Shown: positions 1 to 64,000 of the stretch, in pieces | Layout of the letters: the number at the start of each line of letters is the position of its first letter | Numbering within the stretch: the first letter of the stretch is position 1 | From: Actinomycetota bacterium | GTDB taxonomy: Bacteria > Actinomycetota > UBA4738 > HRBIN12 | DNA: 64,000 bases | Direction: 5' to 3' | NCBI GenBank assembly: GCA_040880745.1 | Contig: JBBDHX010000035.1 | Location: 14,068 to 78,067 of the forward strand | Program-made: the position numbers and the translations under genes | The notes under the pieces: generated by a model | What the model saw: the letters and a program-made list of their open reading frames with translations, nothing else | Told to the model about the DNA's origin: nothing | The model's database searches: none

Positions 1-424
1 CTGGTCCTTCGGATCCGAGGTGCCCACCGGCCCGCTCATCGAGGCGATCAGCGCCGCCGGCATCGCGGTGGCGCTCCCGCGCATCGAGGGCCCCGACCTG
101 CAGGTCCGCACGTTCGCCCCGGGTGATCCCTTGGCCCCCACCGCGTTCGGCGCGATGGAACCGACTGCCGGTGTCGTCCTGCAGCCGGCGGATCTCGACG
201 TGATCATCACGCCGGCGGTGGCGTTCGATCCCGGCGGGCACCGCGTGGGCTACGGGGGCGGGTTCTACGATCGCCTCTTCCCGAAAGCCTCTCGCGCGGC
301 CCGGATCGGCATCGCGTACGACCTGCAGGTGCTCGACGGTCCCATGCCTGTCGGATCGTTCGATCTACCCGTTCACGTGATCGTGACCCAGAGCCGGACG
401 CTCCGCTGCTCCCCGTCGACTTGA
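1..424 (+). CDS. 5-formyltetrahydrofolate cyclo-ligase, C-terminal part (5' end lies upstream of the window)
   Basis: The reading frame is open to the window edge. The motifs 'GYGGGFYDR' and 'DVIITPAVAFD' are typical of the MTHFS/YgfA family. Confidence 0.7.
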   Translation, partial: WSFGSEVPTGPLIEAISAAGIAVALPRIEGPDLQVRTFAPGDPLAPTAFGAMEPTAGVVLQPADLDVIITPAVAFDPGGHRVGYGGGFYDRLFPKASRAARIGIAYDLQVLDGPMPVGSFDLPVHVIVTQSRTLRCSPST

Positions 425-527
425 ATCGTTGTTCGATCGTGCGGTAGAACCCCCGGTGAGGCCGCCTACCGGTCCTGACCGGACGCAGGGTACGGTGCCC
501 CCGCCACGAACCGAGGAGGAGTTGCGC

Positions 528-1622
528 ATGACCGAAGAGCACCGCTCGCCTTTGCACGACTGGCACGCCGAGCACGGGGCCGAGATCCTGGTCGAGGACG
601 GGTATCCGTGGTCGATGCATGAGGGCACCGACCCGATGGACGAGTACGAGGCCATCCGCACGGGTGCGGGGACCTGGGATCTGTTCAGCACCTGCAAGTA
701 TGAGGTGACCGGACCCGACGCAGGTCGTCTGATCCAGCGCCGTTTCACGAACGCGGTGGAGGGGATGACGGCCGGGTCGGTCCGCTACGGAGCTTTCGTC
801 AACGCCGATGGGACGATGATCGACGACGGCAACGTGTACAAGTTCGACGACACGCGGTACTGGGTGATGATCAACACCGCCGCCATCGACGACTGGTTCC
901 GCGAGACGGCCGTTGATCTGGACGCGCAGGTCGCTCACCGCACCGACGAGTTGGCGATGATCTCCGTGCAAGGGCCGAAGAGCCCGCAGGTGCTGCAAGG
1001 TCTCGTGGATCGTGACCTCGCCGACCTGGGCTACTTCCGGTTCTGGCCCGAGCCCGTGACGGTGGCGGGTGTGACGGCGAACGTCCTTCGTACCGGGTTC
1101 AGCGGCGAGAAGGGCTACGAGATCGTGATGCAACCCGGTGACGCGCAGGCCGTGTGGGACGCGTTGATCGCCGCCGGCGCCATGCCGTTCGGGTTGACCG
1201 CCGTGGACCTCGCGCGTACCGAGGTCGGCCTCATCATCATCGCCGTGGACTACAACCCGAACGAGATCAGCCCGTGGGACCTCTCGATGGATCGCTTCAT
1301 CAAGCTGGGGACCGAGTGCGTGGCCGCCGAGGCGCTGGCTGCGCGCGGGGCGAACCCGCCGAAGCGATTCAAGACCCTCCGCATCGAGGGTGAGACCGCC
1401 CCTGAGTACGGCGCCGTCGTCACGAAGGATGGCCGCGAAGTGGGGGTGGTGACCTCGCCGGCATCGAGTCCACGCCTGGGGACCATCGGCCTGGCGATCC
1501 TGGACGCCGATGTGGCCGTCGAGGGCGAGAAGGTGGACGTCGCCATCGGTGACACAACGGCCGCGGCGACGGTCGATGTGCTCTCATCGCTCGACCCGGA
1601 GAAGGTGCGCCCGCGCGGGTGA
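528..1622 (+). CDS. Aminomethyltransferase-family protein (glycine cleavage T / GcvT-like folate-binding)
   Basis: ATG at 528 is preceded by GAGGAGGA. The sequence 'SPLHDWHAEHGAE...YEAIRTGAGTWDLS...' and the C-terminal barrel region resemble the GcvT family. I chose the internal ATG rather than the ORF-track start at 429. Confidence 0.8.
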   Translation: MTEEHRSPLHDWHAEHGAEILVEDGYPWSMHEGTDPMDEYEAIRTGAGTWDLFSTCKYEVTGPDAGRLIQRRFTNAVEGMTAGSVRYGAFVNADGTMIDDGNVYKFDDTRYWVMINTAAIDDWFRETAVDLDAQVAHRTDELAMISVQGPKSPQVLQGLVDRDLADLGYFRFWPEPVTVAGVTANVLRTGFSGEKGYEIVMQPGDAQAVWDALIAAGAMPFGLTAVDLARTEVGLIIIAVDYNPNEISPWDLSMDRFIKLGTECVAAEALAARGANPPKRFKTLRIEGETAPEYGAVVTKDGREVGVVTSPASSPRLGTIGLAILDADVAVEGEKVDVAIGDTTAAATVDVLSSLDPEKVRPRG

Positions 1623-1664
1623 CGCTGTCGAGGGAGACGGCCCCTGTGCGGGGCCGCCTCCCGT

Positions 1665-2582
1665 ATGCTCCGCCCGATGGCGAGGAGGCCGTTGTTCGCG
1701 GTGGTGCCGAACTTCTCCGAAGGCCGTCGCACCGACGTGATGGACGCCATCTGCGCCGCCCTGCAGGTCCCGGGAGCGCGCCTGGTCTACCGCCAGGCCG
1801 ACGCCGGCCATCACCGCCTCGACACGACGGTCCTCGGCGATGCTGACGCCGTGGCGCGAAGCGCCATGGCGGGGGCGCGCGTGGCGGTCTCGCTCATCGA
1901 CATGACGCACCACGCAGGCGGCCATCCGCGGATGGGCGCCGTCGACGTGATCCCGTTCGTCCCGCTGCGCGCGGCTTCGATGCCCGATGCGATCGCCCTC
2001 GCGCGGGGGTTCGGCCGTGACCTGGCCGACGCCCTCGATCTGCCGGTCTACCTCTACGACCGGGCCGCGCTGGTGCCCGAGCGGGCTTCTCTGGCCATCG
2101 TGCGCAAGGGTGAGTACGAGGGCCTGCGTGAGGCCGTCGCTCTGGGTGAGCGGCTCCCGGACTTCGGCCCTCACGCGATCGGCCCGGCCGGAGCGACCGC
2201 GGTGGGCGCACGCGAGCCGCTCATCGCGTTCAACATGTACCTGTCCGGGACGGATGAGGCCGCGGCCAAGCAGATCGCGACCACGATCCGCGAGTCCTCC
2301 GGGGGGCTCCCCGCACTCCGCGCGATCGGGTTCGGCGTCCCTGAGCGTTCCTGCGTCACGGTGTCGATGAACCTCATCGACCATCGCGTGACCGGGCTGG
2401 TCGCTGCGTACGACGCCGTGGTGGCCTGGGCTTCCCCGATGGGTATGGATGTGTTGGACTCCGAGATCGTCGGGCTGGTCCCCGAGGCGGCGCTCGATGG
2501 CGGGGTCGCCGAGCACGTGCGCCTGGAAGGATTCGACCCCGACGGTCAGATCTTGGAGCGGTTGGCGGAGGAGGACACGTGA
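1665..2582 (+). CDS. Glutamate formimidoyltransferase (FtcD N-terminal-type)
   Basis: It has the hallmark N-terminal 'VPNFSEGRR' and 'HPRMGAVDVIPFVP'. The start could be ATG 1665 or ATG 1677. Confidence 0.85.
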   Translation: MLRPMARRPLFAVVPNFSEGRRTDVMDAICAALQVPGARLVYRQADAGHHRLDTTVLGDADAVARSAMAGARVAVSLIDMTHHAGGHPRMGAVDVIPFVPLRAASMPDAIALARGFGRDLADALDLPVYLYDRAALVPERASLAIVRKGEYEGLREAVALGERLPDFGPHAIGPAGATAVGAREPLIAFNMYLSGTDEAAAKQIATTIRESSGGLPALRAIGFGVPERSCVTVSMNLIDHRVTGLVAAYDAVVAWASPMGMDVLDSEIVGLVPEAALDGGVAEHVRLEGFDPDGQILERLAEEDT

Positions 2583-3223
2583 GCGAGTTGGCGCCCATCG
2601 GCGAGCAGCGCATCGACCGATGGTTGGAAGAGCTGGGCTCGGGTGCCGCCACCCCCGGGGGTGGGGCGTTCGCGGCGCTGAGTGCGGCCGCGGGGGCCGC
2701 CCTCGTGTCCATGGTCGGCCGGCTCACCATCGGCAAGCCGAAGTTCGCCGAGGCCGAGGCCCGCATGCAGGAGATCGTGGCCGAAGCCGACCGCGAGCGC
2801 GTCGATCTGCTGGGGTTCGCCGATCGCGACGCTCAGGCGTTCGACGCGGTCATGTTCGCCTACCGCATGCCGAGGGAGACGGAGGCTGAGCAGACCCAGC
2901 GGCTCCACGCGTTGCAGACGGCCCTCGAGCGCGCCGCCGAGGTGCCGTTGATGGTCGCCCGGCGCGCCGTCTACGTCATGGGCTTGGCCGAGGAAGCCAC
3001 GATGATCGGGAACCCGAACGCCGCCTCCGACGGTATGTGCGCGGCAGCCGGGCTTCACGCCGCCGCCGTCGCGGCCCTGGCGAACGTCCAGATCAATGCC
3101 TTCGCGTTCGTCGACGGTTCCAAGCGAGAGGCGTTGCTCGATGACTGCCGCCGCCTCCGCGATCGCGCCGGACAGGTCCTGGCCGATGTCCACGAGGTGT
3201 TCGAGGAGCGGGTCGGGTCGTAG
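2579..3223 (+). CDS. Cyclodeaminase/cyclohydrolase family protein (formimidoyl-THF cyclodeaminase or methenyl-THF cyclohydrolase)
   Basis: The GTG start overlaps the upstream stop (GTGA) and GGAGGAGGA lies upstream. 'TPGGGAFAALSAAAGAALVSMVGRLTIGK' is typical of the FTCD_C family. Confidence 0.8.
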   Translation: MSELAPIGEQRIDRWLEELGSGAATPGGGAFAALSAAAGAALVSMVGRLTIGKPKFAEAEARMQEIVAEADRERVDLLGFADRDAQAFDAVMFAYRMPRETEAEQTQRLHALQTALERAAEVPLMVARRAVYVMGLAEEATMIGNPNAASDGMCAAAGLHAAAVAALANVQINAFAFVDGSKREALLDDCRRLRDRAGQVLADVHEVFEERVGS

Positions 3224-3263
3224 AGGTCTTGCGCGCCGGGGTTCCGGAGCGCAGGCTTGCGTC

Positions 3264-3677
3264 ATGCGGGTCGATGCGATCGTCTTCGACTGCCGCGTCG
3301 CGGCGCCGCTCGCCAGGTTCTGGGCCGCAGCGCTCGGATGGAGCGTGGCTCCTTCAGACGGTGGCGAGGTCGCGCGCCTCGCCGCCCCCAGGATCGACGA
3401 TATCGATGATCACCACTCGGTCATGGTGGAGCCACCCGAGGAGGATGCGGGCCTCCCTCGGCTGTTCTTCACCGAGGTCCAGGAACCCAAGCTGGCCAAG
3501 AACCGAGTGCACGTCGACGTGATCGCCGACGATGACCTGGAGACCGAGGTGGCGCGGCTCGAGGAGCTGGGCGCCAGGGTCCGGAACTGGGCCGAGCAGG
3601 ACGGCGGCATGTGGTGCGTGATGCTCGACCCTGAGGGCAACGAGTTCTGCGTCATGCCACCCGAGGACGCAGCCTGA
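3264..3677 (+). CDS. VOC/glyoxalase-like domain protein
   Basis: Starts at ATG 3264. 'VDAIVFDCRVAAPLARFWAAALGW...KNRVHVDV...DPEGNEFCV' is the glyoxalase-like fold pattern. Confidence 0.6.
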   Translation: MRVDAIVFDCRVAAPLARFWAAALGWSVAPSDGGEVARLAAPRIDDIDDHHSVMVEPPEEDAGLPRLFFTEVQEPKLAKNRVHVDVIADDDLETEVARLEELGARVRNWAEQDGGMWCVMLDPEGNEFCVMPPEDAA

Positions 3678-3708
3678 GTTCGCTGCAGCCCGCCCCCGTA
3701 GAGGCCGT

Positions 3709-5379
3709 TCAGAACAGGCCGGTCGTCCGGCCTTCCGCGTCGATGTCCACACCCATGAAGTTGGGTGTCTTGCCCAGACCGGGCATCCGTTGCATGTCGC
3801 CGCAGAGCACGACCACGAAGCCCGCGCCGGCGCTGGGGACCACCCCGCGCACCGGGAGCCTGAAACCGCGGGGGCGGTTGAGCAGGAGAGGGTCGTGGCT
3901 GAGCGACAGGTGCGTCTTCGCCATACAGACCGGGGCGGTGCCGAACCCCAGCTCGTTCATCCGCGCGAGGTCCTTCTCGGCCTGAGGGAGGTAGTCGACG
4001 CCCTCGGCGCCGTAGAGCTTCGTGGCGATCGCGTCGATCTGTCCCCGCAGCGGTGTGCCGTCCGGGGTGAGCTGGTGGAACGAGTTGGGCTGTTCGCACG
4101 CCGCCACCACTGCCTTCGCCAGATCGACCGCGCCGGCGCCACCGTCTGCGAAGCCGCGGTTGACGACGACCGTCTCGGCACCGGCGCCCACCGCGAGCTC
4201 GCCGATGAGATCGATCTCCGCGGCGGTGTCGGTGGGGAAGTTGTTGATGGACACCACGCACGGCAGGCCGTACTCGCGCATGATCTCGATGTGGGCCGCC
4301 AGGTTGTCGATACCGCGGCGGAGCGCGTCGAGGTCCTCCGTGCCCAGATCGGCGAAGGCCATGCCGCCGTGCGACTTGGTCGCGCGCACCGTCGTGACGA
4401 GCACGCCGGCGCTCGGGGTGAACCCGCCGAAGCGGCACACGATGTCGCAGAACTTCTGCAGACCCAGGTCGGAGGCGAACCCGGCTTCGGTGATGACGTA
4501 GTCGGCGAGTTTCAGCGCGACGCGGTCTTCGACGATCGAGTTGTTCCCATGGGCGATGTTGCCGAACGGGCCGGCATGCAGCAGCGCCGGCTGGCCCTCG
4601 AGCGTCTGGACCAGGTTGGGCTCGATCGCGTCGCGCATGATCACGGTCATCGCTCCGGCAACCCGCAGGTCCTCCGCCGTCACGGGCGCGCCGTCGTAGG
4701 TCGACGCCACGATGATCCGCCCCAGCCGGGTACGGAGGTCCTGCAGGTCGCTCGTGAGCGCGAGGATCGCCATGATCTCTGACGCGGCGGTGATGACGAA
4801 GCCCTCCTGACGGGGGACGCCGTGCGCCTTGCCGCCGAGACCGACGACGGTGTCGCGCAGTTCGCGATCGTTCACGTCGAGGGCCCGGGGCCACGTGATC
4901 GTCCGCGGATCGATGCCGTGGGGGTTGCCGTGGTAGATCGAGGCGTCGAGCGCTGCGGACAGCAGGTCGTGGGCGGCGGTGACCGCGTGGAAGTCCCCGT
5001 TGAAGTGGAGGTTGATCTCCTCCATGGGGACCACCTGTGCGTAGCCGCCCCCGGTGCCACCACCCTTGATCCCGAACACGGGTCCCATGCTGGGCTCGCG
5101 AAGCGCAAGGACGACCCGTTCGCCGATGGCGCCCAGGCCTTGCGCGAGCGAGACCGACGTGGTCGTCTTGCCCTCCCCGGCCTTCGTGGGCGTGATCGCC
5201 GTGGTGATCACGAGTTTGCCGTCGGGCTTCTCGGCGAGCCGGTCGAGGATCGAGAGCGAGACCTTCGCGCGGTCGGTGCCGTAGGGCTTGAGTTCGTCCG
5301 CGGCGATGCCTGCGTCCGCGGCGACCTCGGTGATGGGTCGGAGCGATGCTGCCTGGGCGATCTCGAGGCCGGACTTCAT
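3709..5379 (-). CDS. fhs: Formate--tetrahydrofolate ligase
   Basis: Full-length 556-aa ORF. 'ITPTKAGEGKTTTSVSL', 'GGGYAQVVPMEEINLHFNGDFHA' and 'EAGFASDLG' are classic Fhs motifs. Confidence 0.95.
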   Translation of the reverse strand: MKSGLEIAQAASLRPITEVAADAGIAADELKPYGTDRAKVSLSILDRLAEKPDGKLVITTAITPTKAGEGKTTTSVSLAQGLGAIGERVVLALREPSMGPVFGIKGGGTGGGYAQVVPMEEINLHFNGDFHAVTAAHDLLSAALDASIYHGNPHGIDPRTITWPRALDVNDRELRDTVVGLGGKAHGVPRQEGFVITAASEIMAILALTSDLQDLRTRLGRIIVASTYDGAPVTAEDLRVAGAMTVIMRDAIEPNLVQTLEGQPALLHAGPFGNIAHGNNSIVEDRVALKLADYVITEAGFASDLGLQKFCDIVCRFGGFTPSAGVLVTTVRATKSHGGMAFADLGTEDLDALRRGIDNLAAHIEIMREYGLPCVVSINNFPTDTAAEIDLIGELAVGAGAETVVVNRGFADGGAGAVDLAKAVVAACEQPNSFHQLTPDGTPLRGQIDAIATKLYGAEGVDYLPQAEKDLARMNELGFGTAPVCMAKTHLSLSHDPLLLNRPRGFRLPVRGVVPSAGAGFVVVLCGDMQRMPGLGKTPNFMGVDIDAEGRTTGLF

Positions 5380-5520
5380 CAGCGGACGGCTCCTTTGGGC
5401 TCGCGTGCGCGCGTGGACCAGCGCGTGAGGCGACGATACAACCCACCGCTCACCGGGCCCAAACCGACCACCCCGATCGTCTGGACGGGAGAACGAGCGT
5501 ACGATGCGATACTGCCGCTC

Positions 5521-7350
5521 GTGGACCCTGCGTCCTTCCTAGCAGCGAACGCCCCGTTCGACGAACTCCCCGCCGATGACCTCGTGGCGGTGATCGGCGC
5601 GACGGAGATCGTGTTCTTCCTCGGTGGCGAAACGGTCCTCGAGGCGGGTGGTGAGGTCCTCGACCACCTGTTCGTCGTGCGCACCGGTGGCGTGGAGTTG
5701 CTCGACGAGGGCCACGTGGTGGACCAGCTTGGAGAGGGTGAGATCTTCGGGGCGCTGTCGCTCTTGTCGGGGGAGCGTCCGCTGTTCACGGTACGCGCCC
5801 ACGAAGAGACGATCTGCTATCGGATCGGGCGCGCGGCAGCCGAGGCCGCGCTGGCCTCTCCCGCGGGTGTGTCGTTCCTCAGCCGAAGCCTGCGCCGGCG
5901 AGAGAGAACGCTCCTGGTCCACGCAGGCGTCACGGCCGCAGACCCATGGACCATGCCGCTCGGCCAGATCGCGACGGCGTCGATCGTGCAGGTGTCCGGG
6001 GATGCCTCGATACGTGAGGCCGCGGCGATGATGGCGACGGCGCGCGCATCCTCGGTCTTCGTCCGCGAGGCCGACGGCTGGGCGATCATGACCGACAGAG
6101 ACCTGCGGGTCCGGGTGGTGGCCGAAGGGGTCGACACGGATACCTCGGTCCGCGGGGTCGCGTCGTCTCCGCTCCTTTCGTTGCCGGCGGACGCCACCGC
6201 TGCGGAGGCGCTCTCGCTGATGTTGGAGGGTGGGATCCACCACGTTCCCGTCACCGAGGCGGGAGACGTGCTGGCGGTCATCACCGACACCGACCTGCTG
6301 GCGTTGGAGCGCCGTTCCGTGCTCCGGCTCCGCAGGGAACTGGAAGCAGCCCCCACCTTCGAGGAGGCGGTGACCGTCGCCCTGCAGGTACCCCGGGCCC
6401 TCGCAGATCTCGTGCTCGCGAGCATGGACCCGCTGGCCGTCGGGCATCTCGCCGCCGTCTTCCGCGACACGCTCACCGCTCGTTTGATCGACCTCACCGT
6501 GCAGCGGCTGGGCTCGCCTCCGTGCCCCTGGTCGTGGCTCGCGCTCGGCAGTCAGGCTCGCTTCGAACAGGGCCTGGTGACCGACCAGGATCACGCACTC
6601 GTCTTCGAGCCCGGGGAGGCCCTGGCCGAAGACCTGGATCCCTACTTCGCGAGTCTCGCGGCGGGTGTGACGCAGGGGCTCGTCGACGCCGGAACGCCTC
6701 GCTGCCGGGCAGGCGTGATCGCCGAAGAGCGCGACTGGCGCGGGCCGCTGCAGGAGTGGACCGCGCGTTTCGCGACCTGGTCGCACGACCGCGACCCGGG
6801 GGCGCTCGGCCGGGCCGCGATCGCGTTCGACCATCGCGCGGTTGCGGGACCCCTCGACATCGACGAGAGCTTCGCGAGGCCCCTCGCGGCGGTGGGGGCG
6901 GAACTGAGCGTGCAGCGCAGGCTCGGTCGATGGGTCATCGACCGGCGCCCGCCGCGGGGGTTCCTTCGCGCCGCGATCGTGGAGGGTCGCGGTACCCGTA
7001 GCCTGACGTTCGACGTGAAGGATCAAGGGATCGCACTGGTCACGAGCCTCGCCCGCGTCCTCGCGCTGCGCGCGGGAGTCAGGGAGAACAGGACGGGGGC
7101 GAGGTTGCGGGCCGCTGTCCGCGCCGGTGTCCTCGAACCGCGCGATGGGGAGGCGCTCGAGGAGGCGTTCGCGCTGCTGTGGCAGGTCCGGCTCGATCAC
7201 CAGGCGGCCCAGGTTCGCGACGGCCTCCCTCCCGATGACCTCGTCGACCCTCGACGGCTCGGCCCGCTCACCCGTCAGGGGCTGAGAGAGGCCTTCCGTA
7301 GGATCGATGCGGGGCAGCAGGTGGTCGCCCTCGAACTCGGGCTCAGGTGA
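5521..7350 (+). CDS. Cyclic-nucleotide-binding / tandem CBS / DUF294 (putative nucleotidyltransferase) domain protein
   Basis: GTG 5521 is the first in-frame start clear of fhs. The N-terminus has a cNMP-binding pattern ('GEIFGALSLL...RTFTVRA'-like). The middle has CBS pairs ('HHVPV...VLAVITDTDLL'). The C-terminus has 'WSWLALGSQARFEQGLVTDQDHALVF', typical of DUF294. Confidence 0.8.
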   Translation: MDPASFLAANAPFDELPADDLVAVIGATEIVFFLGGETVLEAGGEVLDHLFVVRTGGVELLDEGHVVDQLGEGEIFGALSLLSGERPLFTVRAHEETICYRIGRAAAEAALASPAGVSFLSRSLRRRERTLLVHAGVTAADPWTMPLGQIATASIVQVSGDASIREAAAMMATARASSVFVREADGWAIMTDRDLRVRVVAEGVDTDTSVRGVASSPLLSLPADATAAEALSLMLEGGIHHVPVTEAGDVLAVITDTDLLALERRSVLRLRRELEAAPTFEEAVTVALQVPRALADLVLASMDPLAVGHLAAVFRDTLTARLIDLTVQRLGSPPCPWSWLALGSQARFEQGLVTDQDHALVFEPGEALAEDLDPYFASLAAGVTQGLVDAGTPRCRAGVIAEERDWRGPLQEWTARFATWSHDRDPGALGRAAIAFDHRAVAGPLDIDESFARPLAAVGAELSVQRRLGRWVIDRRPPRGFLRAAIVEGRGTRSLTFDVKDQGIALVTSLARVLALRAGVRENRTGARLRAAVRAGVLEPRDGEALEEAFALLWQVRLDHQAAQVRDGLPPDDLVDPRRLGPLTRQGLREAFRRIDAGQQVVALELGLR

Positions 7351-7973
7351 GACGTACGCGGCCTGCGCCGCCGCCTCGGCGCTCCCGGCATCTGCCGTGG
7401 CGGCGAGCCTCCTTCATCGCCCTCGATCTGGAAACGACCGGCCTGGACCTCGGTCACGACCGGATCGTCTCGTTCGGCGCGGTGCCGGTCACCGGCGGAG
7501 TCGTGCGGCTCGGTGAGGCCACCCACGACCTGGTCGATCCGGGAGACCGCGGCCCATCCAGGACCTCGGTCACGATCCACAGGATCCGTCCCGTGGATCT
7601 GGTGGGCGCGATGTCGATGCACGAGGCCGCCGGTGAGCTCGCCGCGTTGCTCGATCGCCGGTATCTCCTCGCGTGGTATGCGCGGGTGGAGACCTCGTTC
7701 CTGGGCTCGCTGTTCGCGATCGCGGACCGGAGCTGGAAACGACGCACCATCGACGTCCGTGATCTGCTGGTGGCGCTCGAGGGGGCATCGACGGCCCGGA
7801 TGCCGCTGACCGCTGCGGCGGGGGCGTGCGGCGTCCCCGTCGCCGACCCGCACCATGCTCTGGACGACGCTCTCGTCACGGCGCAGCTGTTCGTGGTGCT
7901 CGCGAGCCGTCTGGAGGCACGGGATGGACGCGCAACGGTCGGTGAGCTGCTCCGTCTGCCCCGGACGGCGTGA
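7347..7973 (+). CDS. DEDD-type 3'-5' exonuclease (DnaQ/epsilon-like)
   Basis: The GTGA overlap with the upstream gene suggests translational coupling. The ExoI motif is 'FIALDLETTGL' and the C-terminal 'HHALDDALVTAQL' is ExoIII (DEDDh). Confidence 0.8.
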   Translation: MRRTRPAPPPRRSRHLPWRRASFIALDLETTGLDLGHDRIVSFGAVPVTGGVVRLGEATHDLVDPGDRGPSRTSVTIHRIRPVDLVGAMSMHEAAGELAALLDRRYLLAWYARVETSFLGSLFAIADRSWKRRTIDVRDLLVALEGASTARMPLTAAAGACGVPVADPHHALDDALVTAQLFVVLASRLEARDGRATVGELLRLPRTA

Positions 7974-8004
7974 CCCCTGCGGCGCCACGGCCGATACTGA
8001 GGGG

Positions 8005-8841
8005 GTGACCGCTACCGAGCCGATCCGCCGCAACGTGACCCCGGTGAGGATCACGGCCGTGCACGGCGGGGTTCGCTCCGAGCGAGCCGACACGCTCGCG
8101 ACCGAGGAGCCATTGGAGATCCGGGTCCAGGGCCCCGACGGACCTGCGCAGCAGGTCGCGGTGACCATGCGCACACCCGGCGGTGACTTCGAGCTGGCCC
8201 TGGGTTTCCTGTTCACCGAGGGTCTCATCACGCCGGTTGACGTCGTCCGCGTCGCCTATTGCGACGACGTCGAGGACGAGGCGCAGCGGTACAACGTGGT
8301 CACCGTGACGCTCGCCCGGCGGTTGGACCCCGCCGTACTGCGGCGCAACTTCTACGCGACCTCGAGCTGCGGCGTGTGCGGGAAGGCTGCCCTCGATGAC
8401 ATCGAGGTCCGATGTACTCCCGTCGCCGAAGGGATCACGGTGCCACTCGAAGTGCTCCTGGGGCTGCCGGACGTGCTTCGCAGCGGGCAGAAGGTGTTCG
8501 ATCGAACGGGCGGACTGCACGCCGCCGGGCTCTTCACGCCCGAGGGCCGGCTGGTCACGATCCGCGAGGACGTGGGCCGTCACAACGCCGTCGACAAGGC
8601 GGTGGGGGAGCAGCTCCTGGCCGGCGGGCTCCCGCTATCGGATCGCATCCTGCAGGTCAGCGGGCGCCTCTCGTTCGAGATCGTCCAGAAGGCCGCCGTC
8701 GCGGGGATCCCGATCGTGAGCGCCGTCTCCGCGCCGTCCTCGCTCGCTGTCGAGGCCGCCGAGCGCTTCGGCATGACGCTCGTCGGGTTCGTCCGCGACG
8801 GGCGCGCTAACGTGTATGCGCGCCCCGACCGGATCGTGTGA
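8005..8841 (+). CDS. fdhD: Formate dehydrogenase accessory sulfurtransferase FdhD
   Basis: '[13 protein letters not shown]', 'GGLHAAGLF' and '[13 protein letters not shown]' are FdhD signatures. GTG 8005 was chosen as the first start after the upstream stop. Confidence 0.9.
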
Positions 8842-8935
8842 TCGAGGGTCACGGCGGCGCAACCCCGGGTACGACTCTGCTCGGCGCCGGGGTACGATCG
8901 ACCGGACCGGGACCGCCCCGGTGAAGGAGACGTCG

Positions 8936-10855
8936 ATGGCGGCAACGTTGACCCGGCTCACCGAGCCCATGGTTCGCGACGACGGCGTACTGCGCACGGC
9001 CACCTGGGACGAGGCTCTCGATCGTGCTGCCCAAGGCCTGCGCCGCGCCATGGATCGCAACCCCGGCTGGGGAGCGGGCATCTTCAGTTGCTCGAAGGCG
9101 ACCAACGAGATGAACTTCGCCGCAGGCAAGTTCGCCCGCCAGGTCCTTCGAACCAACAACATCGATAGCTGCAACCGCACCTGACACGCACCTTCGGTCG
9201 TCGGTCTGGCGACCGTGTTCGGTGCCGGTGGGGGTACCAGCTCGTACGAGGAGGTCGAGCAGACCGACCTCATCGTGCTGTGGGGATCGAATGCGCGCAA
9301 CGCGCATCCGATCTTCTTCCACCATGTCCTGAAGGCGATGGAACGCGGCGCCAAGGTCATGGTCGTCGACCCCCGGCGGAGCGAGACCGCCGAGTTCGCC
9401 GACCTCTGGCTCGGGATCGACGTGGGCTCCGACATCGCCCTCTCGAACACGATGGCGCGCGAGATCATCCACGCGGAGCTCGGTCACGCTGGGTTCATCG
9501 CCGGCGGCACAACCGGCTACGACGAGTACGCCGCGAGCGTCGAGGACTGGAGCCTCGAGCGCGGCGAGCAAGTGACCGCTGTCCCCGCCGACGCGATCCG
9601 CGAACTCGCCCACGCCTACGCGACGGCCGAGAACGCGATGATCTGCTGGACGCTCGGCATCACCGAGCACCACAACGCCGTCGACAACGTGCTCGCGCTC
9701 ATCAACCTTGGCCTGCTGACGGGCCACGTCGGCCGCTACGGCAGCGGGCTCAACCCGCTCCGGGGTCAGAACAACGTCCAGGGCGGCGGCGACATGGGCG
9801 CCATCCCGAACAAGCTCGCCGGGTTCCAGGACATCGAGACGGACCCCGAGGCGCGCGCGAAGTTCGAGGCCGCATGGGGTGTCGAGATCATCCCGAAGTA
9901 CGGGTGGCACTTGACGCACATGTTCGAGGCGATGGAGCGCGGCGAGCTCACCGCCTGCTACGTGATCGGCGAGAACCCCGCCACCTCCGAGGCCGACATG
10001 GATCACGCCGTGCACCTGCTCGAGGGCCTCGACACCCTGATCGTGCAGGATCTCGTGATGACGAAGACCGCTGAGATGGCCGACGTGGTGTTCCCGGCTT
10101 CGCACGCCTCGTTCGAGTCCGAGGGGACCGTGACCAACTCCGAGCGCCGGGTGCAGCGGGTTCGCAAGGCGTTGGAGCCACCTGGCGAGGCGCGCGACGA
10201 CATCTGGATCATCGCGCAGCTCGCGGAGCGCCTCGGGGTCGGGTGGGGCGACCCGACGCCGGAGGAACTCTGGGACGAGATGCGCTCGCTCTCCCCGATG
10301 CATCGACTGATGTCGTGGGACCTGATCGAGGAGCTCGGCGGGGTCCAGTGGCCCTGCGACGAGGAGTATCCGCAGGGTGCGAAGTTCCTCCACGAGCGAC
10401 TCTGGCGCTTCGACGATCCCGAGGGGCAGGGCCGCAAGGCGCCGTTCTCCGTGGTGATCGACGCCCCGCCGAAGGACGAGCTGTCCGAGGAGTACCCGAT
10501 GCGCCTGACCACCGGCCGCCGCCTCGAGTCCTACAACACCGGCGTGCAATCGGGGTCGTTCTCCTCGCCGCTGCACCGTGGTGAGACGCTGGACCTCTCA
10601 CCCGAGGACGCGTCGGCGCTCGGCGTGGAGGTCGGCGAGGTCGTCCGGATCGTGTCTCGCCGTGGGGAGATCGAAGCGCCCGTGCACGTCACCACGGCGC
10701 TCCGACCCGGGCTCGCGTTCATGACGTTCCATTTCCCGGACGAGGTCGAGACGAACAAGATCACGAACGAGGCCTACGACCCGAAGTCGGGCACCTCGGA
10801 GTTCAAGGCCACCGCGATCCGCGTGGAGAAGCTCGCCGTGGCGGCGGGAAGGTAG
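8936..10855 (+). CDS. Formate dehydrogenase catalytic (bis-MGD) subunit, with in-frame TGA 9182-9184 read as selenocysteine; lacks the usual N-terminal Fe-S domains
   Basis: Track ORFs 8816..9184 and 9215..10855 share one frame. The joined sequence '...NNIDSCNRT-[TGA]-HAPSVVGL...' matches the FdhF/FdhA active-site block at the Sec/Cys position. ATG 8936 follows AAGGAG. '[18 protein letters not shown]' and the C-terminal '[13 protein letters not shown]' are typical of the family. Confidence 0.85.
9188..9225 (+). other. Putative bacterial SECIS hairpin directing Sec insertion at UGA 9182-9184
   Basis: The lower stem pairs 9188-9192 GCACC with 9221-9225 GGUGC. The upper stem pairs 9195-9202 CGGUCGUC with 9208-9215 GGCGACCG. 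The apical loop is GGUCU at 9203-9207. Counting the U of UGA as 1, loop G/U fall at positions 23/24. Confidence 0.75.
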
Positions 10856-10865
10856 CCTGCGCGGC

Positions 10866-12701
10866 GTGGACCTGAAGCTGATGGCGGCGGACCCCTCCGC
10901 CGAGGAGCGAGCTGCCGTCGACGAGGTGCTCGGCGCGCCCGAGACCGGCTGGGACGGAGGCGAACGCAGCGCCCGCGACCTGCGCGTCTCCCGCGCTCCC
11001 GAGGACCAGCGCACGCTGCTGCTGCCGGTGCTGCATGCGCTCCAAGCTCGGGTCGGCTGGATCAGCGAGGGCGGTCTCAACTACGCCTGCGAGCGGCTGC
11101 AGGTGCCGCCAGCCGAGGCCTACGGCGTCGCGACCTTCTACGCGATGTTCAGCGTCACGGAGCGATCCAAGACGGTGGTGCACGTCTGCGACGACCTCGC
11201 CTGCCGTATCCAGGGCGGTGCCGACCTTGTGGCCGAAGCTGAAGCGGCGGATCTGCCCGGTGTGCAGATCGTCGCGAGCCCATGCCTTGGGATGTGTGAG
11301 CAGGCTCCGGCCATCTTCGCCCAGCGCTCGGGACGCCCGGAGGTCGCCCTGGGAGGGGCGACGATGCCGACGATCCGAGCCGCCGTGCCCGAGGACTCAA
11401 CCGTGGTATGTGCCGGCGGCGTCATGGCCCCTCAGGCGTGGGACGAGGGCAGCCGCCCCGGGCTCCGTCTCCTCGCTCGTTTCGGTCAGGCCGATCCTCT
11501 CACTCTCGAGAGCTATCGGGACCACGGCGGCTACCGGGCACTCGCGAGATCCCTCGAACTGGGTGCCGATGCCACCATCCAGGAGGTGACCGACGCGAAG
11601 CTCCTCGGCCGCGGCGGCGCCGCGTTCCCCACGGGGGTGAAGTGGCGGGCCGTCGCCGATCAGCCCGTGACGCCCAAGTACGTCATCTGTAACGCCGACG
11701 AGTCAGAGCCCGGCACGTTCAAGGACCGCCTGATCATGGAACTGGATCCGTTCAGCGTCGTCGAGGCGCTCACCATCGCTGGGTTCGCCGCCGGGGCCGA
11801 GACCGGCTTGGTGTACGTCCGCGGGGAGTATCCACTTGCCACGGAACGCCTCGCCGAGGCGCTGGCACAGGCGCGCGAGGCAGGGCTTCTGGGGACCGAC
11901 GTGCTGGGCGCCGGGTTCTCCTTCGACATCGAACTGCGGCGCGGCGCCGGCGCCTACATCTGCGGCGAGGAGACGGCGCTCTTCAACTCGATCGAGGGCA
12001 AGCGGGGCGAGCCGCGCAACAAGCCACCCTTCCCGGTCACGCACGGTCTCTTCGGGAAGCCGACCGCGATCAACAACGTCGAGACCCTCATCAACGTGCT
12101 CCAGGTCCTCACGATGGGACCGGAGGCGTACGCGGCGCTCGGCACCGAAGGCTCGACCGGCACGCGCCTGTTCTGCCTCTCGGGCCACGTCGAGCGGCCC
12201 GGCGTCTACGAGCATGAGCACGGCATCACGCTCGGCGAGGCGATCGAGGCCGCGGGCGGCGTGCGGGACGGCGAACCACTCAAGGCGGTGCTGCTCGGCG
12301 GGGCCGCCGGCGGGTTCGTCGGGCCCGACCGTCTCGACATCCGCCTCACGTTCGAGGACGCTCGGGCTGGCGGCTACACCCTCGGCTCCGGCGTGGTCAT
12401 GGTCTTCGACGAGGACACCGACCTCGTGGACATCTGTCTTCGCATCGCGCGCTTCTTCCGCGATGAGTCGTGCGGACAGTGCGTGCCGTGCCGCGTCGGC
12501 ACCGTGCGGCAGGAGGAGGCCTTGCATCGGCTCGTGGCCGGGCGGACGTTCGGTTCGAAAGCCGACGAACTCGCGTTGCTCGGTGATGTCGCGGCCGTGA
12601 TGCGCGACGCCTCGATCTGCGGCCTCGGACAGACGGCCGCGAGCGCCGTGCAGTCTGCGATCGCAACGTTCGGCCTGTTCGAGGACGGGGCGGCGTCGTG
12701 A
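10866..12701 (+). CDS. NuoE-like (2Fe-2S) / NuoF-like (FMN, NAD, 4Fe-4S) fusion protein; diaphorase module of NAD-dependent formate dehydrogenase
   Basis: The N-terminal 'ATFYAMF...VCDDLAC...SPCLGMCEQAP' is NuoE-like. 'GRGGAAFPTGVKW', 'CNADESEPGTFKDR' and 'ESCGQCVPCRVGT' are NuoF-like. The start is GTG 10866 or ATG 10881. Confidence 0.9.
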   Translation: MDLKLMAADPSAEERAAVDEVLGAPETGWDGGERSARDLRVSRAPEDQRTLLLPVLHALQARVGWISEGGLNYACERLQVPPAEAYGVATFYAMFSVTERSKTVVHVCDDLACRIQGGADLVAEAEAADLPGVQIVASPCLGMCEQAPAIFAQRSGRPEVALGGATMPTIRAAVPEDSTVVCAGGVMAPQAWDEGSRPGLRLLARFGQADPLTLESYRDHGGYRALARSLELGADATIQEVTDAKLLGRGGAAFPTGVKWRAVADQPVTPKYVICNADESEPGTFKDRLIMELDPFSVVEALTIAGFAAGAETGLVYVRGEYPLATERLAEALAQAREAGLLGTDVLGAGFSFDIELRRGAGAYICGEETALFNSIEGKRGEPRNKPPFPVTHGLFGKPTAINNVETLINVLQVLTMGPEAYAALGTEGSTGTRLFCLSGHVERPGVYEHEHGITLGEAIEAAGGVRDGEPLKAVLLGGAAGGFVGPDRLDIRLTFEDARAGGYTLGSGVVMVFDEDTDLVDICLRIARFFRDESCGQCVPCRVGTVRQEEALHRLVAGRTFGSKADELALLGDVAAVMRDASICGLGQTAASAVQSAIATFGLFEDGAAS

Positions 12702-13645
12702 GCGCGATCCCGGTCGACATGCCGAGGCGTCTCCTCGACATCGAGATCGACGGAGAGACCCTTCGCATCCCCGAGGGCGCCACGATCCTCGACGCGTGCC
12801 GGGCCCAAGGCGTCGACACTCCCACGATGTGTTACGCGGATAACCTCACGCCGATCAACGCCTGCCGGGTCTGCGTCGTGGAGGTCGAGGGCGCCCGCGT
12901 GCTCGCGCCCGCGTGCTCGCGCAAGGCTGAGGACGGGATGAAGGTCAGGACCGGCACGGAGCGCGTGAGGACCTCCCGCAAGCTCGTGATGGAGTTCCTC
13001 GGTTCGAGCGTGGACACCTCGCTGGCGGGCGCCGACTGGCACCGCTGGATCGGCGAGTACGAAGCGGACCCCGATCGGTTCGGCGCACGGATGGAGCCGA
13101 TGGAGGCGGGGGAGCGCGACGCGCGCGCGCCCGGCCACCACCACGATCCCGACCCCGCCACGGCCGAGACCGTCGCGCAGCCGGTCAAGGTGGACAACGA
13201 CCTCTACGTCCGCGACTACGAGCGCTGCGTGCTCTGCTACAAGTGCGTGGAGGCGTGCGGGACCGACGCCCAACACACCTTCGCGATCGCGGTGGCGGGC
13301 CGGGGCTTCGACGCGCGCATCTCCACCGAGTACGCGGTGCCCCTGGACTCGAGCGCGTGCGTCTACTGCGGCAACTGCATCGGTGTGTGCCCCACCGGCG
13401 CGCTGATGTTCACGAGCGAGCACGACATGCGGGCCGCCGGCACGTGGGACGATGCGGCGCAGACCGTCACGAACACGATCTGTCCCTACTGCGGTGTCGG
13501 ATGCGAGCTTGAACTTCACGTCCAGGACAACACGATCGTCAAGGTCACCTCGCCCGCCGATCACTCGATCACGAACGGGCACCTGTGTATCAAGGGCCGG
13601 TTCGGCTACCAGTTCGTCCAGCGCCGCAAGGGAGCGCCGCGCTGA
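12698..13645 (+). CDS. Fe-S module equivalent to the N-terminus of FdhA/NuoG (2Fe-2S, two 4Fe-4S ferredoxin motifs, 4Fe-4S Mo/W bis-MGD-type domain)
   Basis: Motifs present are 'CRVCVVEV', 'CVLCYKCVEAC', 'CVYCGNCIGVCPTGAL' and 'CPYCGVGCELEL...LCIKGRFGYQF'. The protein ends exactly where the MGD domain would normally begin. It overlaps the upstream gene through GTGA. Confidence 0.85.
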   Translation: MSAIPVDMPRRLLDIEIDGETLRIPEGATILDACRAQGVDTPTMCYADNLTPINACRVCVVEVEGARVLAPACSRKAEDGMKVRTGTERVRTSRKLVMEFLGSSVDTSLAGADWHRWIGEYEADPDRFGARMEPMEAGERDARAPGHHHDPDPATAETVAQPVKVDNDLYVRDYERCVLCYKCVEACGTDAQHTFAIAVAGRGFDARISTEYAVPLDSSACVYCGNCIGVCPTGALMFTSEHDMRAAGTWDDAAQTVTNTICPYCGVGCELELHVQDNTIVKVTSPADHSITNGHLCIKGRFGYQFVQRRKGAPR

Positions 13646-14241
13646 TCGACGTCACGGGCGTCGTGCTGGCCGGCGGCCGGTCCTCGCGGTTCGGCTCTGA
13701 CAAGCTCAAGGTCGAGATCGACGGGGTCGGGCTCCTTCGTCGGGCGATCGACGCGGTGGCGCTCGTGGCCGACGACGTGGTCGTGGTCCTGGCCCCCGCA
13801 GGCGAGCGCGATCTCCCGCCGGGTGTCCGTTCCGTGCGGGACACCGAAGCGTTCGAGGGCCCGCTGGCCGCGACCGCCCGAGGTCTCGGGGTCATCACCA
13901 CGCCGTGGGCGATGGTCGTCGCCGGAGACATGCCGAACCTGCACCCCGCGGTGCTCCGTGAGATCGTCAGGGTCGCCCACGCCGCGCCGGTCGACGCGGT
14001 CGCCCTCGCCGACGGCGAGCGGTTCCGGCCCATCCCCAGCGCCCTGCGCATCGCGCCCGCTCGAGTCAACGCGAAGGCACTGCTCGCACAGGGCGAACGC
14101 CGTCTCCGCGCGCTCCTCGACTCGTTGCGGATGGCGATCATCGACGAACCAACGTGGACGGCGCTCGATCCGGAGCGTGGCACGCTCCGGGACATCGACG
14201 TCGTGGGGGACCTCGATGCCCCGGGACCTTCGCGATCGTGA
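13585..14241 (+). CDS. mobA: Molybdenum cofactor guanylyltransferase MobA
   Basis: 'GVVLAGGRSSRFGSDKL' and 'VVAGDMPNL' are MobA motifs. The start is uncertain: GTG 13585 overlaps the upstream gene by 61 nt, and the downstream alternatives are non-canonical or too short. Confidence 0.75.
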   Translation: MYQGPVRLPVRPAPQGSAALIDVTGVVLAGGRSSRFGSDKLKVEIDGVGLLRRAIDAVALVADDVVVVLAPAGERDLPPGVRSVRDTEAFEGPLAATARGLGVITTPWAMVVAGDMPNLHPAVLREIVRVAHAAPVDAVALADGERFRPIPSALRIAPARVNAKALLAQGERRLRALLDSLRMAIIDEPTWTALDPERGTLRDIDVVGDLDAPGPSRS

Positions 14242-14327
14242 GATAGAGTGCCCGAAGAAGAGCGGACCTGCGGCGCGGGCCCGGGCCTTCCGCGAATCAA
14301 ACCACTTCCGGCGGAAAGGATCCGACC

Positions 14328-15638
14328 ATGCCACGCCGAGTCCTGATCATGGGAGCCGCGGGCCGCGACTTCCACAACTTCAACACCGTGTTCCGCGATG
14401 ACCCCAGCACCGAGGTCGTGGCGTTCACCGCGACGCAGATCCCCTACATAGATGACCGGCGCTATCCGCCGTCGCTCGCGGGCACGAACTACCCCGACGG
14501 GATCCACATCCACGACGAGTCCGAGTTGGTCCGCCTGATCCACGACCTGAAGGTCGACGACGTCGTGTTCGCCTACTCCGATGTCGGCCATGACTACGTG
14601 ATGCACAAGGCCTCCACGGTGATGGCGGCCGGGGCGAACTTCGTGCTCCTGGGGCCCGATGCGACGATGCTGCGGGCAACCGTCCCCACCGTCGCAGTCA
14701 CGGCTGTCCGCACGGGTGTGGGGAAGTCGCAGACGACGCGCGCGGTAGCGGGCGCCCTCAAGGAGGCCGGCAAGCGGGTCACGGCCGTCCGCCACCCCAT
14801 GCCCTACGGCGATCTGGCCGCCCAGGCCGTCCAACGTTTCGCCGAGCTGGCCGACCTCGACCGGCATCACTGCACCATCGAGGAGCGTGAGGAGTACGAG
14901 CCGCACATCACGAGCGGCACCGTCATCTACGCCGGCGTCGACTACGGCGCGATCTTGGAGCAGGCGCAGGCCGAGTGCGACGTCTTGCTGTGGGACGGTG
15001 GGAACAACGACCTGCCCTTCTACCGGCCCGACGTCTGGATCACCCTCGTCGACCCGCTCCGCGCCGGTCACGAGCTGACCTATCACCCGGGGGAGACCAA
15101 CCTCCGCGCCGCCGGTGTCGTGCTCATCAACAAGGTGGACTCCGCGACCCCCGAGCAGATGGACCAGCTCCGGCGCACGATCGCCGAGGTCAACCCCGAG
15201 GCCACGCTCGTCGAGGCGGATTCGAAGATCAGCTGCGACGACCCCGCTGCCATCGCCGGCAAGCGGGTGCTGGTGGTCGAGGACGGTCCCACGCTCACGC
15301 ACGGCGATATGAAGATCGGCGCTGGCGTGGTGGCCGCGCAGCGGCTCGGCGCCGCCGAGATCGTCGACCCCCGCCCGTGGGCGGTCGGCACGATCGCCGA
15401 GACCTTCGAGAAGTACGACGTCGGGGCCGTGCTCCCCGCGATGGGCTACAGCCAGGGCCAGCTGGACGAGATGGCGAAGATCATCGATGCGGTCGATGCG
15501 GACGTCGTGATCGTCGGCACGCCGATCGACCTGCGACAGGTGATCGACATCGCGAAACCGGCCGTTCGGGTCCGCTACGACCTCGAGATCTTGCCGGGCT
15601 CGCCCAGCCTCGCCGACATCCTGGCGCCGGTCCTGTAA
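14328..15638 (+). CDS. COG2403-type P-loop protein (usually annotated predicted GTPase or cyclic 2,3-diphosphoglycerate synthetase-like)
   Basis: 436-aa ORF. The N-terminal 'VLIMGAAGRDFHNFN', the Walker A-like 'VRTGVGKSQTT' and 'LINKVD' fit. The family assignment is from memory and was not searched. Confidence 0.6.
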   Translation: MPRRVLIMGAAGRDFHNFNTVFRDDPSTEVVAFTATQIPYIDDRRYPPSLAGTNYPDGIHIHDESELVRLIHDLKVDDVVFAYSDVGHDYVMHKASTVMAAGANFVLLGPDATMLRATVPTVAVTAVRTGVGKSQTTRAVAGALKEAGKRVTAVRHPMPYGDLAAQAVQRFAELADLDRHHCTIEEREEYEPHITSGTVIYAGVDYGAILEQAQAECDVLLWDGGNNDLPFYRPDVWITLVDPLRAGHELTYHPGETNLRAAGVVLINKVDSATPEQMDQLRRTIAEVNPEATLVEADSKISCDDPAAIAGKRVLVVEDGPTLTHGDMKIGAGVVAAQRLGAAEIVDPRPWAVGTIAETFEKYDVGAVLPAMGYSQGQLDEMAKIIDAVDADVVIVGTPIDLRQVIDIAKPAVRVRYDLEILPGSPSLADILAPVL

Positions 15639-15650
15639 GGAGCCGGCCCG

Positions 15651-16589
15651 ATGGACCGGGTCGTCGTCGCGCTCGGGGGCAACGCATTGCTGCGCCGCGG
15701 TGCCGAGGACACCTACGAGGAGGTGCACGCGGCCTCCCGGCGCGCCGCCGAGATCGTCGCGGACATCGCCGCGGACGGGTGGGAGGTCGTGCTCACACAC
15801 GGCAACGGTCCGCAGGTCGGCAGGATCTTGATGCAACAGGAAGCGGCGGCCAAGCAGGTCCACCCGATGCCGCTGGACGTCTGTGGGGCGCAGAGCCAGG
15901 GCCAGATCGGCTACCTGTTGCAGGTCACGATCGGCGACGTTTTCTTCGAACGGGGGATGGAGCGCCCGGTCGTCACGATCTTGACCCTCACGAGGGTCCG
16001 CCCGCAAGATCCGGCGTTCGGTAAGCCCTCGAAATTCATCGGCCCCTTCTTCACCGAGGCGCAGGCGCACCGGCGGGAGGAGCAGCGCGGCTGGGTGATG
16101 AAGCCCGACCCGCATGGAGGATGGCGCCGCGTCGTCCCCAGCCCCAAGCCGTACTCGATCGTGGAGACGCCTGTGATCCGTGGGCTCGTCGGAGATGGCG
16201 TGATCGTGATCGCTGCCGGCGGCGGCGGGGTCCCGGTGATCGAGAAGGGCCCTCGGTTGATCGGTAAAGAAGGGGTCGTCGACAAGGACCTCGCGGCCGC
16301 GATCTTGGCGCACGAGGTGCAGGCTCCGGTCCTGCTGATCCTCACGGACGTGTCCAAGGTGCAACGGGGTTACGGTTCGCTCCTCCCGGAGGACATCGAC
16401 CGCATGACCACCGCGCAGGCGCGGGCCATGCTCAAGCAGGGCGAGTTCGGGGCGGGGTCCATGGGACCCAAGATCGAGGCGGCGGCCCGGTTCGTCGAAG
16501 AAGGGGGTGAGCGTGCCGTGATCGCGGAACTGACGGAGGCGGTCGCCGCGCTCCACGGCGAGGCCGGGACAGAGGTCGTGCCCGGCTAG
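15651..16589 (+). CDS. arcC: Carbamate kinase
   Basis: 'VVALGGNALL', 'VLTHGNGPQVG', 'GGGGVPV' and 'VDKDLAAA' are carbamate kinase motifs. Confidence 0.9.
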   Translation: MDRVVVALGGNALLRRGAEDTYEEVHAASRRAAEIVADIAADGWEVVLTHGNGPQVGRILMQQEAAAKQVHPMPLDVCGAQSQGQIGYLLQVTIGDVFFERGMERPVVTILTLTRVRPQDPAFGKPSKFIGPFFTEAQAHRREEQRGWVMKPDPHGGWRRVVPSPKPYSIVETPVIRGLVGDGVIVIAAGGGGVPVIEKGPRLIGKEGVVDKDLAAAILAHEVQAPVLLILTDVSKVQRGYGSLLPEDIDRMTTAQARAMLKQGEFGAGSMGPKIEAAARFVEEGGERAVIAELTEAVAALHGEAGTEVVPG

Positions 16590-16735
16590 GGCGCCCGCTT
16601 CGGGTTGCGGAACTGCTGGACGATCACGAACAGGGCGAACACCCCGACGGCCCCGGTGGCGAGCGTCAACGCGATGAAGAAGATGACGGGCAAGATGCCG
16701 TCGAACCGTGGCAAAAACTCCGCGAGCATCCCCAT
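16586..16735 (-). CDS. Possible 49-aa single-pass membrane protein (not in the ORF track)
   Basis: My own translation is MGMLAEFLPRFDGILPVIFFIALTLATGAVGVFALFVIVQQFRNPKRAP*. It has a strong G/C third-position bias, a clear TM helix and a basic tail. Its stop overlaps the arcC stop at the palindrome CTAG. Confidence 0.4.
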   Translation of the reverse strand: MGMLAEFLPRFDGILPVIFFIALTLATGAVGVFALFVIVQQFRNPKRAP

Positions 16736-17051
16736 GGGACGGCCATCCTACCGCCGGCCCGGGCCGCCGGTGGTTCGGACTCAAGGTGGAAGGCCGCCGC
16801 TCCGAAGCAACGGATATGCGCAAGCGGCAGCGTGCCCGCCGGCCACGGGCCGGGCAAGACGAGATGTGGTTCACCGTGCCATCACCTGACGCTGCCTCGC
16901 AGGACGCAGCTGAGGCCCGCCCCTCGCGGCCCGAAGAGCCGACCTACGAGGATCCCTGGTACCAGGTCCTGCGGCGTCGGATCACCGAGCGCGCCTCTTC
17001 GGACTGAGTTCTCGGCCCTCTCGGGTGTGCGCGCTGTGTAGGGTGCCGCCC

Positions 17052-18080
17052 ATGCGTCTCGGCATCCTCACTGGCGGCGGTGACTGCCCGGGGTTGAACG
17101 CCGTCATCCGCGCGGCCGTGCGTTCCGGGATCACGCGCCACGGGCATACGTTCGTCGGCTTCCGTGACGGGTGGCGTGGGGTCCTCGAAGGCGACGTGAT
17201 GGCCCTCGATCTGCCCGCGGTACGGGGGATCCTTCCGCGCGGTGGCACCATCTTGGGCTCCTCCGGGGCCGATCCGATGCGCATCACCGATGGCCCCGAA
17301 CAGGTCCGCGGGGCACTCGCGCGCCACGAGATCGATGGTCTTCTCGCGATAGGCGGCGAAGGGACCCTGGGTGCCGCGGCGGACCTGCTCGCCCACGACG
17401 TGCCGGTGATCGGCATCCCGAAGACCATCGACAACGACCTGCCGGGGACAGACGTCACCGTGGGGTTCCGCACGGCTGCCCAGGTGGCCACCGACGCGAT
17501 CGACCGGCTGCATTCCACGGCGGAGAGCCACGACCGCGTGATGGTCGTCGAGGTGATGGGCCGCCACGCCGGCTGGATCGGCTTGGAGGCGGCCCTGGGT
17601 GGGGGAGCAGACCTGCTGCTCATCCCCGAGGTTCCGTTCGACCTGGAGGACGTGTGCCGTCACCTGCGCCACCGGCACATGAACACGGCGTCGTTCTCCA
17701 TCGTGGTGGTGGCCGAAGGGGCGACCCCGGTCCCCGGCACCTTCGAGGTGCCGCCCTATCCGCTCGATCCGAACGGCTTCCCGCGTCTCGGCGGCATCTC
17801 GAACGTCCTCGCGCCCGAGATCGCACGGATGACCGGCTACGAGACACGGGTCACCATCCTCGGGCACGTCCAGCGAGGAGGGTCCCCCGTGGCGTTCGAC
17901 CGCGTGCTCGGAACGCGGTTCGGTTTGGCCGCCGTCGAGCTGGCGAGCGCAGGGGCCTGGGGGCGCATGGTCTCCCGCGCCGGGCAAGAGGTGATCGACG
18001 TGGATCTGCAGGAGGCCCGGGGTCCGCGCAGGGTGGTGCCGATCGACCGCTTCCGCGAGGCCGAGGTCTTCTTCGGATGA
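17052..18080 (+). CDS. pfkA: 6-phosphofructokinase (ATP- or PPi-dependent, actinobacterial type)
   Basis: 'RLGILTGGGDCPGLNAVIR', 'IGGEGTL', 'IPKTIDNDL' and 'EVMGRHAGW' are PFK motifs. Starts at ATG 17052. Confidence 0.9.
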   Translation: MRLGILTGGGDCPGLNAVIRAAVRSGITRHGHTFVGFRDGWRGVLEGDVMALDLPAVRGILPRGGTILGSSGADPMRITDGPEQVRGALARHEIDGLLAIGGEGTLGAAADLLAHDVPVIGIPKTIDNDLPGTDVTVGFRTAAQVATDAIDRLHSTAESHDRVMVVEVMGRHAGWIGLEAALGGGADLLLIPEVPFDLEDVCRHLRHRHMNTASFSIVVVAEGATPVPGTFEVPPYPLDPNGFPRLGGISNVLAPEIARMTGYETRVTILGHVQRGGSPVAFDRVLGTRFGLAAVELASAGAWGRMVSRAGQEVIDVDLQEARGPRRVVPIDRFREAEVFFG

Positions 18081-18109
18081 GCGTGCCGGGCCGCCGATAG
18101 ACTCCGCGG

Positions 18110-19162
18110 GTGCCGCGTTTCCGCGTCGATCTGCGCTCGGACACCGTGACGTCGCCTTCACCGGCGATGCGCGAGGCCATGTCGAAGGCCGACGTGGGTG
18201 ACGCCTGGTACGGCGATGACCCCACGGTCAACCGTCTGCAGGAACGCGCCGCCGAGCTCACGGGGACCGAGGCCGCGCTGTACGTGGCCACGGGCACGAT
18301 GGGCAACCAGATCGGCGTGCGCCTGCACGCCGGCGGCGCTGGGCACCTCATCGCGTGCGAGTCGCAGGCGCACGTGGCCACCACGGAGATGATGACTTCG
18401 GCCGCGATCGCCGGCCTGTCCTACCGGACGGGCACCGATCATCCGCGCGGCTACATGACCGGGGCGCTCGCCGAACGGCTCTTGGCGCGTGATGATTACT
18501 TCGACGTCGAGGTGGTCGACCTGCTCGCGGTGGAGAACACGGTCGGCGGGTACGGCGGGACGGTCCTACCGTCTGCCGAACTGGCGGCCGTGCACCGCGT
18601 CACCGAAGCGGCCGGCGTCCCGATCCATCTGGACGGCGCGCGGATGTGGAACGCGGCGGCCCTCACGGGAGAGAGCGTGACCGCGTGGACGTCGCACGCC
18701 GCGACCACGATGTTCTGCCTCTCGAAGGGTCTCGGCGCTCCGATCGGGTCGCTGCTCTGCGGCCCGGCCGATCTCATCCGCGAGGCCCGGCGGATCTGGA
18801 TCTTGTACGGCGGAGCGTGGCGCCAGGCCGGGATCATGGCGGCCGCGGGGTTGATGGCCCTCGAGGAAGGCCCCGCGCGTCTGGGCGAGGACCACGTTCG
18901 CGCCACACGGTTGGGGGAGGCCCTGCAGGAGATCGCCCCCGGTTCGGTCGATCCGGATCAGGTCGAAACGAACATGGTGTTCATCGACACAGAGGTGGTG
19001 GGCGTGGCGCCCGCCGACGCGATCGAGCGGCTGGCCGCGCTCGGCGTGGGTGCCGTGCCGATCCCCGGCGGGGTTCGGTGCGTAACCCACATGGACGTTG
19101 ACGACGCCGGACTCGCCTTCGCGATCGACGCGTGGCGGTCCGCCTTGACCGAGGAGCGGTGA
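18110..19162 (+). CDS. ltaE: Low-specificity L-threonine aldolase (PLP)
   Basis: '[18 protein letters not shown]...[14 protein letters not shown]', 'GTMGNQ' and '[13 protein letters not shown]' contain the PLP lysine motif. Starts at GTG. Confidence 0.85.
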
Positions 19163-19785
19163 TGGGTCTGTTCTCGAAGGAGTATCCGCCGGAGACGGCC
19201 GCCCGTGTGCCGCCCGGCAACCGCCTGGTGAAGACGTGGCCGGTCCTGCACTTCGGGTCGGTACCTCGTTTCGACGGGGTCACGTGGGACCTGCAGGTGC
19301 GTGGTTCGGTGGCCAACCCGTTCACACTCAGCTACGACGAGCTCCGCGCGCTCCCGACCGCGCGCATCGACGCCGACATGCACTGCGTGACCGGCTGGAC
19401 GACGCTCGACAACACCTGGGAGGGAGTGCCGTTCGGTGCGATCCGGGACATGGCCTCACCCTCACCGGAGGCGGCGTGGGTGATCGCCCACGGCGCGAAC
19501 GGGTACACGTCCAACCTGTCCTTGGCTGCGATGGACGAGGACGACGTGCTCCTCGCGTGGCGGAACCACGGCGAGGACCTGAGCCCCGACCACGGATGGC
19601 CGTTGCGACTCGTGGTCCCCAAGCGCTACGCATGGAAGAGCGCGAAGTGGCTGACCGCCCTGGAGTTCACGGACAAGAACCGGCGAGGGTTCTGGGAAGA
19701 GCGCGGGTATCACGTGCACGCCGAGCCGTTCGCGGAGGAGCGGTACTCCTACCAGGAGGGCCCGCGCGCCGCGATGGAGCCCTAG
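19162..19785 (+). CDS. Sulfite-oxidase-family molybdopterin-binding oxidoreductase domain protein (no signal peptide seen)
   Basis: ATG overlaps the ltaE stop (TGATG). 'DMHCVTGWT' (Mo-ligand Cys context) and 'GWPLRLVVPKRYAWKSAKWL' fit the family. Confidence 0.75.
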   Translation: MGLFSKEYPPETAARVPPGNRLVKTWPVLHFGSVPRFDGVTWDLQVRGSVANPFTLSYDELRALPTARIDADMHCVTGWTTLDNTWEGVPFGAIRDMASPSPEAAWVIAHGANGYTSNLSLAAMDEDDVLLAWRNHGEDLSPDHGWPLRLVVPKRYAWKSAKWLTALEFTDKNRRGFWEERGYHVHAEPFAEERYSYQEGPRAAMEP

Positions 19786-19793
19786 GGCAGCCC

Positions 19794-20870
19794 GTGACGA
19801 GCGTCGTGATCACGATGCCGGCCTACCGGGCCGCGCAGACGTTGGCTCGCACGGTCGAAGACATCCCCGAGGGGATCGCGAGCCATCTCGTCCTGGTCGA
19901 TGATGCCAGCCCCGACGAGACCGTCGAGGTGGCCCGGGCGCTCGGGTTGCATGTCCGGGTCCACCCGGAGAACCGCGGGTACGGCGGCAACCAGAAGACG
20001 TGCTACCGGGAGGCCCTCGATCTGGGCGGTGACATCGTCGTCCTGCTGCACCCGGACTACCAGTACGACCCGAAGGCGGTGCCGCTGCTGATCGCGCCGA
20101 TCCTGGCCGGCTACGCCGACATGACGTTCGGCTCGCGGTTCGCCGGGCTCGGTGACCCGCGAGCCGGCGGGATGCCCCTGTACCGCTACCTCGGCAACCG
20201 GTTGACCACGGTCCTGGAGAACCTCGCGCTCGGTACGCACTTCACCGAGACCCACAGCGGGATGCGCGCGTACACCCGAGATTGCCTGCTGCGGATGCCG
20301 CTGTTGGGGTACTCCGACGACTTCTGGTTCGACACGCAGTTCCTGGTCGACGCGGTGACGTCGGGGATGCGCGTGATCGAGGTCCCGATCCCCACGCGCT
20401 ACACGGCCGAGTCCTCCTCGATCGGGATCGGCCGGTCGCTGCGGTACGTGGCGGCCTCCTTGGCGTACGCCGCGCGGATGTCGGCCGCTCGCGGCCGCAA
20501 GGGCCGCAGGAACCCGGTGGCTCGCCGCCCGCGACCGAGTGGCGGAGCCGAGGACCTCCGGATCGAGGTGCCGGGTCCGCTCGAGCACGCTCGTATCGCG
20601 GAGGTCGCGGGGGCCTTCATGGGCGGCCCCTCCGCCACGTTGGTCACCCCGCCGGAGAGGGAGGACCCCTCGGTGAGTCTCGATGCCGCCGTCGAGACGG
20701 CGGGCCTCGAGGGGATCATCGCGCTCCTCATCGATGCCGGCGACCGGTCTGGGTCGCACGCAGCGGCACGGGTGCAGCGGCTCCTGGAGGCGCGCGCTCT
20801 TCGGCTGATCGCGTGGGAGGGTGCCGGCGAGCGGTTCGTGGCCCTGGCTCGGGCGCCAGGACAGGGCTAG
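19794..20870 (+). CDS. Family 2 glycosyltransferase with an extra C-terminal region of about 130 aa and unknown function
   Basis: Starts at GTG 19794. 'VVITMPAYRAAQTL...LVLVDDASPDET' and 'HPDYQYDP' (DXD-like) fit GT2. Confidence 0.8.
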   Translation: MTSVVITMPAYRAAQTLARTVEDIPEGIASHLVLVDDASPDETVEVARALGLHVRVHPENRGYGGNQKTCYREALDLGGDIVVLLHPDYQYDPKAVPLLIAPILAGYADMTFGSRFAGLGDPRAGGMPLYRYLGNRLTTVLENLALGTHFTETHSGMRAYTRDCLLRMPLLGYSDDFWFDTQFLVDAVTSGMRVIEVPIPTRYTAESSSIGIGRSLRYVAASLAYAARMSAARGRKGRRNPVARRPRPSGGAEDLRIEVPGPLEHARIAEVAGAFMGGPSATLVTPPEREDPSVSLDAAVETAGLEGIIALLIDAGDRSGSHAAARVQRLLEARALRLIAWEGAGERFVALARAPGQG

Positions 20871-20883
20871 CGCCGTTCGGTGA

Positions 20884-22752
<1,869 letters not shown>

Positions 22753-22810
22753 CGACCTCCCGGTGGGGAAGCGCTCATCATCGGGATGGGAGGGAGCGCG
22801 TCCGGGCCGG

Positions 22811-23551
22811 ATGCTACCGCCGAGGGGGCCGGGAACCGTGGAGCCAACGAGGGAACCTGTGGGGAACCTGGCGGGTGACCTGGCCAGGATCGAGGCCGCG
22901 GTCGCTGCCGGGCAGACCGACCTGCGCATCCTGGGGTTCTGGACCGCGGTCGCCGCGATCAAGCGTGATCCGGCCCTGATCGAGGCCCACGCCGACCAGG
23001 TGGGACGGATCGACACAGCGGCTTTCCGGGCCCGGGTGCGCCCGCGGTTCCCCGTGTGGGTGGGCAACGCGGCCCTCGTGGGCGTCCTGCTGGGAGGCGC
23101 GGCCGCGGTCGTCGTGGCTTCGGTCGCCGAGGGGTCGCTGGCCGGCCTGGCGCTCGTGGCAGCCGCGGTCGCGTGGTCGGTCGGCGCTCACTCCCCGGCT
23201 CACTGGGTCGTGGGAAGGGTGGTGGGGATCAGGTCGACCGACTACTTCTTCGGGGGCCCGCCGCCGCCGCGCCCGGGGCTCAAGACCGACTACGCGTCCT
23301 ACCTGCGAACGTCGGCGCGCGCCCGGGCCTGGTTCCACGCGAGCGGGGCACTCGCGACGAAGGCCGCCCCGTTCGTCGCCCTCGGCCTCGCGCCCCTCAC
23401 GAACGCGCCGGGCTGGGCGGTCCTGGCGACGCTCGGCCTCGGGCTGGTGCAGATCGCGACGGACCTCGCCTTCAGCGTGAAGACGAGCGACTGGAAGAAG
23501 TTCCGCCGGGAGATGGCGATCGCGCACGAGGCCGCCGCGCGAGCGGGCTAG
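22811..23551 (+). CDS. Hypothetical polytopic membrane protein
   Basis: ATG 22811 lies divergent from pknB. It has several hydrophobic helices and good GC3 bias. I did not recognise any family. Confidence 0.5.
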   Translation: MLPPRGPGTVEPTREPVGNLAGDLARIEAAVAAGQTDLRILGFWTAVAAIKRDPALIEAHADQVGRIDTAAFRARVRPRFPVWVGNAALVGVLLGGAAAVVVASVAEGSLAGLALVAAAVAWSVGAHSPAHWVVGRVVGIRSTDYFFGGPPPPRPGLKTDYASYLRTSARARAWFHASGALATKAAPFVALGLAPLTNAPGWAVLATLGLGLVQIATDLAFSVKTSDWKKFRREMAIAHEAAARAG

Positions 23552-23577
23552 ACCGGCCGAGCAGATCGCGTCGGCTC

Positions 23578-24624
23578 TCAGCGCAGCCAGGTCTGGATGA
23601 TGACCTTGGAGAAGTTCCAGCCGTAGCGAAGGCTCTTCGGTTTCTTGGTCGTCCCACCCGCCCGGGCGACGATCGTGACAGGCACCTCCACCACCTTCGC
23701 GCGGTGACGCAAGGCCTCGATGAGGATCTCGCTCGTCCAGAACTGATCCTGCTCCAAGACCAAGCGGCGGAGCAGGTCCGTCCGCGCCGCGCGGTACCCG
23801 CTGGAGGGATCGGTGATCCTGCGGCCGGTCAACACCGTGACGAGCCGCGAGAAGACATGCACGCCGATGTGGCGGATGAGCGAATCCTGTTCGAACGCGC
23901 CCAGCAGGCGCGAACCGTTCACGTAGTCGGCGCGGCCATCGAGGATGGGCTCGATCAGCACGGGCAACTCATCGGCACGATGCTGGCCGTCGGCGTCCAT
24001 CGTCACGACGATCTCCGCGCCGAGTTGCAGCGCGATCTCATACCCCACGCGGAGCGCGAGGCCGCCTCCGCGACGGATCGGCAGCTCCGCGACCAGCGCG
24101 CCGGCATCACGGGCCACACGTGCCGTGGCGTCCTCGCTGCCGTCGCTCACCACGAGCGGGACCACGAGCATCCCCGCGATCTCCTCGGGCAGCGCGGCCA
24201 CGACGGCCGCGACGTTCTCGGCCTCGTTGTACGCGGGGGAGACCACCACCAGGCGCCTCCCCTCGGGCAGGGCGTCGGCGCGCGACCAGTCGAACCGCTC
24301 GCGCCCCATGGCCTCGACGAGCAGCCGCACCGTGCGCTCGTTCTCGTCGGCATGCGCTTGCGCCCGCAGCACGAGGCCGAGCAGCACGAAGAACCCGACG
24401 GTCAGGACGAAGACGAGGCGTCGTTCGTCGCCCTTGGCGACGTCGAACCACCCGAACACCGGCTCGAACAAGCTGGGGGAGAGCGAAAGCATCGTCACGA
24501 CGAGCGCGAGCCCAGCGACGATAAGCAGCGAGAGGCGGCTGATCCGGCGCCGTGCATGTGCACGGACGGAGACCACGAACACCCACAGGGCGGCGACCGC
24601 GCCGATGAGCCGAACGGCTGTCAA
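23578..24624 (-). CDS. Membrane-anchored GT2 glycosyltransferase (polyprenyl-phosphate sugar synthase-like: DPM1/GtrB/ArnC type)
   Basis: Two N-terminal TM helices are followed by 'VVVSPAYNEAENV', 'VVSDGSEDAT', 'VVTMDADGQH' and 'DYVNGSR'. Confidence 0.8.
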   Translation of the reverse strand: MTAVRLIGAVAALWVFVVSVRAHARRRISRLSLLIVAGLALVVTMLSLSPSLFEPVFGWFDVAKGDERRLVFVLTVGFFVLLGLVLRAQAHADENERTVRLLVEAMGRERFDWSRADALPEGRRLVVVSPAYNEAENVAAVVAALPEEIAGMLVVPLVVSDGSEDATARVARDAGALVAELPIRRGGGLALRVGYEIALQLGAEIVVTMDADGQHRADELPVLIEPILDGRADYVNGSRLLGAFEQDSLIRHIGVHVFSRLVTVLTGRRITDPSSGYRAARTDLLRRLVLEQDQFWTSEILIEALRHRAKVVEVPVTIVARAGGTTKKPKSLRYGWNFSKVIIQTWLR

Positions 24625-24634
24625 TCGCGCGCCC

Positions 24635-25786
24635 TCAGGCCCGCCAGCGGTCGCGGGGCAAGATGTGGTCGGGGAGCACCCGCTCGCGGAACCGCTCGAT
24701 CGTCGCGAACATGGACTCGATCAAGGTCTCGTTGAGCAGACGCGGCTGCAGCCCCAGATCGAGGAGCTTGGTGTGCACGGGGTTGTAGTAGTGCTCCTCG
24801 GCCTCCGTGCGCGGGTTCGCCACCGGGACGACGTCGACGTCGATCCCAACCTCGGCTCCGGCCTTCTGCACGATCTCGGCGAGATCCAGGATCGAGAAGC
24901 GCTCGGTGAACTGGTTGAAGACGCGGTACTCGCCAGGTTCGGCCGGGTGCGTGAGCGCCAGTTCGACGCATTGCAGGGTGTCCTCGATGTTGAGGTAGCC
25001 GCGGGTCTGCCCGCCCTTGCCGTAGACCGTGAGCGGGTGGCCGATCACGGCCTGGACGCAGAACCGGTTCAGCGCCGTCCCGAAGACGTCGTCGTAGTCG
25101 AACCGGGTGAGGAGCCGATCATCGAGCGCCGTCTCCTCGGTGCGGATGCCGTAGACCACGCCCTGGTTCAGATCGGTGGCGGCCAGACCCCAGATGCGGC
25201 TGGCGAAATGGATGTTGTGCGAGTCGTGCACCTTCGACAGGTGATACATCGACCCCGGCATCTTCGGGAACGGCAGGTAGTCCGATCGCCCGTTGTGATG
25301 GATCTCGATGAAGCCCTCTTCGATGTCGATGTTGGGCGTGCCGTACTCACCCATCGTGCCGAGCTTGACCAGGTGACAACCTGGGGCGATGTCGCGGATC
25401 GCGAAGAGCACATTGAGCGTGTTCACGACGTTGTTCGTCTGGGTGAAGACGGCGTGCTCGCGGTCCTTCATGGAGTACGGAGCGCTCGGCATCTCGCCGT
25501 AATGCACGACGGCTTCGGGCTGGGTCTGGCGGAAGACGGCTTCGACGACCGGCCACTCGGTGAGGTCGCCGGCGGTCATCCCGATCTCGAGGCCGGTGTG
25601 TTCCCTCCAGGCTTCGATGCGCTCGGGCAGGGTGGCGATGGGTGTGAGGGAGTCGCTGCCGGCCTCGGCGTGCGCGCGCCTGCGCAGTCCGTCATCGACG
25701 ACGTGGACGTCGTGGCCGCCTGAGGACAAGCGCATAGCGGTGGGCCACCCGAGGTAGCCGTCGCCGCCGAGGATCACGATCCGCAT
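24635..25786 (-). CDS. sqdB: UDP-sulfoquinovose synthase (SQD1/SqdB/Agl3 family SDR)
   Basis: Starts at ATG 25786. There is long colinear similarity to SQD1 as I remember it: 'GGDGYLGWPTA', 'HLVKLGTMGEYGTPNIDIEEG', 'YHLSKVHDSHNI', 'ATDLNQGVVYG', 'FGTALNRFCVQA..GHPLTVYGKGGQTRGYL' and 'EAEEHYYN'. Confidence 0.88.
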   Translation of the reverse strand: MRIVILGGDGYLGWPTAMRLSSGGHDVHVVDDGLRRRAHAEAGSDSLTPIATLPERIEAWREHTGLEIGMTAGDLTEWPVVEAVFRQTQPEAVVHYGEMPSAPYSMKDREHAVFTQTNNVVNTLNVLFAIRDIAPGCHLVKLGTMGEYGTPNIDIEEGFIEIHHNGRSDYLPFPKMPGSMYHLSKVHDSHNIHFASRIWGLAATDLNQGVVYGIRTEETALDDRLLTRFDYDDVFGTALNRFCVQAVIGHPLTVYGKGGQTRGYLNIEDTLQCVELALTHPAEPGEYRVFNQFTERFSILDLAEIVQKAGAEVGIDVDVVPVANPRTEAEEHYYNPVHTKLLDLGLQPRLLNETLIESMFATIERFRERVLPDHILPRDRWRA

Positions 25787-25847
25787 GATGGGTTCTGCTC
25801 CGAGGGAGGGAGGACGCCACATCCTACCCGGAGGGAGGGTGCGGGCC

Positions 25848-27086
25848 TCAGGAGAGGTCGGCGAGCGCCTGCAGGACGCGGTCCACTTCGTCGGGCAGGT
25901 GGTAATGGCAGAACCCGATGCGCACCGCGCCGCCGGACTCGAGCAGACCGAGCCGCTCGAACACCTCGATCGCGTAGTAGTGGCCGTCCCACGTGAAGAT
26001 GCCTCGCTCGGCGAGTGCCGCGGACGTGTCGAGCGGATGCTGCTCGCCCAGACGGATCGCGAACGTCGAGGTCCGCTCGCCGAGGCGACCAGGATCGGCG
26101 ATCCCGAACAGCCGGACGCCGCGGATCCGCCCGAGACCGTCGAGGAACCTCGCGGACAACGAGGCCTCGTGCGCGCCGATCGCGGCGAACGCATCGGCGA
26201 GGCGCTCACGGCGCATGGCGCCCGCTCCGAGCCCCGCCAAGTAGTCGATCGCGGCGATCGTGCCGGCCATCGATTCATGGCTCTGCGTCCCGGTCTCCCA
26301 GCGGTCGGGGTCGACGTCGTCCACGGGACGCAACTTGTACGGCTCCCACGACCGCAGCACGTCTCCCCGCACGGCCACCATGCCCTGATGCGGACCGAAG
26401 AACTTGTACGGGCTCGTCGCCAGGATGTCTGCGCCCGAGTCGTGCAGGCCGGGGAGCCTGTGCTGCGCGAAGTGCACCCCGTCGAGCACCACCAGCGCCC
26501 CTACCGCCTTGGCCCGGCGGACCACCTCGCCGACCGGTGGTGTGGTCCCGACGGCGTTGGAGGCGAGGGTGCACGCGACCAAACGTGTCCGGTCCGAGAG
26601 CGCCGCGTCCAGGGAATCGAGGTCGAGGGTCACGTCCGCCGGGTCGATGTCGACCCAGCGCACCGTCGCGCCGGCATCGCGCGCCGCCAGGACCCACGGC
26701 CGGACGTTCGCGTCATGGTCCAAGCGTGTGACCACGACCTCGTCATCAGGCCCGAGCGTCCGCGAGAAGGAACGCGAGAGATGCAGCAGGACCGAGGTCG
26801 CGTTCTGCCCGAACACCACTTCGTCCGGGTCACACCCCAGGAAGTCGGCCCCGGCCGTGTGCGCGGCTGCGATCACTTCATCGATGGCCCGGCTGGCGGC
26901 GAACGCTCCGTGGGTGTTGGAGGCGCCTTCGCGCATCCGTCCCGCGACCGCCTCGATGACCTCGCTCGGCACCTGCGAGCCGCCGGGCGCGTCAGCCCAG
27001 ACGAACGGGCACCCGTCAGCCGCGGTCCATCCGAGCGCGGGGAAGCGCGCACGGATCGCGGCCACGTCGAGCGAACTCTCACCCAC
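25848..27086 (-). CDS. Class V aminotransferase-fold PLP enzyme (cysteine desulfurase-like family)
   Basis: 412-aa ORF with a GTG start. 'ADAPGGSQVP', 'TSPYKFFGPHQG' (PLP-Lys region) and the overall SufS/CsdA-like layout fit. Confidence 0.8.
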   Translation of the reverse strand: MGESSLDVAAIRARFPALGWTAADGCPFVWADAPGGSQVPSEVIEAVAGRMREGASNTHGAFAASRAIDEVIAAAHTAGADFLGCDPDEVVFGQNATSVLLHLSRSFSRTLGPDDEVVVTRLDHDANVRPWVLAARDAGATVRWVDIDPADVTLDLDSLDAALSDRTRLVACTLASNAVGTTPPVGEVVRRAKAVGALVVLDGVHFAQHRLPGLHDSGADILATSPYKFFGPHQGMVAVRGDVLRSWEPYKLRPVDDVDPDRWETGTQSHESMAGTIAAIDYLAGLGAGAMRRERLADAFAAIGAHEASLSARFLDGLGRIRGVRLFGIADPGRLGERTSTFAIRLGEQHPLDTSAALAERGIFTWDGHYYAIEVFERLGLLESGGAVRIGFCHYHLPDEVDRVLQALADLS

Positions 27087-27132
27087 CGCCGAAGCGTCTC
27101 AGACGCGAGGACCGATCGTGCGGACGTCTGGG

Positions 27133-27915
27133 TCAGGCGGTGCGACCGAGCTGCGCCCGCAGCGTTTCCCCCGTCAGTCCCTCACCCTTGGCGCGAAGGT
27201 CGACGTAGAGCAGGACCGAGACCAACGCCGAGAAGGGCGCGGTCACGATCGACGCGATGGTGGACGTGATCCAGATCAGGAAGAACGACCGCCCGAGCGT
27301 GACCACCTGGGTTACGACGCCGACCAGGAGTCCGGTAACGATCAGAACGGCCACCGCGTGCCAGAAGTTCCCCTTCACCAGGTCCCACGACCGCGAGAGC
27401 GCGTCGGTGCCTTGTTTGCCTTCGATCACGTAGGCCGGCATCGAAACGCCGAGCATGATCATGATGATCAAACCCGGGATCACGAACAGGACGAGCCCGG
27501 CGAGGATGGCCAGGAACGCGAGGAGCGCGATCACGAAGATCCCTCCCAGGTGCGCGAACCCCCAGCGATAGGAGGCTTCGACGTCGACCGGGTCACCGAC
27601 CGTCGCCGCGGCTGCGGCCCTCGTCACCGCCCCCTGCACGGCGAAACCCATCACGAACGAGATCCCGAGCGTGAGCCCTCCCACGACGAGGCCTCCGAAG
27701 AGCCCGCCGAACGTGAAGTACACGCGGACGAGAGCGGCGAGCAGTGCGAGGGGGACGATGTAGATCGCCACGACGCCGATCAGCTTGGCGGCGTTGGCGG
27801 CGTAGAGATCCCAGGCCGCCGACAAGATGTCGCCAAGGCCTCGTGACGGGATCTCGCCGCCGCCACCGGCACTCGGCGGCGGGGGAGGGGGTGGTGCCAT
27901 GCCTGCATCGCTCAT
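27133..27915 (-). CDS. Polytopic membrane protein with a Pro-rich N-terminus
   Basis: ATG 27915 is preceded by AAGGAG. It has about 6 hydrophobic helices. I did not recognise any family with confidence. Confidence 0.6.
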   Translation of the reverse strand: MSDAGMAPPPPPPPSAGGGGEIPSRGLGDILSAAWDLYAANAAKLIGVVAIYIVPLALLAALVRVYFTFGGLFGGLVVGGLTLGISFVMGFAVQGAVTRAAAAATVGDPVDVEASYRWGFAHLGGIFVIALLAFLAILAGLVLFVIPGLIIMIMLGVSMPAYVIEGKQGTDALSRSWDLVKGNFWHAVAVLIVTGLLVGVVTQVVTLGRSFFLIWITSTIASIVTAPFSALVSVLLYVDLRAKGEGLTGETLRAQLGRTA

Positions 27916-27988
27916 CGGGGCTCTCCTTATCGATCGGTGATGAACGAAGCGTAGAGCCTCAGGTGTCTGGGACGTGGAGGCGGGTCGC

Positions 27989-28645
27989 TCAGACTGGAAC
28001 GAGGTCCCAGTTCCCGGGGAGCCCGGCGCCGGCCCACCCGGGCTCGGGCCGCCACTTCTCCCAGTCCTCGTCGAAGGGTGGCTCGCGCAGCAACACGTGC
28101 TCGACCGCGCGTTCGCCCCAATGGCGGAACCACGCGGCGTCCTCTTCGGTGAACATCCCCTGTTCCACGGCCTGGGCCAGTTCGTCCTCGTCCTTCCATG
28201 CCCACGAGGACCGATCCGGGGGGATCTGGACATCGAGGAGGTGTTCGACCGTGTCGAAGCCCGAGGGGGAACGCTGCAGCGGCGTCTGGAGGTTGATGTA
28301 GTACTCGGTCAGCGAACCTCCGTCATAGCCCAGGATCACTGCGTAGGGGGTGTCCGGGAAGGCGAACGAGAGCATGCTGGTCGCGCCGCGTTCTTCGTCG
28401 CGGAGCGTCCAGTCGGCGGCGGGCAGACGGAGTTCGGTTCCATCGGGACCGACGGGCACCTTGCACTGCACACCGGGCGGGACGTGGAGCATCTGCAGGT
28501 TCGGATCGTCACGGACGACGACGGCGGGCCGTGCGGAGAAGACCTTGCCGTCCCAGATCTCGCGGATCGCCACGACGTCTCCGGGGCGGTGCGGAGGCTG
28601 GATGTGGTCGTCGGGCTCACGCGTCGCGACCGCCTTCCCACCCAT
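27989..28645 (-). CDS. DUF402 (FomD/Ntdp-like nucleoside di/triphosphatase fold) protein
   Basis: 'YYINLQTP...DTVEHLLDVQI' and the overall length match DUF402 proteins as I remember them. Confidence 0.65.
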   Translation of the reverse strand: MGGKAVATREPDDHIQPPHRPGDVVAIREIWDGKVFSARPAVVVRDDPNLQMLHVPPGVQCKVPVGPDGTELRLPAADWTLRDEERGATSMLSFAFPDTPYAVILGYDGGSLTEYYINLQTPLQRSPSGFDTVEHLLDVQIPPDRSSWAWKDEDELAQAVEQGMFTEEDAAWFRHWGERAVEHVLLREPPFDEDWEKWRPEPGWAGAGLPGNWDLVPV

Positions 28646-28745
28646 GTGTTGGAGCCTACGTCTCGCCGGTGGTCCCGTGTGGCCCGGTTCCCATCGATCG
28701 GTCTTGACGGATGTCGGAGGAGGGGAGTACCTTCAGCAGTCCCTC

Positions 28746-28761
28746 TCGAACATACGTTCGA
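28746..28761. promoter_or_regulatory. LexA (SOS) box, perfect palindrome TCGAACATACGTTCGA
   Basis: It is an exact match to the actinobacterial/Gram-positive consensus TCGAAC-N4-GTTCGA and lies 41 nt upstream of ATG 28802. The embedded TACGTT fits a TANNNT -10 hexamer. It is the only such palindrome I found in the window. Confidence 0.8.
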
Positions 28762-28801
28762 TTCTCCTCCCGAGGGGCAGGCGATCACAGGCAGGCCGGG
28801 G

Positions 28802-29047
28802 ATGACGAAGCGTTTCGACGAACAGGTCCGGGTCGAACGCGACGCCGGCATGCCGTCGGCCTTCGAGTGGCGCGGTAAGCGCTATGAGATCCGTGACGTG
28901 ATCGGGAAATGGCGGATCGAGGGGCGCTGGTGGGATGACGGCCGCGACCGCGAGTATTGGCGGGTCGAGGCGCGCGGAGGAGCCGTCTGGGACCTGTACT
29001 TCGACCGTGCCAAGGACATCTGGCACATGGAACGGCTGTGGGACTAG
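28802..29047 (+). CDS. Small Trp/Arg-rich hypothetical protein (81 aa), first gene of the SOS cassette
   Basis: ATG 28802 is the first start after the LexA box, and the ORF ends 6 nt before dnaE2. The protein is MTKRFDEQVRVERDAGMPSAFEWRGKRYEIRDVIGKWRIEGRWWDDGRDREYWRVEARGGAVWDLYFDRAKDIWHMERLWD. Confidence 0.55.
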   Translation: MTKRFDEQVRVERDAGMPSAFEWRGKRYEIRDVIGKWRIEGRWWDDGRDREYWRVEARGGAVWDLYFDRAKDIWHMERLWD

Positions 29048-29053
29048 CGCGCC

Positions 29054-32000
29054 GTGTTCATCGCCTCCCCGTTCGTGCACCTGGACGTCCGCTCCTGTTT
29101 CTCGTTGAAGGAGGGCGCGTTCACGCCGGAGCAGCTCGCGGCGGCAGCCGCGAGCTGCGGGATGCCCGCCGTGGCCTTGACCGACCGCGACGGTTTGTAC
29201 GGCGCTGCGAGGTTCGTGCGAGCGTGCGAACGCGAAGGGGTCAAGCCGATCCTCGGGACCTCGCTGACGGTCCGGGCGTCCACACCGCCGCCCGGCGATG
29301 CGCACGTGGTCCTGCTCGCGCTCGATGAAGCCGGGTATGCGAATCTCTGTCGCCTGCTCACCGATGCCCACCTGCTGGGCGAGCGTGGCGACCCGTGGGT
29401 GGCCGCCGAACAGATCTGCGCGCACGCCGGGGGGCTGCTCGCGGTGCTCGGTCCACGCTCGCACCCGGGCCGGCTCGCGGTGAGCGGCCGCGTCGATGCC
29501 GCCGCGGGTCTGGCGTCATCCTTCCGGGAGGCCTTCGGGTCCGAACGGCTGCGCGTGGGCGTCGAGCACCGCCTGGAGGCCGGCTCCGACGCCGAGGTCC
29601 GGGCCATGCTGCGGTTCGCCGCCCGGCTCGAGGTTCCCGCGGTGCTCACGAACCCGGTGCGTTACCTGGTCCCCGAGGACGCCTTCCTCGCCGACGCGCT
29701 CGAGTGCATGCGCAAGCTCGTCCCCATCGCGTCGAACCACGTGAGCCGGGCCAACGCTGAGGGTTGGCTCAAGTCTGCCGGCGCGATGCGTGCGCTCGTC
29801 GCCGAACGTCCGGATCTGGCCTCAGAGACGCTCGCGATCGCCGAACTCGTCACCTTCGACCTGGATCTGCGGCGCTTGCGTTTCCCGGACTTCCCGACGC
29901 CGGCCGGCCGCGGCGCCGACGCGTTGCTGGCCGAGCGGTGTTGGCGCGGCGTGCACGAGCGCGGCCTGAAGGAAGACGAGATCTTGCGTGCCCGGATGCA
30001 CCTGGAGCTCTCGATGATCCGGCGGATGGGCTTCGCGGCGTACTTCCTGACCGTCGCGGACATCGTGGCCGACGTGAAGTCGATGGGGATCTTCGCGGCG
30101 TGCCGGGGGAGCGCGGCGGGGTCGCTCGTGTGTTACCTCACCGGCATCTCCGACGTGGACGCGCTGCGGCACGACCTGGCGTTCGAGCGGTTCTTGAACC
30201 CGATGCGCGATGAGGCGCCCGACATCGACATCGATGTCGAGTCGGCCCGTCGCGAGGATGTCTACGACATGATCTTGTCGCGTCACGGCACCGAACGCGC
30301 GGCATGCGTGGCGATGATCGACACCTACCGGGCGCGCAGCGCGATCCGCGAGGTGGGCAAGGCACTCGGCCTGCCCGAGGTCGAGGTGGGGCTCGTGGCG
30401 AAGTCCTTCCCTCACATCTCCGCGAGGCATCTGCGCGAGGGGCTCGAGCGCTTGCCCGAGCTGCAGGGCCTGAACCTGCCGATGCGCCATCTGGATCTCC
30501 TCTTCCGGGTGGCCGAACGGATCGATGGCTTCCCTCGTCACGTCGCGCTGCACCCCTGCGGGATCATCCTGGCCAGCCACGACCTGGTGGAGCGCGTCCC
30601 CCTGGAGCGCAGCGCCGGAGGCCACAGGATGGCGCAGGCCGACAAGGACGATGTCGAGTTGCTGGGCTACCTCAAGCTCGACATCCTCGGCGTACGGATG
30701 CTCTCCTCGATGCGTCACGCGATCGATGAGATCGCGCGCACCACCGGGGAGAAGGTCGACCTGGACCGCATCCCGCTGGACGACGAGCCCACCTTCGAGC
30801 TGATCCGGGCCTCCGACACGCTCGGGTGTTTCCAGATCGAATCGCCCGGCCAACGAGAACTGCTGCAGAAGCTGCAACCCACGCGGTTCGAGGATCTGAT
30901 CGTCGACATCTCGTTGTTCCGCCCCGGCCCTGTGAAGTCCGACATGATCCGGCCCTACCTGGCGTGCCGGAGCGGACAGCGCCGCCCCACCTACGTGCAC
31001 CCGGATCTGCGTCCGGTGCTCAAGGAGACCTTCGGGGTGATCGTCTTCCACGAGCAGGTGCTGCGGACGCTCGCGGCGCTCGCCGGGTACGACCTCACCT
31101 ACGCCGATCACGTCCGCCGCCATCTGGATGACGACGACATGCTGCCGGGGCTGCGCGCGGACTTCCTGATGCGCGCCGGGCAGCGCGGTGTCGATGCCGA
31201 CGCGGCCGAGCAGACCTGGGATGCGGTCGCGCAGTTCGCGTCGTTCGGGTTCTGCAAGGCGCACGCGGCGGCGTTCGCGGTGCCCACGTACCGGTCCTCG
31301 TGGCTCAAGACCCACCACCCGGCGCAGTTCATGGCCGGGATCTTGACCCACGACCCCGGCATGTACCCACGCCGTCTGCTGCTGGACGATGTCCGGCGTC
31401 GCGGGGTCCCGATCCTGCCGCTGCACGTCAACCGATCCGAGCCCGAGTACGTGGTGGAAGAGGCGGACGATGGCATCTTCGGCATCCGGCTGGGACTGCA
31501 GGACGTGCACGGGATCTCCCAGGCCGAGATCCGCTCGATCCTGACCGCGCGGGCGGAGCGGCCGTTCTCGAGCGTCGCCGACCTGCTGCGGCGCACCGAC
31601 GTGGCGCGGCCGGTGGCCGAGGCACTGGCCCACGCTGGGGCGTTCGACGGCCTCGAGGGTGCGAAGCACCGCCGCGACCATCTGTACGAGGCGATCACCG
31701 TCGATGCGCCCCGCGAGGGTGACCAGCTGACCCTGGCCGAAGCCTCGGTCCCAGCCCACGCGTTCGCGGAGTACACCGATGCCGAGGTCGTGCGCGCCGA
31801 ACTGGAGGTCCTCGGTCTGGACGCAACCCGGCACCTCGTGTCGTTCTACGAGCCGCTGCTGCACGACCTGGGTGTCACCCGCGCGAAGGGTCTGGCCTCC
31901 AAGCGGCAGGATGCATGGGTGATGGTGGCTGGGGTGAAGATCGCCACGCAGACCCCCGCGATCCGCAGCGGCCAGCGGATCATCTTCTTATCGCTGGACG

Positions 32001-32272
32001 ATGCCACGGGACCCATCGAGATCACGGTCTTCGAAGGGGTCCAGCAGAAGGTCGCCAAGACGGTGTTCCACGCCTACGCGATGGCCGTATGGGGCCAGCT
32101 ACGGCGGACGGGGGTCCAAGGCGTGAGCGTGGTGGCCGAAGAGGTCTGGGACCTGACGGCGCTGCATCGCGCGCGCCGCGAGGGACGGCTGCGCGAAGCC
32201 ATGGCGTCGCCCACCGTCCCGAACGCGCCCGCCCGGCGTCTGTGGCACACGAGCCCCGGCTCCGCGGGCTAG
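29054..32272 (+). CDS. dnaE2: Error-prone DNA polymerase III alpha paralog (DnaE2-type)
   Basis: 1072 aa. It has a PHP domain ('FVHLDVRSCFSLKEGA'), the pol III alpha core ('FDLDLRRLRFPDF', 'DIDIDVES') and an OB fold near the C-terminus. It has DnaE2 size and sits behind a LexA box. A second, replicative-type dnaE starts at 63227. Confidence 0.85.
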   Translation: MFIASPFVHLDVRSCFSLKEGAFTPEQLAAAAASCGMPAVALTDRDGLYGAARFVRACEREGVKPILGTSLTVRASTPPPGDAHVVLLALDEAGYANLCRLLTDAHLLGERGDPWVAAEQICAHAGGLLAVLGPRSHPGRLAVSGRVDAAAGLASSFREAFGSERLRVGVEHRLEAGSDAEVRAMLRFAARLEVPAVLTNPVRYLVPEDAFLADALECMRKLVPIASNHVSRANAEGWLKSAGAMRALVAERPDLASETLAIAELVTFDLDLRRLRFPDFPTPAGRGADALLAERCWRGVHERGLKEDEILRARMHLELSMIRRMGFAAYFLTVADIVADVKSMGIFAACRGSAAGSLVCYLTGISDVDALRHDLAFERFLNPMRDEAPDIDIDVESARREDVYDMILSRHGTERAACVAMIDTYRARSAIREVGKALGLPEVEVGLVAKSFPHISARHLREGLERLPELQGLNLPMRHLDLLFRVAERIDGFPRHVALHPCGIILASHDLVERVPLERSAGGHRMAQADKDDVELLGYLKLDILGVRMLSSMRHAIDEIARTTGEKVDLDRIPLDDEPTFELIRASDTLGCFQIESPGQRELLQKLQPTRFEDLIVDISLFRPGPVKSDMIRPYLACRSGQRRPTYVHPDLRPVLKETFGVIVFHEQVLRTLAALAGYDLTYADHVRRHLDDDDMLPGLRADFLMRAGQRGVDADAAEQTWDAVAQFASFGFCKAHAAAFAVPTYRSSWLKTHHPAQFMAGILTHDPGMYPRRLLLDDVRRRGVPILPLHVNRSEPEYVVEEADDGIFGIRLGLQDVHGISQAEIRSILTARAERPFSSVADLLRRTDVARPVAEALAHAGAFDGLEGAKHRRDHLYEAITVDAPREGDQLTLAEASVPAHAFAEYTDAEVVRAELEVLGLDATRHLVSFYEPLLHDLGVTRAKGLASKRQDAWVMVAGVKIATQTPAIRSGQRIIFLSLDDATGPIEITVFEGVQQKVAKTVFHAYAMAVWGQLRRTGVQGVSVVAEEVWDLTALHRARREGRLREAMASPTVPNAPARRLWHTSPGSAG

Positions 32273-32276
32273 GTCT

Positions 32277-33542
32277 ATGGTGGCTGTGATGACCGTGCGG
32301 CCCCCCGAGCCGATGCTCCATGTCGACCTCGATGCGTTCTACGCCGGGGTCGAGGTGCTCAAGGATCCCTCCCTCAAGGGCAAGCCCGTGGTGGTCGGCG
32401 GCATCGGGGCCCGCGGTGTGGTGGCGAGCGCGTCGTATGAGGCTCGCGCCTTCGGCATCCGCTCGGCGATGCCGGCGGTCCGCGCACGCCGGCTCTGCCC
32501 CGATGCGATCTTCCTGTCGGCGGACTTCGAGTCCTACCGGACGCACTCGAACCGTTTCCGCGAAGTGCTCCTATCCTATACGCCGCTCGTGGAGCCCATC
32601 TCGCTCGACGAGGCGTTCCTGGACGTGGGCGGGGCCACGCGTCTGTTCGGCTCCCCCCCACGCATCGCCGAACGGATCCGTGCAGAGGTCGAGCGTGAGG
32701 TGGGCGTCACGTGCTCGGTGGGTATCGCCGCCACGAAGTTCGTCGCCAAGCTGGCATCCGATCATTGCAAACCCCACGGCATGCTGCACATCGCGGCGGA
32801 GGACACGCTCGCCTATCTCGAGCCGTTGCCGGTCGGGCGCCTCTGGGGCGTGGGGGAGAAGACCGGGGAACTGCTGGGGCGGCTCGCGATCCGCACGGTG
32901 GGAGACCTGGCACGCACGCCCCGTCCCGTGTTGGAGCGTCTGATCGGGGAGGCGAGCGCCCGGCATCTGGGTGAGCTCGCCCATGGCATCGACGAACGCG
33001 ACGTGGTCGCGTACGAACTCCCCAAGTCGGTGAGCCACGAGGAAACCTTCGACCGCGACCTGGACGACGAGGACGAGATCCTGCGCGAACTCCTGCATCT
33101 GTCGGGCAAGGTCGCCGCACGCCTGCGCGAGGACAGCTACCGCGCCCGGACGGTCACGTTGAAGGCGCGGCTCGCCAGCTTCACGACCCTCACGCGAGCG
33201 CGGACGATGCGGGTCCCGACGGACCTTGGCTCGGATCTCTACCACGTGGTGGCGGAGCTGTACCGCGCCCTGCCGGGCGCCCGGCGGCGGATCAGATTGC
33301 TCGGGGTGCTGGCCACGGGGTTGATCCCGGCGGCCGCGGAGCAGCTGTCGTTGCTCCACGGCGAACGGTGGGGGGAGGTGGAGCGCACCCTCGATCGGAT
33401 CGAGGCCCGGTTCGGGCGGGGCGCCGCGACCCACGCCGTGCTGTTGGACCGCGATCGCTCGGAGCCACGGAGCCCGTCCTTCCGAGGAAACGGTGACCTC
33501 CGGTATGATCGACCCGACGGTCCACCTCGAGACCGGAGGTGA
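32277..33542 (+). CDS. dinB: Y-family DNA polymerase IV (DinB) with intact catalytic motifs
   Basis: 'LHVDLDAFYAGVE', 'SLDEAFLDV', 'GIAATKFVAKLASDHCKPHG' and 'LPVGRLWGVGEKT' are DinB motifs. A clamp-binding-like 'QLSLL' is followed by an extra tail of about 70 aa. Confidence 0.9.
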   Translation: MVAVMTVRPPEPMLHVDLDAFYAGVEVLKDPSLKGKPVVVGGIGARGVVASASYEARAFGIRSAMPAVRARRLCPDAIFLSADFESYRTHSNRFREVLLSYTPLVEPISLDEAFLDVGGATRLFGSPPRIAERIRAEVEREVGVTCSVGIAATKFVAKLASDHCKPHGMLHIAAEDTLAYLEPLPVGRLWGVGEKTGELLGRLAIRTVGDLARTPRPVLERLIGEASARHLGELAHGIDERDVVAYELPKSVSHEETFDRDLDDEDEILRELLHLSGKVAARLREDSYRARTVTLKARLASFTTLTRARTMRVPTDLGSDLYHVVAELYRALPGARRRIRLLGVLATGLIPAAAEQLSLLHGERWGEVERTLDRIEARFGRGAATHAVLLDRDRSEPRSPSFRGNGDLRYDRPDGPPRDRR

Positions 33543-33546
33543 CCAG

Positions 33547-33906
33547 GTGCCGTTGAGCGATCACGAACAGAAGATCCTCGCCGAGATCGAGCGCAAGCTC
33601 GCCGAGGACGACCCCACCTTCGTCGAGGAAGTGGGGCGTACCGACCTGTACTCCCACCTGGCCCGCCGCATCCGTTTGGCGGCCGCCGCGTTCGCCGTGG
33701 GACTCGTGATGCTGCTGATCCTGTTCGTCGTCTCGGTGTGGTTCGCGGTGCTCGGTTTCGCGGTCATGCTGCTGTCCGCCGTGCTGATCTATCGATACCT
33801 CGGTCAGCTCGGACGCGATCAGCTGCGCGCGATGCAAGAAGAAGGTCGCCTGTCACTGCCCGGCTTGCTCAGCCGGATCGCCGCACGCTTCCGTTCTTCC
33901 TCGTGA
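33547..33906 (+). CDS. DUF3040 family membrane protein
   Basis: Starts at GTG 33547. 'PLSDHEQKILAEIERKLAEDDPTF' is followed by two TM helices, which is the typical DUF3040 architecture. Confidence 0.7.
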   Translation: MPLSDHEQKILAEIERKLAEDDPTFVEEVGRTDLYSHLARRIRLAAAAFAVGLVMLLILFVVSVWFAVLGFAVMLLSAVLIYRYLGQLGRDQLRAMQEEGRLSLPGLLSRIAARFRSSS

Positions 33907-34131
33907 TCGGCGGATCACACATCGCGCTCGTGTCGTAGTCCCTCCGGGTGATTTCCTCAGGCCCCTCACCTCTGCGCTTGCCACGCGTGCGCGCCTCGTT
34001 GTACAACGGGGTCCCCTTCCCCAAGGGGCGCGCGACCGTCAGACCCGTCAGGCACCTTCCTCGCCCGATACGGACGGCCCGCCCGAGCAGTGATCGGTCG
34101 GCAGAACGAGGAACGGAGGTCACGCGGCGGG

Positions 34132-34614
34132 ATGGAGGGGTTCACGGCTCATCAAGCGTCGAAGTTCACCGGATGCTCGCCGCGCCAGCTCCGCTACTGG
34201 GATCAGATCGGCTTGGTGCAGCCGTCGGTGCAGAGCACGGGCGGGCGCCCCGGGATCCCCCGTCTGTATGCGTTCCGCGATCTCGTCGCGCTCCGCGTCG
34301 TCCGGTCCCTCTTGGATGGCGGGATGTCGCTGCAACGGGTCCGGCGTTCGTGGGAGTTCTTGAACGAGAAGGCCGGATTGGACAAACATCTCTCGGAGGT
34401 TCGGCTCGTCACCGACGGTCAGAGTATCTTCAAGATCTGCCGTCGTGACGGCGAGGTCATGGATGCCCTGAAGGAAGGACAGATGGCGTTCTTCGTGGCG
34501 ATCGATGACATCGCCACCTCGGTCACGACCAACGTCCGGTCCTTCCGCGAGGACCGGGAGAAGTTCGTACGGGCCCTGCGGGAAGCCGCGGCGCACACGG
34601 CCACGGGTGGCTGA
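34132..34614 (+). CDS. MerR-family HTH transcriptional regulator
   Basis: ATG 34132 follows GGAGG. 'FTAHQASKFTGCSPRQLRYWDQIGLV...LYAFRDLVALRVV' is a MerR-type HTH plus wing. Confidence 0.8.
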   Translation: MEGFTAHQASKFTGCSPRQLRYWDQIGLVQPSVQSTGGRPGIPRLYAFRDLVALRVVRSLLDGGMSLQRVRRSWEFLNEKAGLDKHLSEVRLVTDGQSIFKICRRDGEVMDALKEGQMAFFVAIDDIATSVTTNVRSFREDREKFVRALREAAAHTATGG

Positions 34615-34620
34615 GGCCGC

Positions 34621-36864
34621 TCAGGCCGCGGGACGCCTGCGGGGCAACCGGTCCCGCCATGTTCGCAGCTCCGCCAGGGAACGGACGATCTCGCCGGCGT
34701 CGGCCTCAGCGTCCAGGACATCCTCGCTCGAGAGCTCCCGAGGACCGTACGCCGCTCGCTCTGCCAGGCGGCTCAGCCGTCCGACGCTTTCCGTAGCCAC
34801 CGGGATCACGGAAGCCAGTCGCCAGGCGTACTCCTCGGGCGTCTCGCCCGGCGCGCGTGGCACGCCGAGGTCGCGCGCATCGCGGCAACACGCGTCGTAG
34901 ATCGCGAGCACGAGAGCCCTCGGCGCCGGTCCGGCCCGACGGATCGCGCGCCGCCGCCGCGCCCTGCGGACGAACGGCCAGGCGAGTAGCACCGCCAAGG
35001 CGATGGCGAGCGCAGCGACGAGCGCGATGCTGAGCCACCACGTCACGGATCGGCCGGCGTCGAACGATCCCGATCCGCCCAGAGGAGCCAATCCCGGATC
35101 CCCTTCCACGCCGAATCCCCGCTTCGGGTCGTTCAGACCGGTGCCGCCACCAGGTCCTTCTCGGGGGCCGCTGCTTGCACCGCAGCCCGCGGCGGAGGTT
35201 TCGCATGACTGGGCGAAGCTGCGGCTGGCGTAGGTCGCGGCCGTCGGGTTCGCGCGACCGGGTGTCGGCTCGAACGCCAGCCATCCGTAGCCCTCGAACG
35301 GAACCTCGACCCAGGCATGCAGGTCGTCCGTCGTGACGCTCCACCCTTGTTCCCCGGGAAGAGGGTCACCGCGCGTGAACCCGACCGCGATGCGAGCAGG
35401 GATCCCGATAGACCGCAGCAGCATGGCCATCGCCGTGGAGAACTGCTGGCAGAAGCCGCGCTTCGTCAACTCCAAGAACTCGAGGATGGTGGCGGCATCC
35501 TCCCTGAACGACACGTCGGTGTCGTAGATGTAGCCGTCGCTCAAGAGGTGTCGTTGGATCGCGTACACCTGGTCGTACATGGTCGTCGCGCCTTCGGTCC
35601 AACTGCGCGCGAGGATGGCGATGCGGGCGGAGACCCCTTGTGGGAGCTGCGTCAGCGAGGGGTCGGGGGCATCGGCGAACGGGACTTGACGCAGGTCCTC
35701 GGGCGTCGGTGCCACGTAGACCGAGGTGACCGTGTAGGTGTCGCCCGGTTCGAGGTTGCCGTTGATCAACGCAGTCTGGCTGTTCGCGAACCATGAGACA
35801 TCGCCGTCCAGGTCGATCGAGGTGGCTTGGTAGGCGGTGGGGATCTCCGGGAAGAGCAGGTCGTTGGTGACCTCGAAGGTCTGCGTGATGGTGCGGCCCT
35901 CCGGCGGTTCACCGAGCGTTTGACCCGGGGCCACCGCGACCGAGGGCTCGTCGGTCCGCTGCCAACGCACGCCATCGAAGTACTCCAGGCCCACCATCCG
36001 CCAGTAGGACTCGGTGTCGGTGCGGACCCGGAAGACCTCCTGCTCCTGCCCGCGCGTGAGTTCGCTGGCCATCGACACCAGGGTGCTCACGCGGACCCCA
36101 CCCTCGCCGTTGATGGCCGAGAGGTCGATCACGGCACGTCCCCCGAACCCCGGCACGATCACCGGTGCCGCCACCGCGACCGCCACGGCCGCCCCGGCGA
36201 TCCTGCGAGCGCCCCGGCCGGCGGCCGGCACGAGACGGTCCCGACGCCCCGGACCGTTCCACACCGGCCCCCATCCCTGCACCCGTCGGAGCGAGTCGGC
36301 GAACAAGACGCTCATCGCGGCGAGCAAGAAGGCGACCCCGTACATGGGGCGGACGAGGTCCTCCAGCACGCTGTCCGCGAACACCACGAGGGCCGCCGGT
36401 GGAACGAGCGACATCAGCGGACTCCCGGCCCGGATGGCGAGCGAATGACAGGAGAAGACCGCCGCCCAGACCGCGGTCGTGGATGCGAACAGCAGCGGTG
36501 TCACGGGGGGCGCGGGCGCGATCTGGAGCCGGGCCTGCTCGCCGACCTCGATGGCCGCCGCGCCCATGGCGCGGAGCGTCTCCAACGTGGGGAGCCCATA
36601 CCAGGTCGAGGAGGGGAACACGGCGAGGCCCAGCCCGACGACGACGAGGATCGCGCTCGCGACCGTCGCGACCAGGAGGCCCCGGCGTTCGAACGCCCAG
36701 GCGATGACGCCGGATGCGACGCCCATCCCGACCAAACGGACCGTCGAGGCCCGCCCGTCGAAGACGCGCCCGAACGACAGGCCGATCGTCACCGCGACCA
36801 GCGTGATCGCGGCGAGCGAGGTCAGGCGCTGAACTCGAGCCGACGTTCCCTGGGTTGATGCCAT
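34621..36864 (-). CDS. Transglutaminase-like membrane protein (DUF3488/TgpA-like)
   Basis: Multiple N-terminal TM helices are present. The core is 'RGFCQQFSTAMAMLLRSIGIPARIAVGF...DLHAWVEV' (Cys-His-Asp). The start is ATG 36864 or 36909. Confidence 0.85.
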   Translation of the reverse strand: MASTQGTSARVQRLTSLAAITLVAVTIGLSFGRVFDGRASTVRLVGMGVASGVIAWAFERRGLLVATVASAILVVVGLGLAVFPSSTWYGLPTLETLRAMGAAAIEVGEQARLQIAPAPPVTPLLFASTTAVWAAVFSCHSLAIRAGSPLMSLVPPAALVVFADSVLEDLVRPMYGVAFLLAAMSVLFADSLRRVQGWGPVWNGPGRRDRLVPAAGRGARRIAGAAVAVAVAAPVIVPGFGGRAVIDLSAINGEGGVRVSTLVSMASELTRGQEQEVFRVRTDTESYWRMVGLEYFDGVRWQRTDEPSVAVAPGQTLGEPPEGRTITQTFEVTNDLLFPEIPTAYQATSIDLDGDVSWFANSQTALINGNLEPGDTYTVTSVYVAPTPEDLRQVPFADAPDPSLTQLPQGVSARIAILARSWTEGATTMYDQVYAIQRHLLSDGYIYDTDVSFREDAATILEFLELTKRGFCQQFSTAMAMLLRSIGIPARIAVGFTRGDPLPGEQGWSVTTDDLHAWVEVPFEGYGWLAFEPTPGRANPTAATYASRSFAQSCETSAAGCGASSGPREGPGGGTGLNDPKRGFGVEGDPGLAPLGGSGSFDAGRSVTWWLSIALVAALAIALAVLLAWPFVRRARRRRAIRRAGPAPRALVLAIYDACCRDARDLGVPRAPGETPEEYAWRLASVIPVATESVGRLSRLAERAAYGPRELSSEDVLDAEADAGEIVRSLAELRTWRDRLPRRRPAA

Positions 36865-38057
36865 CGTTCCGCGAGCCTCATGGTCGGGGACATGACGATG
36901 CAATCCCACCCCCCTCGCGCGAGCGTGAGGGTGGCGTGTGTGGCACGTGCCTGGAGTTGCTCGCGGCGACTGGGTGGCGCCGACGCCGGGTCGACCGGAT
37001 GCACGAGGATGGCCAGCTTCGGGCCGAACCCGGCCCCGCCCCTGACCAGTGCGGGCAGTTCCTGGCTCGCCGGCGGGGCGCCGACGAACACGAGCGAGGT
37101 GTCCGCGGTGCTCGCGGCGCGGAGCGCCGTGATCGAGGACGCCAGCGACGGGACCCGGGTGGAGCCGACGGCAGCCAGGGCATCGAGGAAGGAGTCGCCG
37201 CCGTAGACGGCGGCCGGTCGCTCCGAGGTCGCGAGCCGGATCGTGAATCCTGCGTGGGTGAGCAGCACACCCACGCTGGCGACGGCCGACACCGCCCGCT
37301 CGAACGCCGGCGTGTGTTCGCGGCCGAGGCCCGCCTCGCGGTTGTCCAGGAAGAGCAGACCGGTGGCCCGGCGTGATGCCTCGTCCTGGCGGATCATCAG
37401 CTCACCGGTGCGTGCCACCGAGGGCCAGTGGATCCGTCGCAGATCGTCGCCTTCTTGGTACGAGCGCATGGTGTAGTAGTCATCGCCGCTGCGCTGGAGC
37501 TGCCGAGCCCTGGCCGCGCCGATCCCCCGGCCGGTGGTGGCGTCCGGTGGCGTCGAGAGGTCCTCGACCTCGGGTGTCACGATGAGTTCGTCGTACCCAT
37601 CCATCCGCGCGCGGCGCCGGGAGACGCCGAACGCGTCGGTGGCGTCGATCGTGAGAGGCCCCAAGCGGTAGACGCCACGAGCCTGCGGAAGCAGCGAGTA
37701 GGACACGTCGCGCCCACCTCGCCCCCGCAGGTCCGTCACGACCAGTCGAGCCGGCCTGCCGAGCGGGCTCGGCAGGGCGTCCTCGAGCAGGAGCATCGGT
37801 GCGGGGGTGGTGGCGAGGTTCTCGACCTCCAGGCCGACACGCAGCCGCGTTCCGGGCGCCACGCGTGTCTCCGACAGGCGCCGGCGAACGCGGATGCGGC
37901 GCTGGCTCCCCGATCGGATGGTCAGTGACGCGAGGAAGGGGAGCGCCGCGAGGCCGATCCCGGTCACCTCGAGCCCCGGAGAACCGACCAGGCGCGCCAG
38001 GAACCACATCGAGACACCCGCGAGGGACAGGGTGACGCCCTTGGACGTCAGCATCAC
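36822..38057 (-). CDS. DUF58 domain protein
   Basis: Two N-terminal TM helices are present. 'YQEGDDLRRIHWPSVARTGELMIRQDE' is the DUF58 signature. The start overlaps the moxR stop. Confidence 0.85.
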   Translation of the reverse strand: MMLTSKGVTLSLAGVSMWFLARLVGSPGLEVTGIGLAALPFLASLTIRSGSQRRIRVRRRLSETRVAPGTRLRVGLEVENLATTPAPMLLLEDALPSPLGRPARLVVTDLRGRGGRDVSYSLLPQARGVYRLGPLTIDATDAFGVSRRRARMDGYDELIVTPEVEDLSTPPDATTGRGIGAARARQLQRSGDDYYTMRSYQEGDDLRRIHWPSVARTGELMIRQDEASRRATGLLFLDNREAGLGREHTPAFERAVSAVASVGVLLTHAGFTIRLATSERPAAVYGGDSFLDALAAVGSTRVPSLASSITALRAASTADTSLVFVGAPPASQELPALVRGGAGFGPKLAILVHPVDPASAPPSRREQLQARATHATLTLARGGWDCIVMSPTMRLAERWHQPRERRLEFSA

Positions 38058-39055
38058 GAGCCCTCCGCGACAGGGACTTCGATCTCGTCCAGGAGTTCCT
38101 GCAGCACGGTCGCGGTCGTCCGCCCTGCCATGGCCGCATCGGCCGAGATGATCACGCGATGTGCGAGGCCCGGGATGACGAGCGACTTGACGTCGTCGGG
38201 GATGACGTAGTCGCGCTCGCTCGCCGCGGCCAACGCCCGGGCGGCACGGAGCAACATGATCGAGGCTCGGGGACTGGCGCCCAGGTAGATGTCACCATGA
38301 CGTCGGGTGGCTTCGACGAGGCTCACGATGTAGCTGCGCAGCGCCGGTGCCACGTGCACGGTGCGCACGGACTCGATCATGTCCGCCACCCCCCGGGCGT
38401 CGGTGACGCTGCTGATGTCTTCGAGCGGTTGGCCCGTCGCGTGGCTCGCGAGGATCTGGGCTTCCACGTCGGCGTCGGGGTAGCCGATCGACAAACGGAG
38501 CATGAACCGGTCCAGTTGGGCCTCGGGCAGGGGATAGGTCCCTTCGTGTTCCACCGGGTTCTGGGTCGCGATCACCATGAACGGGGTACCGAGGATCCTG
38601 GTCTCGGCGTCGGTGGTGACCTGGCGCTCCTCCATGCACTCCAACAGTGCCGATTGGGTCTTCGGGGAGGCGCGGTTGATCTCGTCTCCCAGCACGATGT
38701 TGGCGAAGATGGCACCCGGGCGGAACTCGAAGTCACCGTGCTCCTGGTTGAACACGTTCACGCCGGTGATGTCGGTCGGGAGCATGTCGGGGGTGAACTG
38801 GATCCGTCGGAACGAACAATCGATGGAGCGAGCGATCGCTTTGGCGAGCATCGTCTTGCCGACGCCGGGAACGTCCTCGATGAGCAGATGGCCCTCGGCC
38901 AGCAGCGCGACGAGGGCCAGGCGGATCTCCGCGTGCTTGCCCCGCAGGACCCTTTCCACGTTGGTCTCGATCTGGCGGAACTGGGCGCCGAACGCCTCCC
39001 AGTCGCGCGTGTGTTCCCGGAGTTCCAAGCCTGCACCCCCTGAAAGTCCCACCAT
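38054..39055 (-). CDS. MoxR-family AAA+ ATPase
   Basis: Starts at ATG 39055. 'LLIEDVPGVGKTMLAKAIA', 'RIQFTPDMLPTDITG' and 'LGDEINRASPKTQSALLECMEE' are MoxR motifs. Confidence 0.9.
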   Translation of the reverse strand: MVGLSGGAGLELREHTRDWEAFGAQFRQIETNVERVLRGKHAEIRLALVALLAEGHLLIEDVPGVGKTMLAKAIARSIDCSFRRIQFTPDMLPTDITGVNVFNQEHGDFEFRPGAIFANIVLGDEINRASPKTQSALLECMEERQVTTDAETRILGTPFMVIATQNPVEHEGTYPLPEAQLDRFMLRLSIGYPDADVEAQILASHATGQPLEDISSVTDARGVADMIESVRTVHVAPALRSYIVSLVEATRRHGDIYLGASPRASIMLLRAARALAAASERDYVIPDDVKSLVIPGLAHRVIISADAAMAGRTTATVLQELLDEIEVPVAEGS

Positions 39056-39301
39056 GGTACGCCCCCGATGTATCCCGGTACGACCGGGCGTCGGCCGGCC
39101 GCGATCCTGCATGCCTTCGGGCGCCCGGATCGTGACAGTAGGAGGAAGGGGCCGGGCCGGGCCGGCGGACGCCCCGCGCGGCCCCAGGTTCGCAACTTCA
39201 GGCATCCCGGTCCGGCCCGACCCCTGGGCCCCGAGATTACATCGTTGTGATCCGCATGATGCGGATCCGGCTCTTCACCGATGGGAAGTAGACTCCTGCG
39301 G

Positions 39302-39787
39302 ATGGGACGTGCGCTCGTCCTCAACGTGACCGAAGTGCCGCTCGCGGTCGTTCCCGCGAGGCGTGCGGTCGTGCTCGTCCTCAAGGACAAGGCCGACGTG
39401 GTCGTCTCCAACGGCGCCATCTTCCGGGCCGAGCACATCGCGATGGACGCGCCCTCGGTCGTTCGTTTGCGTCATTTCGTGCACGTTCCCTACCGGGCGC
39501 ACGCGCCGCTCACGCGCAGAGCCGTGTTCGCGCGGGACGGGTGGGCGTGCCAGTACTGCGGTACGGTTGCAGAGAACCTCGACCACGTTGTGCCGCGCAG
39601 CCGCGGCGGGCTGCATGTGTGGGAGAACGTGGTGGCGGCGTGCCGGCGGTGCAACGCCAAGAAGATGGACCGCACGCCGGCTGAGGCCGGCTACCGGCTC
39701 GCCCGGCAACCTTTCGCTCCCTCCGACGGCTTCCGGCTCACCCTCGGTCAGCCCGACCCGGACTGGGAACGCTTCCTCCTGTCGTAG
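39302..39787 (+). CDS. HNH endonuclease (McrA-like small HNH protein)
   Basis: 'CQYCG...LDHVVPRSRGG...WENVVAACRRCNAKK' is the HNH motif. Starts at ATG 39302. Confidence 0.85.
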   Translation: MGRALVLNVTEVPLAVVPARRAVVLVLKDKADVVVSNGAIFRAEHIAMDAPSVVRLRHFVHVPYRAHAPLTRRAVFARDGWACQYCGTVAENLDHVVPRSRGGLHVWENVVAACRRCNAKKMDRTPAEAGYRLARQPFAPSDGFRLTLGQPDPDWERFLLS

Positions 39788-39838
39788 CCGATCCCCGCTC
39801 CGCGTCCTATCCGAACAGCAGTTCGATGCCTTCTGCCA

Positions 39839-39884
39839 TTGACGCAGTGGAGCGTTAGTGGCATAAACGGGGACCCAAGTGGAG
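39839..39884 (+). promoter_or_regulatory. Candidate Pmra promoter (TTGACG-17 nt-CATAAA) with phased GTGG repeats, possible MraZ operator
   Basis: TTGACG is at 39839-39844 and CATAAA at 39862-39867. GTGG starts at 39847, 39858 and 39879, and a CGGGG lies near 39868, giving spacings of roughly 11, 11 and 10 bp. Confidence 0.4.
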
Positions 39885-39899
39885 GAAAGGGGAGGACGC

Positions 39900-40328
39900 G
39901 TGGCCGAACTGCTGGGCACGCACAGCTACCAGCTCGACCCGAAGGGGCGCGTGTCCCTGCCGGCGAGGTTCCGTGAGGCGTTCGCCGACGGGGCCTGGCT
40001 CACCATCGGCCAGGACGGGTGTCTCTTCGCCTTCCCCAGGGTCGAATGGGAGCGGCGGTCCGTCGAGGTCGCAGCGTCCCCCCTTTCCGACGCACCGGGG
40101 CGTGCCTACGCGCGGATGTTCTTCGGCTCATCCGACGAAGCGAAGCTCGACACGCAGGGACGGCTGACCATCCCCGGGCGGCTGCGCGAGACGGTCGGCA
40201 TCCGCAAGGACGTCGTCGTGCTGGGCGTGCGCGACCGCATGGAGATCTGGGACCGCGAGACGTATGAGCGCTACGAGACCACGTTCGCCGGCGCGTATCA
40301 GGCCGGGACCATCGAGCCAGGGAGGTAG
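39900..40328 (+). CDS. mraZ: Transcriptional regulator MraZ
   Basis: GTG 39900 follows GGAGGA. 'LGTHSYQLDPKGRVSLPARFR' and a second 'DTQGRLTIPGRLR' are the duplicated SpoVT/AbrB-like MraZ motifs. Confidence 0.9.
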   Translation: MAELLGTHSYQLDPKGRVSLPARFREAFADGAWLTIGQDGCLFAFPRVEWERRSVEVAASPLSDAPGRAYARMFFGSSDEAKLDTQGRLTIPGRLRETVGIRKDVVVLGVRDRMEIWDRETYERYETTFAGAYQAGTIEPGR

Positions 40329-40331
40329 GGG

Positions 40332-40448
40332 ATGGAACCACAGAAACTCGCCGCGGAGGTTCGCCAGAGCCTGTCGCTGATAGCGATGACGGGGCTGACC
40401 CTGTTGACGTCGCTCGCGTTCGGGTTGCTCGTCGGTCACGTCGGGTGA
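40332..40448 (+). CDS. Possible 38-aa membrane peptide between mraZ and rsmH (not in the ORF track); the region could instead be a structured RNA leader
   Basis: GGAGG is at 40321-40325, then ATG 40332. My translation is MEPQKLAAEVRQSLSLIAMTGLTLLTSLAFGLLVGHVG*. Third positions are mostly G/C. The stop TGA overlaps the rsmH GTG start (GTGA). Confidence 0.35.
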   Translation: MEPQKLAAEVRQSLSLIAMTGLTLLTSLAFGLLVGHVG

Positions 40449-41305
40449 GCCCGGAGGAAGGACACGAGCCGGTCATGGTGGCGGAGGTGATCGACCTGCT
40501 CGCACGAGCACGGACGGTCCTTGACATGACCCTGGGAGCCGGTGGCCATGCCGAGGCGTTGCTGGAGGCCGGGGTGCAGCACGTGGTGGGGATCGATCGT
40601 GACCCCGAGGCGATCGCGATCGCCTCACGCCGGTTGGCCGGTTTCGGCTCGAGGTTCACACCGGTGCAGCGCCCCTTCTCCGAGATCGACGAGGAGACCG
40701 TCGGCGGGCCGGCCGGCGGGGTGCTCTTCGATCTCGGGGTGTCCTCGATGCAGCTCGACCGCCCCGAGCGCGGCTTCTCCTTCCGACACGACGCGCCGCT
40801 CGACATGCGGATGGGCGCTGAAGGCCCGTCGGCGGCCGACCTCGTGAACGGCCTGCCCGAACGCGAACTCGCCGACCTGATCTACCGGTTCGGCGACGAA
40901 CGACGGTCGCGGCAGATCGCCGCTGCGATCGCGCGTCGCCGGCCCATGGCCAGCACCGATGATCTGGTGCGGGCGATCGTGAGTGCCGTGGGGAAGCGTC
41001 CGGGGGGCCCCCACCCCGCGCGTCGCACGTTCCAGGCGCTCCGCATCGCGGTCAACCGGGAACTCGAGGAACTCGCCGCGTCCCTGCCTCACGCGGTCGC
41101 GCTCCTCGACCCCGGTGGCCGCGTGGTCGTGATCTCGTACCACTCGCTCGAAGACGGTCTGGTCAAGCACGCCTTCCGGGAAGACGCCCGGCTGCGGATC
41201 TTGACGAAGAAACCTGCGGTGCCCTCCCCCGAAGAGACCGCCCGGAACCCCCGTGCGCGCAGCGCCAAGTTGCGCGCCGCTGAGCGCCTGGAGGACGTCG
41301 CATGA
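40445..41305 (+). CDS. rsmH: 16S rRNA (cytosine1402-N4)-methyltransferase
   Basis: 'HEPVMVAEV', 'DMTLGAGGH', 'FDLGVSSMQLD', 'LDMRM' and 'VISYHSLEDGLVK' are RsmH motifs. Confidence 0.95.
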   Translation: MSPEEGHEPVMVAEVIDLLARARTVLDMTLGAGGHAEALLEAGVQHVVGIDRDPEAIAIASRRLAGFGSRFTPVQRPFSEIDEETVGGPAGGVLFDLGVSSMQLDRPERGFSFRHDAPLDMRMGAEGPSAADLVNGLPERELADLIYRFGDERRSRQIAAAIARRRPMASTDDLVRAIVSAVGKRPGGPHPARRTFQALRIAVNRELEELAASLPHAVALLDPGGRVVVISYHSLEDGLVKHAFREDARLRILTKKPAVPSPEETARNPRARSAKLRAAERLEDVA

Positions 41306-41706
41306 GTGTTGCAGCACCGAAACTCCGGCCCGAACCTCGTCACACCGGTGAACGTGCGCGGCCGGCGCACCGACCGGCGGCGCGCCCGCCTCACGTTCCT
41401 CGCTCCACCCCTTCCCAGCGGGCACGCCGCCGGTCATCCCCGGCGTTCTGGGTCCTCACCGCGATCGTCGTGACCGTCCTGATCGCGGGGATCGTCTCGA
41501 TATCCGCGCTGCTCGTGCGTGCGTCGTTCCGGGTCGAAACGATCCGGGAAACCCTCTCGGCCTTGCAGGCCGAGCACGCGGAGCTGACCATCGAAGCGGT
41601 GACGCTTTCGGCGCCCTCGCGGATCGCAGACTGGGCCCGGAACCGCGGGATGGTCCGGGCCGGTGACGTCCAGGTGCTCCGTGTCGGAGGCGGGGCGCCC
41701 GCGTGA
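41302..41706 (+). CDS. ftsL: Cell division protein FtsL-like (single TM plus coiled coil)
   Basis: It sits between rsmH and ftsI. It has a basic N-terminus, one TM helix and then a coiled-coil region. It overlaps upstream through ATGA. Confidence 0.7.
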   Translation: MSVAAPKLRPEPRHTGERARPAHRPAARPPHVPRSTPSQRARRRSSPAFWVLTAIVVTVLIAGIVSISALLVRASFRVETIRETLSALQAEHAELTIEAVTLSAPSRIADWARNRGMVRAGDVQVLRVGGGAPA

Positions 41707-43409
41707 CCAGCCCTCCGGTCGGCCGCCTCGTCGCGGTCCTTGGCGCGATGATGCTCGCCATCGCGGGCGTGGTCGTCCGGCTCGGTGTGCTGCAGGTCCA
41801 GGAGTCCGGCGATCTGTTCGCCATGGGCGTGGAGCAAAGGATCCGGACGTATGACGTACCCGCGGCCCGCGGCACCATCCTGGATCGCAACGGGATCCCG
41901 CTGGCGATGGCCCGGGAGGCGCGCGACGTGTTCGTCAACCCGCAACTCGTGACCGATCCGATCTCGCAGGCGGCGCGGATCGCTCCGTTGCTCGAGTTGG
42001 ATCCGGCTTGGGTGCGCGCAGCCCTACGGGCGGACGGCACCTTCGTGTATCTGGGTCGCCAGGTGGAGACCGACGTGGCCGATCGTCTGGCTTCGTTGGG
42101 CCTGCCGGGCGTCGGGTTCCGCCCGACGGTTGAGCGCTACTACCCCTCGGGTGCCGTGGCTTCACAGGTGCTCGGTTTCGTGGGGACGGACGGCACCGGT
42201 TTGGGCGGGCTCGAGGCATACCACGAGGACGTCCTGGCGGGTACGCCGGGCCGGCGCACCGTGGAGGTGTCGGCGCAGGGCCAGGAGATCGTCGGTGGGC
42301 TCGAGATCGTGGAACCGAGCGCGCCGGGGACCGACCTCATGCTCACGCTCGATCGCGAGATGCAGTACATGGCCCAGCAGTACCTGCGGGAGGCGGTCAA
42401 GGAGAACCGCGCCGAAGGTGGCACGATCGTGGTGATGGACCCGAACACGGGCGACGTCTTGGCGATGGCCAGCTTCCCGACCTTCGACCCCAACCGGTTC
42501 CTCGAATTCCCGGCAGAGCATCGGACCAACCGCGCCGTCACCGATGCCTGGGAGCCGGGGTCCGTGAACAAGATCGTGACCGCCGCAGCGGCGTTGGAGA
42601 CGAGATCGGTGTCTCTGTCGGAGCGGTTCGTCGTCCCCGCCACGCGCGTGGTCGGGAACTACGTGATCCACGACTCGCACTGGCACCCGCCGGCATCGAT
42701 GACGATCGGCGACATCATCTCGCAGTCGAGCAACGTTGGTGCCTCGCTGTTGGCGGACAGGGCCGGCAACGCCGCACTCAGCCAGTACTTCGAGCGCTTC
42801 GGGTTCGGCGAGCCGACCGGGGTGGGCTTCCCGGGTGAAGGCGCCGGGATCATGCCGAGCGGCCACTGGGAGGACATCACGCGCGCCACCGTGTCCTTCG
42901 GTGCGGGGGTGGCGGTGACGCCACTGCAGATGGCGTCGGTCTACGCGACGATCGCGCGTGGGGGGAGTTGGGTGCAGCCTCGGCTCGTGCGGGGCACCGT
43001 CGGCGCCGACGCCACGCTCCTGGAGAGCGTTTCCGCACCGAGCCATCGCGTCATCCGCCGCGAGACGGCGGATCTCCTGACCCAGATGCTCGCCGCCGTC
43101 GTCGAAGACGGGACGGGCTCCGCGGCTCAGATCGAGGGTTACCAGGTTGCCGGCAAGACGGGGACGGCGAAGAAGATCGACGCCCGAGGTCGTTATTCCA
43201 ACCGCTACGTCGCTTCGTTCATCGGGTTCTTACCGGCTTCCGCACCCCGCGTGGTGGTCGCCGTGGTGATCGACGAACCGAAGACGGTCTACGGCGGTGT
43301 CGCCGCCGCGCCGTTGTTCTCGGACATGGCGCGCTACGCGATCCAACGTCTCGGGATCGAGCCGGCCCCTTCGGTCCCTGCGCCTCCGCACGTCCAGGCC
43401 GCGGCGTGA
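41703..43409 (+). CDS. ftsI: Penicillin-binding protein (class B transpeptidase, FtsI/PBP3-like)
   Basis: It has a TM anchor, a dimerisation domain, and 'GSVNK' (SxxK), 'SQSSN' (SxN) and 'KTGTA' (KTG). Confidence 0.9.
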   Translation: MTSPPVGRLVAVLGAMMLAIAGVVVRLGVLQVQESGDLFAMGVEQRIRTYDVPAARGTILDRNGIPLAMAREARDVFVNPQLVTDPISQAARIAPLLELDPAWVRAALRADGTFVYLGRQVETDVADRLASLGLPGVGFRPTVERYYPSGAVASQVLGFVGTDGTGLGGLEAYHEDVLAGTPGRRTVEVSAQGQEIVGGLEIVEPSAPGTDLMLTLDREMQYMAQQYLREAVKENRAEGGTIVVMDPNTGDVLAMASFPTFDPNRFLEFPAEHRTNRAVTDAWEPGSVNKIVTAAAALETRSVSLSERFVVPATRVVGNYVIHDSHWHPPASMTIGDIISQSSNVGASLLADRAGNAALSQYFERFGFGEPTGVGFPGEGAGIMPSGHWEDITRATVSFGAGVAVTPLQMASVYATIARGGSWVQPRLVRGTVGADATLLESVSAPSHRVIRRETADLLTQMLAAVVEDGTGSAAQIEGYQVAGKTGTAKKIDARGRYSNRYVASFIGFLPASAPRVVVAVVIDEPKTVYGGVAAAPLFSDMARYAIQRLGIEPAPSVPAPPHVQAAA

Positions 43410-43441
43410 CCCCCGCGGGCGGGGATGTAGGATCGCGCTCG

Positions 43442-44908
43442 TTGAAGGCTGCTTCCCCCCTCGCGCGGCTCGGCGATGTGACGGGTGCCGCCGATGCCGA
43501 GATCAGGGGCGACCCGGACACCCTGCTCGCCGACGCCGCCTATGACTCCCGGTCGGTGCCGGCGAGATCGCTCTTCTTCTGCGTACCCGGTCGAACCTTC
43601 GACGGGCACGCGTTCGCGGCCGATGCGGCTCGGGGGGGAGCTTCCGCGCTCGTGGTCGAACGGTGGATCGATGCCGTCGACCTTCCTCAGGCCCGCGTGG
43701 GATCCGTCCGGGCCGCGATGGGTCCGATGTCCTCGGTGCTCTTCGGATCGCCGGCGGCGAGGATGCGGAGCGTCGGGGTGACCGGGACGAACGGCAAGAC
43801 CACCACGACGTACCTGCTCGAAGCGGTGTTGGCGGGCACCGGCTCGCACCCCGGCGTCATCGGTACGACCGGGGCCCGCATCGGATCCGTGCCGATCCCT
43901 CTCGATCGCACCACTCCGGAGGCCCCCGACCTGCACCGCCTCCTCGCTCGGATGCGTTCCGAAGGCGTCGATGCCGTGGCTCTGGAGGTCTCATCCCATG
44001 CCCTCGCCGAGCACCGGGTCGACGGCCTCCGGTTCGACGTGGCGGTCTTCACGAACCTCTCTCAGGACCACCTCGACTTCCACGGCTCCATGGAGGCGTA
44101 CTTCGCGTCCAAGGCGCGTCTGTTCACCCCCGCGATGGCGATGCACGGCATCGTGAACGTCGATGATGACTGGGGGCGCCGCCTCGCATCCGAGGCCGCG
44201 ATCCCGGTGACCACCTACGCGGTCGAGGGTCCCGCCGACGTCACGGCCGACCCGGAGCCCGTGGGACGTGGGAGCACGTTCCGGTTCGGCGACATCGAGG
44301 TCCGGGTCGGCTTGAGCGGCCGTTTCAACGTTGCGAACGCGCTCGCGACGATGATCGTCGCTGATCGGCTCGGCGTCGACGCGTCGAGAGCGGCCGAAGC
44401 GATGGCGTCCGTGTCGCGCGTCCCGGGGCGCATGGAGCCCATCGAGGCGGGCCAGCCCTTCCTCGTGATGGTGGACTACGCCCACACGCCGGATAGCATC
44501 CAGCACGTGCTCCGGGGTGCACGCCCGCTGGTCGCGGGCAGGGTGATCGTCGTGTTCGGTTGCGGGGGAGACCGCGACCGGGCCAAGCGCCCGTCGATGG
44601 GGGCGGCGGCGACCGCCGTTGCTGACCTCACGATCATCACCAGCGATAACCCACGCACGGAAGACCCCCTCGAGATCATCGGCCAGATCGAGGCGGGGGC
44701 GCGATCGGGCGGCGGACCCTACGAGGTCGAGCCGGACCGGCGGCTCGCGATCCGCCGCGCCGTGCGCGAGGCACGCGCGGGCGACGTCGTGATCATCGCC
44801 GGCAAGGGGCACGAGACGGTCCAGGAGCGCGGCGGTGAGCGCATCCCGTTCGACGACCGGGAGGTGGCGCGGGAGGAACTGCTCGCGGGCAGGGAGGAAC
44901 GGGCGTGA
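43442..44908 (+). CDS. murE: UDP-N-acetylmuramoyl-L-alanyl-D-glutamate--2,6-diaminopimelate ligase
   Basis: 'DSRSV..RSLFFCVPG...DGH.F', 'VTGTNGKTTT' and 'DNPRTEDP' are MurE motifs. The start is uncertain (TTG 43442 or GTG 43478). Confidence 0.9.
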   Translation: MKAASPLARLGDVTGAADAEIRGDPDTLLADAAYDSRSVPARSLFFCVPGRTFDGHAFAADAARGGASALVVERWIDAVDLPQARVGSVRAAMGPMSSVLFGSPAARMRSVGVTGTNGKTTTTYLLEAVLAGTGSHPGVIGTTGARIGSVPIPLDRTTPEAPDLHRLLARMRSEGVDAVALEVSSHALAEHRVDGLRFDVAVFTNLSQDHLDFHGSMEAYFASKARLFTPAMAMHGIVNVDDDWGRRLASEAAIPVTTYAVEGPADVTADPEPVGRGSTFRFGDIEVRVGLSGRFNVANALATMIVADRLGVDASRAAEAMASVSRVPGRMEPIEAGQPFLVMVDYAHTPDSIQHVLRGARPLVAGRVIVVFGCGGDRDRAKRPSMGAAATAVADLTIITSDNPRTEDPLEIIGQIEAGARSGGGPYEVEPDRRLAIRRAVREARAGDVVIIAGKGHETVQERGGERIPFDDREVAREELLAGREERA

Positions 44909-46266
44909 GACCGCGGACGATGGCAGACGTCGCCAGGGCGGTCGGGGGCCTCCTGCTCGGCGAGGACAGGGTCGTCTCCTCGATCGCGATCGACTCCCGT
45001 GACGTCGTCGCGGGAGGGCTGTTCGTGGCACTGCCCGGGACCCGTGTCGACGGGCACCGTTTCGTGCAGGAGGCGTTCGATCGGGGCGCCACCGGCGTGC
45101 TCGTACGCGACGGATGCACCGTGGATGGCCCGGCTGTGCACGTGCGAGGCACCGCCGAGGCGCTCCTGCGCCTGGCGGCCGACGAACGCACGCGGTTCAC
45201 GGGGACCGTCGTCGCGATCACCGGCGCCAACGGCAAGACCTCGACGAAGGACATGACAGCTGCCGTCTGCGAGACCACCTTCTCGACCCACGCGAGCCCG
45301 AAGTCGTTCAACAACGAGATCGGACTGCCCGTCACGATCCTGGGTGCGCCGCCGGATACCGAGGTCATCGTGGCCGAGCTCGGCGCGCGGCGCCCGGGGG
45401 ACGTCGCGCTCCTGTGCGAGGTCGCCCGGCCGCAGGTGGTCGTCGTGACGAACGTCGGCTTGGCCCACATCGAGGTGTTCGGTTCGTGGGACGTGATCGT
45501 CGAGGCTTCCGCAGAGCCGGTGGAGGCGCTCGGCGAGGACGGGACGGCCGTCCTCTCGGCCGATGACCCCGTGGTCGCCGGCTACGCGGGGCGCGGACGT
45601 GGTGCGGTCGTGACGTTCGGGCGGTCGACCGATGCCGACGTCCGGGCGGAGGCCGTCTCGCTCGCGGCGGACGGTCTCGCGTCCTTCGACCTCGTGCAGG
45701 GTTCTGCTCGCGAGCGCGTCGGGCTGACGGTGCCGGGGGAGCACATGGTCATGAACGCGCTGGCGGCCGCCGCCGTGGGATCGGTGCTCGGGGTACCGGT
45801 CGAAGCCCGAGCTCGGGCACTGTCGAGCGCGACCGTGTCGCCGTGGCGGATGGAGAGCTTCGAGACACCCAGCGGCGTCCGCGTCTTGAACGACTCCTAC
45901 AACGCGAACCCCGAATCGATGGCCGCCGCGCTGCGCACCGCCCGCTGGATGGCCGGTGAGCACCGGTTGATCGCCGTGCTCGGGCAGATGGCTGAACTCG
46001 GGGTGATCGCGCCGCGGGAACATGAGCGCGTGGGCGAGCTGGCGGCCCGGCTCCGCGTGGACCGGCTCATCACCGTCGGTGCAGACGCGGAACCCATCGC
46101 GATCGCCAGCGTGCGCGAAGGCGTCGAGCCGGACAACGTGGCCACCTACGACGATGCCGACGACGCCCTCGCGGACGTCCGCGCCCACGCAGCCCCCGGC
46201 GATCTCGTGTTGTTGAAGGCTTCGCGCGTCGCCGGGCTTGAGCGACTGGCGGAGGCGCTTCGATGA
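44905..46266 (+). CDS. murF: UDP-N-acetylmuramoyl-tripeptide--D-alanyl-D-alanine ligase
   Basis: 'IDSRDV..GGLFVALPG', 'ITGANGKTSTK', 'DSYNANPESM' and 'LLKASR' are MurF motifs. Confidence 0.9.
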   Translation: MRPRTMADVARAVGGLLLGEDRVVSSIAIDSRDVVAGGLFVALPGTRVDGHRFVQEAFDRGATGVLVRDGCTVDGPAVHVRGTAEALLRLAADERTRFTGTVVAITGANGKTSTKDMTAAVCETTFSTHASPKSFNNEIGLPVTILGAPPDTEVIVAELGARRPGDVALLCEVARPQVVVVTNVGLAHIEVFGSWDVIVEASAEPVEALGEDGTAVLSADDPVVAGYAGRGRGAVVTFGRSTDADVRAEAVSLAADGLASFDLVQGSARERVGLTVPGEHMVMNALAAAAVGSVLGVPVEARARALSSATVSPWRMESFETPSGVRVLNDSYNANPESMAAALRTARWMAGEHRLIAVLGQMAELGVIAPREHERVGELAARLRVDRLITVGADAEPIAIASVREGVEPDNVATYDDADDALADVRAHAAPGDLVLLKASRVAGLERLAEALR

Positions 46267-47324
46267 TCTCGATCCTCATCGCGGGCGCGGTGGGTCTGTC
46301 CGTGACGCTGCTCGGGACCCCTCTCGCGGTCCGTGCGTTCCGTCTGTGGGGGTGGGGTCAGCGCATCCGCGAGGACGGGCCGCATACCCACCTGGAGAAG
46401 ATGGGGACGCCCACGATGGGCGGGATCGTGATCTTGACGGGACTCGCGGTCTCCTACCTGGTGACCCGGGCGACGACGCAGCGGATCACCTCGACCGGTC
46501 TGGCGCTCGTCCTCGCCACGGTCGGGTTCGGCGTCGTGGGATTCCTCGACGACTTCACCAAGGTGCGGCGCCGTCGGTCGCTCGGGCTCAACAAGCGCCA
46601 GAAGTTCGCCGGTACGGCTTTGGTCTCGGTCGGCTTCGCGCTCATCGTCGCGTCGTTCTCCGACCAGAGCGGCACCTCGACCGCGTTGTCGTTCGTGCGG
46701 CCGACGGGGATCGCGCTCGGTTTCGGGTTCTACGTCTGGGCGTTCGTGATCTTGACCTCCGCGTCGCACTCCGTGAACCTGACGGACGGGCTCGACGGCC
46801 TGGCTGCGGGGTCATCCATCCTCGTGTACGCCGCCTACGTCTTCATCGCGTTCTGGCAGTTCCGGCACACGTGCGATCTGCTCGGCGGAACGCCGGGGTG
46901 CTACGACGTCAACGCCGTCGACATGCAGGATGCGGCGATCGTCGCGGCCGGGATGCTGGGGTCCGCAGCCGGCTTCTTATGGTGGAACGCCGCGCCTGCG
47001 CGCATCTTCATGGGCGACACCGGCGCGCTGGCTCTCGGTGGCTTGTTCGGAGCGCTCGCGATCGTCACGAACACCCAGATGCTGCTGGCGGTCCTCGGCG
47101 GCCTGTTCGTCATGGAGACCTTGTCGGTGATCGCGCAGGTCATCGCCTTCCGCGGGTTCGGGCGACGGGTGCTGAAGATGTCGCCGGTGCACCACCACTT
47201 CGAGCTGTCGGGCTGGCCCGAGTTCACCGTGATCGTCCGGTTCTGGATCATCGCGGGCTTGTTCTCGGCGATCGGGATCGGGTTGTTCTACGCGGAGTTC
47301 GTCGCGCGTGGGGGGATCGGGTGA
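46263..47324 (+). CDS. mraY: Phospho-N-acetylmuramoyl-pentapeptide-transferase
   Basis: 'HLEKMGTPTMGG', 'NLTDGLDGLA', 'FMGDTGALALGG' and 'SPVHHHFE' are MraY motifs. Confidence 0.95.
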   Translation: MISILIAGAVGLSVTLLGTPLAVRAFRLWGWGQRIREDGPHTHLEKMGTPTMGGIVILTGLAVSYLVTRATTQRITSTGLALVLATVGFGVVGFLDDFTKVRRRRSLGLNKRQKFAGTALVSVGFALIVASFSDQSGTSTALSFVRPTGIALGFGFYVWAFVILTSASHSVNLTDGLDGLAAGSSILVYAAYVFIAFWQFRHTCDLLGGTPGCYDVNAVDMQDAAIVAAGMLGSAAGFLWWNAAPARIFMGDTGALALGGLFGALAIVTNTQMLLAVLGGLFVMETLSVIAQVIAFRGFGRRVLKMSPVHHHFELSGWPEFTVIVRFWIIAGLFSAIGIGLFYAEFVARGGIG

Positions 47325-48661
47325 GGAGGCGGTTCGTCGATCAACGCGTGGTCGTCGTCGGTGCCGCCGTCGCCGGCCTCGCCGCCGCTCGAGCCCTCGC
47401 CGAGGAGGGGGCCTCCGTGGTGCTCACCGACGAGCGCTCCGAGACGGAGCTCGGTTCGCCGGCCGTGCCTCCTGGGGTCATCCTGCGCGCGGGGGGTCAT
47501 CGTCGAGAGGACCTCGAAGACGCGACGCTCGTGGTGGTGAGCCCAGGGGTGCCGCCCTCGGCCGAGGTCGTGGGCTGGGCCGAGGCCTGTGCGATACCGG
47601 TGTGGGGCGAGATGGAGCTAGGAGCGCGGCTCGTCAGCGTGCCCTACCTGGCGGTGACGGGGACGAACGGCAAGACGACGACGACGGGCATGCTGGCGGC
47701 CATCCTGCGTGCTGCCGGCATGGATGCGATCGCGTGCGGCAACATCGGGCACCCGTTCACGACCGCTGCCCGTGAGCGCCACGACGCCCTGGTGGTCGAG
47801 GTGTCGTCGTTCCAGCTCGAGCGGCAGGACTCGTTCCATCCACGCGTCTCGGTCCTGCTCAACCTCGCGCCCGATCATCTCGATCACCACGGTGGTGAGG
47901 AGGCGTACGCGGCCGCGAAGGCCCGGATCTTCGCGGCGCAATCCGACGACGACGTCCACGTCGGGAACCGCGATGACCACGTCGCCGCTGCCGTGTCGGC
48001 CTCGGCGCGATGCCGCCACGCGTGGTTCCGATCGGGCCCCCCGCAGGACGCCGAAGTGGGCTTCGTGGAGGGGTCGCTCGTGTCCCGCGTAGGAGCGGAG
48101 GTTCGCATCGGTCCGGTGAAGGAGGACCGGCCAGGCTTCAGGGCCGACGCCGCCGCCGCCGCAGCATGCGCGATGGCCTTCGGGGCGGAGGCTGACGCCG
48201 TACGCGAGGGCCTGCGCACGTTCGTACCCGCTCCGCACCGGGGCGAGGTCGTGGCCGAGGTGGCGGGCGTTCGGTTCATCGACGACTCGAAGGCCACCAA
48301 CGTCCACGCGGCCCTCGCCGCTATCGACGGTGTGCACGACGCTGTACTGATCGCCGGTGGCCGCGCGAAGGGCCAGGATCTCTCACCTCTCGCATCGCGT
48401 GCCGGGCGACTGCGTGCGGTGGTGGCGATCGGTGAGAGCAGCGCCACGATCGCTGCCACCTTCGAGGGGCTGGTGCCGGTGCTGCATGCGGACTCCATCG
48501 AGGACGCGGTGGCACTGGCCTTGGGGGTCGCGGCCCCGGGCGGTGTCGTGCTGCTGGCTCCGGCGTGCGCGTCGTGGGATCAGTTCCGCGATTACACCGA
48601 GCGCGGCGAGCGGTTCGCGGCCCGGGCTCGAGATCTGGCAGAGGAGACCGGCGATGCGTAG
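47321..48661 (+). CDS. murD: UDP-N-acetylmuramoylalanine--D-glutamate ligase
   Basis: GTG 47321 overlaps the mraY stop. 'VVVGAAVAGLAAARAL', 'VTGTNGKTTTT' and 'DDSKATN' are MurD motifs. Confidence 0.9.
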   Translation: MRRRFVDQRVVVVGAAVAGLAAARALAEEGASVVLTDERSETELGSPAVPPGVILRAGGHRREDLEDATLVVVSPGVPPSAEVVGWAEACAIPVWGEMELGARLVSVPYLAVTGTNGKTTTTGMLAAILRAAGMDAIACGNIGHPFTTAARERHDALVVEVSSFQLERQDSFHPRVSVLLNLAPDHLDHHGGEEAYAAAKARIFAAQSDDDVHVGNRDDHVAAAVSASARCRHAWFRSGPPQDAEVGFVEGSLVSRVGAEVRIGPVKEDRPGFRADAAAAAACAMAFGAEADAVREGLRTFVPAPHRGEVVAEVAGVRFIDDSKATNVHAALAAIDGVHDAVLIAGGRAKGQDLSPLASRAGRLRAVVAIGESSATIAATFEGLVPVLHADSIEDAVALALGVAAPGGVVLLAPACASWDQFRDYTERGERFAARARDLAEETGDA

Positions 48662-49913
48662 CGCCGGGCAGTCGGTCCGCGCCACCCGGCCGCACGGCGA
48701 CGCCGCGCGCTCGGGGGCGCGACGGCACCTGCGGGTCGTTCCGGCCGCGCCGAGGACGGCCCGTGAACGGTCGGCCGCTGCTCGCAAGGATCTGCGGATG
48801 CTGTGGGCCTCCGGTGGGTTCCTCACCGCGGTCGGGCTCATCATGGTGCTGTCCGCCGGATCCGTCTCCGCGGCCCAGGGATATGACGGCAACCCGTTCT
48901 GGTATTTCCAGCGACAGGTGGTCTACGCAGCCGTGGGGATCGGCGCTGCGGTCTCCTGCGCGCGGATGCGACCGAGATCGTGGCGCGCAGCCTCGATCCC
49001 GCTCCTGGGGGTCTCCGGTGTGCTCATGCTGGTCGCGGCGTTGCCCGGCTCGGGCACCTCTTTGTACGGCGCCTCACGCTGGCTCGACCTCGGGCCGGTG
49101 ACGCTGCAACCCTCGGAGTTCGCCAAGCTCGGCCTCGTCGCGTTCACCGCGACCATCCTGTCCGCGAAGTGGGATCGCCTGGGAGATATCAGGCATGTGC
49201 TCCTGCCGCTCGGCCCGGTGCTCGCGGTGGTCGCGGGGCTCGGGATCGCGCAGCGCGACCTCGGCACCACGGTGATCTTGTGCGCGACGGTCTTCGTGAT
49301 GCTGTTCATGGCCGGCGTTCGCCTTCGCTACCTCCTGCTCGGAGGCGCGATCGGCCTCGCAGGCACCGTGTCGCTCATCGTGGGCGAGACGTACCGGCGC
49401 ACGCGGTTCTTCGACGCGTGGCTCGATCCGTGGAAGGATCCGAGCTCCACCGGCTACCAGTTGATCCAGGGGTTGATCGCGTTCGGCTCGGGGGGCTGGT
49501 TCGGCACCGGTCTGGGCACGAGCCGCGCGAAGTGGGACTTCTTGCCCAACGCCCACTCCGACTTCATCTTCGCCGTGATCGGCGAGGAGCTCGGGCTCGC
49601 CGGCTCGCTCGTCATCCTGGCGGCGTTCGGTCTGCTCATGTTCGCGGGCATCCGGATCTCCATCCACGCCACCGGGACGTTCGAACGGCTGCTAGCCGGA
49701 GGCATCGTCGTGTGGATCGGGTTGCAGACGATCATCAATCTCGGTGCCGTGACCGGTCTGCTCCCCATCACCGGTGTGCCGTTGCCGCTCGTATCCTTCG
49801 GTGGGACGGCGCTCGTGGTCACCCTCGGTGGTATCGGCGTCCTCGCGAGCGTGGCTCGTGAGCCGCTGCGGAAGTCCGCTGGGCGGACGCGTGCGCCCAA
49901 GGCACGGTCGTGA
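48654..49913 (+). CDS. ftsW: Peptidoglycan glycosyltransferase FtsW (SEDS family)
   Basis: ATG 48654 overlaps the murD end. It has about 10 TM helices and 'LQPSEFAKL', 'HSDFIFAVIGEELG' and 'TGVPLPLVSFGGT'. Confidence 0.9.
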   Translation: MRSAGQSVRATRPHGDAARSGARRHLRVVPAAPRTARERSAAARKDLRMLWASGGFLTAVGLIMVLSAGSVSAAQGYDGNPFWYFQRQVVYAAVGIGAAVSCARMRPRSWRAASIPLLGVSGVLMLVAALPGSGTSLYGASRWLDLGPVTLQPSEFAKLGLVAFTATILSAKWDRLGDIRHVLLPLGPVLAVVAGLGIAQRDLGTTVILCATVFVMLFMAGVRLRYLLLGGAIGLAGTVSLIVGETYRRTRFFDAWLDPWKDPSSTGYQLIQGLIAFGSGGWFGTGLGTSRAKWDFLPNAHSDFIFAVIGEELGLAGSLVILAAFGLLMFAGIRISIHATGTFERLLAGGIVVWIGLQTIINLGAVTGLLPITGVPLPLVSFGGTALVVTLGGIGVLASVAREPLRKSAGRTRAPKARS

Positions 49914-51007
49914 AGGTTCTCATCGCAGGCGGCGGCACAGCTGGCCATGTCATCCCGGCGCTCGCGGTCGCGGCGGCGTTGCGTGAGCGTGGCGCCGAGG
50001 TCACGTTCGTGGGTTCCGCCGATGGTCAGGAAGCGGTCCTCGTGCCCGCCGCCGGGTACGCCTTCGAGGCGGTTCGAGCGATCTCCGCGCAGACGCGGCT
50101 CTCCTTGCGGACGCTCCGCGCCGTCGCCGTCGCGATCCGGGGCGCGCGCGCGCTTCGTCCGCTGGCACGGCGGGCGGATGTCGTCCTGGGGGTCGGAGGA
50201 TCCGCGAGCGCGCCCGCCATCCTGGCCGCCCGCTGGGTGCGGCGCCCTATCGTCTTGGTCGAGCAGAACAGCGTCCCTGGGCTCGTGAACCGCATCGCGG
50301 CCCGATGGGCGAGCACGGTGGCGACGACTTTCGAGGCAACGGCCGCCCGGCTGCCGCAGGCTCGGCGGACCGTGCGGACGGGCAACCCCATCCGGGCCGA
50401 GATCGCCGGCGTGGCGCAGATGCGTGATGAGCTCGCCGCTCAGGCACGTGCGGCCTTCGGTCTTGAGCCGGGCCGCTTCACGGTCCTCGTGGTCGGCGGG
50501 AGCCAAGGCGCGCTCCAGATCGACCGGGCGGTCGCGGGAGCCTTGCAACTCCTCGGGGATCGAGGGGACCTGCAGCTGCTCATCAGCACCGGCCGAGCGC
50601 ACGAAGCGGTGGTAGCGGATGCCGTCGATCCCGGTGCGCGGCTCCTCGTCCACGTGCGCCCGTTCATCGATCGCATGGACCTGGCTCTGGCGGTGGCCGA
50701 CCTGGTCGTCTCCCGGGCGGGAGCGGGCATCGCCGAGCTGGCGGCGTGCGGCGTCCCCTCGGTGCTCGTTCCCTACCCCTACGCGACCGAGGATCACCAG
50801 GCGGAGAACGCGCGCGAGCTGACGGCGGCCGGGGCCGCGGTGAGCATCACGGATGCCGGATGCACGCCGCAGGCGCTCGCAGCGTGCATCCTGGGGTTGA
50901 TGGACGATCCAGAGCGGCGGCGGGAGATGACGCAGGCGGCGCTCGCGTGGGCACGGCCCGATGCCGCGGGCCGCGTCGCGGACCTGATCGGCGAGGCCGC
51001 AGCGTGA
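49910..51007 (+). CDS. murG: Undecaprenyldiphospho-muramoylpentapeptide beta-N-acetylglucosaminyltransferase
   Basis: 'GGGTAGHVIPALAVA', 'RAGAGIAELAACGVPSVLVPYP' and 'DHQAENAR' are MurG motifs. Confidence 0.9.
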   Translation: MKVLIAGGGTAGHVIPALAVAAALRERGAEVTFVGSADGQEAVLVPAAGYAFEAVRAISAQTRLSLRTLRAVAVAIRGARALRPLARRADVVLGVGGSASAPAILAARWVRRPIVLVEQNSVPGLVNRIAARWASTVATTFEATAARLPQARRTVRTGNPIRAEIAGVAQMRDELAAQARAAFGLEPGRFTVLVVGGSQGALQIDRAVAGALQLLGDRGDLQLLISTGRAHEAVVADAVDPGARLLVHVRPFIDRMDLALAVADLVVSRAGAGIAELAACGVPSVLVPYPYATEDHQAENARELTAAGAAVSITDAGCTPQALAACILGLMDDPERRREMTQAALAWARPDAAGRVADLIGEAAA

Positions 51008-52440
51008 ACGGCTGGCGTCACTGGGTCCCCCCCGCGGGGTCCATCCCGACGCTCCGGGTTCCCTCGCTGGAGGGCATCGGGCGCGTGCACCTCGTGGGGA
51101 TCGGCGGAGCGGGCATGCGGAACCTCGCACGGCTCCTCGCAGCGCGTGGCATCGCCGTATCGGGTTCGGATCTGAAGGATTCGGTCTACCTCCGGGAGCT
51201 GGACCGTCTCGGCGTTCAGGTCCGTGTCGGGCATGACCCCGCCGCCGTCGAGGGTGCCGAGGCCGTGATCATCTCGAGCGCCATCGGCGAGCACAACCCG
51301 GAGTTCGCCGCCGCCGTCGAACAGGCGATCCCCGTGTGGAGGCGTCAGCAAGCGCTCGCCGCCCTGGCCACCGGCCGGCGGGCCATCGCCGTGACCGGCA
51401 CCCACGGCAAGACGACGACCACGTCCATGCTGGCGACGGTGCTGGAGCGGGCGGGTGCCGACCCCACCTACCTCGTCGGCGGCGATCTCAACGAGAGCGG
51501 CAGCGGGGCCCGCCACGGCGAGGGCGACGTCTTCATCTTCGAGGCCGACGAGAGCGACGGGAGTCACCTGTTGATGCGCCCGTGGGTCGGCGTGCTCACG
51601 ACGGTGGATGTCGACCATACGGACCTGTACCGAGGCGGGCTCGAGGAGATCGTGCGCTCGTTCGCGGAGTTCGCCGACCGAGCGGAGCATGTCGTGGCGT
51701 GCGGAGATGACCCCGGGGTCGTCCGAGCCCTGCAGGTGAGCGGCCGAACCGACGTCGTGACCTACGGGCTCGAGACGTCGAACGCGTTCGCGGTGCACGT
51801 CGATGACCTCGGTCCCGAGGGAGCGCGAGGAACGCTCAGCGTCGATGGTGCCGAGGTTCCGCTCTCGCTGGCGATCGACGGTCCCCACAACCTGGCGAAC
51901 GCGGCGGCGGCGATCGCCGCCGCGGGGTTCGCGGGCGTGGATCCCGCCGTCGCCGCCGACGCGTTGCGCGGCTTCGCCGGCGTTCACCGCCGCTTCGAGT
52001 TCCGCGGCGCCGCACGGGGGGCCGAGTTCTACGACGATTACGGGCACACCCCGACCGAGATGGCGGTCACGGTGGAGACCGCGCGCAGGCGACAGCCACG
52101 CCGGTTGATCGCGCTCGTGCAGCCCCACCGGTACGGCCGGGTGCAGGCAGGCTGGCGTGAGCTCGGCGCCAGCGTGGCAGGGGCGGATCTGGTCATCGTC
52201 ACGGACGTCTACGGCGCGCAGCAGGTCCCGATCCCCGGGGTCACCGGCAAGCTGGTGGTCGACGGCGTCCAACTGGCCGCGCCGGGACGACGCACGGTCT
52301 ATCTCCCGCACCGGCGCGACGTCGTGTCCTTCCTCCAGCACGAGTTGCGCGAGGGCGATCTGGTCGTGACGATGGGATGCGGCGATGTCTGGTTGCTCGC
52401 CGATGCGGCGCTCGAGCGGATGCGGGATGGGGGATCGTGA
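51004..52440 (+). CDS. murC: UDP-N-acetylmuramate--L-alanine ligase
   Basis: GTG 51004 overlaps the murG stop. 'HLVGIGGAGM', 'VTGTHGKTTTTSM' and 'DDYGHTPTE' are MurC motifs. Confidence 0.9.
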   Translation: MNGWRHWVPPAGSIPTLRVPSLEGIGRVHLVGIGGAGMRNLARLLAARGIAVSGSDLKDSVYLRELDRLGVQVRVGHDPAAVEGAEAVIISSAIGEHNPEFAAAVEQAIPVWRRQQALAALATGRRAIAVTGTHGKTTTTSMLATVLERAGADPTYLVGGDLNESGSGARHGEGDVFIFEADESDGSHLLMRPWVGVLTTVDVDHTDLYRGGLEEIVRSFAEFADRAEHVVACGDDPGVVRALQVSGRTDVVTYGLETSNAFAVHVDDLGPEGARGTLSVDGAEVPLSLAIDGPHNLANAAAAIAAAGFAGVDPAVAADALRGFAGVHRRFEFRGAARGAEFYDDYGHTPTEMAVTVETARRRQPRRLIALVQPHRYGRVQAGWRELGASVAGADLVIVTDVYGAQQVPIPGVTGKLVVDGVQLAAPGRRTVYLPHRRDVVSFLQHELREGDLVVTMGCGDVWLLADAALERMRDGGS

Positions 52441-53363
52441 TGGGCGGCGATCTCGCTGTTGCGACCGCCATCCTTCGTGCAGCATGCGGCCCCCGCCTGC
52501 GCACCGACGTGCCGCTCGCGCCGCTGACGTCGTTCCGCCTCGGCGGGCCGGCCTCGCTGTTCCTCGAGCCTCAGGACGACGACGACCTGCGCGCGGCCTC
52601 TGATGCCATCGGGGCGAGCGGGGTCTCGTTCCTCGTTCTCGGGAAGGGGTCCAACGTCCTCGTCGCCGACGAGGGGTTCCCGGGGCTCGTGCTTCGGCTC
52701 GGCCGGGGCTTCCGCTGGGTGGCTCGTGACGGCGATCGACTGCTCGCCGGAGGTGCGATCGCGCTCCCGGCTCTGGCCGGGGTCGCGGCCCAGCACGCTC
52801 TGGACGGACTCGCCTTCGGCGTCGCGATCCCCGCGAGCCTCGGCGGCGCGGTCCGCATGAATGCGGGAGCGCACGGCTCGCAGGTGGGCGACGTCATCGA
52901 GAAGATCGACGTGCACATGCTCGGTGAGGGACGCAGGACGTCGCTCGGCCGAGTGGACGCCGGGTTCGGCTATCGCAGGTCTGGTCTCGCGCCCGACGCG
53001 GTGGTCGTCGGTGCGACGTTCGTCCTTCACCCGGGCGATCCGGCTCGGATCCGCGCCGCGATGGACGCAGCGAGGGACTGGCGCCGAGCCACGCAACCCC
53101 TGGCCGAGCCCAACTGCGGGAGCGTCTTCACCAATCCCGAGGGCGATCACGCAGCGCGCCTGATCGAGGAAGCCGGTCTCAAGGGACTCCGCGTCGGTGG
53201 GGCGCGGGTCTCGGACAAGCACGCGAACTTCATCGTCGCCGGTGAGGGAGCGACGGCCGCGGATGTCCGTGCGCTCATCGACACGATCCGCGACTCGGTG
53301 GCCGAGCGGACCGGTGTGATGCTCCTGCCCGAGGTGCGCGCGGTAGGCCCCGAGGATGCCTGA
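52440..53363 (+). CDS. murB: UDP-N-acetylenolpyruvoylglucosamine reductase
   Basis: 'LAPLTSFRLGGPA', 'LGKGSNVLV', 'GAVRMNAGAHG' and 'CGSVFTNP' are MurB motifs. Confidence 0.9.
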   Translation: MGGDLAVATAILRAACGPRLRTDVPLAPLTSFRLGGPASLFLEPQDDDDLRAASDAIGASGVSFLVLGKGSNVLVADEGFPGLVLRLGRGFRWVARDGDRLLAGGAIALPALAGVAAQHALDGLAFGVAIPASLGGAVRMNAGAHGSQVGDVIEKIDVHMLGEGRRTSLGRVDAGFGYRRSGLAPDAVVVGATFVLHPGDPARIRAAMDAARDWRRATQPLAEPNCGSVFTNPEGDHAARLIEEAGLKGLRVGGARVSDKHANFIVAGEGATAADVRALIDTIRDSVAERTGVMLLPEVRAVGPEDA

Positions 53364-54045
53364 CACCCACGGCGCGGATCGGCGCGGGCGGGTCCTGGTA
53401 GCCGCCGGGATGGCCGTGCTCCTGGCAGCCACCGGCGCGGGCCTCACGTACTCGAGGATCTTCGCGGCCGATACGCTCGTGGTGCTCGGGGCGGTGGATC
53501 GCTCCCGAGCGGAGGTCCTCGCGACGGCGGGCCTCGAGCCCGGTGTGAACGTGTTCCATCTCGATCCCTCGGGCCCGGAGGCCGCCCTGCTCGCGGACCC
53601 GTGGATCGCCGAGGCGACGGTGGAGCCCGATCTGCCGTCGACGGTCACGGTCCGGATCGTGGAGCGCGTGCCGGTCGCGGTCAGCGGCGGCGTCACGGTC
53701 GCCGCGGACGGCACCGTGCTCCCCGGCGCGGACCCGCAGGGATTGCCGACGATCGCCAACGTTGCAGGCGGTCTGCTCGACGATGAGGCTCGAACGGCCG
53801 CCGCCACCGCGGTCGCGGCGCTCGAGCCGGCGCAGCGGCGTTCCGTCATCGCCGTCGCCGTGGCGACCGATGGCAGGCTCGAGATGAACCTCGGAACCGT
53901 CCTCGTGCGATGGGGGATCGCCGGAGCCGACCAGGAGAAGGCGGCGGCGTTGGCCGCGGTCCTCCGCTCGGTCGGGGCAGGCGAAGCGATGCCGGTGATG
54001 GTGGATGTCTCGGTCCCCGGTGCTCCGGCCGCGATCTTCGGCTGA
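53356..54045 (+). CDS. ftsQ: Cell division protein FtsQ/DivIB (TM plus POTRA)
   Basis: It lies before ftsZ. A TM helix is followed by a POTRA-like 'VLGAVDRSRAEVLATAGLEPGVNVFHLD...PWIAEATVEPDLPSTVTVRIVER'. Confidence 0.75.
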   Translation: MPDTHGADRRGRVLVAAGMAVLLAATGAGLTYSRIFAADTLVVLGAVDRSRAEVLATAGLEPGVNVFHLDPSGPEAALLADPWIAEATVEPDLPSTVTVRIVERVPVAVSGGVTVAADGTVLPGADPQGLPTIANVAGGLLDDEARTAAATAVAALEPAQRRSVIAVAVATDGRLEMNLGTVLVRWGIAGADQEKAAALAAVLRSVGAGEAMPVMVDVSVPGAPAAIFG

Positions 54046-54097
54046 GCGGGTTGTCATCCTCACCGACGATCCGAGGCTACCGGCGCCGCCGAGCCGC

Positions 54098-54127
54098 TTG
54101 ACGCGGGCGGCCATCTGTGGGTAAGTT
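54098..54127 (+). promoter_or_regulatory. Candidate ftsZ promoter TTGACG-18 nt-TAAGTT, at the edge of an AT-rich patch
   Basis: TTGACG is at 54098-54103 and TAAGTT at 54122-54127. The region 54122-54165 is conspicuously AT-rich for this window. Confidence 0.4.
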
Positions 54128-54250
54128 CCACACGCTTAACTGTAGGTAGATATGACAATAAACGTGCAGTTGAGGGTGAGAGTCGTGCGACCTGCATCGA
54201 CGTTTCCCCAGGTACGCGGCCGGTTCGCCCGCCGCCCGGAGGACGAGAAC

Positions 54251-55393
54251 ATGGATGCTCCCCAGAACTACCTCGCCGTGATCAAGGTCGTCGGGGTCGG
54301 CGGCGGTGGCGTGAACGCCGTGAACCGGATGATCGAGTCGGGATTGCGAGGCGTGGAGTTCATCGCCGTGAACACGGATGCGCAGACCCTGTTGATGTCG
54401 GATGCCGAGGTCAAGATGGACATCGGTCGCGAGACGACGCGGGGCCTCGGAGCCGGGTCCGACCCCGAGGTCGGCAAGACGGCCGCCGATGAGCACTCCG
54501 ACGAGATCGAGGAGATCTTGAAGGGCGCCGACATGGTCTTCATCACGGCCGGCGAGGGAGGAGGCACGGGGACCGGCGGCGCTCCCGTGATCGCGGAGAT
54601 CGCCCGCAACCTCGGTGCCCTCACGATCGGCGTCGTCACCCGGCCGTTCGGGTTCGAGGGACGCAAGCGCGCCACGCAGGCCGACATCGGGATCACCGAA
54701 CTGAAGAAGGCGGTGGACACCCTCATCGTCGTGCCCAACGACCGCTTGCTCCAGGTGGCCGACCCCTCGATGCCGATGGTCGATGCCTTCCGGATGGCGG
54801 ACCAGGTGCTGTTCCAAGGTGTCGACGGGATCACCTCCCTGATCACGACGCCTGGCTTGATCAACCTGGACTTCGCCGACGTCAAGTCGGTCATGGCCGG
54901 CGCGGGCTCAGCGTTGATGGGGATCGGCATCGGGTCGGGCGCCGACCGCGCCACCGAGGCGGCGAAGGCCGCCATCTCCAGCCCGCTCCTCGAGTCCTCC
55001 ATCGACGGCGCGAAGGGTGTCCTCCTCTCCATCGCGGGCCCGACGGACCTGACCCTGCACGAGGTGAACGCGGCCGCGGACGCGATCACCCGGGTCGCCC
55101 ACCCCGACGCGAACATCATCTTCGGTGCGGTGGTCGACGACGCGCTCGGGGACGAGGTCCGCGTGACCGTGGTGGCCGCCGGGTTCGACAAGGTGAGCCC
55201 GACGGGAGAGAACCGGTTCGAGAGCCGGTTGTCGCGACTGCTGGAAGAGCCCTCGCGGGGCGGACGCGACGAGGGAGATCTCCCGTCGATCTTGCAAGAC
55301 GACGATGTGTTCACGACGGCCGATGCCGAGCCTGCACCGGTCTCGTTCGACGCCGAGGAGGATCTGGACATCCCGGACTTCCTGAAGAGCTAG
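54251..55393 (+). CDS. ftsZ: Cell division GTPase FtsZ
   Basis: Starts at ATG 54251. '[17 protein letters not shown]', '[11 protein letters not shown]' and 'NLDFADV' are FtsZ motifs. The C-terminal 'DIPDFLK' is the conserved tail peptide. Confidence 0.97.
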
Positions 55394-55430
55394 GCGGATC
55401 GGCGTCGCCCCGCGCGGCCCCGCGCGAGCG

Positions 55431-55515
55431 CGAAGGGGGCGAGGAGGTTCGACGAGCGAAGAGGCGACCTTCCCCCGCCTCTTGGCCGAGAGGACGAACC
55501 TCCTCGCCCCCTTCG
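55431..55515. repeat. Perfect 21-bp inverted repeat with a nested 8-bp inverted repeat (about 85-nt rod-like hairpin) in the ftsZ-yggS spacer
   Basis: 55431-55451 CGAAGGGGGCGAGGAGGTTCG is the exact reverse complement of 55495-55515. The inner pair is AAGAGGCG at 55459-55466 and CGCCTCTT at 55476-55483. Confidence 0.9.
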
Positions 55516-55516
55516 T

Positions 55517-56221
55517 ATGCTCCGCCGCGTGCGATCCACGCGTGCGGACATCCCGGGCAACGTGGCACGGATCCGTTCGGCGATCGCGGACGCGGCGCGG
55601 CGAGCGGGACGCTCGTCCGAGGACGTGACCCTGGTCGCTGCGGCCAAGCGCGTCTCTGCGTCGGCGATCGAGGAGGCCGTCGCGGCCGGTGTGACGGCGA
55701 TCGGCGAGAACTACGTGACCGAGCTCCGCGCGGCGCGATCCGCCGTGGCGGCGCCGGGCATCCGATGGCACTACATCGGCGCCCTGCGGTCGGGCACCGC
55801 CCACCACGTCGCCGACCTGGCCGACGTGGTCGAAACCGTGGCGGGAGAGCGCGCGGCTCGGCGGCTGGCCGGGAGAGCGGAGCGCGCCGGCAGGAGGCTG
55901 GACGTGCTCCTGGAGGTGGACTTCACGGGTGAGCGGACCGGGCTCGCACCCGGAGAGCTGGGGGCCGCCGCGTCGGTGATCGGCGGTCTCGACGGCCTGC
56001 GGCTCCGCGGGTTGATGACCGTCCCGCCGCTCACGCCGACCGCGGAGGAGGCGCGGCCGTGGTTCGCTCGCCTGCGAGAGCTCCGTGAAGGGCTCGCCCC
56101 GGCCCACCCGGCGGTGCTGGACCTCTCGATGGGTATGTCGTTGGATTACGAGGTCGCGGTGGAAGAAGGCGCTACCATGGTGCGCATAGGAACGGCTTTG
56201 TTCGGTCCACGGACGCCGTGA
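55517..56221 (+). CDS. yggS: YggS-family pyridoxal-phosphate homeostasis protein
   Basis: 'VTLVAAAKRVS' (PLP-Lys), 'IGENYVTE', 'WHYIGALRS' and 'LSMGMSLDYEVAVEEGATMVRIGTALFG' are YggS motifs. Confidence 0.9.
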   Translation: MLRRVRSTRADIPGNVARIRSAIADAARRAGRSSEDVTLVAAAKRVSASAIEEAVAAGVTAIGENYVTELRAARSAVAAPGIRWHYIGALRSGTAHHVADLADVVETVAGERAARRLAGRAERAGRRLDVLLEVDFTGERTGLAPGELGAAASVIGGLDGLRLRGLMTVPPLTPTAEEARPWFARLRELREGLAPAHPAVLDLSMGMSLDYEVAVEEGATMVRIGTALFGPRTP

Positions 56222-56242
56222 CACGAGGAGGACCAGAGCGAG

Positions 56243-56710
56243 ATGGCCGGCGTGTGGAAGAAGACCATGAACTACTTGGGACTCGTGGAGGGGGACGACG
56301 AGTTCGTCGACGAGATGCCCGAGGCTGAGCCGTCCCCCGTCCGGCGGATGCGGCCGCAGGCCGTCGAGTCTCCGGCCGAGGGTGAAGGGGTCGTGCGGAC
56401 CATCGCGTCGCCGCGGCCTGCCACCGCTCCCACGTCCGCCATCTACAAGGCGGAGCCCAAACGGTTCAACGAGGCGCGCGAGGTGGCCGACCGGTTCAAG
56501 GAAGGGACCGCGGTCATCATGAACCTGCAAGGCACCGAGGACTCCATATCTCGCAGGCTGGTGGATTTCGCCTCCGGGCTCGTCTACGCGCACGACGGGA
56601 AGATCGAACTCGTCGCCAACCGCGTCTACCTCCTCAGCCCGGACAACGTCGAGGTATCCGCCGAGGAGCGCGCCAAGCTCGTCGGCGACGGGTTCTACAA
56701 CCAGTTCTGA
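56243..56710 (+). CDS. sepF: Cell division protein SepF
   Basis: The N-terminal 'MAGVWKKTMNYLGL' and the C-terminal domain 'FNEAREVADRFKEGTAVIMNL...RRLVDFASGLVYA' are SepF features. Confidence 0.9.
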   Translation: MAGVWKKTMNYLGLVEGDDEFVDEMPEAEPSPVRRMRPQAVESPAEGEGVVRTIASPRPATAPTSAIYKAEPKRFNEAREVADRFKEGTAVIMNLQGTEDSISRRLVDFASGLVYAHDGKIELVANRVYLLSPDNVEVSAEERAKLVGDGFYNQF

Positions 56711-56744
56711 GCAACCGCACCGGGACTGTTAGCCTTCCCGCCCG

Positions 56745-57017
56745 ATGATCAGCGGTCCTGTCGGCAACCTCGTGTGTCTGGCGTTATGGCTGGCGTCGGT
56801 GCTCCTGCTCGTTCGGGTGATCGTCTCGTGGATCGCCGTGTTCGGGGGACGCCCGCCGGTCACGGGTCCACTCCGATCGGCATACGACCTGCTCTTTTCG
56901 GTCACGGAACCCATCCTGAGACCGATCCGGGCCATCGTGCCGCCAGCGGGGATGTTCGATCTGTCGGTCGCGGTGGCGTTCGTCATCATCTTCGTGCTGC
57001 GAACCGCGCTCTGCTAG
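56745..57017 (+). CDS. YggT-family membrane protein
   Basis: 90 aa with two TM helices. 'RVIVSWI' and 'TEPILRPIR..VPP.GMFDLS' are YggT motifs. Confidence 0.8.
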   Translation: MISGPVGNLVCLALWLASVLLLVRVIVSWIAVFGGRPPVTGPLRSAYDLLFSVTEPILRPIRAIVPPAGMFDLSVAVAFVIIFVLRTALC

Positions 57018-57027
57018 GGAGGCTCCC

Positions 57028-57741
57028 ATGGCTCGATCCGACCCTGCCAACACCGCCGGGACCCCGGCGCACGTGCTCTCGCCGCTCGCCATCCAGCAGA
57101 AGGAGTTCCGCGTGTCGAGGCTCGGCGGGTACAAGATGCGCGACGTCGATGCGTTCCTGGACGAGGTGACCGAGGCGGTCGGCGCGATGCAGGCGGAGAT
57201 CCAGCGGCTGCGGTCGCAGCCCGGGGCTCCGGTGCTCGGCACGCCCGACCTCGATGACGTGGCCCGCCAGGCGGACGAGATCATCGCGCGGGCGCGCGAG
57301 GAGGCAGCGCGGATCACCACGGGAGCCCACGCCACGGTGGCGGCGGCCGTCGCCGGGTCATCGGACCAGGGTGAGGTCGTGCGTCCGTTCCTGACGCAGG
57401 AGCGCGCCTTCCTCCAGGATCTGGCGGCGCTCGTGCAGACGCACGCGGAGTCCGTGAAATCGATGGCCAAGGCCGCGAGGATGCCGTCTGCTGGACCCGT
57501 CGGGCAGCACGGCGACGAGCGCGGGGAGGAGCGCGGGGTCGAGGCAGAAGAGGCGGAGACGCCGCATGCTCCCGAGCCAGACGAGGACCAGGGACCTGCC
57601 GGCGCGCCGCCGGCCGACGCGGACGCGACCATCCGCCTGCAGGGGGCCGTGACCGGCGTGGACGACACCGCCGATGGATCGCTGCGGGAGCTGTTCTGGG
57701 GTGGCGATGCTCAGGAGCGCGTCACGCCCTCCGAAGGGTGA
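57028..57741 (+). CDS. divIVA: DivIVA-domain protein (Wag31-like)
   Basis: 'LSPLAIQQKEFRVSRLGGYKMRDVDAFLDEV' is the DivIVA N-terminal domain. It is followed by coiled-coil and low-complexity regions. Confidence 0.85.
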   Translation: MARSDPANTAGTPAHVLSPLAIQQKEFRVSRLGGYKMRDVDAFLDEVTEAVGAMQAEIQRLRSQPGAPVLGTPDLDDVARQADEIIARAREEAARITTGAHATVAAAVAGSSDQGEVVRPFLTQERAFLQDLAALVQTHAESVKSMAKAARMPSAGPVGQHGDERGEERGVEAEEAETPHAPEPDEDQGPAGAPPADADATIRLQGAVTGVDDTADGSLRELFWGGDAQERVTPSEG

Positions 57742-60700
57742 GCGTCACGTCGTCGTCGTCGATCGTCGCTTCGCGACGGTGAAGCGCGTCGCTCAGATCC
57801 TCGTCCTCGACGCTCAGAGCGAGCGTCTCGCTCGCGATGAGCGCCATATGCGCTCGCACGGCCGCAGCGACCGGACCGGTGATGCCGACCACGATCCGGT
57901 CGCCCACGGCGAGGCCAGCATCCTTCCGGGCCTCTTGGATGAGCCGGATGACCTCGCGAGCTCGTCCTTCGCTCACGAGGTCGGGGGTGAGCGCGAGCTC
58001 GAGCGCGACCGTGGTCCCCGAGCCCGATGCGACGCCCCACCCCTCGGCCACCTCCTGGGCGAGCTCCACATCTTCGGGGGCGATCACGACGGGCGGCCCG
58101 TCGTCGATGCGGAGCTCGACTCGCCGGCCGGCAGCGAGATCGCCCGCCACGGCCGCGTCGTCCAACGCCCTGGCGAGTGACTTCACGCGAGGTCCCAGCC
58201 GGGGTCCGAGGATCTTGAAGTTGGGTTTGGCTCGCCACCGTCCGAACGCCTCGGCCGACGCCGCGATCCGGACCTCGCGCACGTTCAACTCCTCCGCCAC
58301 CAACCCGAGCACGGCGTCGATCCCCGGCGGCTGCCCCGTGAGATGCACCACCGCGTGGCTGAGCGGCTGCCGTGTGCGCACCTTGGTCTCGACGCGCACG
58401 CGGCGCCCCAGCTCCACGATCTGCCGTGCCGCGTCCATCGCCCCGTCCAGTTCGGGATCGATGTCCGCGTCGTGCGCGAGCGGGTACGCGGACAGGTGCA
58501 CAGAGTCGGGTTGGCCGCCACGACCCGCTGCGAGGTTGCGCCACAGGGCCTCGGTCACGAACGGGGTGAAGGGCGCCATCAGCTGGGCGAGGGTGATCAG
58601 GCACTCCCAGAGCGTTGCGAACGCCGCGTCGCTGTCGCGACCGCCTTCGCCATCGGGGTTCCAGAACCGTCGCCGGGACCTGCGCACGTACCAGTTGGAG
58701 AGATCGTCCAAGAAGGCCAGCATCCTCCGGCCGGCGCCCGTCGCGTCGTACCCGTCGAGACGTTCGCGCGCCTCGCGAACGGTCCCCGCCAGGCGTGAAC
58801 GGATCCACCGGTCCATGACCGACCGCTCGGCCATCGGGGGCGTCCCGGTGGTCATCGGGTCATAACCGCTGGCGTTCGCGTACGTCACGAAGAACGCATA
58901 CGTGTTCCAGAGCGGCAGCAACAACTGCCGCACGCCCTCGTCCAGGATCTCGTGACCGAGGCGGCGCGGTTCCCAGGGCGAACCGCTCGTGATCATCCAC
59001 CACCGCAGCGCATCTGCGCCCTGGCGGTCCAACGCCTCCCACGGGTCGAACTGGTTGCCGAGCGACTTCGACATCTTCCTGCCGTCCTCGGCGACGATGT
59101 GGCCCAGGCACACCACGTTGCGGTACGCCGTGGAGTCGAAATGCAGCACGCCCTCGGCCATCAGGGTGTAGAACCACCCGCGCGTCTGGTCGATCGCCTC
59201 GGAGATGAAGTCCGCCGGGAACATCGACGCGAACTCCTCGACGCCTCTGCCGAGGTCCGGTTGGTATCCCCATTGCGCGAACGGCATGGCGCCGGAGTCG
59301 TACCAGGTGTCGATCACCTCGGGGACGCGGGTGGACACGCCCCCGCAGACGGGGCACGCGATCGTGATCTCGTCGATGAAGGGCCGGTGCGGATCCACAC
59401 CCGTCACGTCACGGCCCGCGTGTGCGGAGAGCTCCTGCAGCGAACCGATCGCCGTCTCGTGACCCTGCTCGCAGACCCAGATCGGCAACGGCGTTCCCCA
59501 GTATCGCTCGCGCGAGAGCGCCCAATCGACGTTGTTCTCGAGCCAGTCGCCGTAGCGGCCCTCCCGGATGTGCTCGGGGTACCAGTTCACCGCGGCGTTG
59601 ACCTCGAGCAGCCGGTCCTTCACGGCGGTCGTCCGCACGTACCAGGACGTCCGGGCGTAGTTCAGGAGCGGCGTCGCGCAGCGCCAGCAGAACGGGTACG
59701 CGTGCTCGTAGGCGTCCTCCCTCCACAGGAGACCTCGCTCCAGCAGGTCATCCAGGATCGGCCGGTCGGCATCCTTGACGAACGAGCCGCGGATGAACGC
59801 CGGACCCTCCTCGGTGAAGCGACCGTCATCGCCCACCGGTTTCCAGACGGGCCAGCCCTGGGCCCGTCCGATGGCCAGGTCTTCAGGGCCGAACGCGGGC
59901 GCCAGGTGCACGATGCCGGTCCCGTCTTGCATCGAGACGAACGACGCCGCCACGACGGTGTGCGCGTCTTCGACGTTGGGATAAGGGGGGGCATAGCGGA
60001 GGCCGACCAGGTCCGCACCACGGATCGTGCGCTCGGGCGAGGCGTCACCGACGACGCTTCCGGCGAGGCCGGCGGCGAGGATGAGCCGTTCCCCGCCCGT
60101 CTTCACCTCGACGTACGACGCGTCGGCGTCGATCGCGACGCCGGTGTTCGCCGGGAGCGTCCACGGCGTCGTCGTCCACACGAGCAAGGAGGCCCCGATC
60201 AGGCTCGGGTCCGCGGCGTCTGCGATCGGGAACCGGACGAACGTGCTCGGATCCGTGACGGTCTGGTAACCCTGCGCGACCTCGGCGTCAGACAGGGCGG
60301 TGCCGCACCGGGGGCAGTACGCCGTGACCTTGTGGTCCTGCACCAGGAGCCCGCGCTGATGCAGGCGCTGCAACGACCACCACACGGACTCGATGTAGGG
60401 CGTCGACATCGTCCAGTACGCGTCCGACATGTCGATCCAGAACCCGATCCGATCGGTGAGCCGTTCGAAATCGCCCACGTACCGCTGGACCGAGGCCCGG
60501 CAGAGCTCGTTGAACCGCGCCACGCCGTAGGCCTCGATGTCTCGCTTCCCCGTGCTGCCGATCTCCTTCTCGGCTTCGAGTTCGACCGGCAACCCGTGAC
60601 AGTCCCAGCCGGCCTTGCGCCGTACGCGGTGGCCCGTCATCGTCTTGAAGCGTGGGTAGACGTCCTTGAAGGTGCGGGGCTCGACGTGGTGGATGCCCGG

Positions 60701-60868
60701 GCGGCCGTTGGCGGTGGGAGGTCCCTCGTAGAAGATCCACTCCGGGGCGTCCTCACGAGCGGCGACGGAACGGGCGAAGATGCCCGCCTCTTTCCACCAG
60801 GCCGCGATCTGCTCCTCGAGTTCGGGGAAGCGGACCTTGAGATCAACGGGCTCGAACGCGGTGGTCAT
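57722..60868 (-). CDS. ileS: Isoleucine--tRNA ligase (type 2)
   Basis: 1048 aa. It has 'PPTANGRPGIHH' (HIGH), 'KMSKSLGN' (KMSKS) and the editing domain. AAGGAGG lies upstream of ATG 60868. Confidence 0.97.
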   Translation of the reverse strand: MTTAFEPVDLKVRFPELEEQIAAWWKEAGIFARSVAAREDAPEWIFYEGPPTANGRPGIHHVEPRTFKDVYPRFKTMTGHRVRRKAGWDCHGLPVELEAEKEIGSTGKRDIEAYGVARFNELCRASVQRYVGDFERLTDRIGFWIDMSDAYWTMSTPYIESVWWSLQRLHQRGLLVQDHKVTAYCPRCGTALSDAEVAQGYQTVTDPSTFVRFPIADAADPSLIGASLLVWTTTPWTLPANTGVAIDADASYVEVKTGGERLILAAGLAGSVVGDASPERTIRGADLVGLRYAPPYPNVEDAHTVVAASFVSMQDGTGIVHLAPAFGPEDLAIGRAQGWPVWKPVGDDGRFTEEGPAFIRGSFVKDADRPILDDLLERGLLWREDAYEHAYPFCWRCATPLLNYARTSWYVRTTAVKDRLLEVNAAVNWYPEHIREGRYGDWLENNVDWALSRERYWGTPLPIWVCEQGHETAIGSLQELSAHAGRDVTGVDPHRPFIDEITIACPVCGGVSTRVPEVIDTWYDSGAMPFAQWGYQPDLGRGVEEFASMFPADFISEAIDQTRGWFYTLMAEGVLHFDSTAYRNVVCLGHIVAEDGRKMSKSLGNQFDPWEALDRQGADALRWWMITSGSPWEPRRLGHEILDEGVRQLLLPLWNTYAFFVTYANASGYDPMTTGTPPMAERSVMDRWIRSRLAGTVREARERLDGYDATGAGRRMLAFLDDLSNWYVRRSRRRFWNPDGEGGRDSDAAFATLWECLITLAQLMAPFTPFVTEALWRNLAAGRGGQPDSVHLSAYPLAHDADIDPELDGAMDAARQIVELGRRVRVETKVRTRQPLSHAVVHLTGQPPGIDAVLGLVAEELNVREVRIAASAEAFGRWRAKPNFKILGPRLGPRVKSLARALDDAAVAGDLAAGRRVELRIDDGPPVVIAPEDVELAQEVAEGWGVASGSGTTVALELALTPDLVSEGRAREVIRLIQEARKDAGLAVGDRIVVGITGPVAAAVRAHMALIASETLALSVEDEDLSDALHRREATIDDDDVTLTLRRA

Positions 60869-61095
60869 CCTCGGCCTCCTTGGCGCGACGGTTCATCCTC
60901 GGGTGCGAGGACGAGGCGCGTGCCCCGCGGTCCCACCTCGCTTGCGTCCGAGGACGCCGCTCGAAGGCCTGTGGGTGCGGCTCGGGCGTCGCAGCTCTTC
61001 CGAGCTGTTCGATCCGAACCGCACGGCCGACCGCGATCACGGGCGGATCCCGCCTGCGTCTACCGCGGAGCGCGGGTGGATCCCGCGCCCGTTTC
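60869..61095 (-). promoter_or_regulatory. Probable ileS T-box leader (translational, SD-sequestering type)
   Basis: The minus strand reads ...AGGUGGGACCGCGGGG... (plus-strand 60924-60939), matching the T-box core GGUGGNACCGCG. Downstream CCUCGUCCUC can pair with the SD region GAGGCCGAGG. Two upstream hairpins carry GGAUCC with AUC (Ile) near their loops. The 5' boundary is a guess. Confidence 0.65.
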
Positions 61096-61344
61096 GGGCA
61101 GGGGCTCGGGGAGGATGACACCGGGGGCACCGGCACCGGCTCGCACCATCCCGGTTCGCTCACGCCTGGCCGATCCCGGCGCCGCGTTCCCGTCGTCGCC
61201 GATGGCCGCATGCTACACGGCTGACCTGTCCCACGCGCGCTCAGACCACGAACGCCCTCCTGCGAGGGCCTTCGGACCGACGTAGGCCTCCTGACCTGCA
61301 CGGATGACCGCCGCGCGGTATCCGTCTGCTACCCTTCGCCGACC

Positions 61345-61728
61345 ATGGCCGCGGTCAAACTGACGAAACCCGAGATCGCCGAACTGCGCACCCGACTGCT
61401 CGAAGAGCAGTCCGAACTGCAGGCTCAGCTGACCACCATCGAGGACGGCACCTTCGCCGCGTCGCAGTCTGATCTCTCGGGGGATGTCGGCATCGACGAC
61501 GAGTCCGCGGATGCCGGGTCCGCCACGTTCGAGCGCGAGAAGGATCTCTCGATCGAGAACAACGTCCGCGACCTGATGCAGAAGATCGAGCGAGCGCTGA
61601 AGCGGATCGACGACGGCACGTACGGCGTCTGCGAGCGGTGCGGCAAACCCATCGAGAAGGCGCGCGTCAAGGCTCTTCCCTACGTGGACCTCTGCATCAA
61701 GGACGCGCAGGCGCGCTCGCGCCGGTAG
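61345..61728 (+). CDS. DksA/TraR-family zinc-finger protein
   Basis: A coiled-coil N-terminus is followed by 'YGVCERCGKPIEKARVKALPYVDLCIKD'. The second Cys pair is degenerate (C-x2-D). Confidence 0.8.
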   Translation: MAAVKLTKPEIAELRTRLLEEQSELQAQLTTIEDGTFAASQSDLSGDVGIDDESADAGSATFEREKDLSIENNVRDLMQKIERALKRIDDGTYGVCERCGKPIEKARVKALPYVDLCIKDAQARSRR

Positions 61729-61732
61729 CCGC

Positions 61733-62230
61733 GTGGATCCCGGGGTTCGCCGCGGCGCGACGATCCTGCTCGGCACAGCCGGTGGCGCTCTCCTCCTGGA
61801 TCAGGTGACCAAAGCACTCGCCGTCGCGACGCTCCGCGATGGGTCCGTCGACGTGATCCCCGGGGTGCTCACGTTCCGGTTCGCCACCAACACCGGTGGT
61901 GCGTTCTCGCTGTTCTCCTCCGCTCCCTGGTTCTTCGCAGCTGCCAGCATCGTCGTGAGCGTGCTCATCGTGCTGTTCTCGTTCCGAGCCCGTCCGCCCT
62001 CCCAGGCGCTCGCTCTGGGTCTGGTGCTCGGGGGAGCGCTGGGCAACCTCGCGGACCGCGTGTTCCGCGGTCCAGGTCTCGGTGGTGAGGTCGTGGACTT
62101 CATCGACCTGCAGATATGGCCGGTGTTCAACCTCGCCGACTCGGCGATCGTGGTGGGAGCCCTGTGGCTCGGGCTCGCCTCCTTCTCCGGCAGGCGGGGC
62201 GATGCTGCCGGAGCGCCGGCGGATGGCTGA
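61733..62230 (+). CDS. lspA: Lipoprotein signal peptidase II
   Basis: It has four TM helices. 'DQVTK', 'NTGGAFS', 'GGALGNLADR' and 'VVDFID...PVFNLADS' are LspA motifs. Confidence 0.85.
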   Translation: MDPGVRRGATILLGTAGGALLLDQVTKALAVATLRDGSVDVIPGVLTFRFATNTGGAFSLFSSAPWFFAAASIVVSVLIVLFSFRARPPSQALALGLVLGGALGNLADRVFRGPGLGGEVVDFIDLQIWPVFNLADSAIVVGALWLGLASFSGRRGDAAGAPADG

Positions 62231-63113
62231 GCCGCTCGTCGGGGAGCCCGGGCGGCTGGACGCGGTCATCGCTCGACTCATGGATGTTCCTCGGGCCGAC
62301 GTGCAACGAGCGATCGAGGCAGGGCTGGTGCTCGTGGATGGCACGGTGAAGACCAAGTCCCATCGCTTGCTCGGCGGAGAGAGGTTGTCGGTCCGACTGT
62401 TGATGACCGAGGCCCTTCTGCCCGGCGGCGAACCCGTGCCGGTGCGGCTGGAGGACGAGCACCTGCTGGTCATCGCCAAGCCGGCAGGTTTGCCGACCCA
62501 CCCCACGGCCGCCCGGCAGACCGGGACGCTCGTGAACAGCCTCATGGCGATGGGCGTCCCGCTCGCGCCGGCGGGCGGCGCGCTCCGGCCGGGCATCGTG
62601 CACCGCCTCGACGCGGGGACGAGTGGCCTGCTGGTGGTGGCGAAGACCGACGAGGCGTTCACGAAGTTGCAGGCGATGTTCCGTGCGCGGAGCGTGGTTC
62701 GCCGGTACGTGGCGCTGGTCCGCGGCGCGCCGGCCCACGACGTGTTCACGGTGGGGGCCGCGCGCCCCGCCCGCATCGTGGTCGACCGCCTGGAAGGACG
62801 CGCGGCTTCCACCGATGTGCACGTGCGCGAGCGCTTCGCACGCTCTGCGCTGCTCGACGTCGCGCCCCGCACCGGCCGCACGCACCAGATCCGCGTGCAT
62901 CTGGCCGCGGTCGGGCACCCGGTCTTGGGGGACCGGGCCTACGGCGGGAGCGGGGACGACGCGCGGGAGCTGGGGCTCTCGCGGCCGTTCCTGCACGCGG
63001 CCCGTATCTCGTTCGTGCATCCTGTGACCGGAGAAGCGATCGACCTGCAGGAGCCGTTGCCCGGCGATCTCGTGGACGCCCTGAACCGCGCCCGCTCCGA
63101 CCTGCGGCGTTGA
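62223..63113 (+). CDS. rluD: RluA-family 23S rRNA pseudouridine synthase (RluD-like) with an S4 domain
   Basis: 'RLDAVIA....R..VQRAIEAG.V.VDG', 'GIVHRLDAGTSGLLVVAK' and 'TGRTHQIRVHLA' are RluD motifs. The start is ATG 62223 or 62202. Confidence 0.85.
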   Translation: MAEPLVGEPGRLDAVIARLMDVPRADVQRAIEAGLVLVDGTVKTKSHRLLGGERLSVRLLMTEALLPGGEPVPVRLEDEHLLVIAKPAGLPTHPTAARQTGTLVNSLMAMGVPLAPAGGALRPGIVHRLDAGTSGLLVVAKTDEAFTKLQAMFRARSVVRRYVALVRGAPAHDVFTVGAARPARIVVDRLEGRAASTDVHVRERFARSALLDVAPRTGRTHQIRVHLAAVGHPVLGDRAYGGSGDDARELGLSRPFLHAARISFVHPVTGEAIDLQEPLPGDLVDALNRARSDLRR

Positions 63114-63226
63114 CATCCCTCCAGCCCGGCGTAGTCTCGGGGCCCCGGATCACACCGATGTAAGTTCTCCACAGTCCGCCGGGCCGGCTGTGGAAACCCC
63201 TCCCGGAAGGGCCACGACCAGCGCCG

Positions 63227-64000
63227 ATGTCCGACCCGAGTTTCGTCCACCTGCACGTCCACTCCGAGTACTCGCTGCTCGACGGCGCCGCCCGGATCGA
63301 AGCGCCGAGATCCAACCCGCAGGCGGCAACCCTGTTGTCCGAGGCCCAGCGGATGGGGATGCCGGCCTTGGCCATCACCGATCACGGCGCGATGTTCGGG
63401 GCATTGCGGTTCTACGAGGCTGCCCGTGCGGCAGGCGTCACCCCGATCATCGGCGTCGAGGCCTACGTCGCTCCGGGATCTCGCTTCGATCGGACACCCG
63501 GTGAGAGCGCGGAGAAGTACCACCACCTGACCTTGCTGGCGGAGAACGAGACCGGGTATCGCAACCTCTTGCGCCTGGTTTCGTCGGCGTACCTGGAGGG
63601 CTTCTACCACCGCCCGCGCATGGACAAGGCATCGATGGCCGAACATGCAGAAGGGTTGATCTGCTTGTCGGGGTGCCTTTCCTCCGAGATCGGTGTGGCG
63701 CTCGTGGGTGCTCAGCACGACCGCGCCGTCCGCGCGGCGGGGGAGTACAAGGACATCTTCGGTGCGGGGAACTACTACATAGAGTTGCAGGACCACGGGC
63801 TCGCGGATCAGCGGGCTATCTTGCCGCAACAGATCGCTGTGGCCGCCGAGGTCGGCGTTCCCCTGGTGGCGACGAACGACCTGCACTACACCTTGCCGAG
63901 CGATGCGAAACCACACGACGTCTTGCTCTGCATCCAACAGCAGAAGCTGCAGTCTGACCCCAAGCGTCTGCGCTTCGATGCGGAGGAGTTCTACCTGAAG
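63227..64000 (+). CDS. dnaE: DNA polymerase III alpha subunit (replicative DnaE1), 5' part; continues beyond the window
   Basis: This ORF is not in the track because no stop is reached. My own translation from ATG 63227 is MSDPSFVHLHVHSEYSLLDGAARIE...ITDHGAMFGALRFYEAARAAGVTPIIGVEAYV...YHHLTLLAENETGYRNLLRLVS...YYIELQDHG, which is a typical PHP domain. Confidence 0.9.
   Translation, partial: MSDPSFVHLHVHSEYSLLDGAARIEAPRSNPQAATLLSEAQRMGMPALAITDHGAMFGALRFYEAARAAGVTPIIGVEAYVAPGSRFDRTPGESAEKYHHLTLLAENETGYRNLLRLVSSAYLEGFYHRPRMDKASMAEHAEGLICLSGCLSSEIGVALVGAQHDRAVRAAGEYKDIFGAGNYYIELQDHGLADQRAILPQQIAVAAEVGVPLVATNDLHYTLPSDAKPHDVLLCIQQQKLQSDPKRLRFDAEEFYLK

Follow-up and report, generated by a model that had tools for sequence, protein, structure and literature searches.

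We analyzed a 64-kb stretch of DNA (the window) around fdhA, a 639-codon gene on the forward strand that runs from ATG 8936 to its stop at 10855 and is interrupted once, by the TGA at 9182–9184. The host is a GC-rich soil actinobacterium. An earlier note on this DNA had described two open reading frames, 8816..9184 and 9215..10855, that share one frame and are separated only by this TGA, and its coordinates were confirmed base for base. The TGA is codon 83, and the read-through product of 639 aa carries the junction NNIDSCNRT-[UGA]. The true start is likely ATG 8936; a Shine-Dalgarno-like GAAGGAG, read from the sequence at 8923..8929 (+), lies six nucleotides 5' of it.

The read-through product has both domains expected of the catalytic (alpha) subunit of a Mo/W-bisPGD formate dehydrogenase (FDH), namely, the molybdopterin oxidoreductase domain (Pfam Molybdopterin, PF00384; 2.9e-67, 227.6 bits) and the dinucleotide-binding domain (Pfam Molydop_binding, PF01568; 1.8e-26, 92.7 bits). 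Its best relatives in the PDB are all formate dehydrogenases (7qv7_S, 7e-141; 1aa6_A, 1.1e-125; 6tg9_A, 1e-123), and these alignments place the UGA codon on the Cys or selenocysteine (Sec) of CARLCH/CARLXH. In a pairwise alignment with E. coli FdhH, using fdhF from a RefSeq genome (38% identity over 620 residues), U83, H84, and R276 of the window correspond to U140, H141, and R333. The UGA thus occupies the column of the catalytic Sec/Cys, as the earlier note had proposed, and the neighboring His and the Arg are also kept. Against the TIGR01591 profile, the product covers positions 52–672 and scores 618.7 bits, which is below the curated equivalog cut-off of 666.25. The N-terminal Fe4S4 domain is missing from alpha, and profile positions 1–50 are matched instead by residues 260–309, at the C terminus of the gamma subunit. 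The enzyme as a whole still has this domain, encoded by the separate gamma gene.

The neighboring genes supply the rest of a formate dehydrogenase. Immediately downstream, a gene for a 611-aa beta subunit (10866..12701, +) fuses a NuoE-like [2Fe-2S] module to a NuoF-like FMN/NAD(H)/[4Fe-4S] module, as identified by Pfam 2Fe-2S_thioredx, Complex1_51K, SLBB, and NADH_4Fe-4S and by NCBIfam nuoF_fam and nuoE_fam. It is followed by the gene for the 315-aa gamma subunit (12698..13645, +), which has a [2Fe-2S] domain, two [4Fe-4S] ferredoxin motifs, and a Molybdop_Fe4S4 domain (Pfam Fer2_4, Fer4, and, at residues 256–308, Molybdop_Fe4S4). The last of these domains usually forms the N terminus of an alpha subunit. 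Upstream lies fdhD (7855..8841, +), encoding the FDH accessory sulfurtransferase (Pfam FdhD-NarQ, 7.5e-67; NCBIfam NF001943, 309 bits against a cut-off of 269); its family matches begin near residue 60, and its true start may be further downstream. Genes for FTHFS, FTCD, and GCV_T are adjacent to the FDH operon.

For comparison, we assembled 80 orthologous loci from species-level representative genomes, with 69–90% protein identity. The clade consists mostly of uncultured soil Actinomycetota, and copies also turn up in MAGs assigned to Vicinamibacteria, Acidobacteriota, and other groups. The operon is largely shared: 60 of the 80 loci have a same-strand fdhD upstream, 73 have the beta gene downstream, and the gamma gene is present in 65, which are all the loci with enough downstream sequence. 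The TGA is kept in every one of the 80 orthologues, in the context DSCNRT*HAPSV, and the reading frame is open for at least 83 codons 5' and at least 524 codons (median 560) 3' of it. Both halves of the gene thus remain open. With 67 distinct sequences in the region of the hairpin described below and this range of protein identity, the loci are not assembly copies of a single sequence.

The element that we predict to recode the UGA, a selenocysteine insertion (SECIS) hairpin, occupies 9185..9230 (+) and was delimited from the minimum free energy (MFE) structure, covariation, the invariant wobble bases C21 and U24, and Rfam matches below threshold. Its base and lower stem pair 9185–9192 with 9221–9230, including GCACC at 9188–9192 and GGUGC at 9221–9225. 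The upper stem, CGGUCGUC (9195–9202) with GGCGACCG (9208–9215), has 8 bp, 6 of them conserved, and carries the apical loop GGUCU at 9203–9207. Counting the U of UGA as 1, the loop bases G23 and U24 are 9204 and 9205. These hairpin coordinates and the loop are exactly those that the earlier note had given. A bacterial SECIS is expected to be a hairpin 3' of the UGA with an upper stem of 6–8 bp and a loop G about 20 nt downstream (PMC4605307); the hairpin in the window has this form, with G22/G23 at 21–22 nt past the U of the UGA.

Neither folding energy nor family models identify the hairpin by themselves. The MFE of −23.3 kcal/mol is not significant for sequence of this GC-rich composition (z = −1.23), as 24 of 200 shuffles fold equally well. 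Covariance models, which the earlier note had put forward as a check, stayed below threshold: no Rfam family matched anywhere in the window at gathering scores, and SECIS_2 and SECIS_3 reached 20.2 and 16.6 bits where gathering requires 70 and 63. These two were the top Rfam matches in the region, and both extended over the full model length. The SECIS call is decided by comparative evidence, and stability is not counted as evidence.

The comparative signal is strong. Pair 18/30 of the upper stem is C-G in 50 and G-C in 31 of the 81 sequences and is broken in none, and it switched between the two states at least 12 times on a neighbor-joining tree that was built without the hairpin region. Its covariation score of 0.118 was reached by 0 of 500 shuffles (0.041 ± 0.006), and sliding the partners gave at most 0.042. 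In the lower stem, pair 9/42 occurs as UA, AU, GU, GC, and CG and is broken in 18 of the 81 sequences. The gene has 113 conserved columns of four-fold-degenerate codons, and the wobble base is invariant in only 2 of them, both at the hairpin apex: the Val codon GUC, whose C21 closes the loop, and the Gly codon GGU, whose third base is U24. G23 and U24 are invariant in all 81 sequences, U24 even though it is a free wobble position, and of all Gly codons of the window only 15.5% are GGT. The hairpin is under selection at the RNA level, and its structure is held by compensatory substitutions to a degree far beyond chance.

These observations bear on a first alternative, in which the gene is a pseudogene or contains a sequencing error. 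Translation would then truly end at the TGA, leaving an inactive enzyme or none, and the hairpin would be incidental GC-rich secondary structure. The unremarkable folding energy would fit this account, as would the lack of visible Sec machinery in the window and the fact that gene callers across the family handle the TGA as a stop codon. Against it, the same TGA recurs in all 80 species-level orthologues with both halves open and conserved, the variation around it is exclusively synonymous and compensatory, and the beta, gamma, and fdhD genes have been retained. We regard decay or error as effectively refuted and give it next to no probability.

In a second alternative, translation stops at the UGA and restarts at GTG 9215. 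The products, a peptide of 82 aa and a protein of 546 aa, would assemble into an enzyme with neither Sec nor Cys as a ligand. GTG 9215 is the start that gene callers choose, and split subunits do occur in this same enzyme, whose Fe-S domain is a separate gene. The segment between UGA and GTG 9215 argues otherwise. The peptide after the UGA, HAPSVVGL, is conserved while its Ser codon alternates between AGC (43 sequences) and TCN (35 sequences), with at least 13 changes on the tree. As the protein is kept while the codons vary synonymously, the ten codons 3' of the UGA are translated in frame; they also hold the catalytic His. There is no Shine-Dalgarno sequence before 9215, and in homologues of the Cys type the gene is continuous, with Cys at the UGA column. 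To our knowledge, the metal ligand is essential in every characterized FDH of this family. A restart is thus highly improbable.

The hairpin can be compared with characterized elements. The window and E. coli fdhF both have CAC directly after the UGA and GGUCUG at positions 22–27, so that G23 and U24 are in the same register, and in both genes the loop codes for the Gly-Leu of an SV(A/V)GL motif. This equal spacing from UGA to GGUC loop is seen in the full-length alignment to Rfam SECIS_2 and in the fdhF sequence itself. The apex differs from that of E. coli, which has a GGUC tetraloop, a 5-bp stem, and a bulged U17, whereas in the window a C-G pair closes a GGUCU pentaloop and the stem runs on for 6–8 bp with no bulge. 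The fdhA SECIS of Moorella thermoacetica, which Yoshizawa and colleagues reportedly co-crystallized in 2005 with the C-terminal domains of SelB, presumably comes closer than the E. coli element: its apex would be GCC-GGUCU-GGC, C-G closed on an uninterrupted stem, against GUC-GGUCU-GGC in the window. It belongs to another organism and another enzyme complex, and its lower stem has a different sequence. In E. coli, the bulged U17 contributes to SelB binding (PMC8659212). A bulge of this type is not predicted here, where the partner of U17 is A31 in 79 of the 81 sequences and a G in the remaining two. The earlier note had called the hairpin a textbook SECIS with the loop geometry of fdhF; its position and its G23/U24 register support that description, while the missing U17 bulge and the Rfam scores below threshold do not. 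In Rfam, the SECIS_2 consensus has exactly the sequence of E. coli fdhF.

Homologues of the Cys type show what becomes of the element when the UGA is gone. In them the gene is continuous, with TGC or TGT at the UGA column; the loop codons read GGC CTC, GGC CTG, or GGG TTG, and the stem is lost. The hairpin features are missing in three of the four Cys-type homologues. One Cys-type relative has synteny identical to that of the window, and such relatives bear out the earlier note's expectation that Sec use is patchy among GC-rich actinobacteria. The separate Fe-S gene is found in Cys-type relatives as well.

We also searched for the genes needed to insert Sec. No selA, selB, selD, or tRNA-Sec was found in the 64-kb window, and no sel gene or tRNA-Sec within 10 kb on either side of the gene in the 80 related loci. 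ARAGORN called no tRNA in the window and no tRNA-Sec in the 80 loci, Pfam scans of 36 window ORFs yielded no SelA, SelB, or SelD, and tblastn with E. coli SelA, SelB, and SelD gave no match in the window or in the 80 loci with their 10-kb flanks. The only PLP enzyme of the general SelA class among these ORFs, at 25848–27098, is cysteine desulfurase-like, belongs to family TIGR01976, and is not SelA.

UGA is an ordinary stop codon in this genome, ending 23 of the 31 Pfam-supported ORFs of the window. Since it serves as the usual stop, UGA has not been reassigned. A screen for TGAs flanked by in-frame coding sequence returned only two beyond the one at 9182, at 1620 (GCV_T / FTCD) and at 56219 (YggS-like / SepF). 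We rejected both as selenoproteins; they are junctions of adjacent genes in the same frame.

A third alternative keeps the read-through and dispenses with the Sec system, with a near-cognate Trp or Cys tRNA or some other recoding acting at the UGA and the hairpin serving as a generic stimulator. In selenium-starved bacteria, Cys or Trp is inserted at UGA at a low level, and the failure to find Sec machinery in the window or near the gene in the 80 loci speaks for this account. Several points oppose it. An enzyme with Trp as the residue at the metal would not work, and lineages that use Cys encode it as TGC and then lose the hairpin. The invariant G23 and U24 are, in the same register, the bases of the E. 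coli element that contact SelB (PMC8659212), and the FDH3 of Actinomycetospora chiangmaiensis, which has the same architecture, is selenium dependent (PMC7176365). We consider read-through of this kind very unlikely.

We therefore favor, with a probability of roughly 93%, the reading that 8936–10855 encodes the Sec-containing alpha subunit of a cytoplasmic, NAD-linked, three-subunit FDH, in which the UGA at 9182–9184 is recoded as Sec83 through the 3' hairpin. The interpretation of the locus as a Sec-FDH in the earlier note is supported. Sec insertion, SelB binding, the electron path, the NAD+ acceptor, and the physiological role are parts that we infer, as follows. The in-frame UGA (9182..9184, +), at the FdhH U140 column and TGA in 80 of 80 orthologues, is the predicted codon for U83. 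SelB would bring Sec-tRNA(Sec) to this codon under the direction of the mRNA hairpin at 9185–9230, in competition with RF2, and Sec83 would then be the Mo/W ligand, as the counterpart of Sec140 in E. coli FdhH. The Mo/W center would hand the electrons of formate to the Fe4S4 and other Fe-S clusters of gamma (12698–13645), from which they would move to the FMN of the NuoE/NuoF-fusion beta subunit (10866–12701), and finally to NAD+. FdhD (7855–8841) would carry out the sulfuration of the cofactor. Because the FTHFS, FTCD, and GCV_T genes adjoin the operon, its role is probably to oxidize formate released from folate-bound C1 units.

The closest known counterpart is FDH3 of A. chiangmaiensis DSM 45062, which consists of FdhA3 (640 aa with U80), FdhB3 (614 aa, NuoE/F), and FdhC3 (316 aa) (PMC7176365). 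In that organism, formate removal was selenium dependent, and proteomics detected the FDH3 subunits together with SelA, SelB, and SelD (Rohwerder et al. 2020, PMC7176365). The window has the same three-gene architecture, with products of 639 (U83), 611, and 315 aa, in a comparison of sizes and domain content with the published description. In both, a separate Fe-S gamma subunit replaces the N terminus of alpha in a cytoplasmic, predicted NAD-linked, actinobacterial enzyme. The window belongs to another lineage, which is uncultured, and its nearest locus (90% identity) is in a soil Actinomycetota MAG; the published results on selenium dependence and expression concern A. chiangmaiensis.

Other formate dehydrogenases share parts of this design. 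The NAD-dependent enzymes of the FdsABG type (Rhodobacter capsulatus 6tg9, Cupriavidus necator, and Methylorubrum extorquens FDH1) have a homologous Mo/W domain, NuoE/NuoF-type diaphorase modules, and a NuoG-like Fe-S domain, and the predicted overall path from formate to NAD+ is the same. Their Fe-S domain is fused at the N terminus of an alpha subunit of about 960 aa and their ligand is Cys (PMC7176365 supplement), whereas the window has a separate Fe-S gene behind the gene for beta, a fusion of NuoE with NuoF, and Sec as the predicted ligand. E. coli FdhH, by contrast, has its own N-terminal Fe4S4 domain and acts in the formate-hydrogenlyase complex. The mycobacterial Sec-FDH is likewise an actinobacterial selenoprotein with a SECIS 3' of the UGA (PMC13449736). 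It is of the FDH-N/O-like fdhA/fdoG kind and has selC-selA-selB at the same chromosomal locus (PMC13449736), whereas the window encodes the cytoplasmic, NuoEF-linked type with no sel genes within 10 kb. Among bacterial selenoproteins, FdhA with Sec is the most widespread, present in 67 of 75 Sec-using genomes (PMC1794560).

The kind of enzyme encoded here has already been described, and the biology is not new, since exactly this three-subunit architecture with Sec near residue 80 is known and is selenium dependent in a cultured actinobacterium (PMC7176365). The 81-sequence alignment, with its GGUCU pentaloop, lack of a bulged U, and strong covariation, represents a clean GC-rich variant of the SECIS that current Rfam SECIS models miss at threshold, and it could seed a better model.

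A wider reading, which we hold to be rather doubtful, is that a broad soil clade depends on selenium through an NAD-linked split FDH that public catalogues almost everywhere list in truncated form without its ligand, and that the Fe-S split may be an adaptation to recoding. If the split were such an adaptation, placing the UGA at codon ~83 and not at ~380 would limit the cost of a failed Sec insertion to a short peptide. A Sec-specific origin of the split is disfavored, since the split also occurs in Cys-type relatives.

The family is affected by its annotation in any case. Mycobacterial Sec-FDH is usually missed by annotation, UGA being the commonest stop codon (PMC13449736), and the earlier note had anticipated that the present gene would be split. 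Among the matches listed, more than 100 clusters of close homologues in the public protein collection are 545–569 aa long and start after the TGA, so that their records are without the catalytic residue and the first ~90 residues. Because these records are truncated, formate oxidation and selenium dependence are under-called in these soil Actinomycetota.

Read through the TGA at 9182-9184, the ORFs at 8816..9184 and 9215..10855, which share its frame, join into a single frame of 639 codons ending at 10855. The most plausible start of this gene, which encodes the alpha subunit (fdhA), is ATG 8936, six nucleotides 3' of GAAGGAG (8923-8929). Residues 7-432 of its product match a Molybdopterin oxidoreductase domain (2.9e-67), and residues 522-626 match a molybdopterin-dinucleotide-binding domain (1.8e-26). 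The closest solved structures are formate dehydrogenases without exception: Thermoanaerobacter kivui HDCR FdhF (7e-141), 7bkb_D, deposited as 'Formate dehydrogenase' (9.2e-140), the F420-dependent FDH 9t1s_L (7.2e-130), E. coli FdhH (1.1e-125), and Rhodobacter capsulatus FdsA (1e-123). In a pairwise alignment with E. coli FdhH, using fdhF from an E. coli RefSeq genome (38% identity over 620 residues), the TGA at codon 83 fell on U140, H84 on H141, and R276 on R333. The earlier note had described a single frame interrupted by this TGA and had placed the UGA on the FdhH catalytic column, and it was correct on both points. Its observation is confirmed overall and its interpretation, a selenocysteine (Sec) formate dehydrogenase, is supported; we assign a probability of about 0.93 to the TGA being read as Sec by way of the SECIS next to it.

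The hairpin that follows the UGA pairs 9188-9192 with 9221-9225 in its lower stem and 9195-9202 with 9208-9215 in its upper stem, around a GGUCU loop at 9203-9207. With the U of UGA numbered 1, the loop contributes G23 (9204) and U24 (9205). The stems, loop, and G23/U24 positions proposed from the sequence alone were exact, and three extra pairs extend the base below the lower stem. The minimum free energy was −23.3 kcal/mol, a value equaled by 24 of 200 dinucleotide shuffles of this 70% GC sequence (z = −1.23). Across the window, every Rfam family stayed below its gathering score. The earlier note had suggested a covariance-model check. In a permissive search of 9100-9320 the two top matches were SECIS_2, which aligned over its full model at 9177-9231 (20.2 bits, E = 0.11), and SECIS_3 (16.6 bits); both fell far short of the respective thresholds, 70 and 63. 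Judged alone, without comparative data, the hairpin is not convincing.

Bacterial SECIS elements are described as having a 6-8 bp stem and, some 20 nt past the UGA, a conserved G in the loop (PMC4605307), and the critical bases in E. coli are U17, G23, and U24 (PMC8659212). The window element has the stem, the distance, and G23/U24. Like the E. coli fdhF element, whose sequence is annotated as fdhF by 5,419 of the 5,426 E. coli genomes, it carries GGUCUG at positions 22-27. However, U17 is bulged in E. coli, whereas in the window it is paired with A31 and no bulged U17 is present. With its GGUCU pentaloop closed by C-G, the window element is presumably nearer to the Moorella thermoacetica fdhA SECIS than to that of E. 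coli.

It is the comparative evidence, rather than hairpin stability or Rfam score, that settles the question. Scanning one genome per bacterial species, we obtained 80 orthologous loci, the majority from uncultured Actinomycetota, Thermoleophilia, Solirubrobacterales, and Gaiellales MAGs. The TGA was at the same column in all 80, within the invariant context DSCNRT*HAPSV, and the frame was open for at least 83 codons upstream and at least 524 downstream (median 560). The earlier note had named decay of the downstream half in relatives as a refuting case, and no such decay was seen; the column it wished to see compared holds TGA in these loci and Cys in full-length homologues.

We aligned the SECIS region of 81 sequences, 67 of them distinct. 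The GGTCT loop was invariant. In upper-stem pair 18/30 each base is a wobble position whose change is synonymous (Val GUC/GUG, Ala GCG/GCC); the pair was C-G in 50 sequences, G-C in 31, and broken in none. On a neighbor-joining tree built from protein with the SECIS region excluded, this pair switched at least 12 times, on both sides each time. Lower-stem pair 9/42 occurred as U-A, A-U, G-U, G-C, and C-G, and was broken in 18 of the 81. The covariation score was 0.118, compared with 0.041 ± 0.006 in shuffles (reached by 0 of 500) and at most 0.042 when partners were slid. In 78 complete orthologues, 113 columns hold a four-fold-degenerate codon that is conserved; there the commonest wobble base had a median share of 0.60, and at only two of them was the wobble invariant: the loop-closing C21 of Val GUC and U24 of Gly GGU. 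Of the Gly codons in the window genes, just 15.5% are GGT. These patterns indicate that the RNA at the hairpin apex is under selection.

Termination at the UGA with re-initiation at GTG 9215 would be another way to account for the two ORFs. The Ser of HAPSV is constant as an amino acid but is encoded by AGC in some loci and by TCN in others, which excludes this alternative; judging from this codon pattern, the codons 3' of the UGA are translated in frame.

Some orthologues at 70-77% identity (L004, L049, L050, L052, L063, L064, and L072) came from MAGs binned as Planctomycetaceae, Vicinamibacteria, Acidobacteriota, or Chthonomonadales. Four of these (L050, L052, L063, and L064, in Vicinamibacteria/Acidobacteriota bins) share with the Thermoleophilia locus L080 an AGA Arg codon two codons ahead of the TGA and a GCC Ala codon after the His; L049 has the GCC, with CGG for Arg. 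The common codons and out-of-phylum bins suggest horizontal transfer or mis-binning.

The homologues with Cys at the UGA column served as controls. On the window's fold, for which the window sequence itself scored −22.2 kcal/mol, the values were −6.3 for L081, a metagenome contig with the window's synteny (TGC...GGC CTC), +0.6 for L082 from Kutzneria buriramensis (TGC...GGC CTG), and −7.4 for L084 from Thermopolyspora (TGC...GGG TTG). The hairpin structure is thus largely gone in all three. An Actinoallomurus sp. MAG (GCA_035643735.1, locus L085) carries tandem alpha paralogues: the first (957-2864) is Sec-type, with TGA at codon 81 and a full SECIS apex, and the second (2945-4876) is Cys-type, with TGT and GGT CTG retained at the former loop. 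Given its place immediately 3' of a Sec-type paralogue, the Cys copy appears to derive from a recent Sec-to-Cys conversion, its apex persisting as a remnant. Such conversion is common in FdhA and at times leaves remnant SECIS-like structures (PMC1794560).

A reassigned genetic code is rejected as the explanation, since UGA is an ordinary stop here, ending 23 of 31 Pfam-supported window ORFs. Besides 9182, only two window TGAs are flanked on both sides by same-frame coding-like sequence, and both are plain junctions between genes of different families: 1620-1622 (GCV_T/FTCD) and 56219-56221 (YggS-like/SepF). Neither is accordingly a candidate for a further selenoprotein. SelA, SelB, and SelD were absent among the 36 ORFs scanned in the 64-kb window, where tRNA prediction also returned no tRNAs. 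A tblastn search with E. coli SelA/B/D queries, covering the window and 10 kb on each side of the gene in the 80 loci, gave no matches, and those flanks yielded no tRNA-Sec. The sel genes are unlinked to the fdh operon over these ranges, whereas in mycobacteria they are drawn near the Sec FDH gene (PMC13449736). As the UGA and SECIS are kept under selection in 81 genomes, the Sec machinery is very likely present in the host genome.

The alpha N-terminus corresponds to about FdhH residue 60, and the subunit has no Fe4S4 domain. Instead, the Fe4S4 and NuoG-like Fe-S domains form their own gene after a NuoE/F fusion gene, and the TIGR01591 (NCBIfam) profile is split accordingly, with positions 1-50 on gamma and 52-672 on alpha. 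Beta (10866-12701, 611 aa), the NuoE-like + NuoF-like fusion, sits between alpha and gamma (12698-13645, 315 aa), which has a [2Fe-2S] domain, two ferredoxin-type [4Fe-4S] motifs, and a C-terminal Fe4S4 domain. FdhD (7855-8841) is encoded upstream of alpha. Beta follows alpha in 73 of the 80 loci, and gamma is present in 65, a count equal to that of the loci with enough downstream sequence. Cys-type relatives have the identical three-gene set, so the split arrangement is common to both types. From its domain content, the enzyme would be a cytoplasmic formate:NAD+ oxidoreductase.

Adjoining genes at 387-1622, 1623-2582, and 3709-5538 (minus strand) encode, respectively, a GCV_T-family aminomethyltransferase, a formiminotransferase, and formate-tetrahydrofolate ligase (FTHFS), which suggests that folate-bound C1 units may be the formate source. 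FTHFS is also upstream in 40 of the 80 loci and in L081. A cNMP-binding + CBS + DUF294 nucleotidyltransferase protein (4822-7350) is kept beside fdhD and FTHFS in L081, where it has 634 aa; its true start is probably further downstream, as the listed one overlaps the opposite-strand FTHFS by ~700 nt. A pair conserved downstream of the operon, in L081 as well as in 33 of the 80 loci, comprises a 436-aa ORF (14328-15638; weak Pfam cobW/CbiA P-loop matches, no NCBIfam matches) followed by carbamate kinase (15651-16589; TIGR00746, 371 bits). The window also holds an actinobacterial-type dcw cluster (39867-57741: mraZ, PBP transpeptidase, Mur ligase, mraY, ftsW, murG, ftsQ, ftsZ, YggS-like, sepF, and DivIVA-like), with an HNH endonuclease ORF (39260-39787) immediately upstream of mraZ.

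Among bacterial selenoproteins, FdhA is the most widespread (PMC1794560), and this enzyme has a characterized counterpart in FDH3 of Actinomycetospora chiangmaiensis DSM 45062 (Rohwerder et al. 2020; PMC7176365). FdhA3 (640 aa) has its Sec at U80, FdhB3 (614 aa) resembles NuoE + NuoF, and FdhC3 is a separate 316-aa Fe-S protein in place of the alpha N-terminal domain (PMC7176365). In that organism formate removal is selenium-dependent, and proteomics detected the three FDH3 subunits together with SelA, SelB, and SelD (PMC7176365). Compared by description and size, the window's 639/611/315 aa and FDH3's 640/614/316 aa represent the same kind of enzyme in the same split arrangement.

The earlier note had expected automated annotation to mishandle this gene, and this was borne out across the family. 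Among the matches listed in a protein search, more than 100 clusters homologous to 9215-10855, at 73-95% identity (only ~85% query cover, 545-569 aa), had gene calls starting after the TGA, leaving entries without the catalytic residue and ~90 N-terminal residues; a handful of full-length homologues matched at 65-69%. Mis-annotation of the Sec-type alpha family in public protein catalogues is systematic. The window gene, previously unannotated, belongs to a known, experimentally characterized enzyme type. The useful by-products are the family-wide set of shortened entries, the Actinoallomurus tandem Sec/Cys pair, and the 81-sequence alignment of a well-supported SECIS variant that Rfam models miss at threshold.

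Follow-up and report, generated by a model that had tools for sequence, protein, structure and literature searches.

The locus described here bears on the mode of action of the error-prone polymerase DnaE2 in the absence of ImuA and ImuB. The window, a 64-kb stretch of DNA analysed in full, belongs to an uncultured soil actinobacterium (Actinomycetota) and contains three tightly packed genes on the + strand behind a perfect actinobacterial LexA box (28746-28761). The sequence-only reading had suggested that this cassette may be a variant translesion/mutagenesis module devoid of ImuA and canonical ImuB, unlike the described mutasome cassettes. The proposal held: the palindrome and the three ORFs (28802-29047, 29054-32272 and 32277-33542) were found as claimed, with gaps of 6 nt between imuB-C and dnaE2 and 4 nt between dnaE2 and polY. 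The stretch from 28.7 to 33.6 kb and its flanks carry no ImuA or ImuA′ gene, and neither imuA nor imuB was found in the whole 64-kb window or within 10 kb on either side of the related loci L001 and L003. A tblastn search of the window also returned no recA, lexA or second Y-family gene. These data support the assignment of the cassette as a putative damage-regulated translesion/mutagenesis module without ImuA or canonical ImuB. The arrangement corresponds to the DnaE2B-PolY-ImuB-C-RecA type (PMC12926913); the cassette probably belongs to this already described type and reveals no new kind of system. The features on which the analysis relies are as follows.

28704-28709, + strand: -35 hexamer TTGACG, with TTGAC(G/C/T) in 80 of 80 distinct upstream regions; predicted function
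28712-28733, + strand: exact match to the PafBC (RecA-NDp) consensus tGTCgg-N10-tAnnnT, with TGTCGG at 28712-28717 and the -10 TACCTT at 28728-28733
28746-28761, + strand: LexA (SOS) box TCGAACATACGTTCGA, a perfect palindrome; predicted to bind LexA
28802-29047, + strand: imuB-C, standalone ImuB C-terminal domain protein (DUF6504; Pfam PF20114, E=1e-14), 81 aa with 8 Trp
29054-32272, + strand: dnaE2, DnaE2B-like error-prone C-family polymerase, 1072 aa, with PHP, DNA_pol3_alpha, finger, HHH_6 and OB domains (Pfam/NCBIfam)
32277-33542, + strand: polY/dinB, catalytically intact Y-family polymerase, 421 aa (NF003015 DNA polymerase IV, 373 bits, cut-off 367)
33339-33356, + strand: beta-clamp-binding-like motif EQLSLL, PolY residues 355-360; EQL(a/s)LL conserved in relatives
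33363-33452, + strand: RecA-N-terminus-like motif ERWGEVERTLDRIEARFGRGAATHAVLLDR, PolY residues 363-392, nearly invariant in 60 relatives
33453-33539, + strand: low-complexity C-terminal extension, PolY residues 393-421, non-conserved (relatives lack it or differ in its length and sequence)

Gene products of the cassette

[quoted passage not shown] HMM searches placed it in Pfam PF20114 (DUF6504), a family of 1398 representative clusters, and its profile matched the C-terminal ends of Y-family proteins that are ImuB-like and catalytically degenerate. Specifically, residues 506-576 of the ImuB-like protein P0260 were aligned by hhalign with a probability of 97.6% and 42% identity, and P0222 matched too. 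BLASTp against published ImuB-C proteins gave E values of 5e-8 to 8e-5. The ImuB-C/DUF6504 domain has been described as beta-rich, about 80-100 aa long, with a highly conserved C-terminal Trp and conserved basic residues (PMC3765255). In our alignments W74 was invariant and W37, W43 and W44 were conserved at 90% or more (59 diverse members), and the AF2 model was all-beta with six strands (pLDDT 90, pTM 0.80). A PDB fold search with this model gave no significant match (best E=0.25; TM no higher than 0.43), which agrees with the description of ImuB-C as a ‘novel beta-barrel fold’. A PDB sequence search with the profile found nothing, and a full-text literature search for ‘DUF6504’ retrieved no papers.

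The small ORF is strongly conserved, with 41 of its 81 residues invariant in a 22-sequence alignment of relatives, and shows a coding-type substitution pattern: among 77 distinct related ORFs, substitutions at the three codon positions numbered 743/489/2165 and 68% of changed codons were synonymous. The conservation check put forward in the sequence-only reading thus leaves its interpretation standing. Longer N-terminal versions of 95-115 aa, found in many database entries, were rejected; conservation begins at M1 and the apparent extension is translated promoter and LexA box. The protein had been called Trp-rich, which its 8 Trp bear out, and basic, which it is not (18 K+R against 18 D+E, hence charge-neutral). 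It had also been thought to stand in place of ImuA; it is ImuB-C instead. Its suggested role as an adaptor is plausible.

The second gene product had been recognised as a 1072-aa DnaE2-type polymerase, in line with its C-family domains, and its best NCBIfam model was NF004225 ‘error-prone DNA polymerase’ (798 bits, below the cut-off of 939). The polymerase aspartates are intact (PDIDID at 389-394, LKLDILG at 540-546) and the metal-ligand motif of the PHP domain (FVHLDVRSCFSLKEGA, residues 7-22) has degenerated, in contrast to dnaE1 at 63227 of the same window, which carries FVHLHVHSEYSLLDG. The assignment to DnaE2B is tentative and comes from pairwise scores over the N-terminal 400 residues: two DnaE2B proteins scored 203 and 191 bits against 167-169 for two DnaE2A proteins, while two other DnaE2B representatives scored lower, at 144 and 120 bits. 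An N-terminal motif, FVHL.V.S.FS, also resembles DnaE2B.

The third gene encodes a Y-family polymerase in which the catalytic motifs VDLDAFYAGVE (D17, D19) and SLDEAFLDV (D111, E112) are kept, as had been noted before, and the acidic residues are conserved in 60 relatives. Its best reference match was the PolY of Tessaracoccus lapidicaptus (44% identity, 286 bits). Since conservation begins near residue 13, translation may in fact start at M13 (32313) and not at 32277. The sequence-only reading had further pointed to a QLSLL motif followed by an unusual tail. The clamp-like motif stood (QLSLL at residues 356-360, with 61 residues beyond) and, by analogy with the known QL[SD]LF-type motif, EQLSLL is predicted to bind the beta clamp. 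The tail resolved into the RecA-N-terminus-like motif and the non-conserved extension. More specifically, hhalign matched the motif to residues 9-28 of RecA N-termini with a probability of 89% (E=2e-6); one of the RecA N-termini used is identical to a sequence published with PMC12926913. When the 32-residue tail motif was searched as a profile against the PDB, residues 11-26 of T. maritima RecA ranked in the top five with an E value of about 1, not significant alone. RecA, which would be recruited through this motif of PolY, is the likely substitute for ImuA.

Promoter region and conservation among relatives

The cassette is preceded by a predicted sigma-A-type promoter, TTGACG-N18-TACCTT, and a TTGAC-N17/18-TAnnnT promoter lies upstream of the box in all 80 distinct upstream regions of relatives. 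The LexA box begins 12 nt downstream of the -10 TACCTT and thus over the expected transcription start. A -10 element overlapping the palindrome had been proposed earlier, and TACGTT does fit TANNNT; we rejected it as the main -10 because the spacer of the box varies in relatives (often ACAT or AGGT, which give no TANNNT) and the upstream promoter is invariant. A generic sigma-70/terminator scan called no promoter and no terminator-like sites between the genes of the cassette, terminators being predicted at chance level only.

The box TCGAACATACGTTCGA is the window's sole perfect TCGAAC-N4-GTTCGA. Two copies of the core CGAAC-N4-GTTCG are present against 0.12 expected, a count that none of 100 shuffles reached. 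GAAC-N4-GTTC was found 29-81 nt upstream of imuB-C in 85 of 85 related loci, with TC..GA flanks in 65 of 81, and the boxes over the promoter are retained even in two distant lineages (L087 and L090). The actinobacterial LexA consensus therefore lies over the promoter or expected transcription start and is kept in orthologous promoters.

A close relative is encoded in 272 species-level genomes, such that the split version, with free ImuB-C, active PolY and DnaE2, is standard in a large uncultured lineage of soil Actinomycetota. The order imuB-C, dnaE2, polY on one strand was observed in all 68 loci with enough DNA. In 47 of the 68, however, other genes lie between imuB-C and dnaE2, which counts against the operon reading proposed below. 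All three genes are also co-localised in L087, and L090 has imuB-C and dnaE2 without polY. Of 18 loci in which a gene on the opposite strand splits the operon, 12 carry a separate LexA box for dnaE2, directly next to a TAnnnT -10, compared with 4 of 26 loci with co-directional insertions (Fisher p=0.001). The presence of boxes in every relative and their re-creation before dnaE2 in split operons constitute regulatory evidence that the parts belong together.

Proposed mechanism and alternatives

We propose, with a probability of roughly 0.7, that the locus is an SOS-controlled ImuB-C/DnaE2/PolY operon of the DnaE2B-PolY-ImuB-C-RecA type. LexA bound to the box would keep transcription from starting until DNA is damaged and RecA-ssDNA filaments induce LexA cleavage. 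[quoted passage not shown] The resulting complex would perform damage-induced translesion synthesis and mutagenesis and would have two active polymerases at its disposal; PolY might insert and DnaE2 extend, for instance.

A first alternative concerns the place of PolY in this assembly. The functional unit could instead consist of ImuB-C and DnaE2 only, as in the Arthrobacter alpinus pair, with PolY an ordinary stand-alone Pol IV that has no more in common with them than an SOS-controlled transcript and a conserved location on the chromosome. In 14 of 68 relatives dnaE2 and polY have an MFS transporter gene between them and polY there lacks a LexA box of its own, so PolY could be a neighbour rather than a subunit; however, the insert is co-directional in both loci examined (L007 and L020), which leaves co-transcription of polY possible. 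The polY gene always sits beside DUF3040-MerR-TgpA, even in L087, which suggests that it belongs to that neighbourhood, yet it also comes after dnaE2 in all 68 loci of the lineage and in L087. RecA-N-terminal motifs are common in stand-alone PolY enzymes, and imuB-C with dnaE2 but without polY occurs in L090 and in the published DnaE2B-ImuB-C type. On the other side, the T. lapidicaptus tetramer was modelled with an AF-Multimer pTM/ipTM of about 0.87 (PMC12926913), and the PolY of the window is most similar to that of this very system. Overall, we consider a unit of ImuB-C and DnaE2 alone to be unlikely.

A second set of alternatives concerns regulation. The consensus tGTCgg-N10-tAnnnT is that of mycobacterial PafBC (RecA-NDp) promoters, which characteristically have no -35 element (PMC8635444). 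The cassette might thus owe its induction chiefly to the activator PafBC, acting by sigma adaptation on a promoter of the RecA-NDp type, with LexA only as a second layer, which would liken it to mycobacterial recA, whose upstream region has both elements. The match at 28712-28733 is exact and the only one in 64 kb (0.08 expected), GTC-N12-TAnnnT is retained in 65 of the 80 distinct upstream regions, mycobacterial genes with both motifs are known, and TACCTT would serve as the -10 under either reading. Against this, the -35 TTGAC with its 17-18-nt spacer is invariant (80 of 80), which is atypical of PafBC promoters, the GTC is lost in 15 of 80 regions, and L087 has promoter and box but no GTC; the match may accordingly be conserved spacer sequence. 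Mainly PafBC-driven induction is therefore possible but doubtful, and the element hints at a dual control of the cassette. By far the least probable alternative, that palindrome and small ORF are incidental, the cassette being constitutive and the ORF a non-functional remnant, could draw on the generic sigma-70 scan, but is already contradicted by the comparative data: the box recurs in 85 of 85 loci and before dnaE2 in split operons, and the ORF, a member of a large family, has half of its residues invariant and mainly synonymous changes.

A more ambitious version of the preferred SOS-operon reading is a true two-polymerase mutasome, in which ImuB-C would couple PolY as inserter to DnaE2 as extender on the clamp with a RecA monomer, behind a promoter under two damage sensors, PafBC activating it from the -26 element and LexA repressing it from the box further downstream. 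We regard this combination as rather improbable; if true, it would give bacteria a counterpart to the two-step bypass by Rev1/Pol zeta. The locus offers defined constructs for three issues, namely ImuB-C as a portable DnaE2 adaptor, RecA as a replacement for ImuA, and the role of a second active polymerase.

Comparison with known systems

Several known systems share parts of this design. E. coli Pol V (UmuD′2C-RecA-ATP) is likewise an SOS-controlled Y-family polymerase with clamp and RecA-N-terminal motifs, a small beta-rich accessory subunit and one RecA, but UmuD′ is unrelated in fold and there is no C-family polymerase. [quoted passage not shown] It differs from the window cassette in having ImuA′, which RecA is presumed to replace here, and a dead ImuB with the C-terminal domain fused, whereas the Y-family member of the window is intact, scores above the Pol IV cut-off and is accompanied by a separate ImuB-C; the mycobacterial DnaE2 is of the A group, that of the window probably of the B group. 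[quoted passage not shown] Unlike the cassette, it is proteobacterial, includes lexA and has no DnaE2.

Other parallels come from Actinobacteria without ImuA and ImuB. In the Streptomyces scDinB2-DnaE2 system (iPolY-DnaE2B-RecA), DnaE2B lies beside a Y-family protein with a RecA-N-terminal motif, but this protein is inactive and there is no ImuB-C. The A. alpinus DnaE2B-ImuB-C pair (ALV45564/ALV45565) has a standalone ImuB-C beside DnaE2B and no PolY, whereas here polY comes after dnaE2 in every relative.

The cassette probably matches the DnaE2B-PolY-ImuB-C-RecA putative mutasome, described computationally by Timinskas and Venclovas (NAR 2019 and 2026; PMC12926913) and foreshadowed in PMC3765255 and PMC6511836. 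This type combines DnaE2B with an active PolY, a standalone ImuB-C and RecA, which is proposed to replace ImuA, and is reported only from Actinobacteria with genomes devoid of imuA/imuB (PMC12926913). We base the match, in which the complex with RecA is itself putative, on the separate ImuB-C, the co-localisation of the three genes and the active-looking PolY with clamp and RecA-N-terminus-like motifs. In the representative T. lapidicaptus, VEP41449, VEP41450 and VEP41451 are consecutive genes in the order imuB-C/dnaE2/polY (PMC12926913). The window cassette has the same three genes in the same order, an actinobacterial host, no imuA/imuB in the cassette and a PolY with the RecA-N-terminus-like motif, and both its PolY and its DnaE2 N-terminus (39% identity, 203 bits) score best with this system. 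It differs in its origin from an uncultured soil lineage, in its ImuB-C, a distant member at only 30% identity, and in the length of DnaE2 (1072 aa versus 1277 aa). To the type as set out in the main text of PMC12926913, which does not give them, the present analysis adds the promoter/LexA-box architecture and its behaviour across relatives.

Layout of the cassette and its two polymerases

The sequence-only reading had described a palindromic box followed by three packed genes, and this arrangement proved real, with all three genes on one strand and the coordinates and gaps reproduced: 6 nt separate imuB-C from dnaE2 and 4 nt separate dnaE2 from polY.

Features of the cassette and its surroundings (window positions)
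27989-28645, minus strand: DUF402/FomD-like gene, divergent from the cassette
28704-28709: cassette -35, TTGACG, conserved in 80/80 regions
28728-28733: cassette -10, TACCTT, conserved as TAnnnT in 80/80 regions
28802-29047, plus strand: imuB-C ORF (81 aa), from ORF reading
29054-32272, plus strand: dnaE2 ORF (1072 aa), from Pfam and NCBIfam
32277-33542, plus strand: polY ORF (421 aa), from Pfam and NCBIfam
from ~33547: conserved part of DUF3040 (SCO2097-like), 4 nt past the polY stop
34090-34614: MerR/HspR-like regulator

The dnaE2 product was recognised by Pfam and NCBIfam as a C-family polymerase, with 'error-prone DNA polymerase' as its top NCBIfam model at 798 bits, below the curated 939. 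It keeps the polymerase motifs PDIDID (389-394) and LKLDILG (540-546), while its PHP motif is degenerate (FVHLDVRSCFSLKEGA versus FVHLHVHSEYSLLDG in dnaE1). The polY product was assigned as DNA polymerase IV, scoring 373 bits with NF003015 (cut-off 367), and carries D17 and D19 (VDLDAFYAGVE) together with D111 and E112 (SLDEAFLDV), which bears out the earlier claim of a catalytically intact Y-family member. Catalytic residues are intact in both cassette polymerases. Another gene for Pol III alpha, presumed to be the replicative dnaE1, begins ~30 kb downstream of dnaE2 and is cut by the window end (63227-64000, plus strand); its PHP motif is intact (MSDPSFVHLHVHSEYSLLDG).

Identity of the small protein

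The 81-aa protein matched Pfam DUF6504 (E=1e-14) and has hundreds of close homologues (73-93% identity), whose conservation begins precisely at its Met. Longer database versions of the ORF were rejected, their extra part being translated promoter and LexA box ('PLEHTFD'). Among 77 distinct orthologous ORFs, differences at codon positions 1/2/3 numbered 743/489/2165 and 68% of the changed codons were synonymous. The coding-type conservation that the sequence-only reading had proposed to look for is therefore present, and marks the ORF as a real gene under purifying selection.

With the family profile, 1398 representative clusters were retrieved from 1.84 billion proteins, and stand-alone proteins of 80-100 aa make up most of them. 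The same profile also matched long, divergent Y-family-like proteins at their very C-terminal ends, namely P0260 (579 aa, residues 506-576) and P0222 (371 aa, residues 296-371). The start of P0260 reads '...ACVRIPRFPIGAV' at the position of 'DLDAFYA' in active enzymes, which makes it ImuB-like; hhalign of the imuB-C family against its C-terminus gave a probability of 97.6% with 42% identity over 72 columns. In a 59-member alignment of the small-protein family W74 never varies, and conservation reaches at least 90% at W37, W43 and W44. The AlphaFold2 model is confidently all-beta, with six strands (pLDDT 90, pTM 0.80), and neither a sequence-profile search nor a fold search with this model gave a significant match in the PDB, in agreement with the published description of ImuB-C as a beta-barrel of novel fold.

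Aravind and colleagues defined ImuB-C as a beta-rich domain with a highly conserved C-terminal Trp, found fused to ImuB or stand-alone beside DinB, DnaE2 or UmuC (PMC3765255). Sequence relationships identify the 81-aa protein as this domain, encoded as a separate polypeptide. The HMM searches suggested earlier led to DUF6504 and the C-termini of ImuB-like proteins, and this identity displaces the idea of an ImuA replacement; nor is the protein basic, as had been claimed, with 18 K+R, 18 D+E and 8 Trp.

Conservation and control of the cassette

Of 185,579 species-representative genomes scanned, 272 encode a close relative, and the best 80 of these are, with few exceptions, MAGs of uncultured soil Actinomycetota; one locus (L006) shares 95-100% protein identity over the six genes compared. 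Synteny of the small-protein homologues with dnaE2, which had been put forward as a check, was found throughout: in each of the 68 loci for which the sequence sufficed, imuB-C, dnaE2 and polY share a strand, and DUF3040, a MerR regulator, TgpA, DUF58 and MoxR come next. The tight packing noted earlier holds in the window and is not universal among relatives. Extra genes of 0.2-3.4 kb occupy the imuB-C/dnaE2 junction in 47/68 loci (among them genes for an MBL-fold protein, uracil-DNA glycosylase, a 146-aa pyrimidine-dimer-glycosylase-like protein, a PIN/RHH toxin-antitoxin, an aminotransferase and an ECF sigma factor), and an MFS transporter gene lies at the dnaE2/polY junction in 14/68.

Both junctions are insertion hot spots among the related loci L001-L085, and several inserts are themselves DNA-repair genes. 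The block of polY, DUF3040, MerR/HspR-like regulator, TgpA transglutaminase, DUF58 and MoxR ATPase (33493-39205) is kept even in the distant locus L087, and the cassette transcript may extend into DUF3040. On the other side, 156 intergenic nt separate the cassette from the divergent DUF402/FomD-like gene, which has a like position and orientation in L001 and L003; the LexA box lies ~100 nt 5' of this gene's start codon. A 12-kb contig carrying an actinobacterial imuB-C locus (L052, JBLMXP010000201.1, 89% identical) is filed as a Planctomycetaceae MAG, probably as a binning contaminant.

The box TCGAACATACGTTCGA (28746-28761) is the sole perfect TCGAAC-N4-GTTCGA in the window; the shorter CGAAC-N4-GTTCG occurs twice against 0.12 expected per 64 kb, a count reached by 0/100 shuffles. 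A GAAC-N4-GTTC box lies 29-81 nt 5' of imuB-C in 85/85 related loci, with complete TC…GA flanks retained in 65/81. In all 80 distinct upstream regions TTGAC(G/C/T), a 17-18-nt spacer and TAnnnT stand 5' of the box, so that the TACGTT within it, earlier taken for the -10, is not the conserved element. Since the box begins 10-12 nt past the -10 in these regions, it covers the expected start site. More distant lineages follow the same logic with other geometry: in L087 the box follows TTGACA…TACGGT, and in L090 it sits between TTGACA and TATACT. The reading that these comparisons support is a canonical promoter repressed by LexA.

Additional activation of this promoter by PafBC was also considered, on the strength of an element absent from the sequence-only reading. 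Positions 28712-28733 fit the mycobacterial PafBC motif tGTCgg-N10-tAnnnT (PMC8635444) exactly, as the window's only such match (0.08 expected), and GTC with the right spacing is retained in 65/80 relatives. However, PafBC promoters typically have no -35 element (PMC8635444), yet TTGAC is invariant here, and GTC is gone in 15 lineages; we therefore hold PafBC co-activation to be possible but rather doubtful. The block cTTGACGGATGTCgg (28702-28717, same place in relatives) is conserved well past a -35 hexamer, includes the PafBC-like TGTCGG and is duplicated 5' of the second, dnaE2-proximal LexA box in L016-type loci; it may be an extended -35, serve PafBC or belong to some other regulator.

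Where an opposite-strand gene lies in the insert, a separate LexA box precedes dnaE2 in 12/18 loci, as against 4/26 with co-directional inserts alone (Fisher p=0.001), and these second boxes adjoin their own TAnnnT -10 (e.g. TACAATC-GAAC). Such boxes in split operons show that selection keeps both imuB-C and dnaE2 under LexA control, which is independent evidence that the two act together. No related locus has a LexA box of polY's own.

The window's only other CGAAC-N4-GTTCG, CCGAACAGCAGTTCGA (39811-39826), is intergenic: an HNH endonuclease gene (39281-39787) ends 24 nt before it, and 53 nt beyond it comes mraZ (39879-40328), with which the dcw cell-division cluster opens. The SOS response may control mraZ or cell division here, and the CC..GA flank variant of this box also occurs at the imuB-C box of nine relatives.

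PolY tail and comparison with known mutasomes

In an alignment of 60 orthologous PolY proteins, the little-finger domain is followed by a clamp-binding-type motif, EQL(a/s)LL, a near-invariant stretch, ERWgdVERtlDRIExRFGrGAAtxAxLLDR, and a C-terminal extension that is variable in length and sequence, or absent. The near-invariant stretch aligns with RecA residues 9-28 (…ALxxALxQIEKQFGKGSxM…; hhalign probability 89%, E=2e-6), and an unbiased PDB profile search put T. maritima RecA (N-terminal residues 11-26) among its five top hits, with E only ~1. The stretch corresponds to the RecA-NT-like motif of Timinskas and Venclovas, who described it for numerous Y-family polymerases as well as for ImuB, where it binds ImuA'. 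We therefore read the tail as three parts: a motif for the clamp, one for docking RecA or ImuA, and an extension that is dispensable. The clamp-like motif noted earlier stands, and the tail called unusual resolves into a known motif and a variable extension.

The identity of the parts, the conserved three-gene linkage and the conserved LexA operator over the promoter are established by sequence comparison, and published work on homologues suggests how they would operate. LexA cleavage after damage would de-repress the operon, ImuB-C would dock on the PHP domain of DnaE2 (ImuB-C/PHP is the main ImuB-DnaE2 interface in an M. tuberculosis model), and the PolY tail would hold the beta clamp and one RecA. 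The assembly would carry out mutagenic lesion bypass. The main rival, which we consider unlikely, holds that only ImuB-C and DnaE2 form a unit, with PolY an ordinary Pol IV on a shared transcript. The general interpretation of the sequence-only reading, a damage-regulated translesion or mutagenesis module, was right.

The cassette differs from the canonical imuA(imuA')-imuB-dnaE2 arrangement in having no ImuA, an active Y-family member and a detached ImuB-C, so the absence of ImuA and of a canonical ImuB noted earlier holds for the cassette. ImuB-C genes on their own, sharing operons with DnaE2 and/or DinB, were already noted in 2013 (PMC3765255), and the putative DnaE2B-PolY-ImuB-C-RecA type is reported from Actinobacteria alone, in genomes without imuA and imuB (PMC12926913). 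Its representative, Tessaracoccus lapidicaptus, encodes VEP41449 (ImuB-C), VEP41450 (DnaE2B) and VEP41451 (PolY) consecutively, in a gene order identical to that of the window cassette, and this system gave AF-Multimer scores (pTM/ipTM) of ~0.87 (PMC12926913). Against reference sequences from the supplement of that paper, the window PolY was nearest to T. lapidicaptus PolY (44%, 286 bits), the DnaE2 N-terminus scored pairwise 203 bits with T. lapidicaptus, 191 with Streptomyces DnaE2B and 167-169 with DnaE2A, and ImuB-C matched the published ImuB-C proteins with E from 5e-8 to 8e-5. What the present analysis adds is useful and leaves the overall picture unchanged: lineage-wide conservation, LexA boxes re-created 5' of dnaE2 where the operon is split, and the PafBC-like element. 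The type is known from computation alone, which is part of what makes the cassette of interest, and by sequence comparison the module is probably a distant new member of this described kind, not a new kind.
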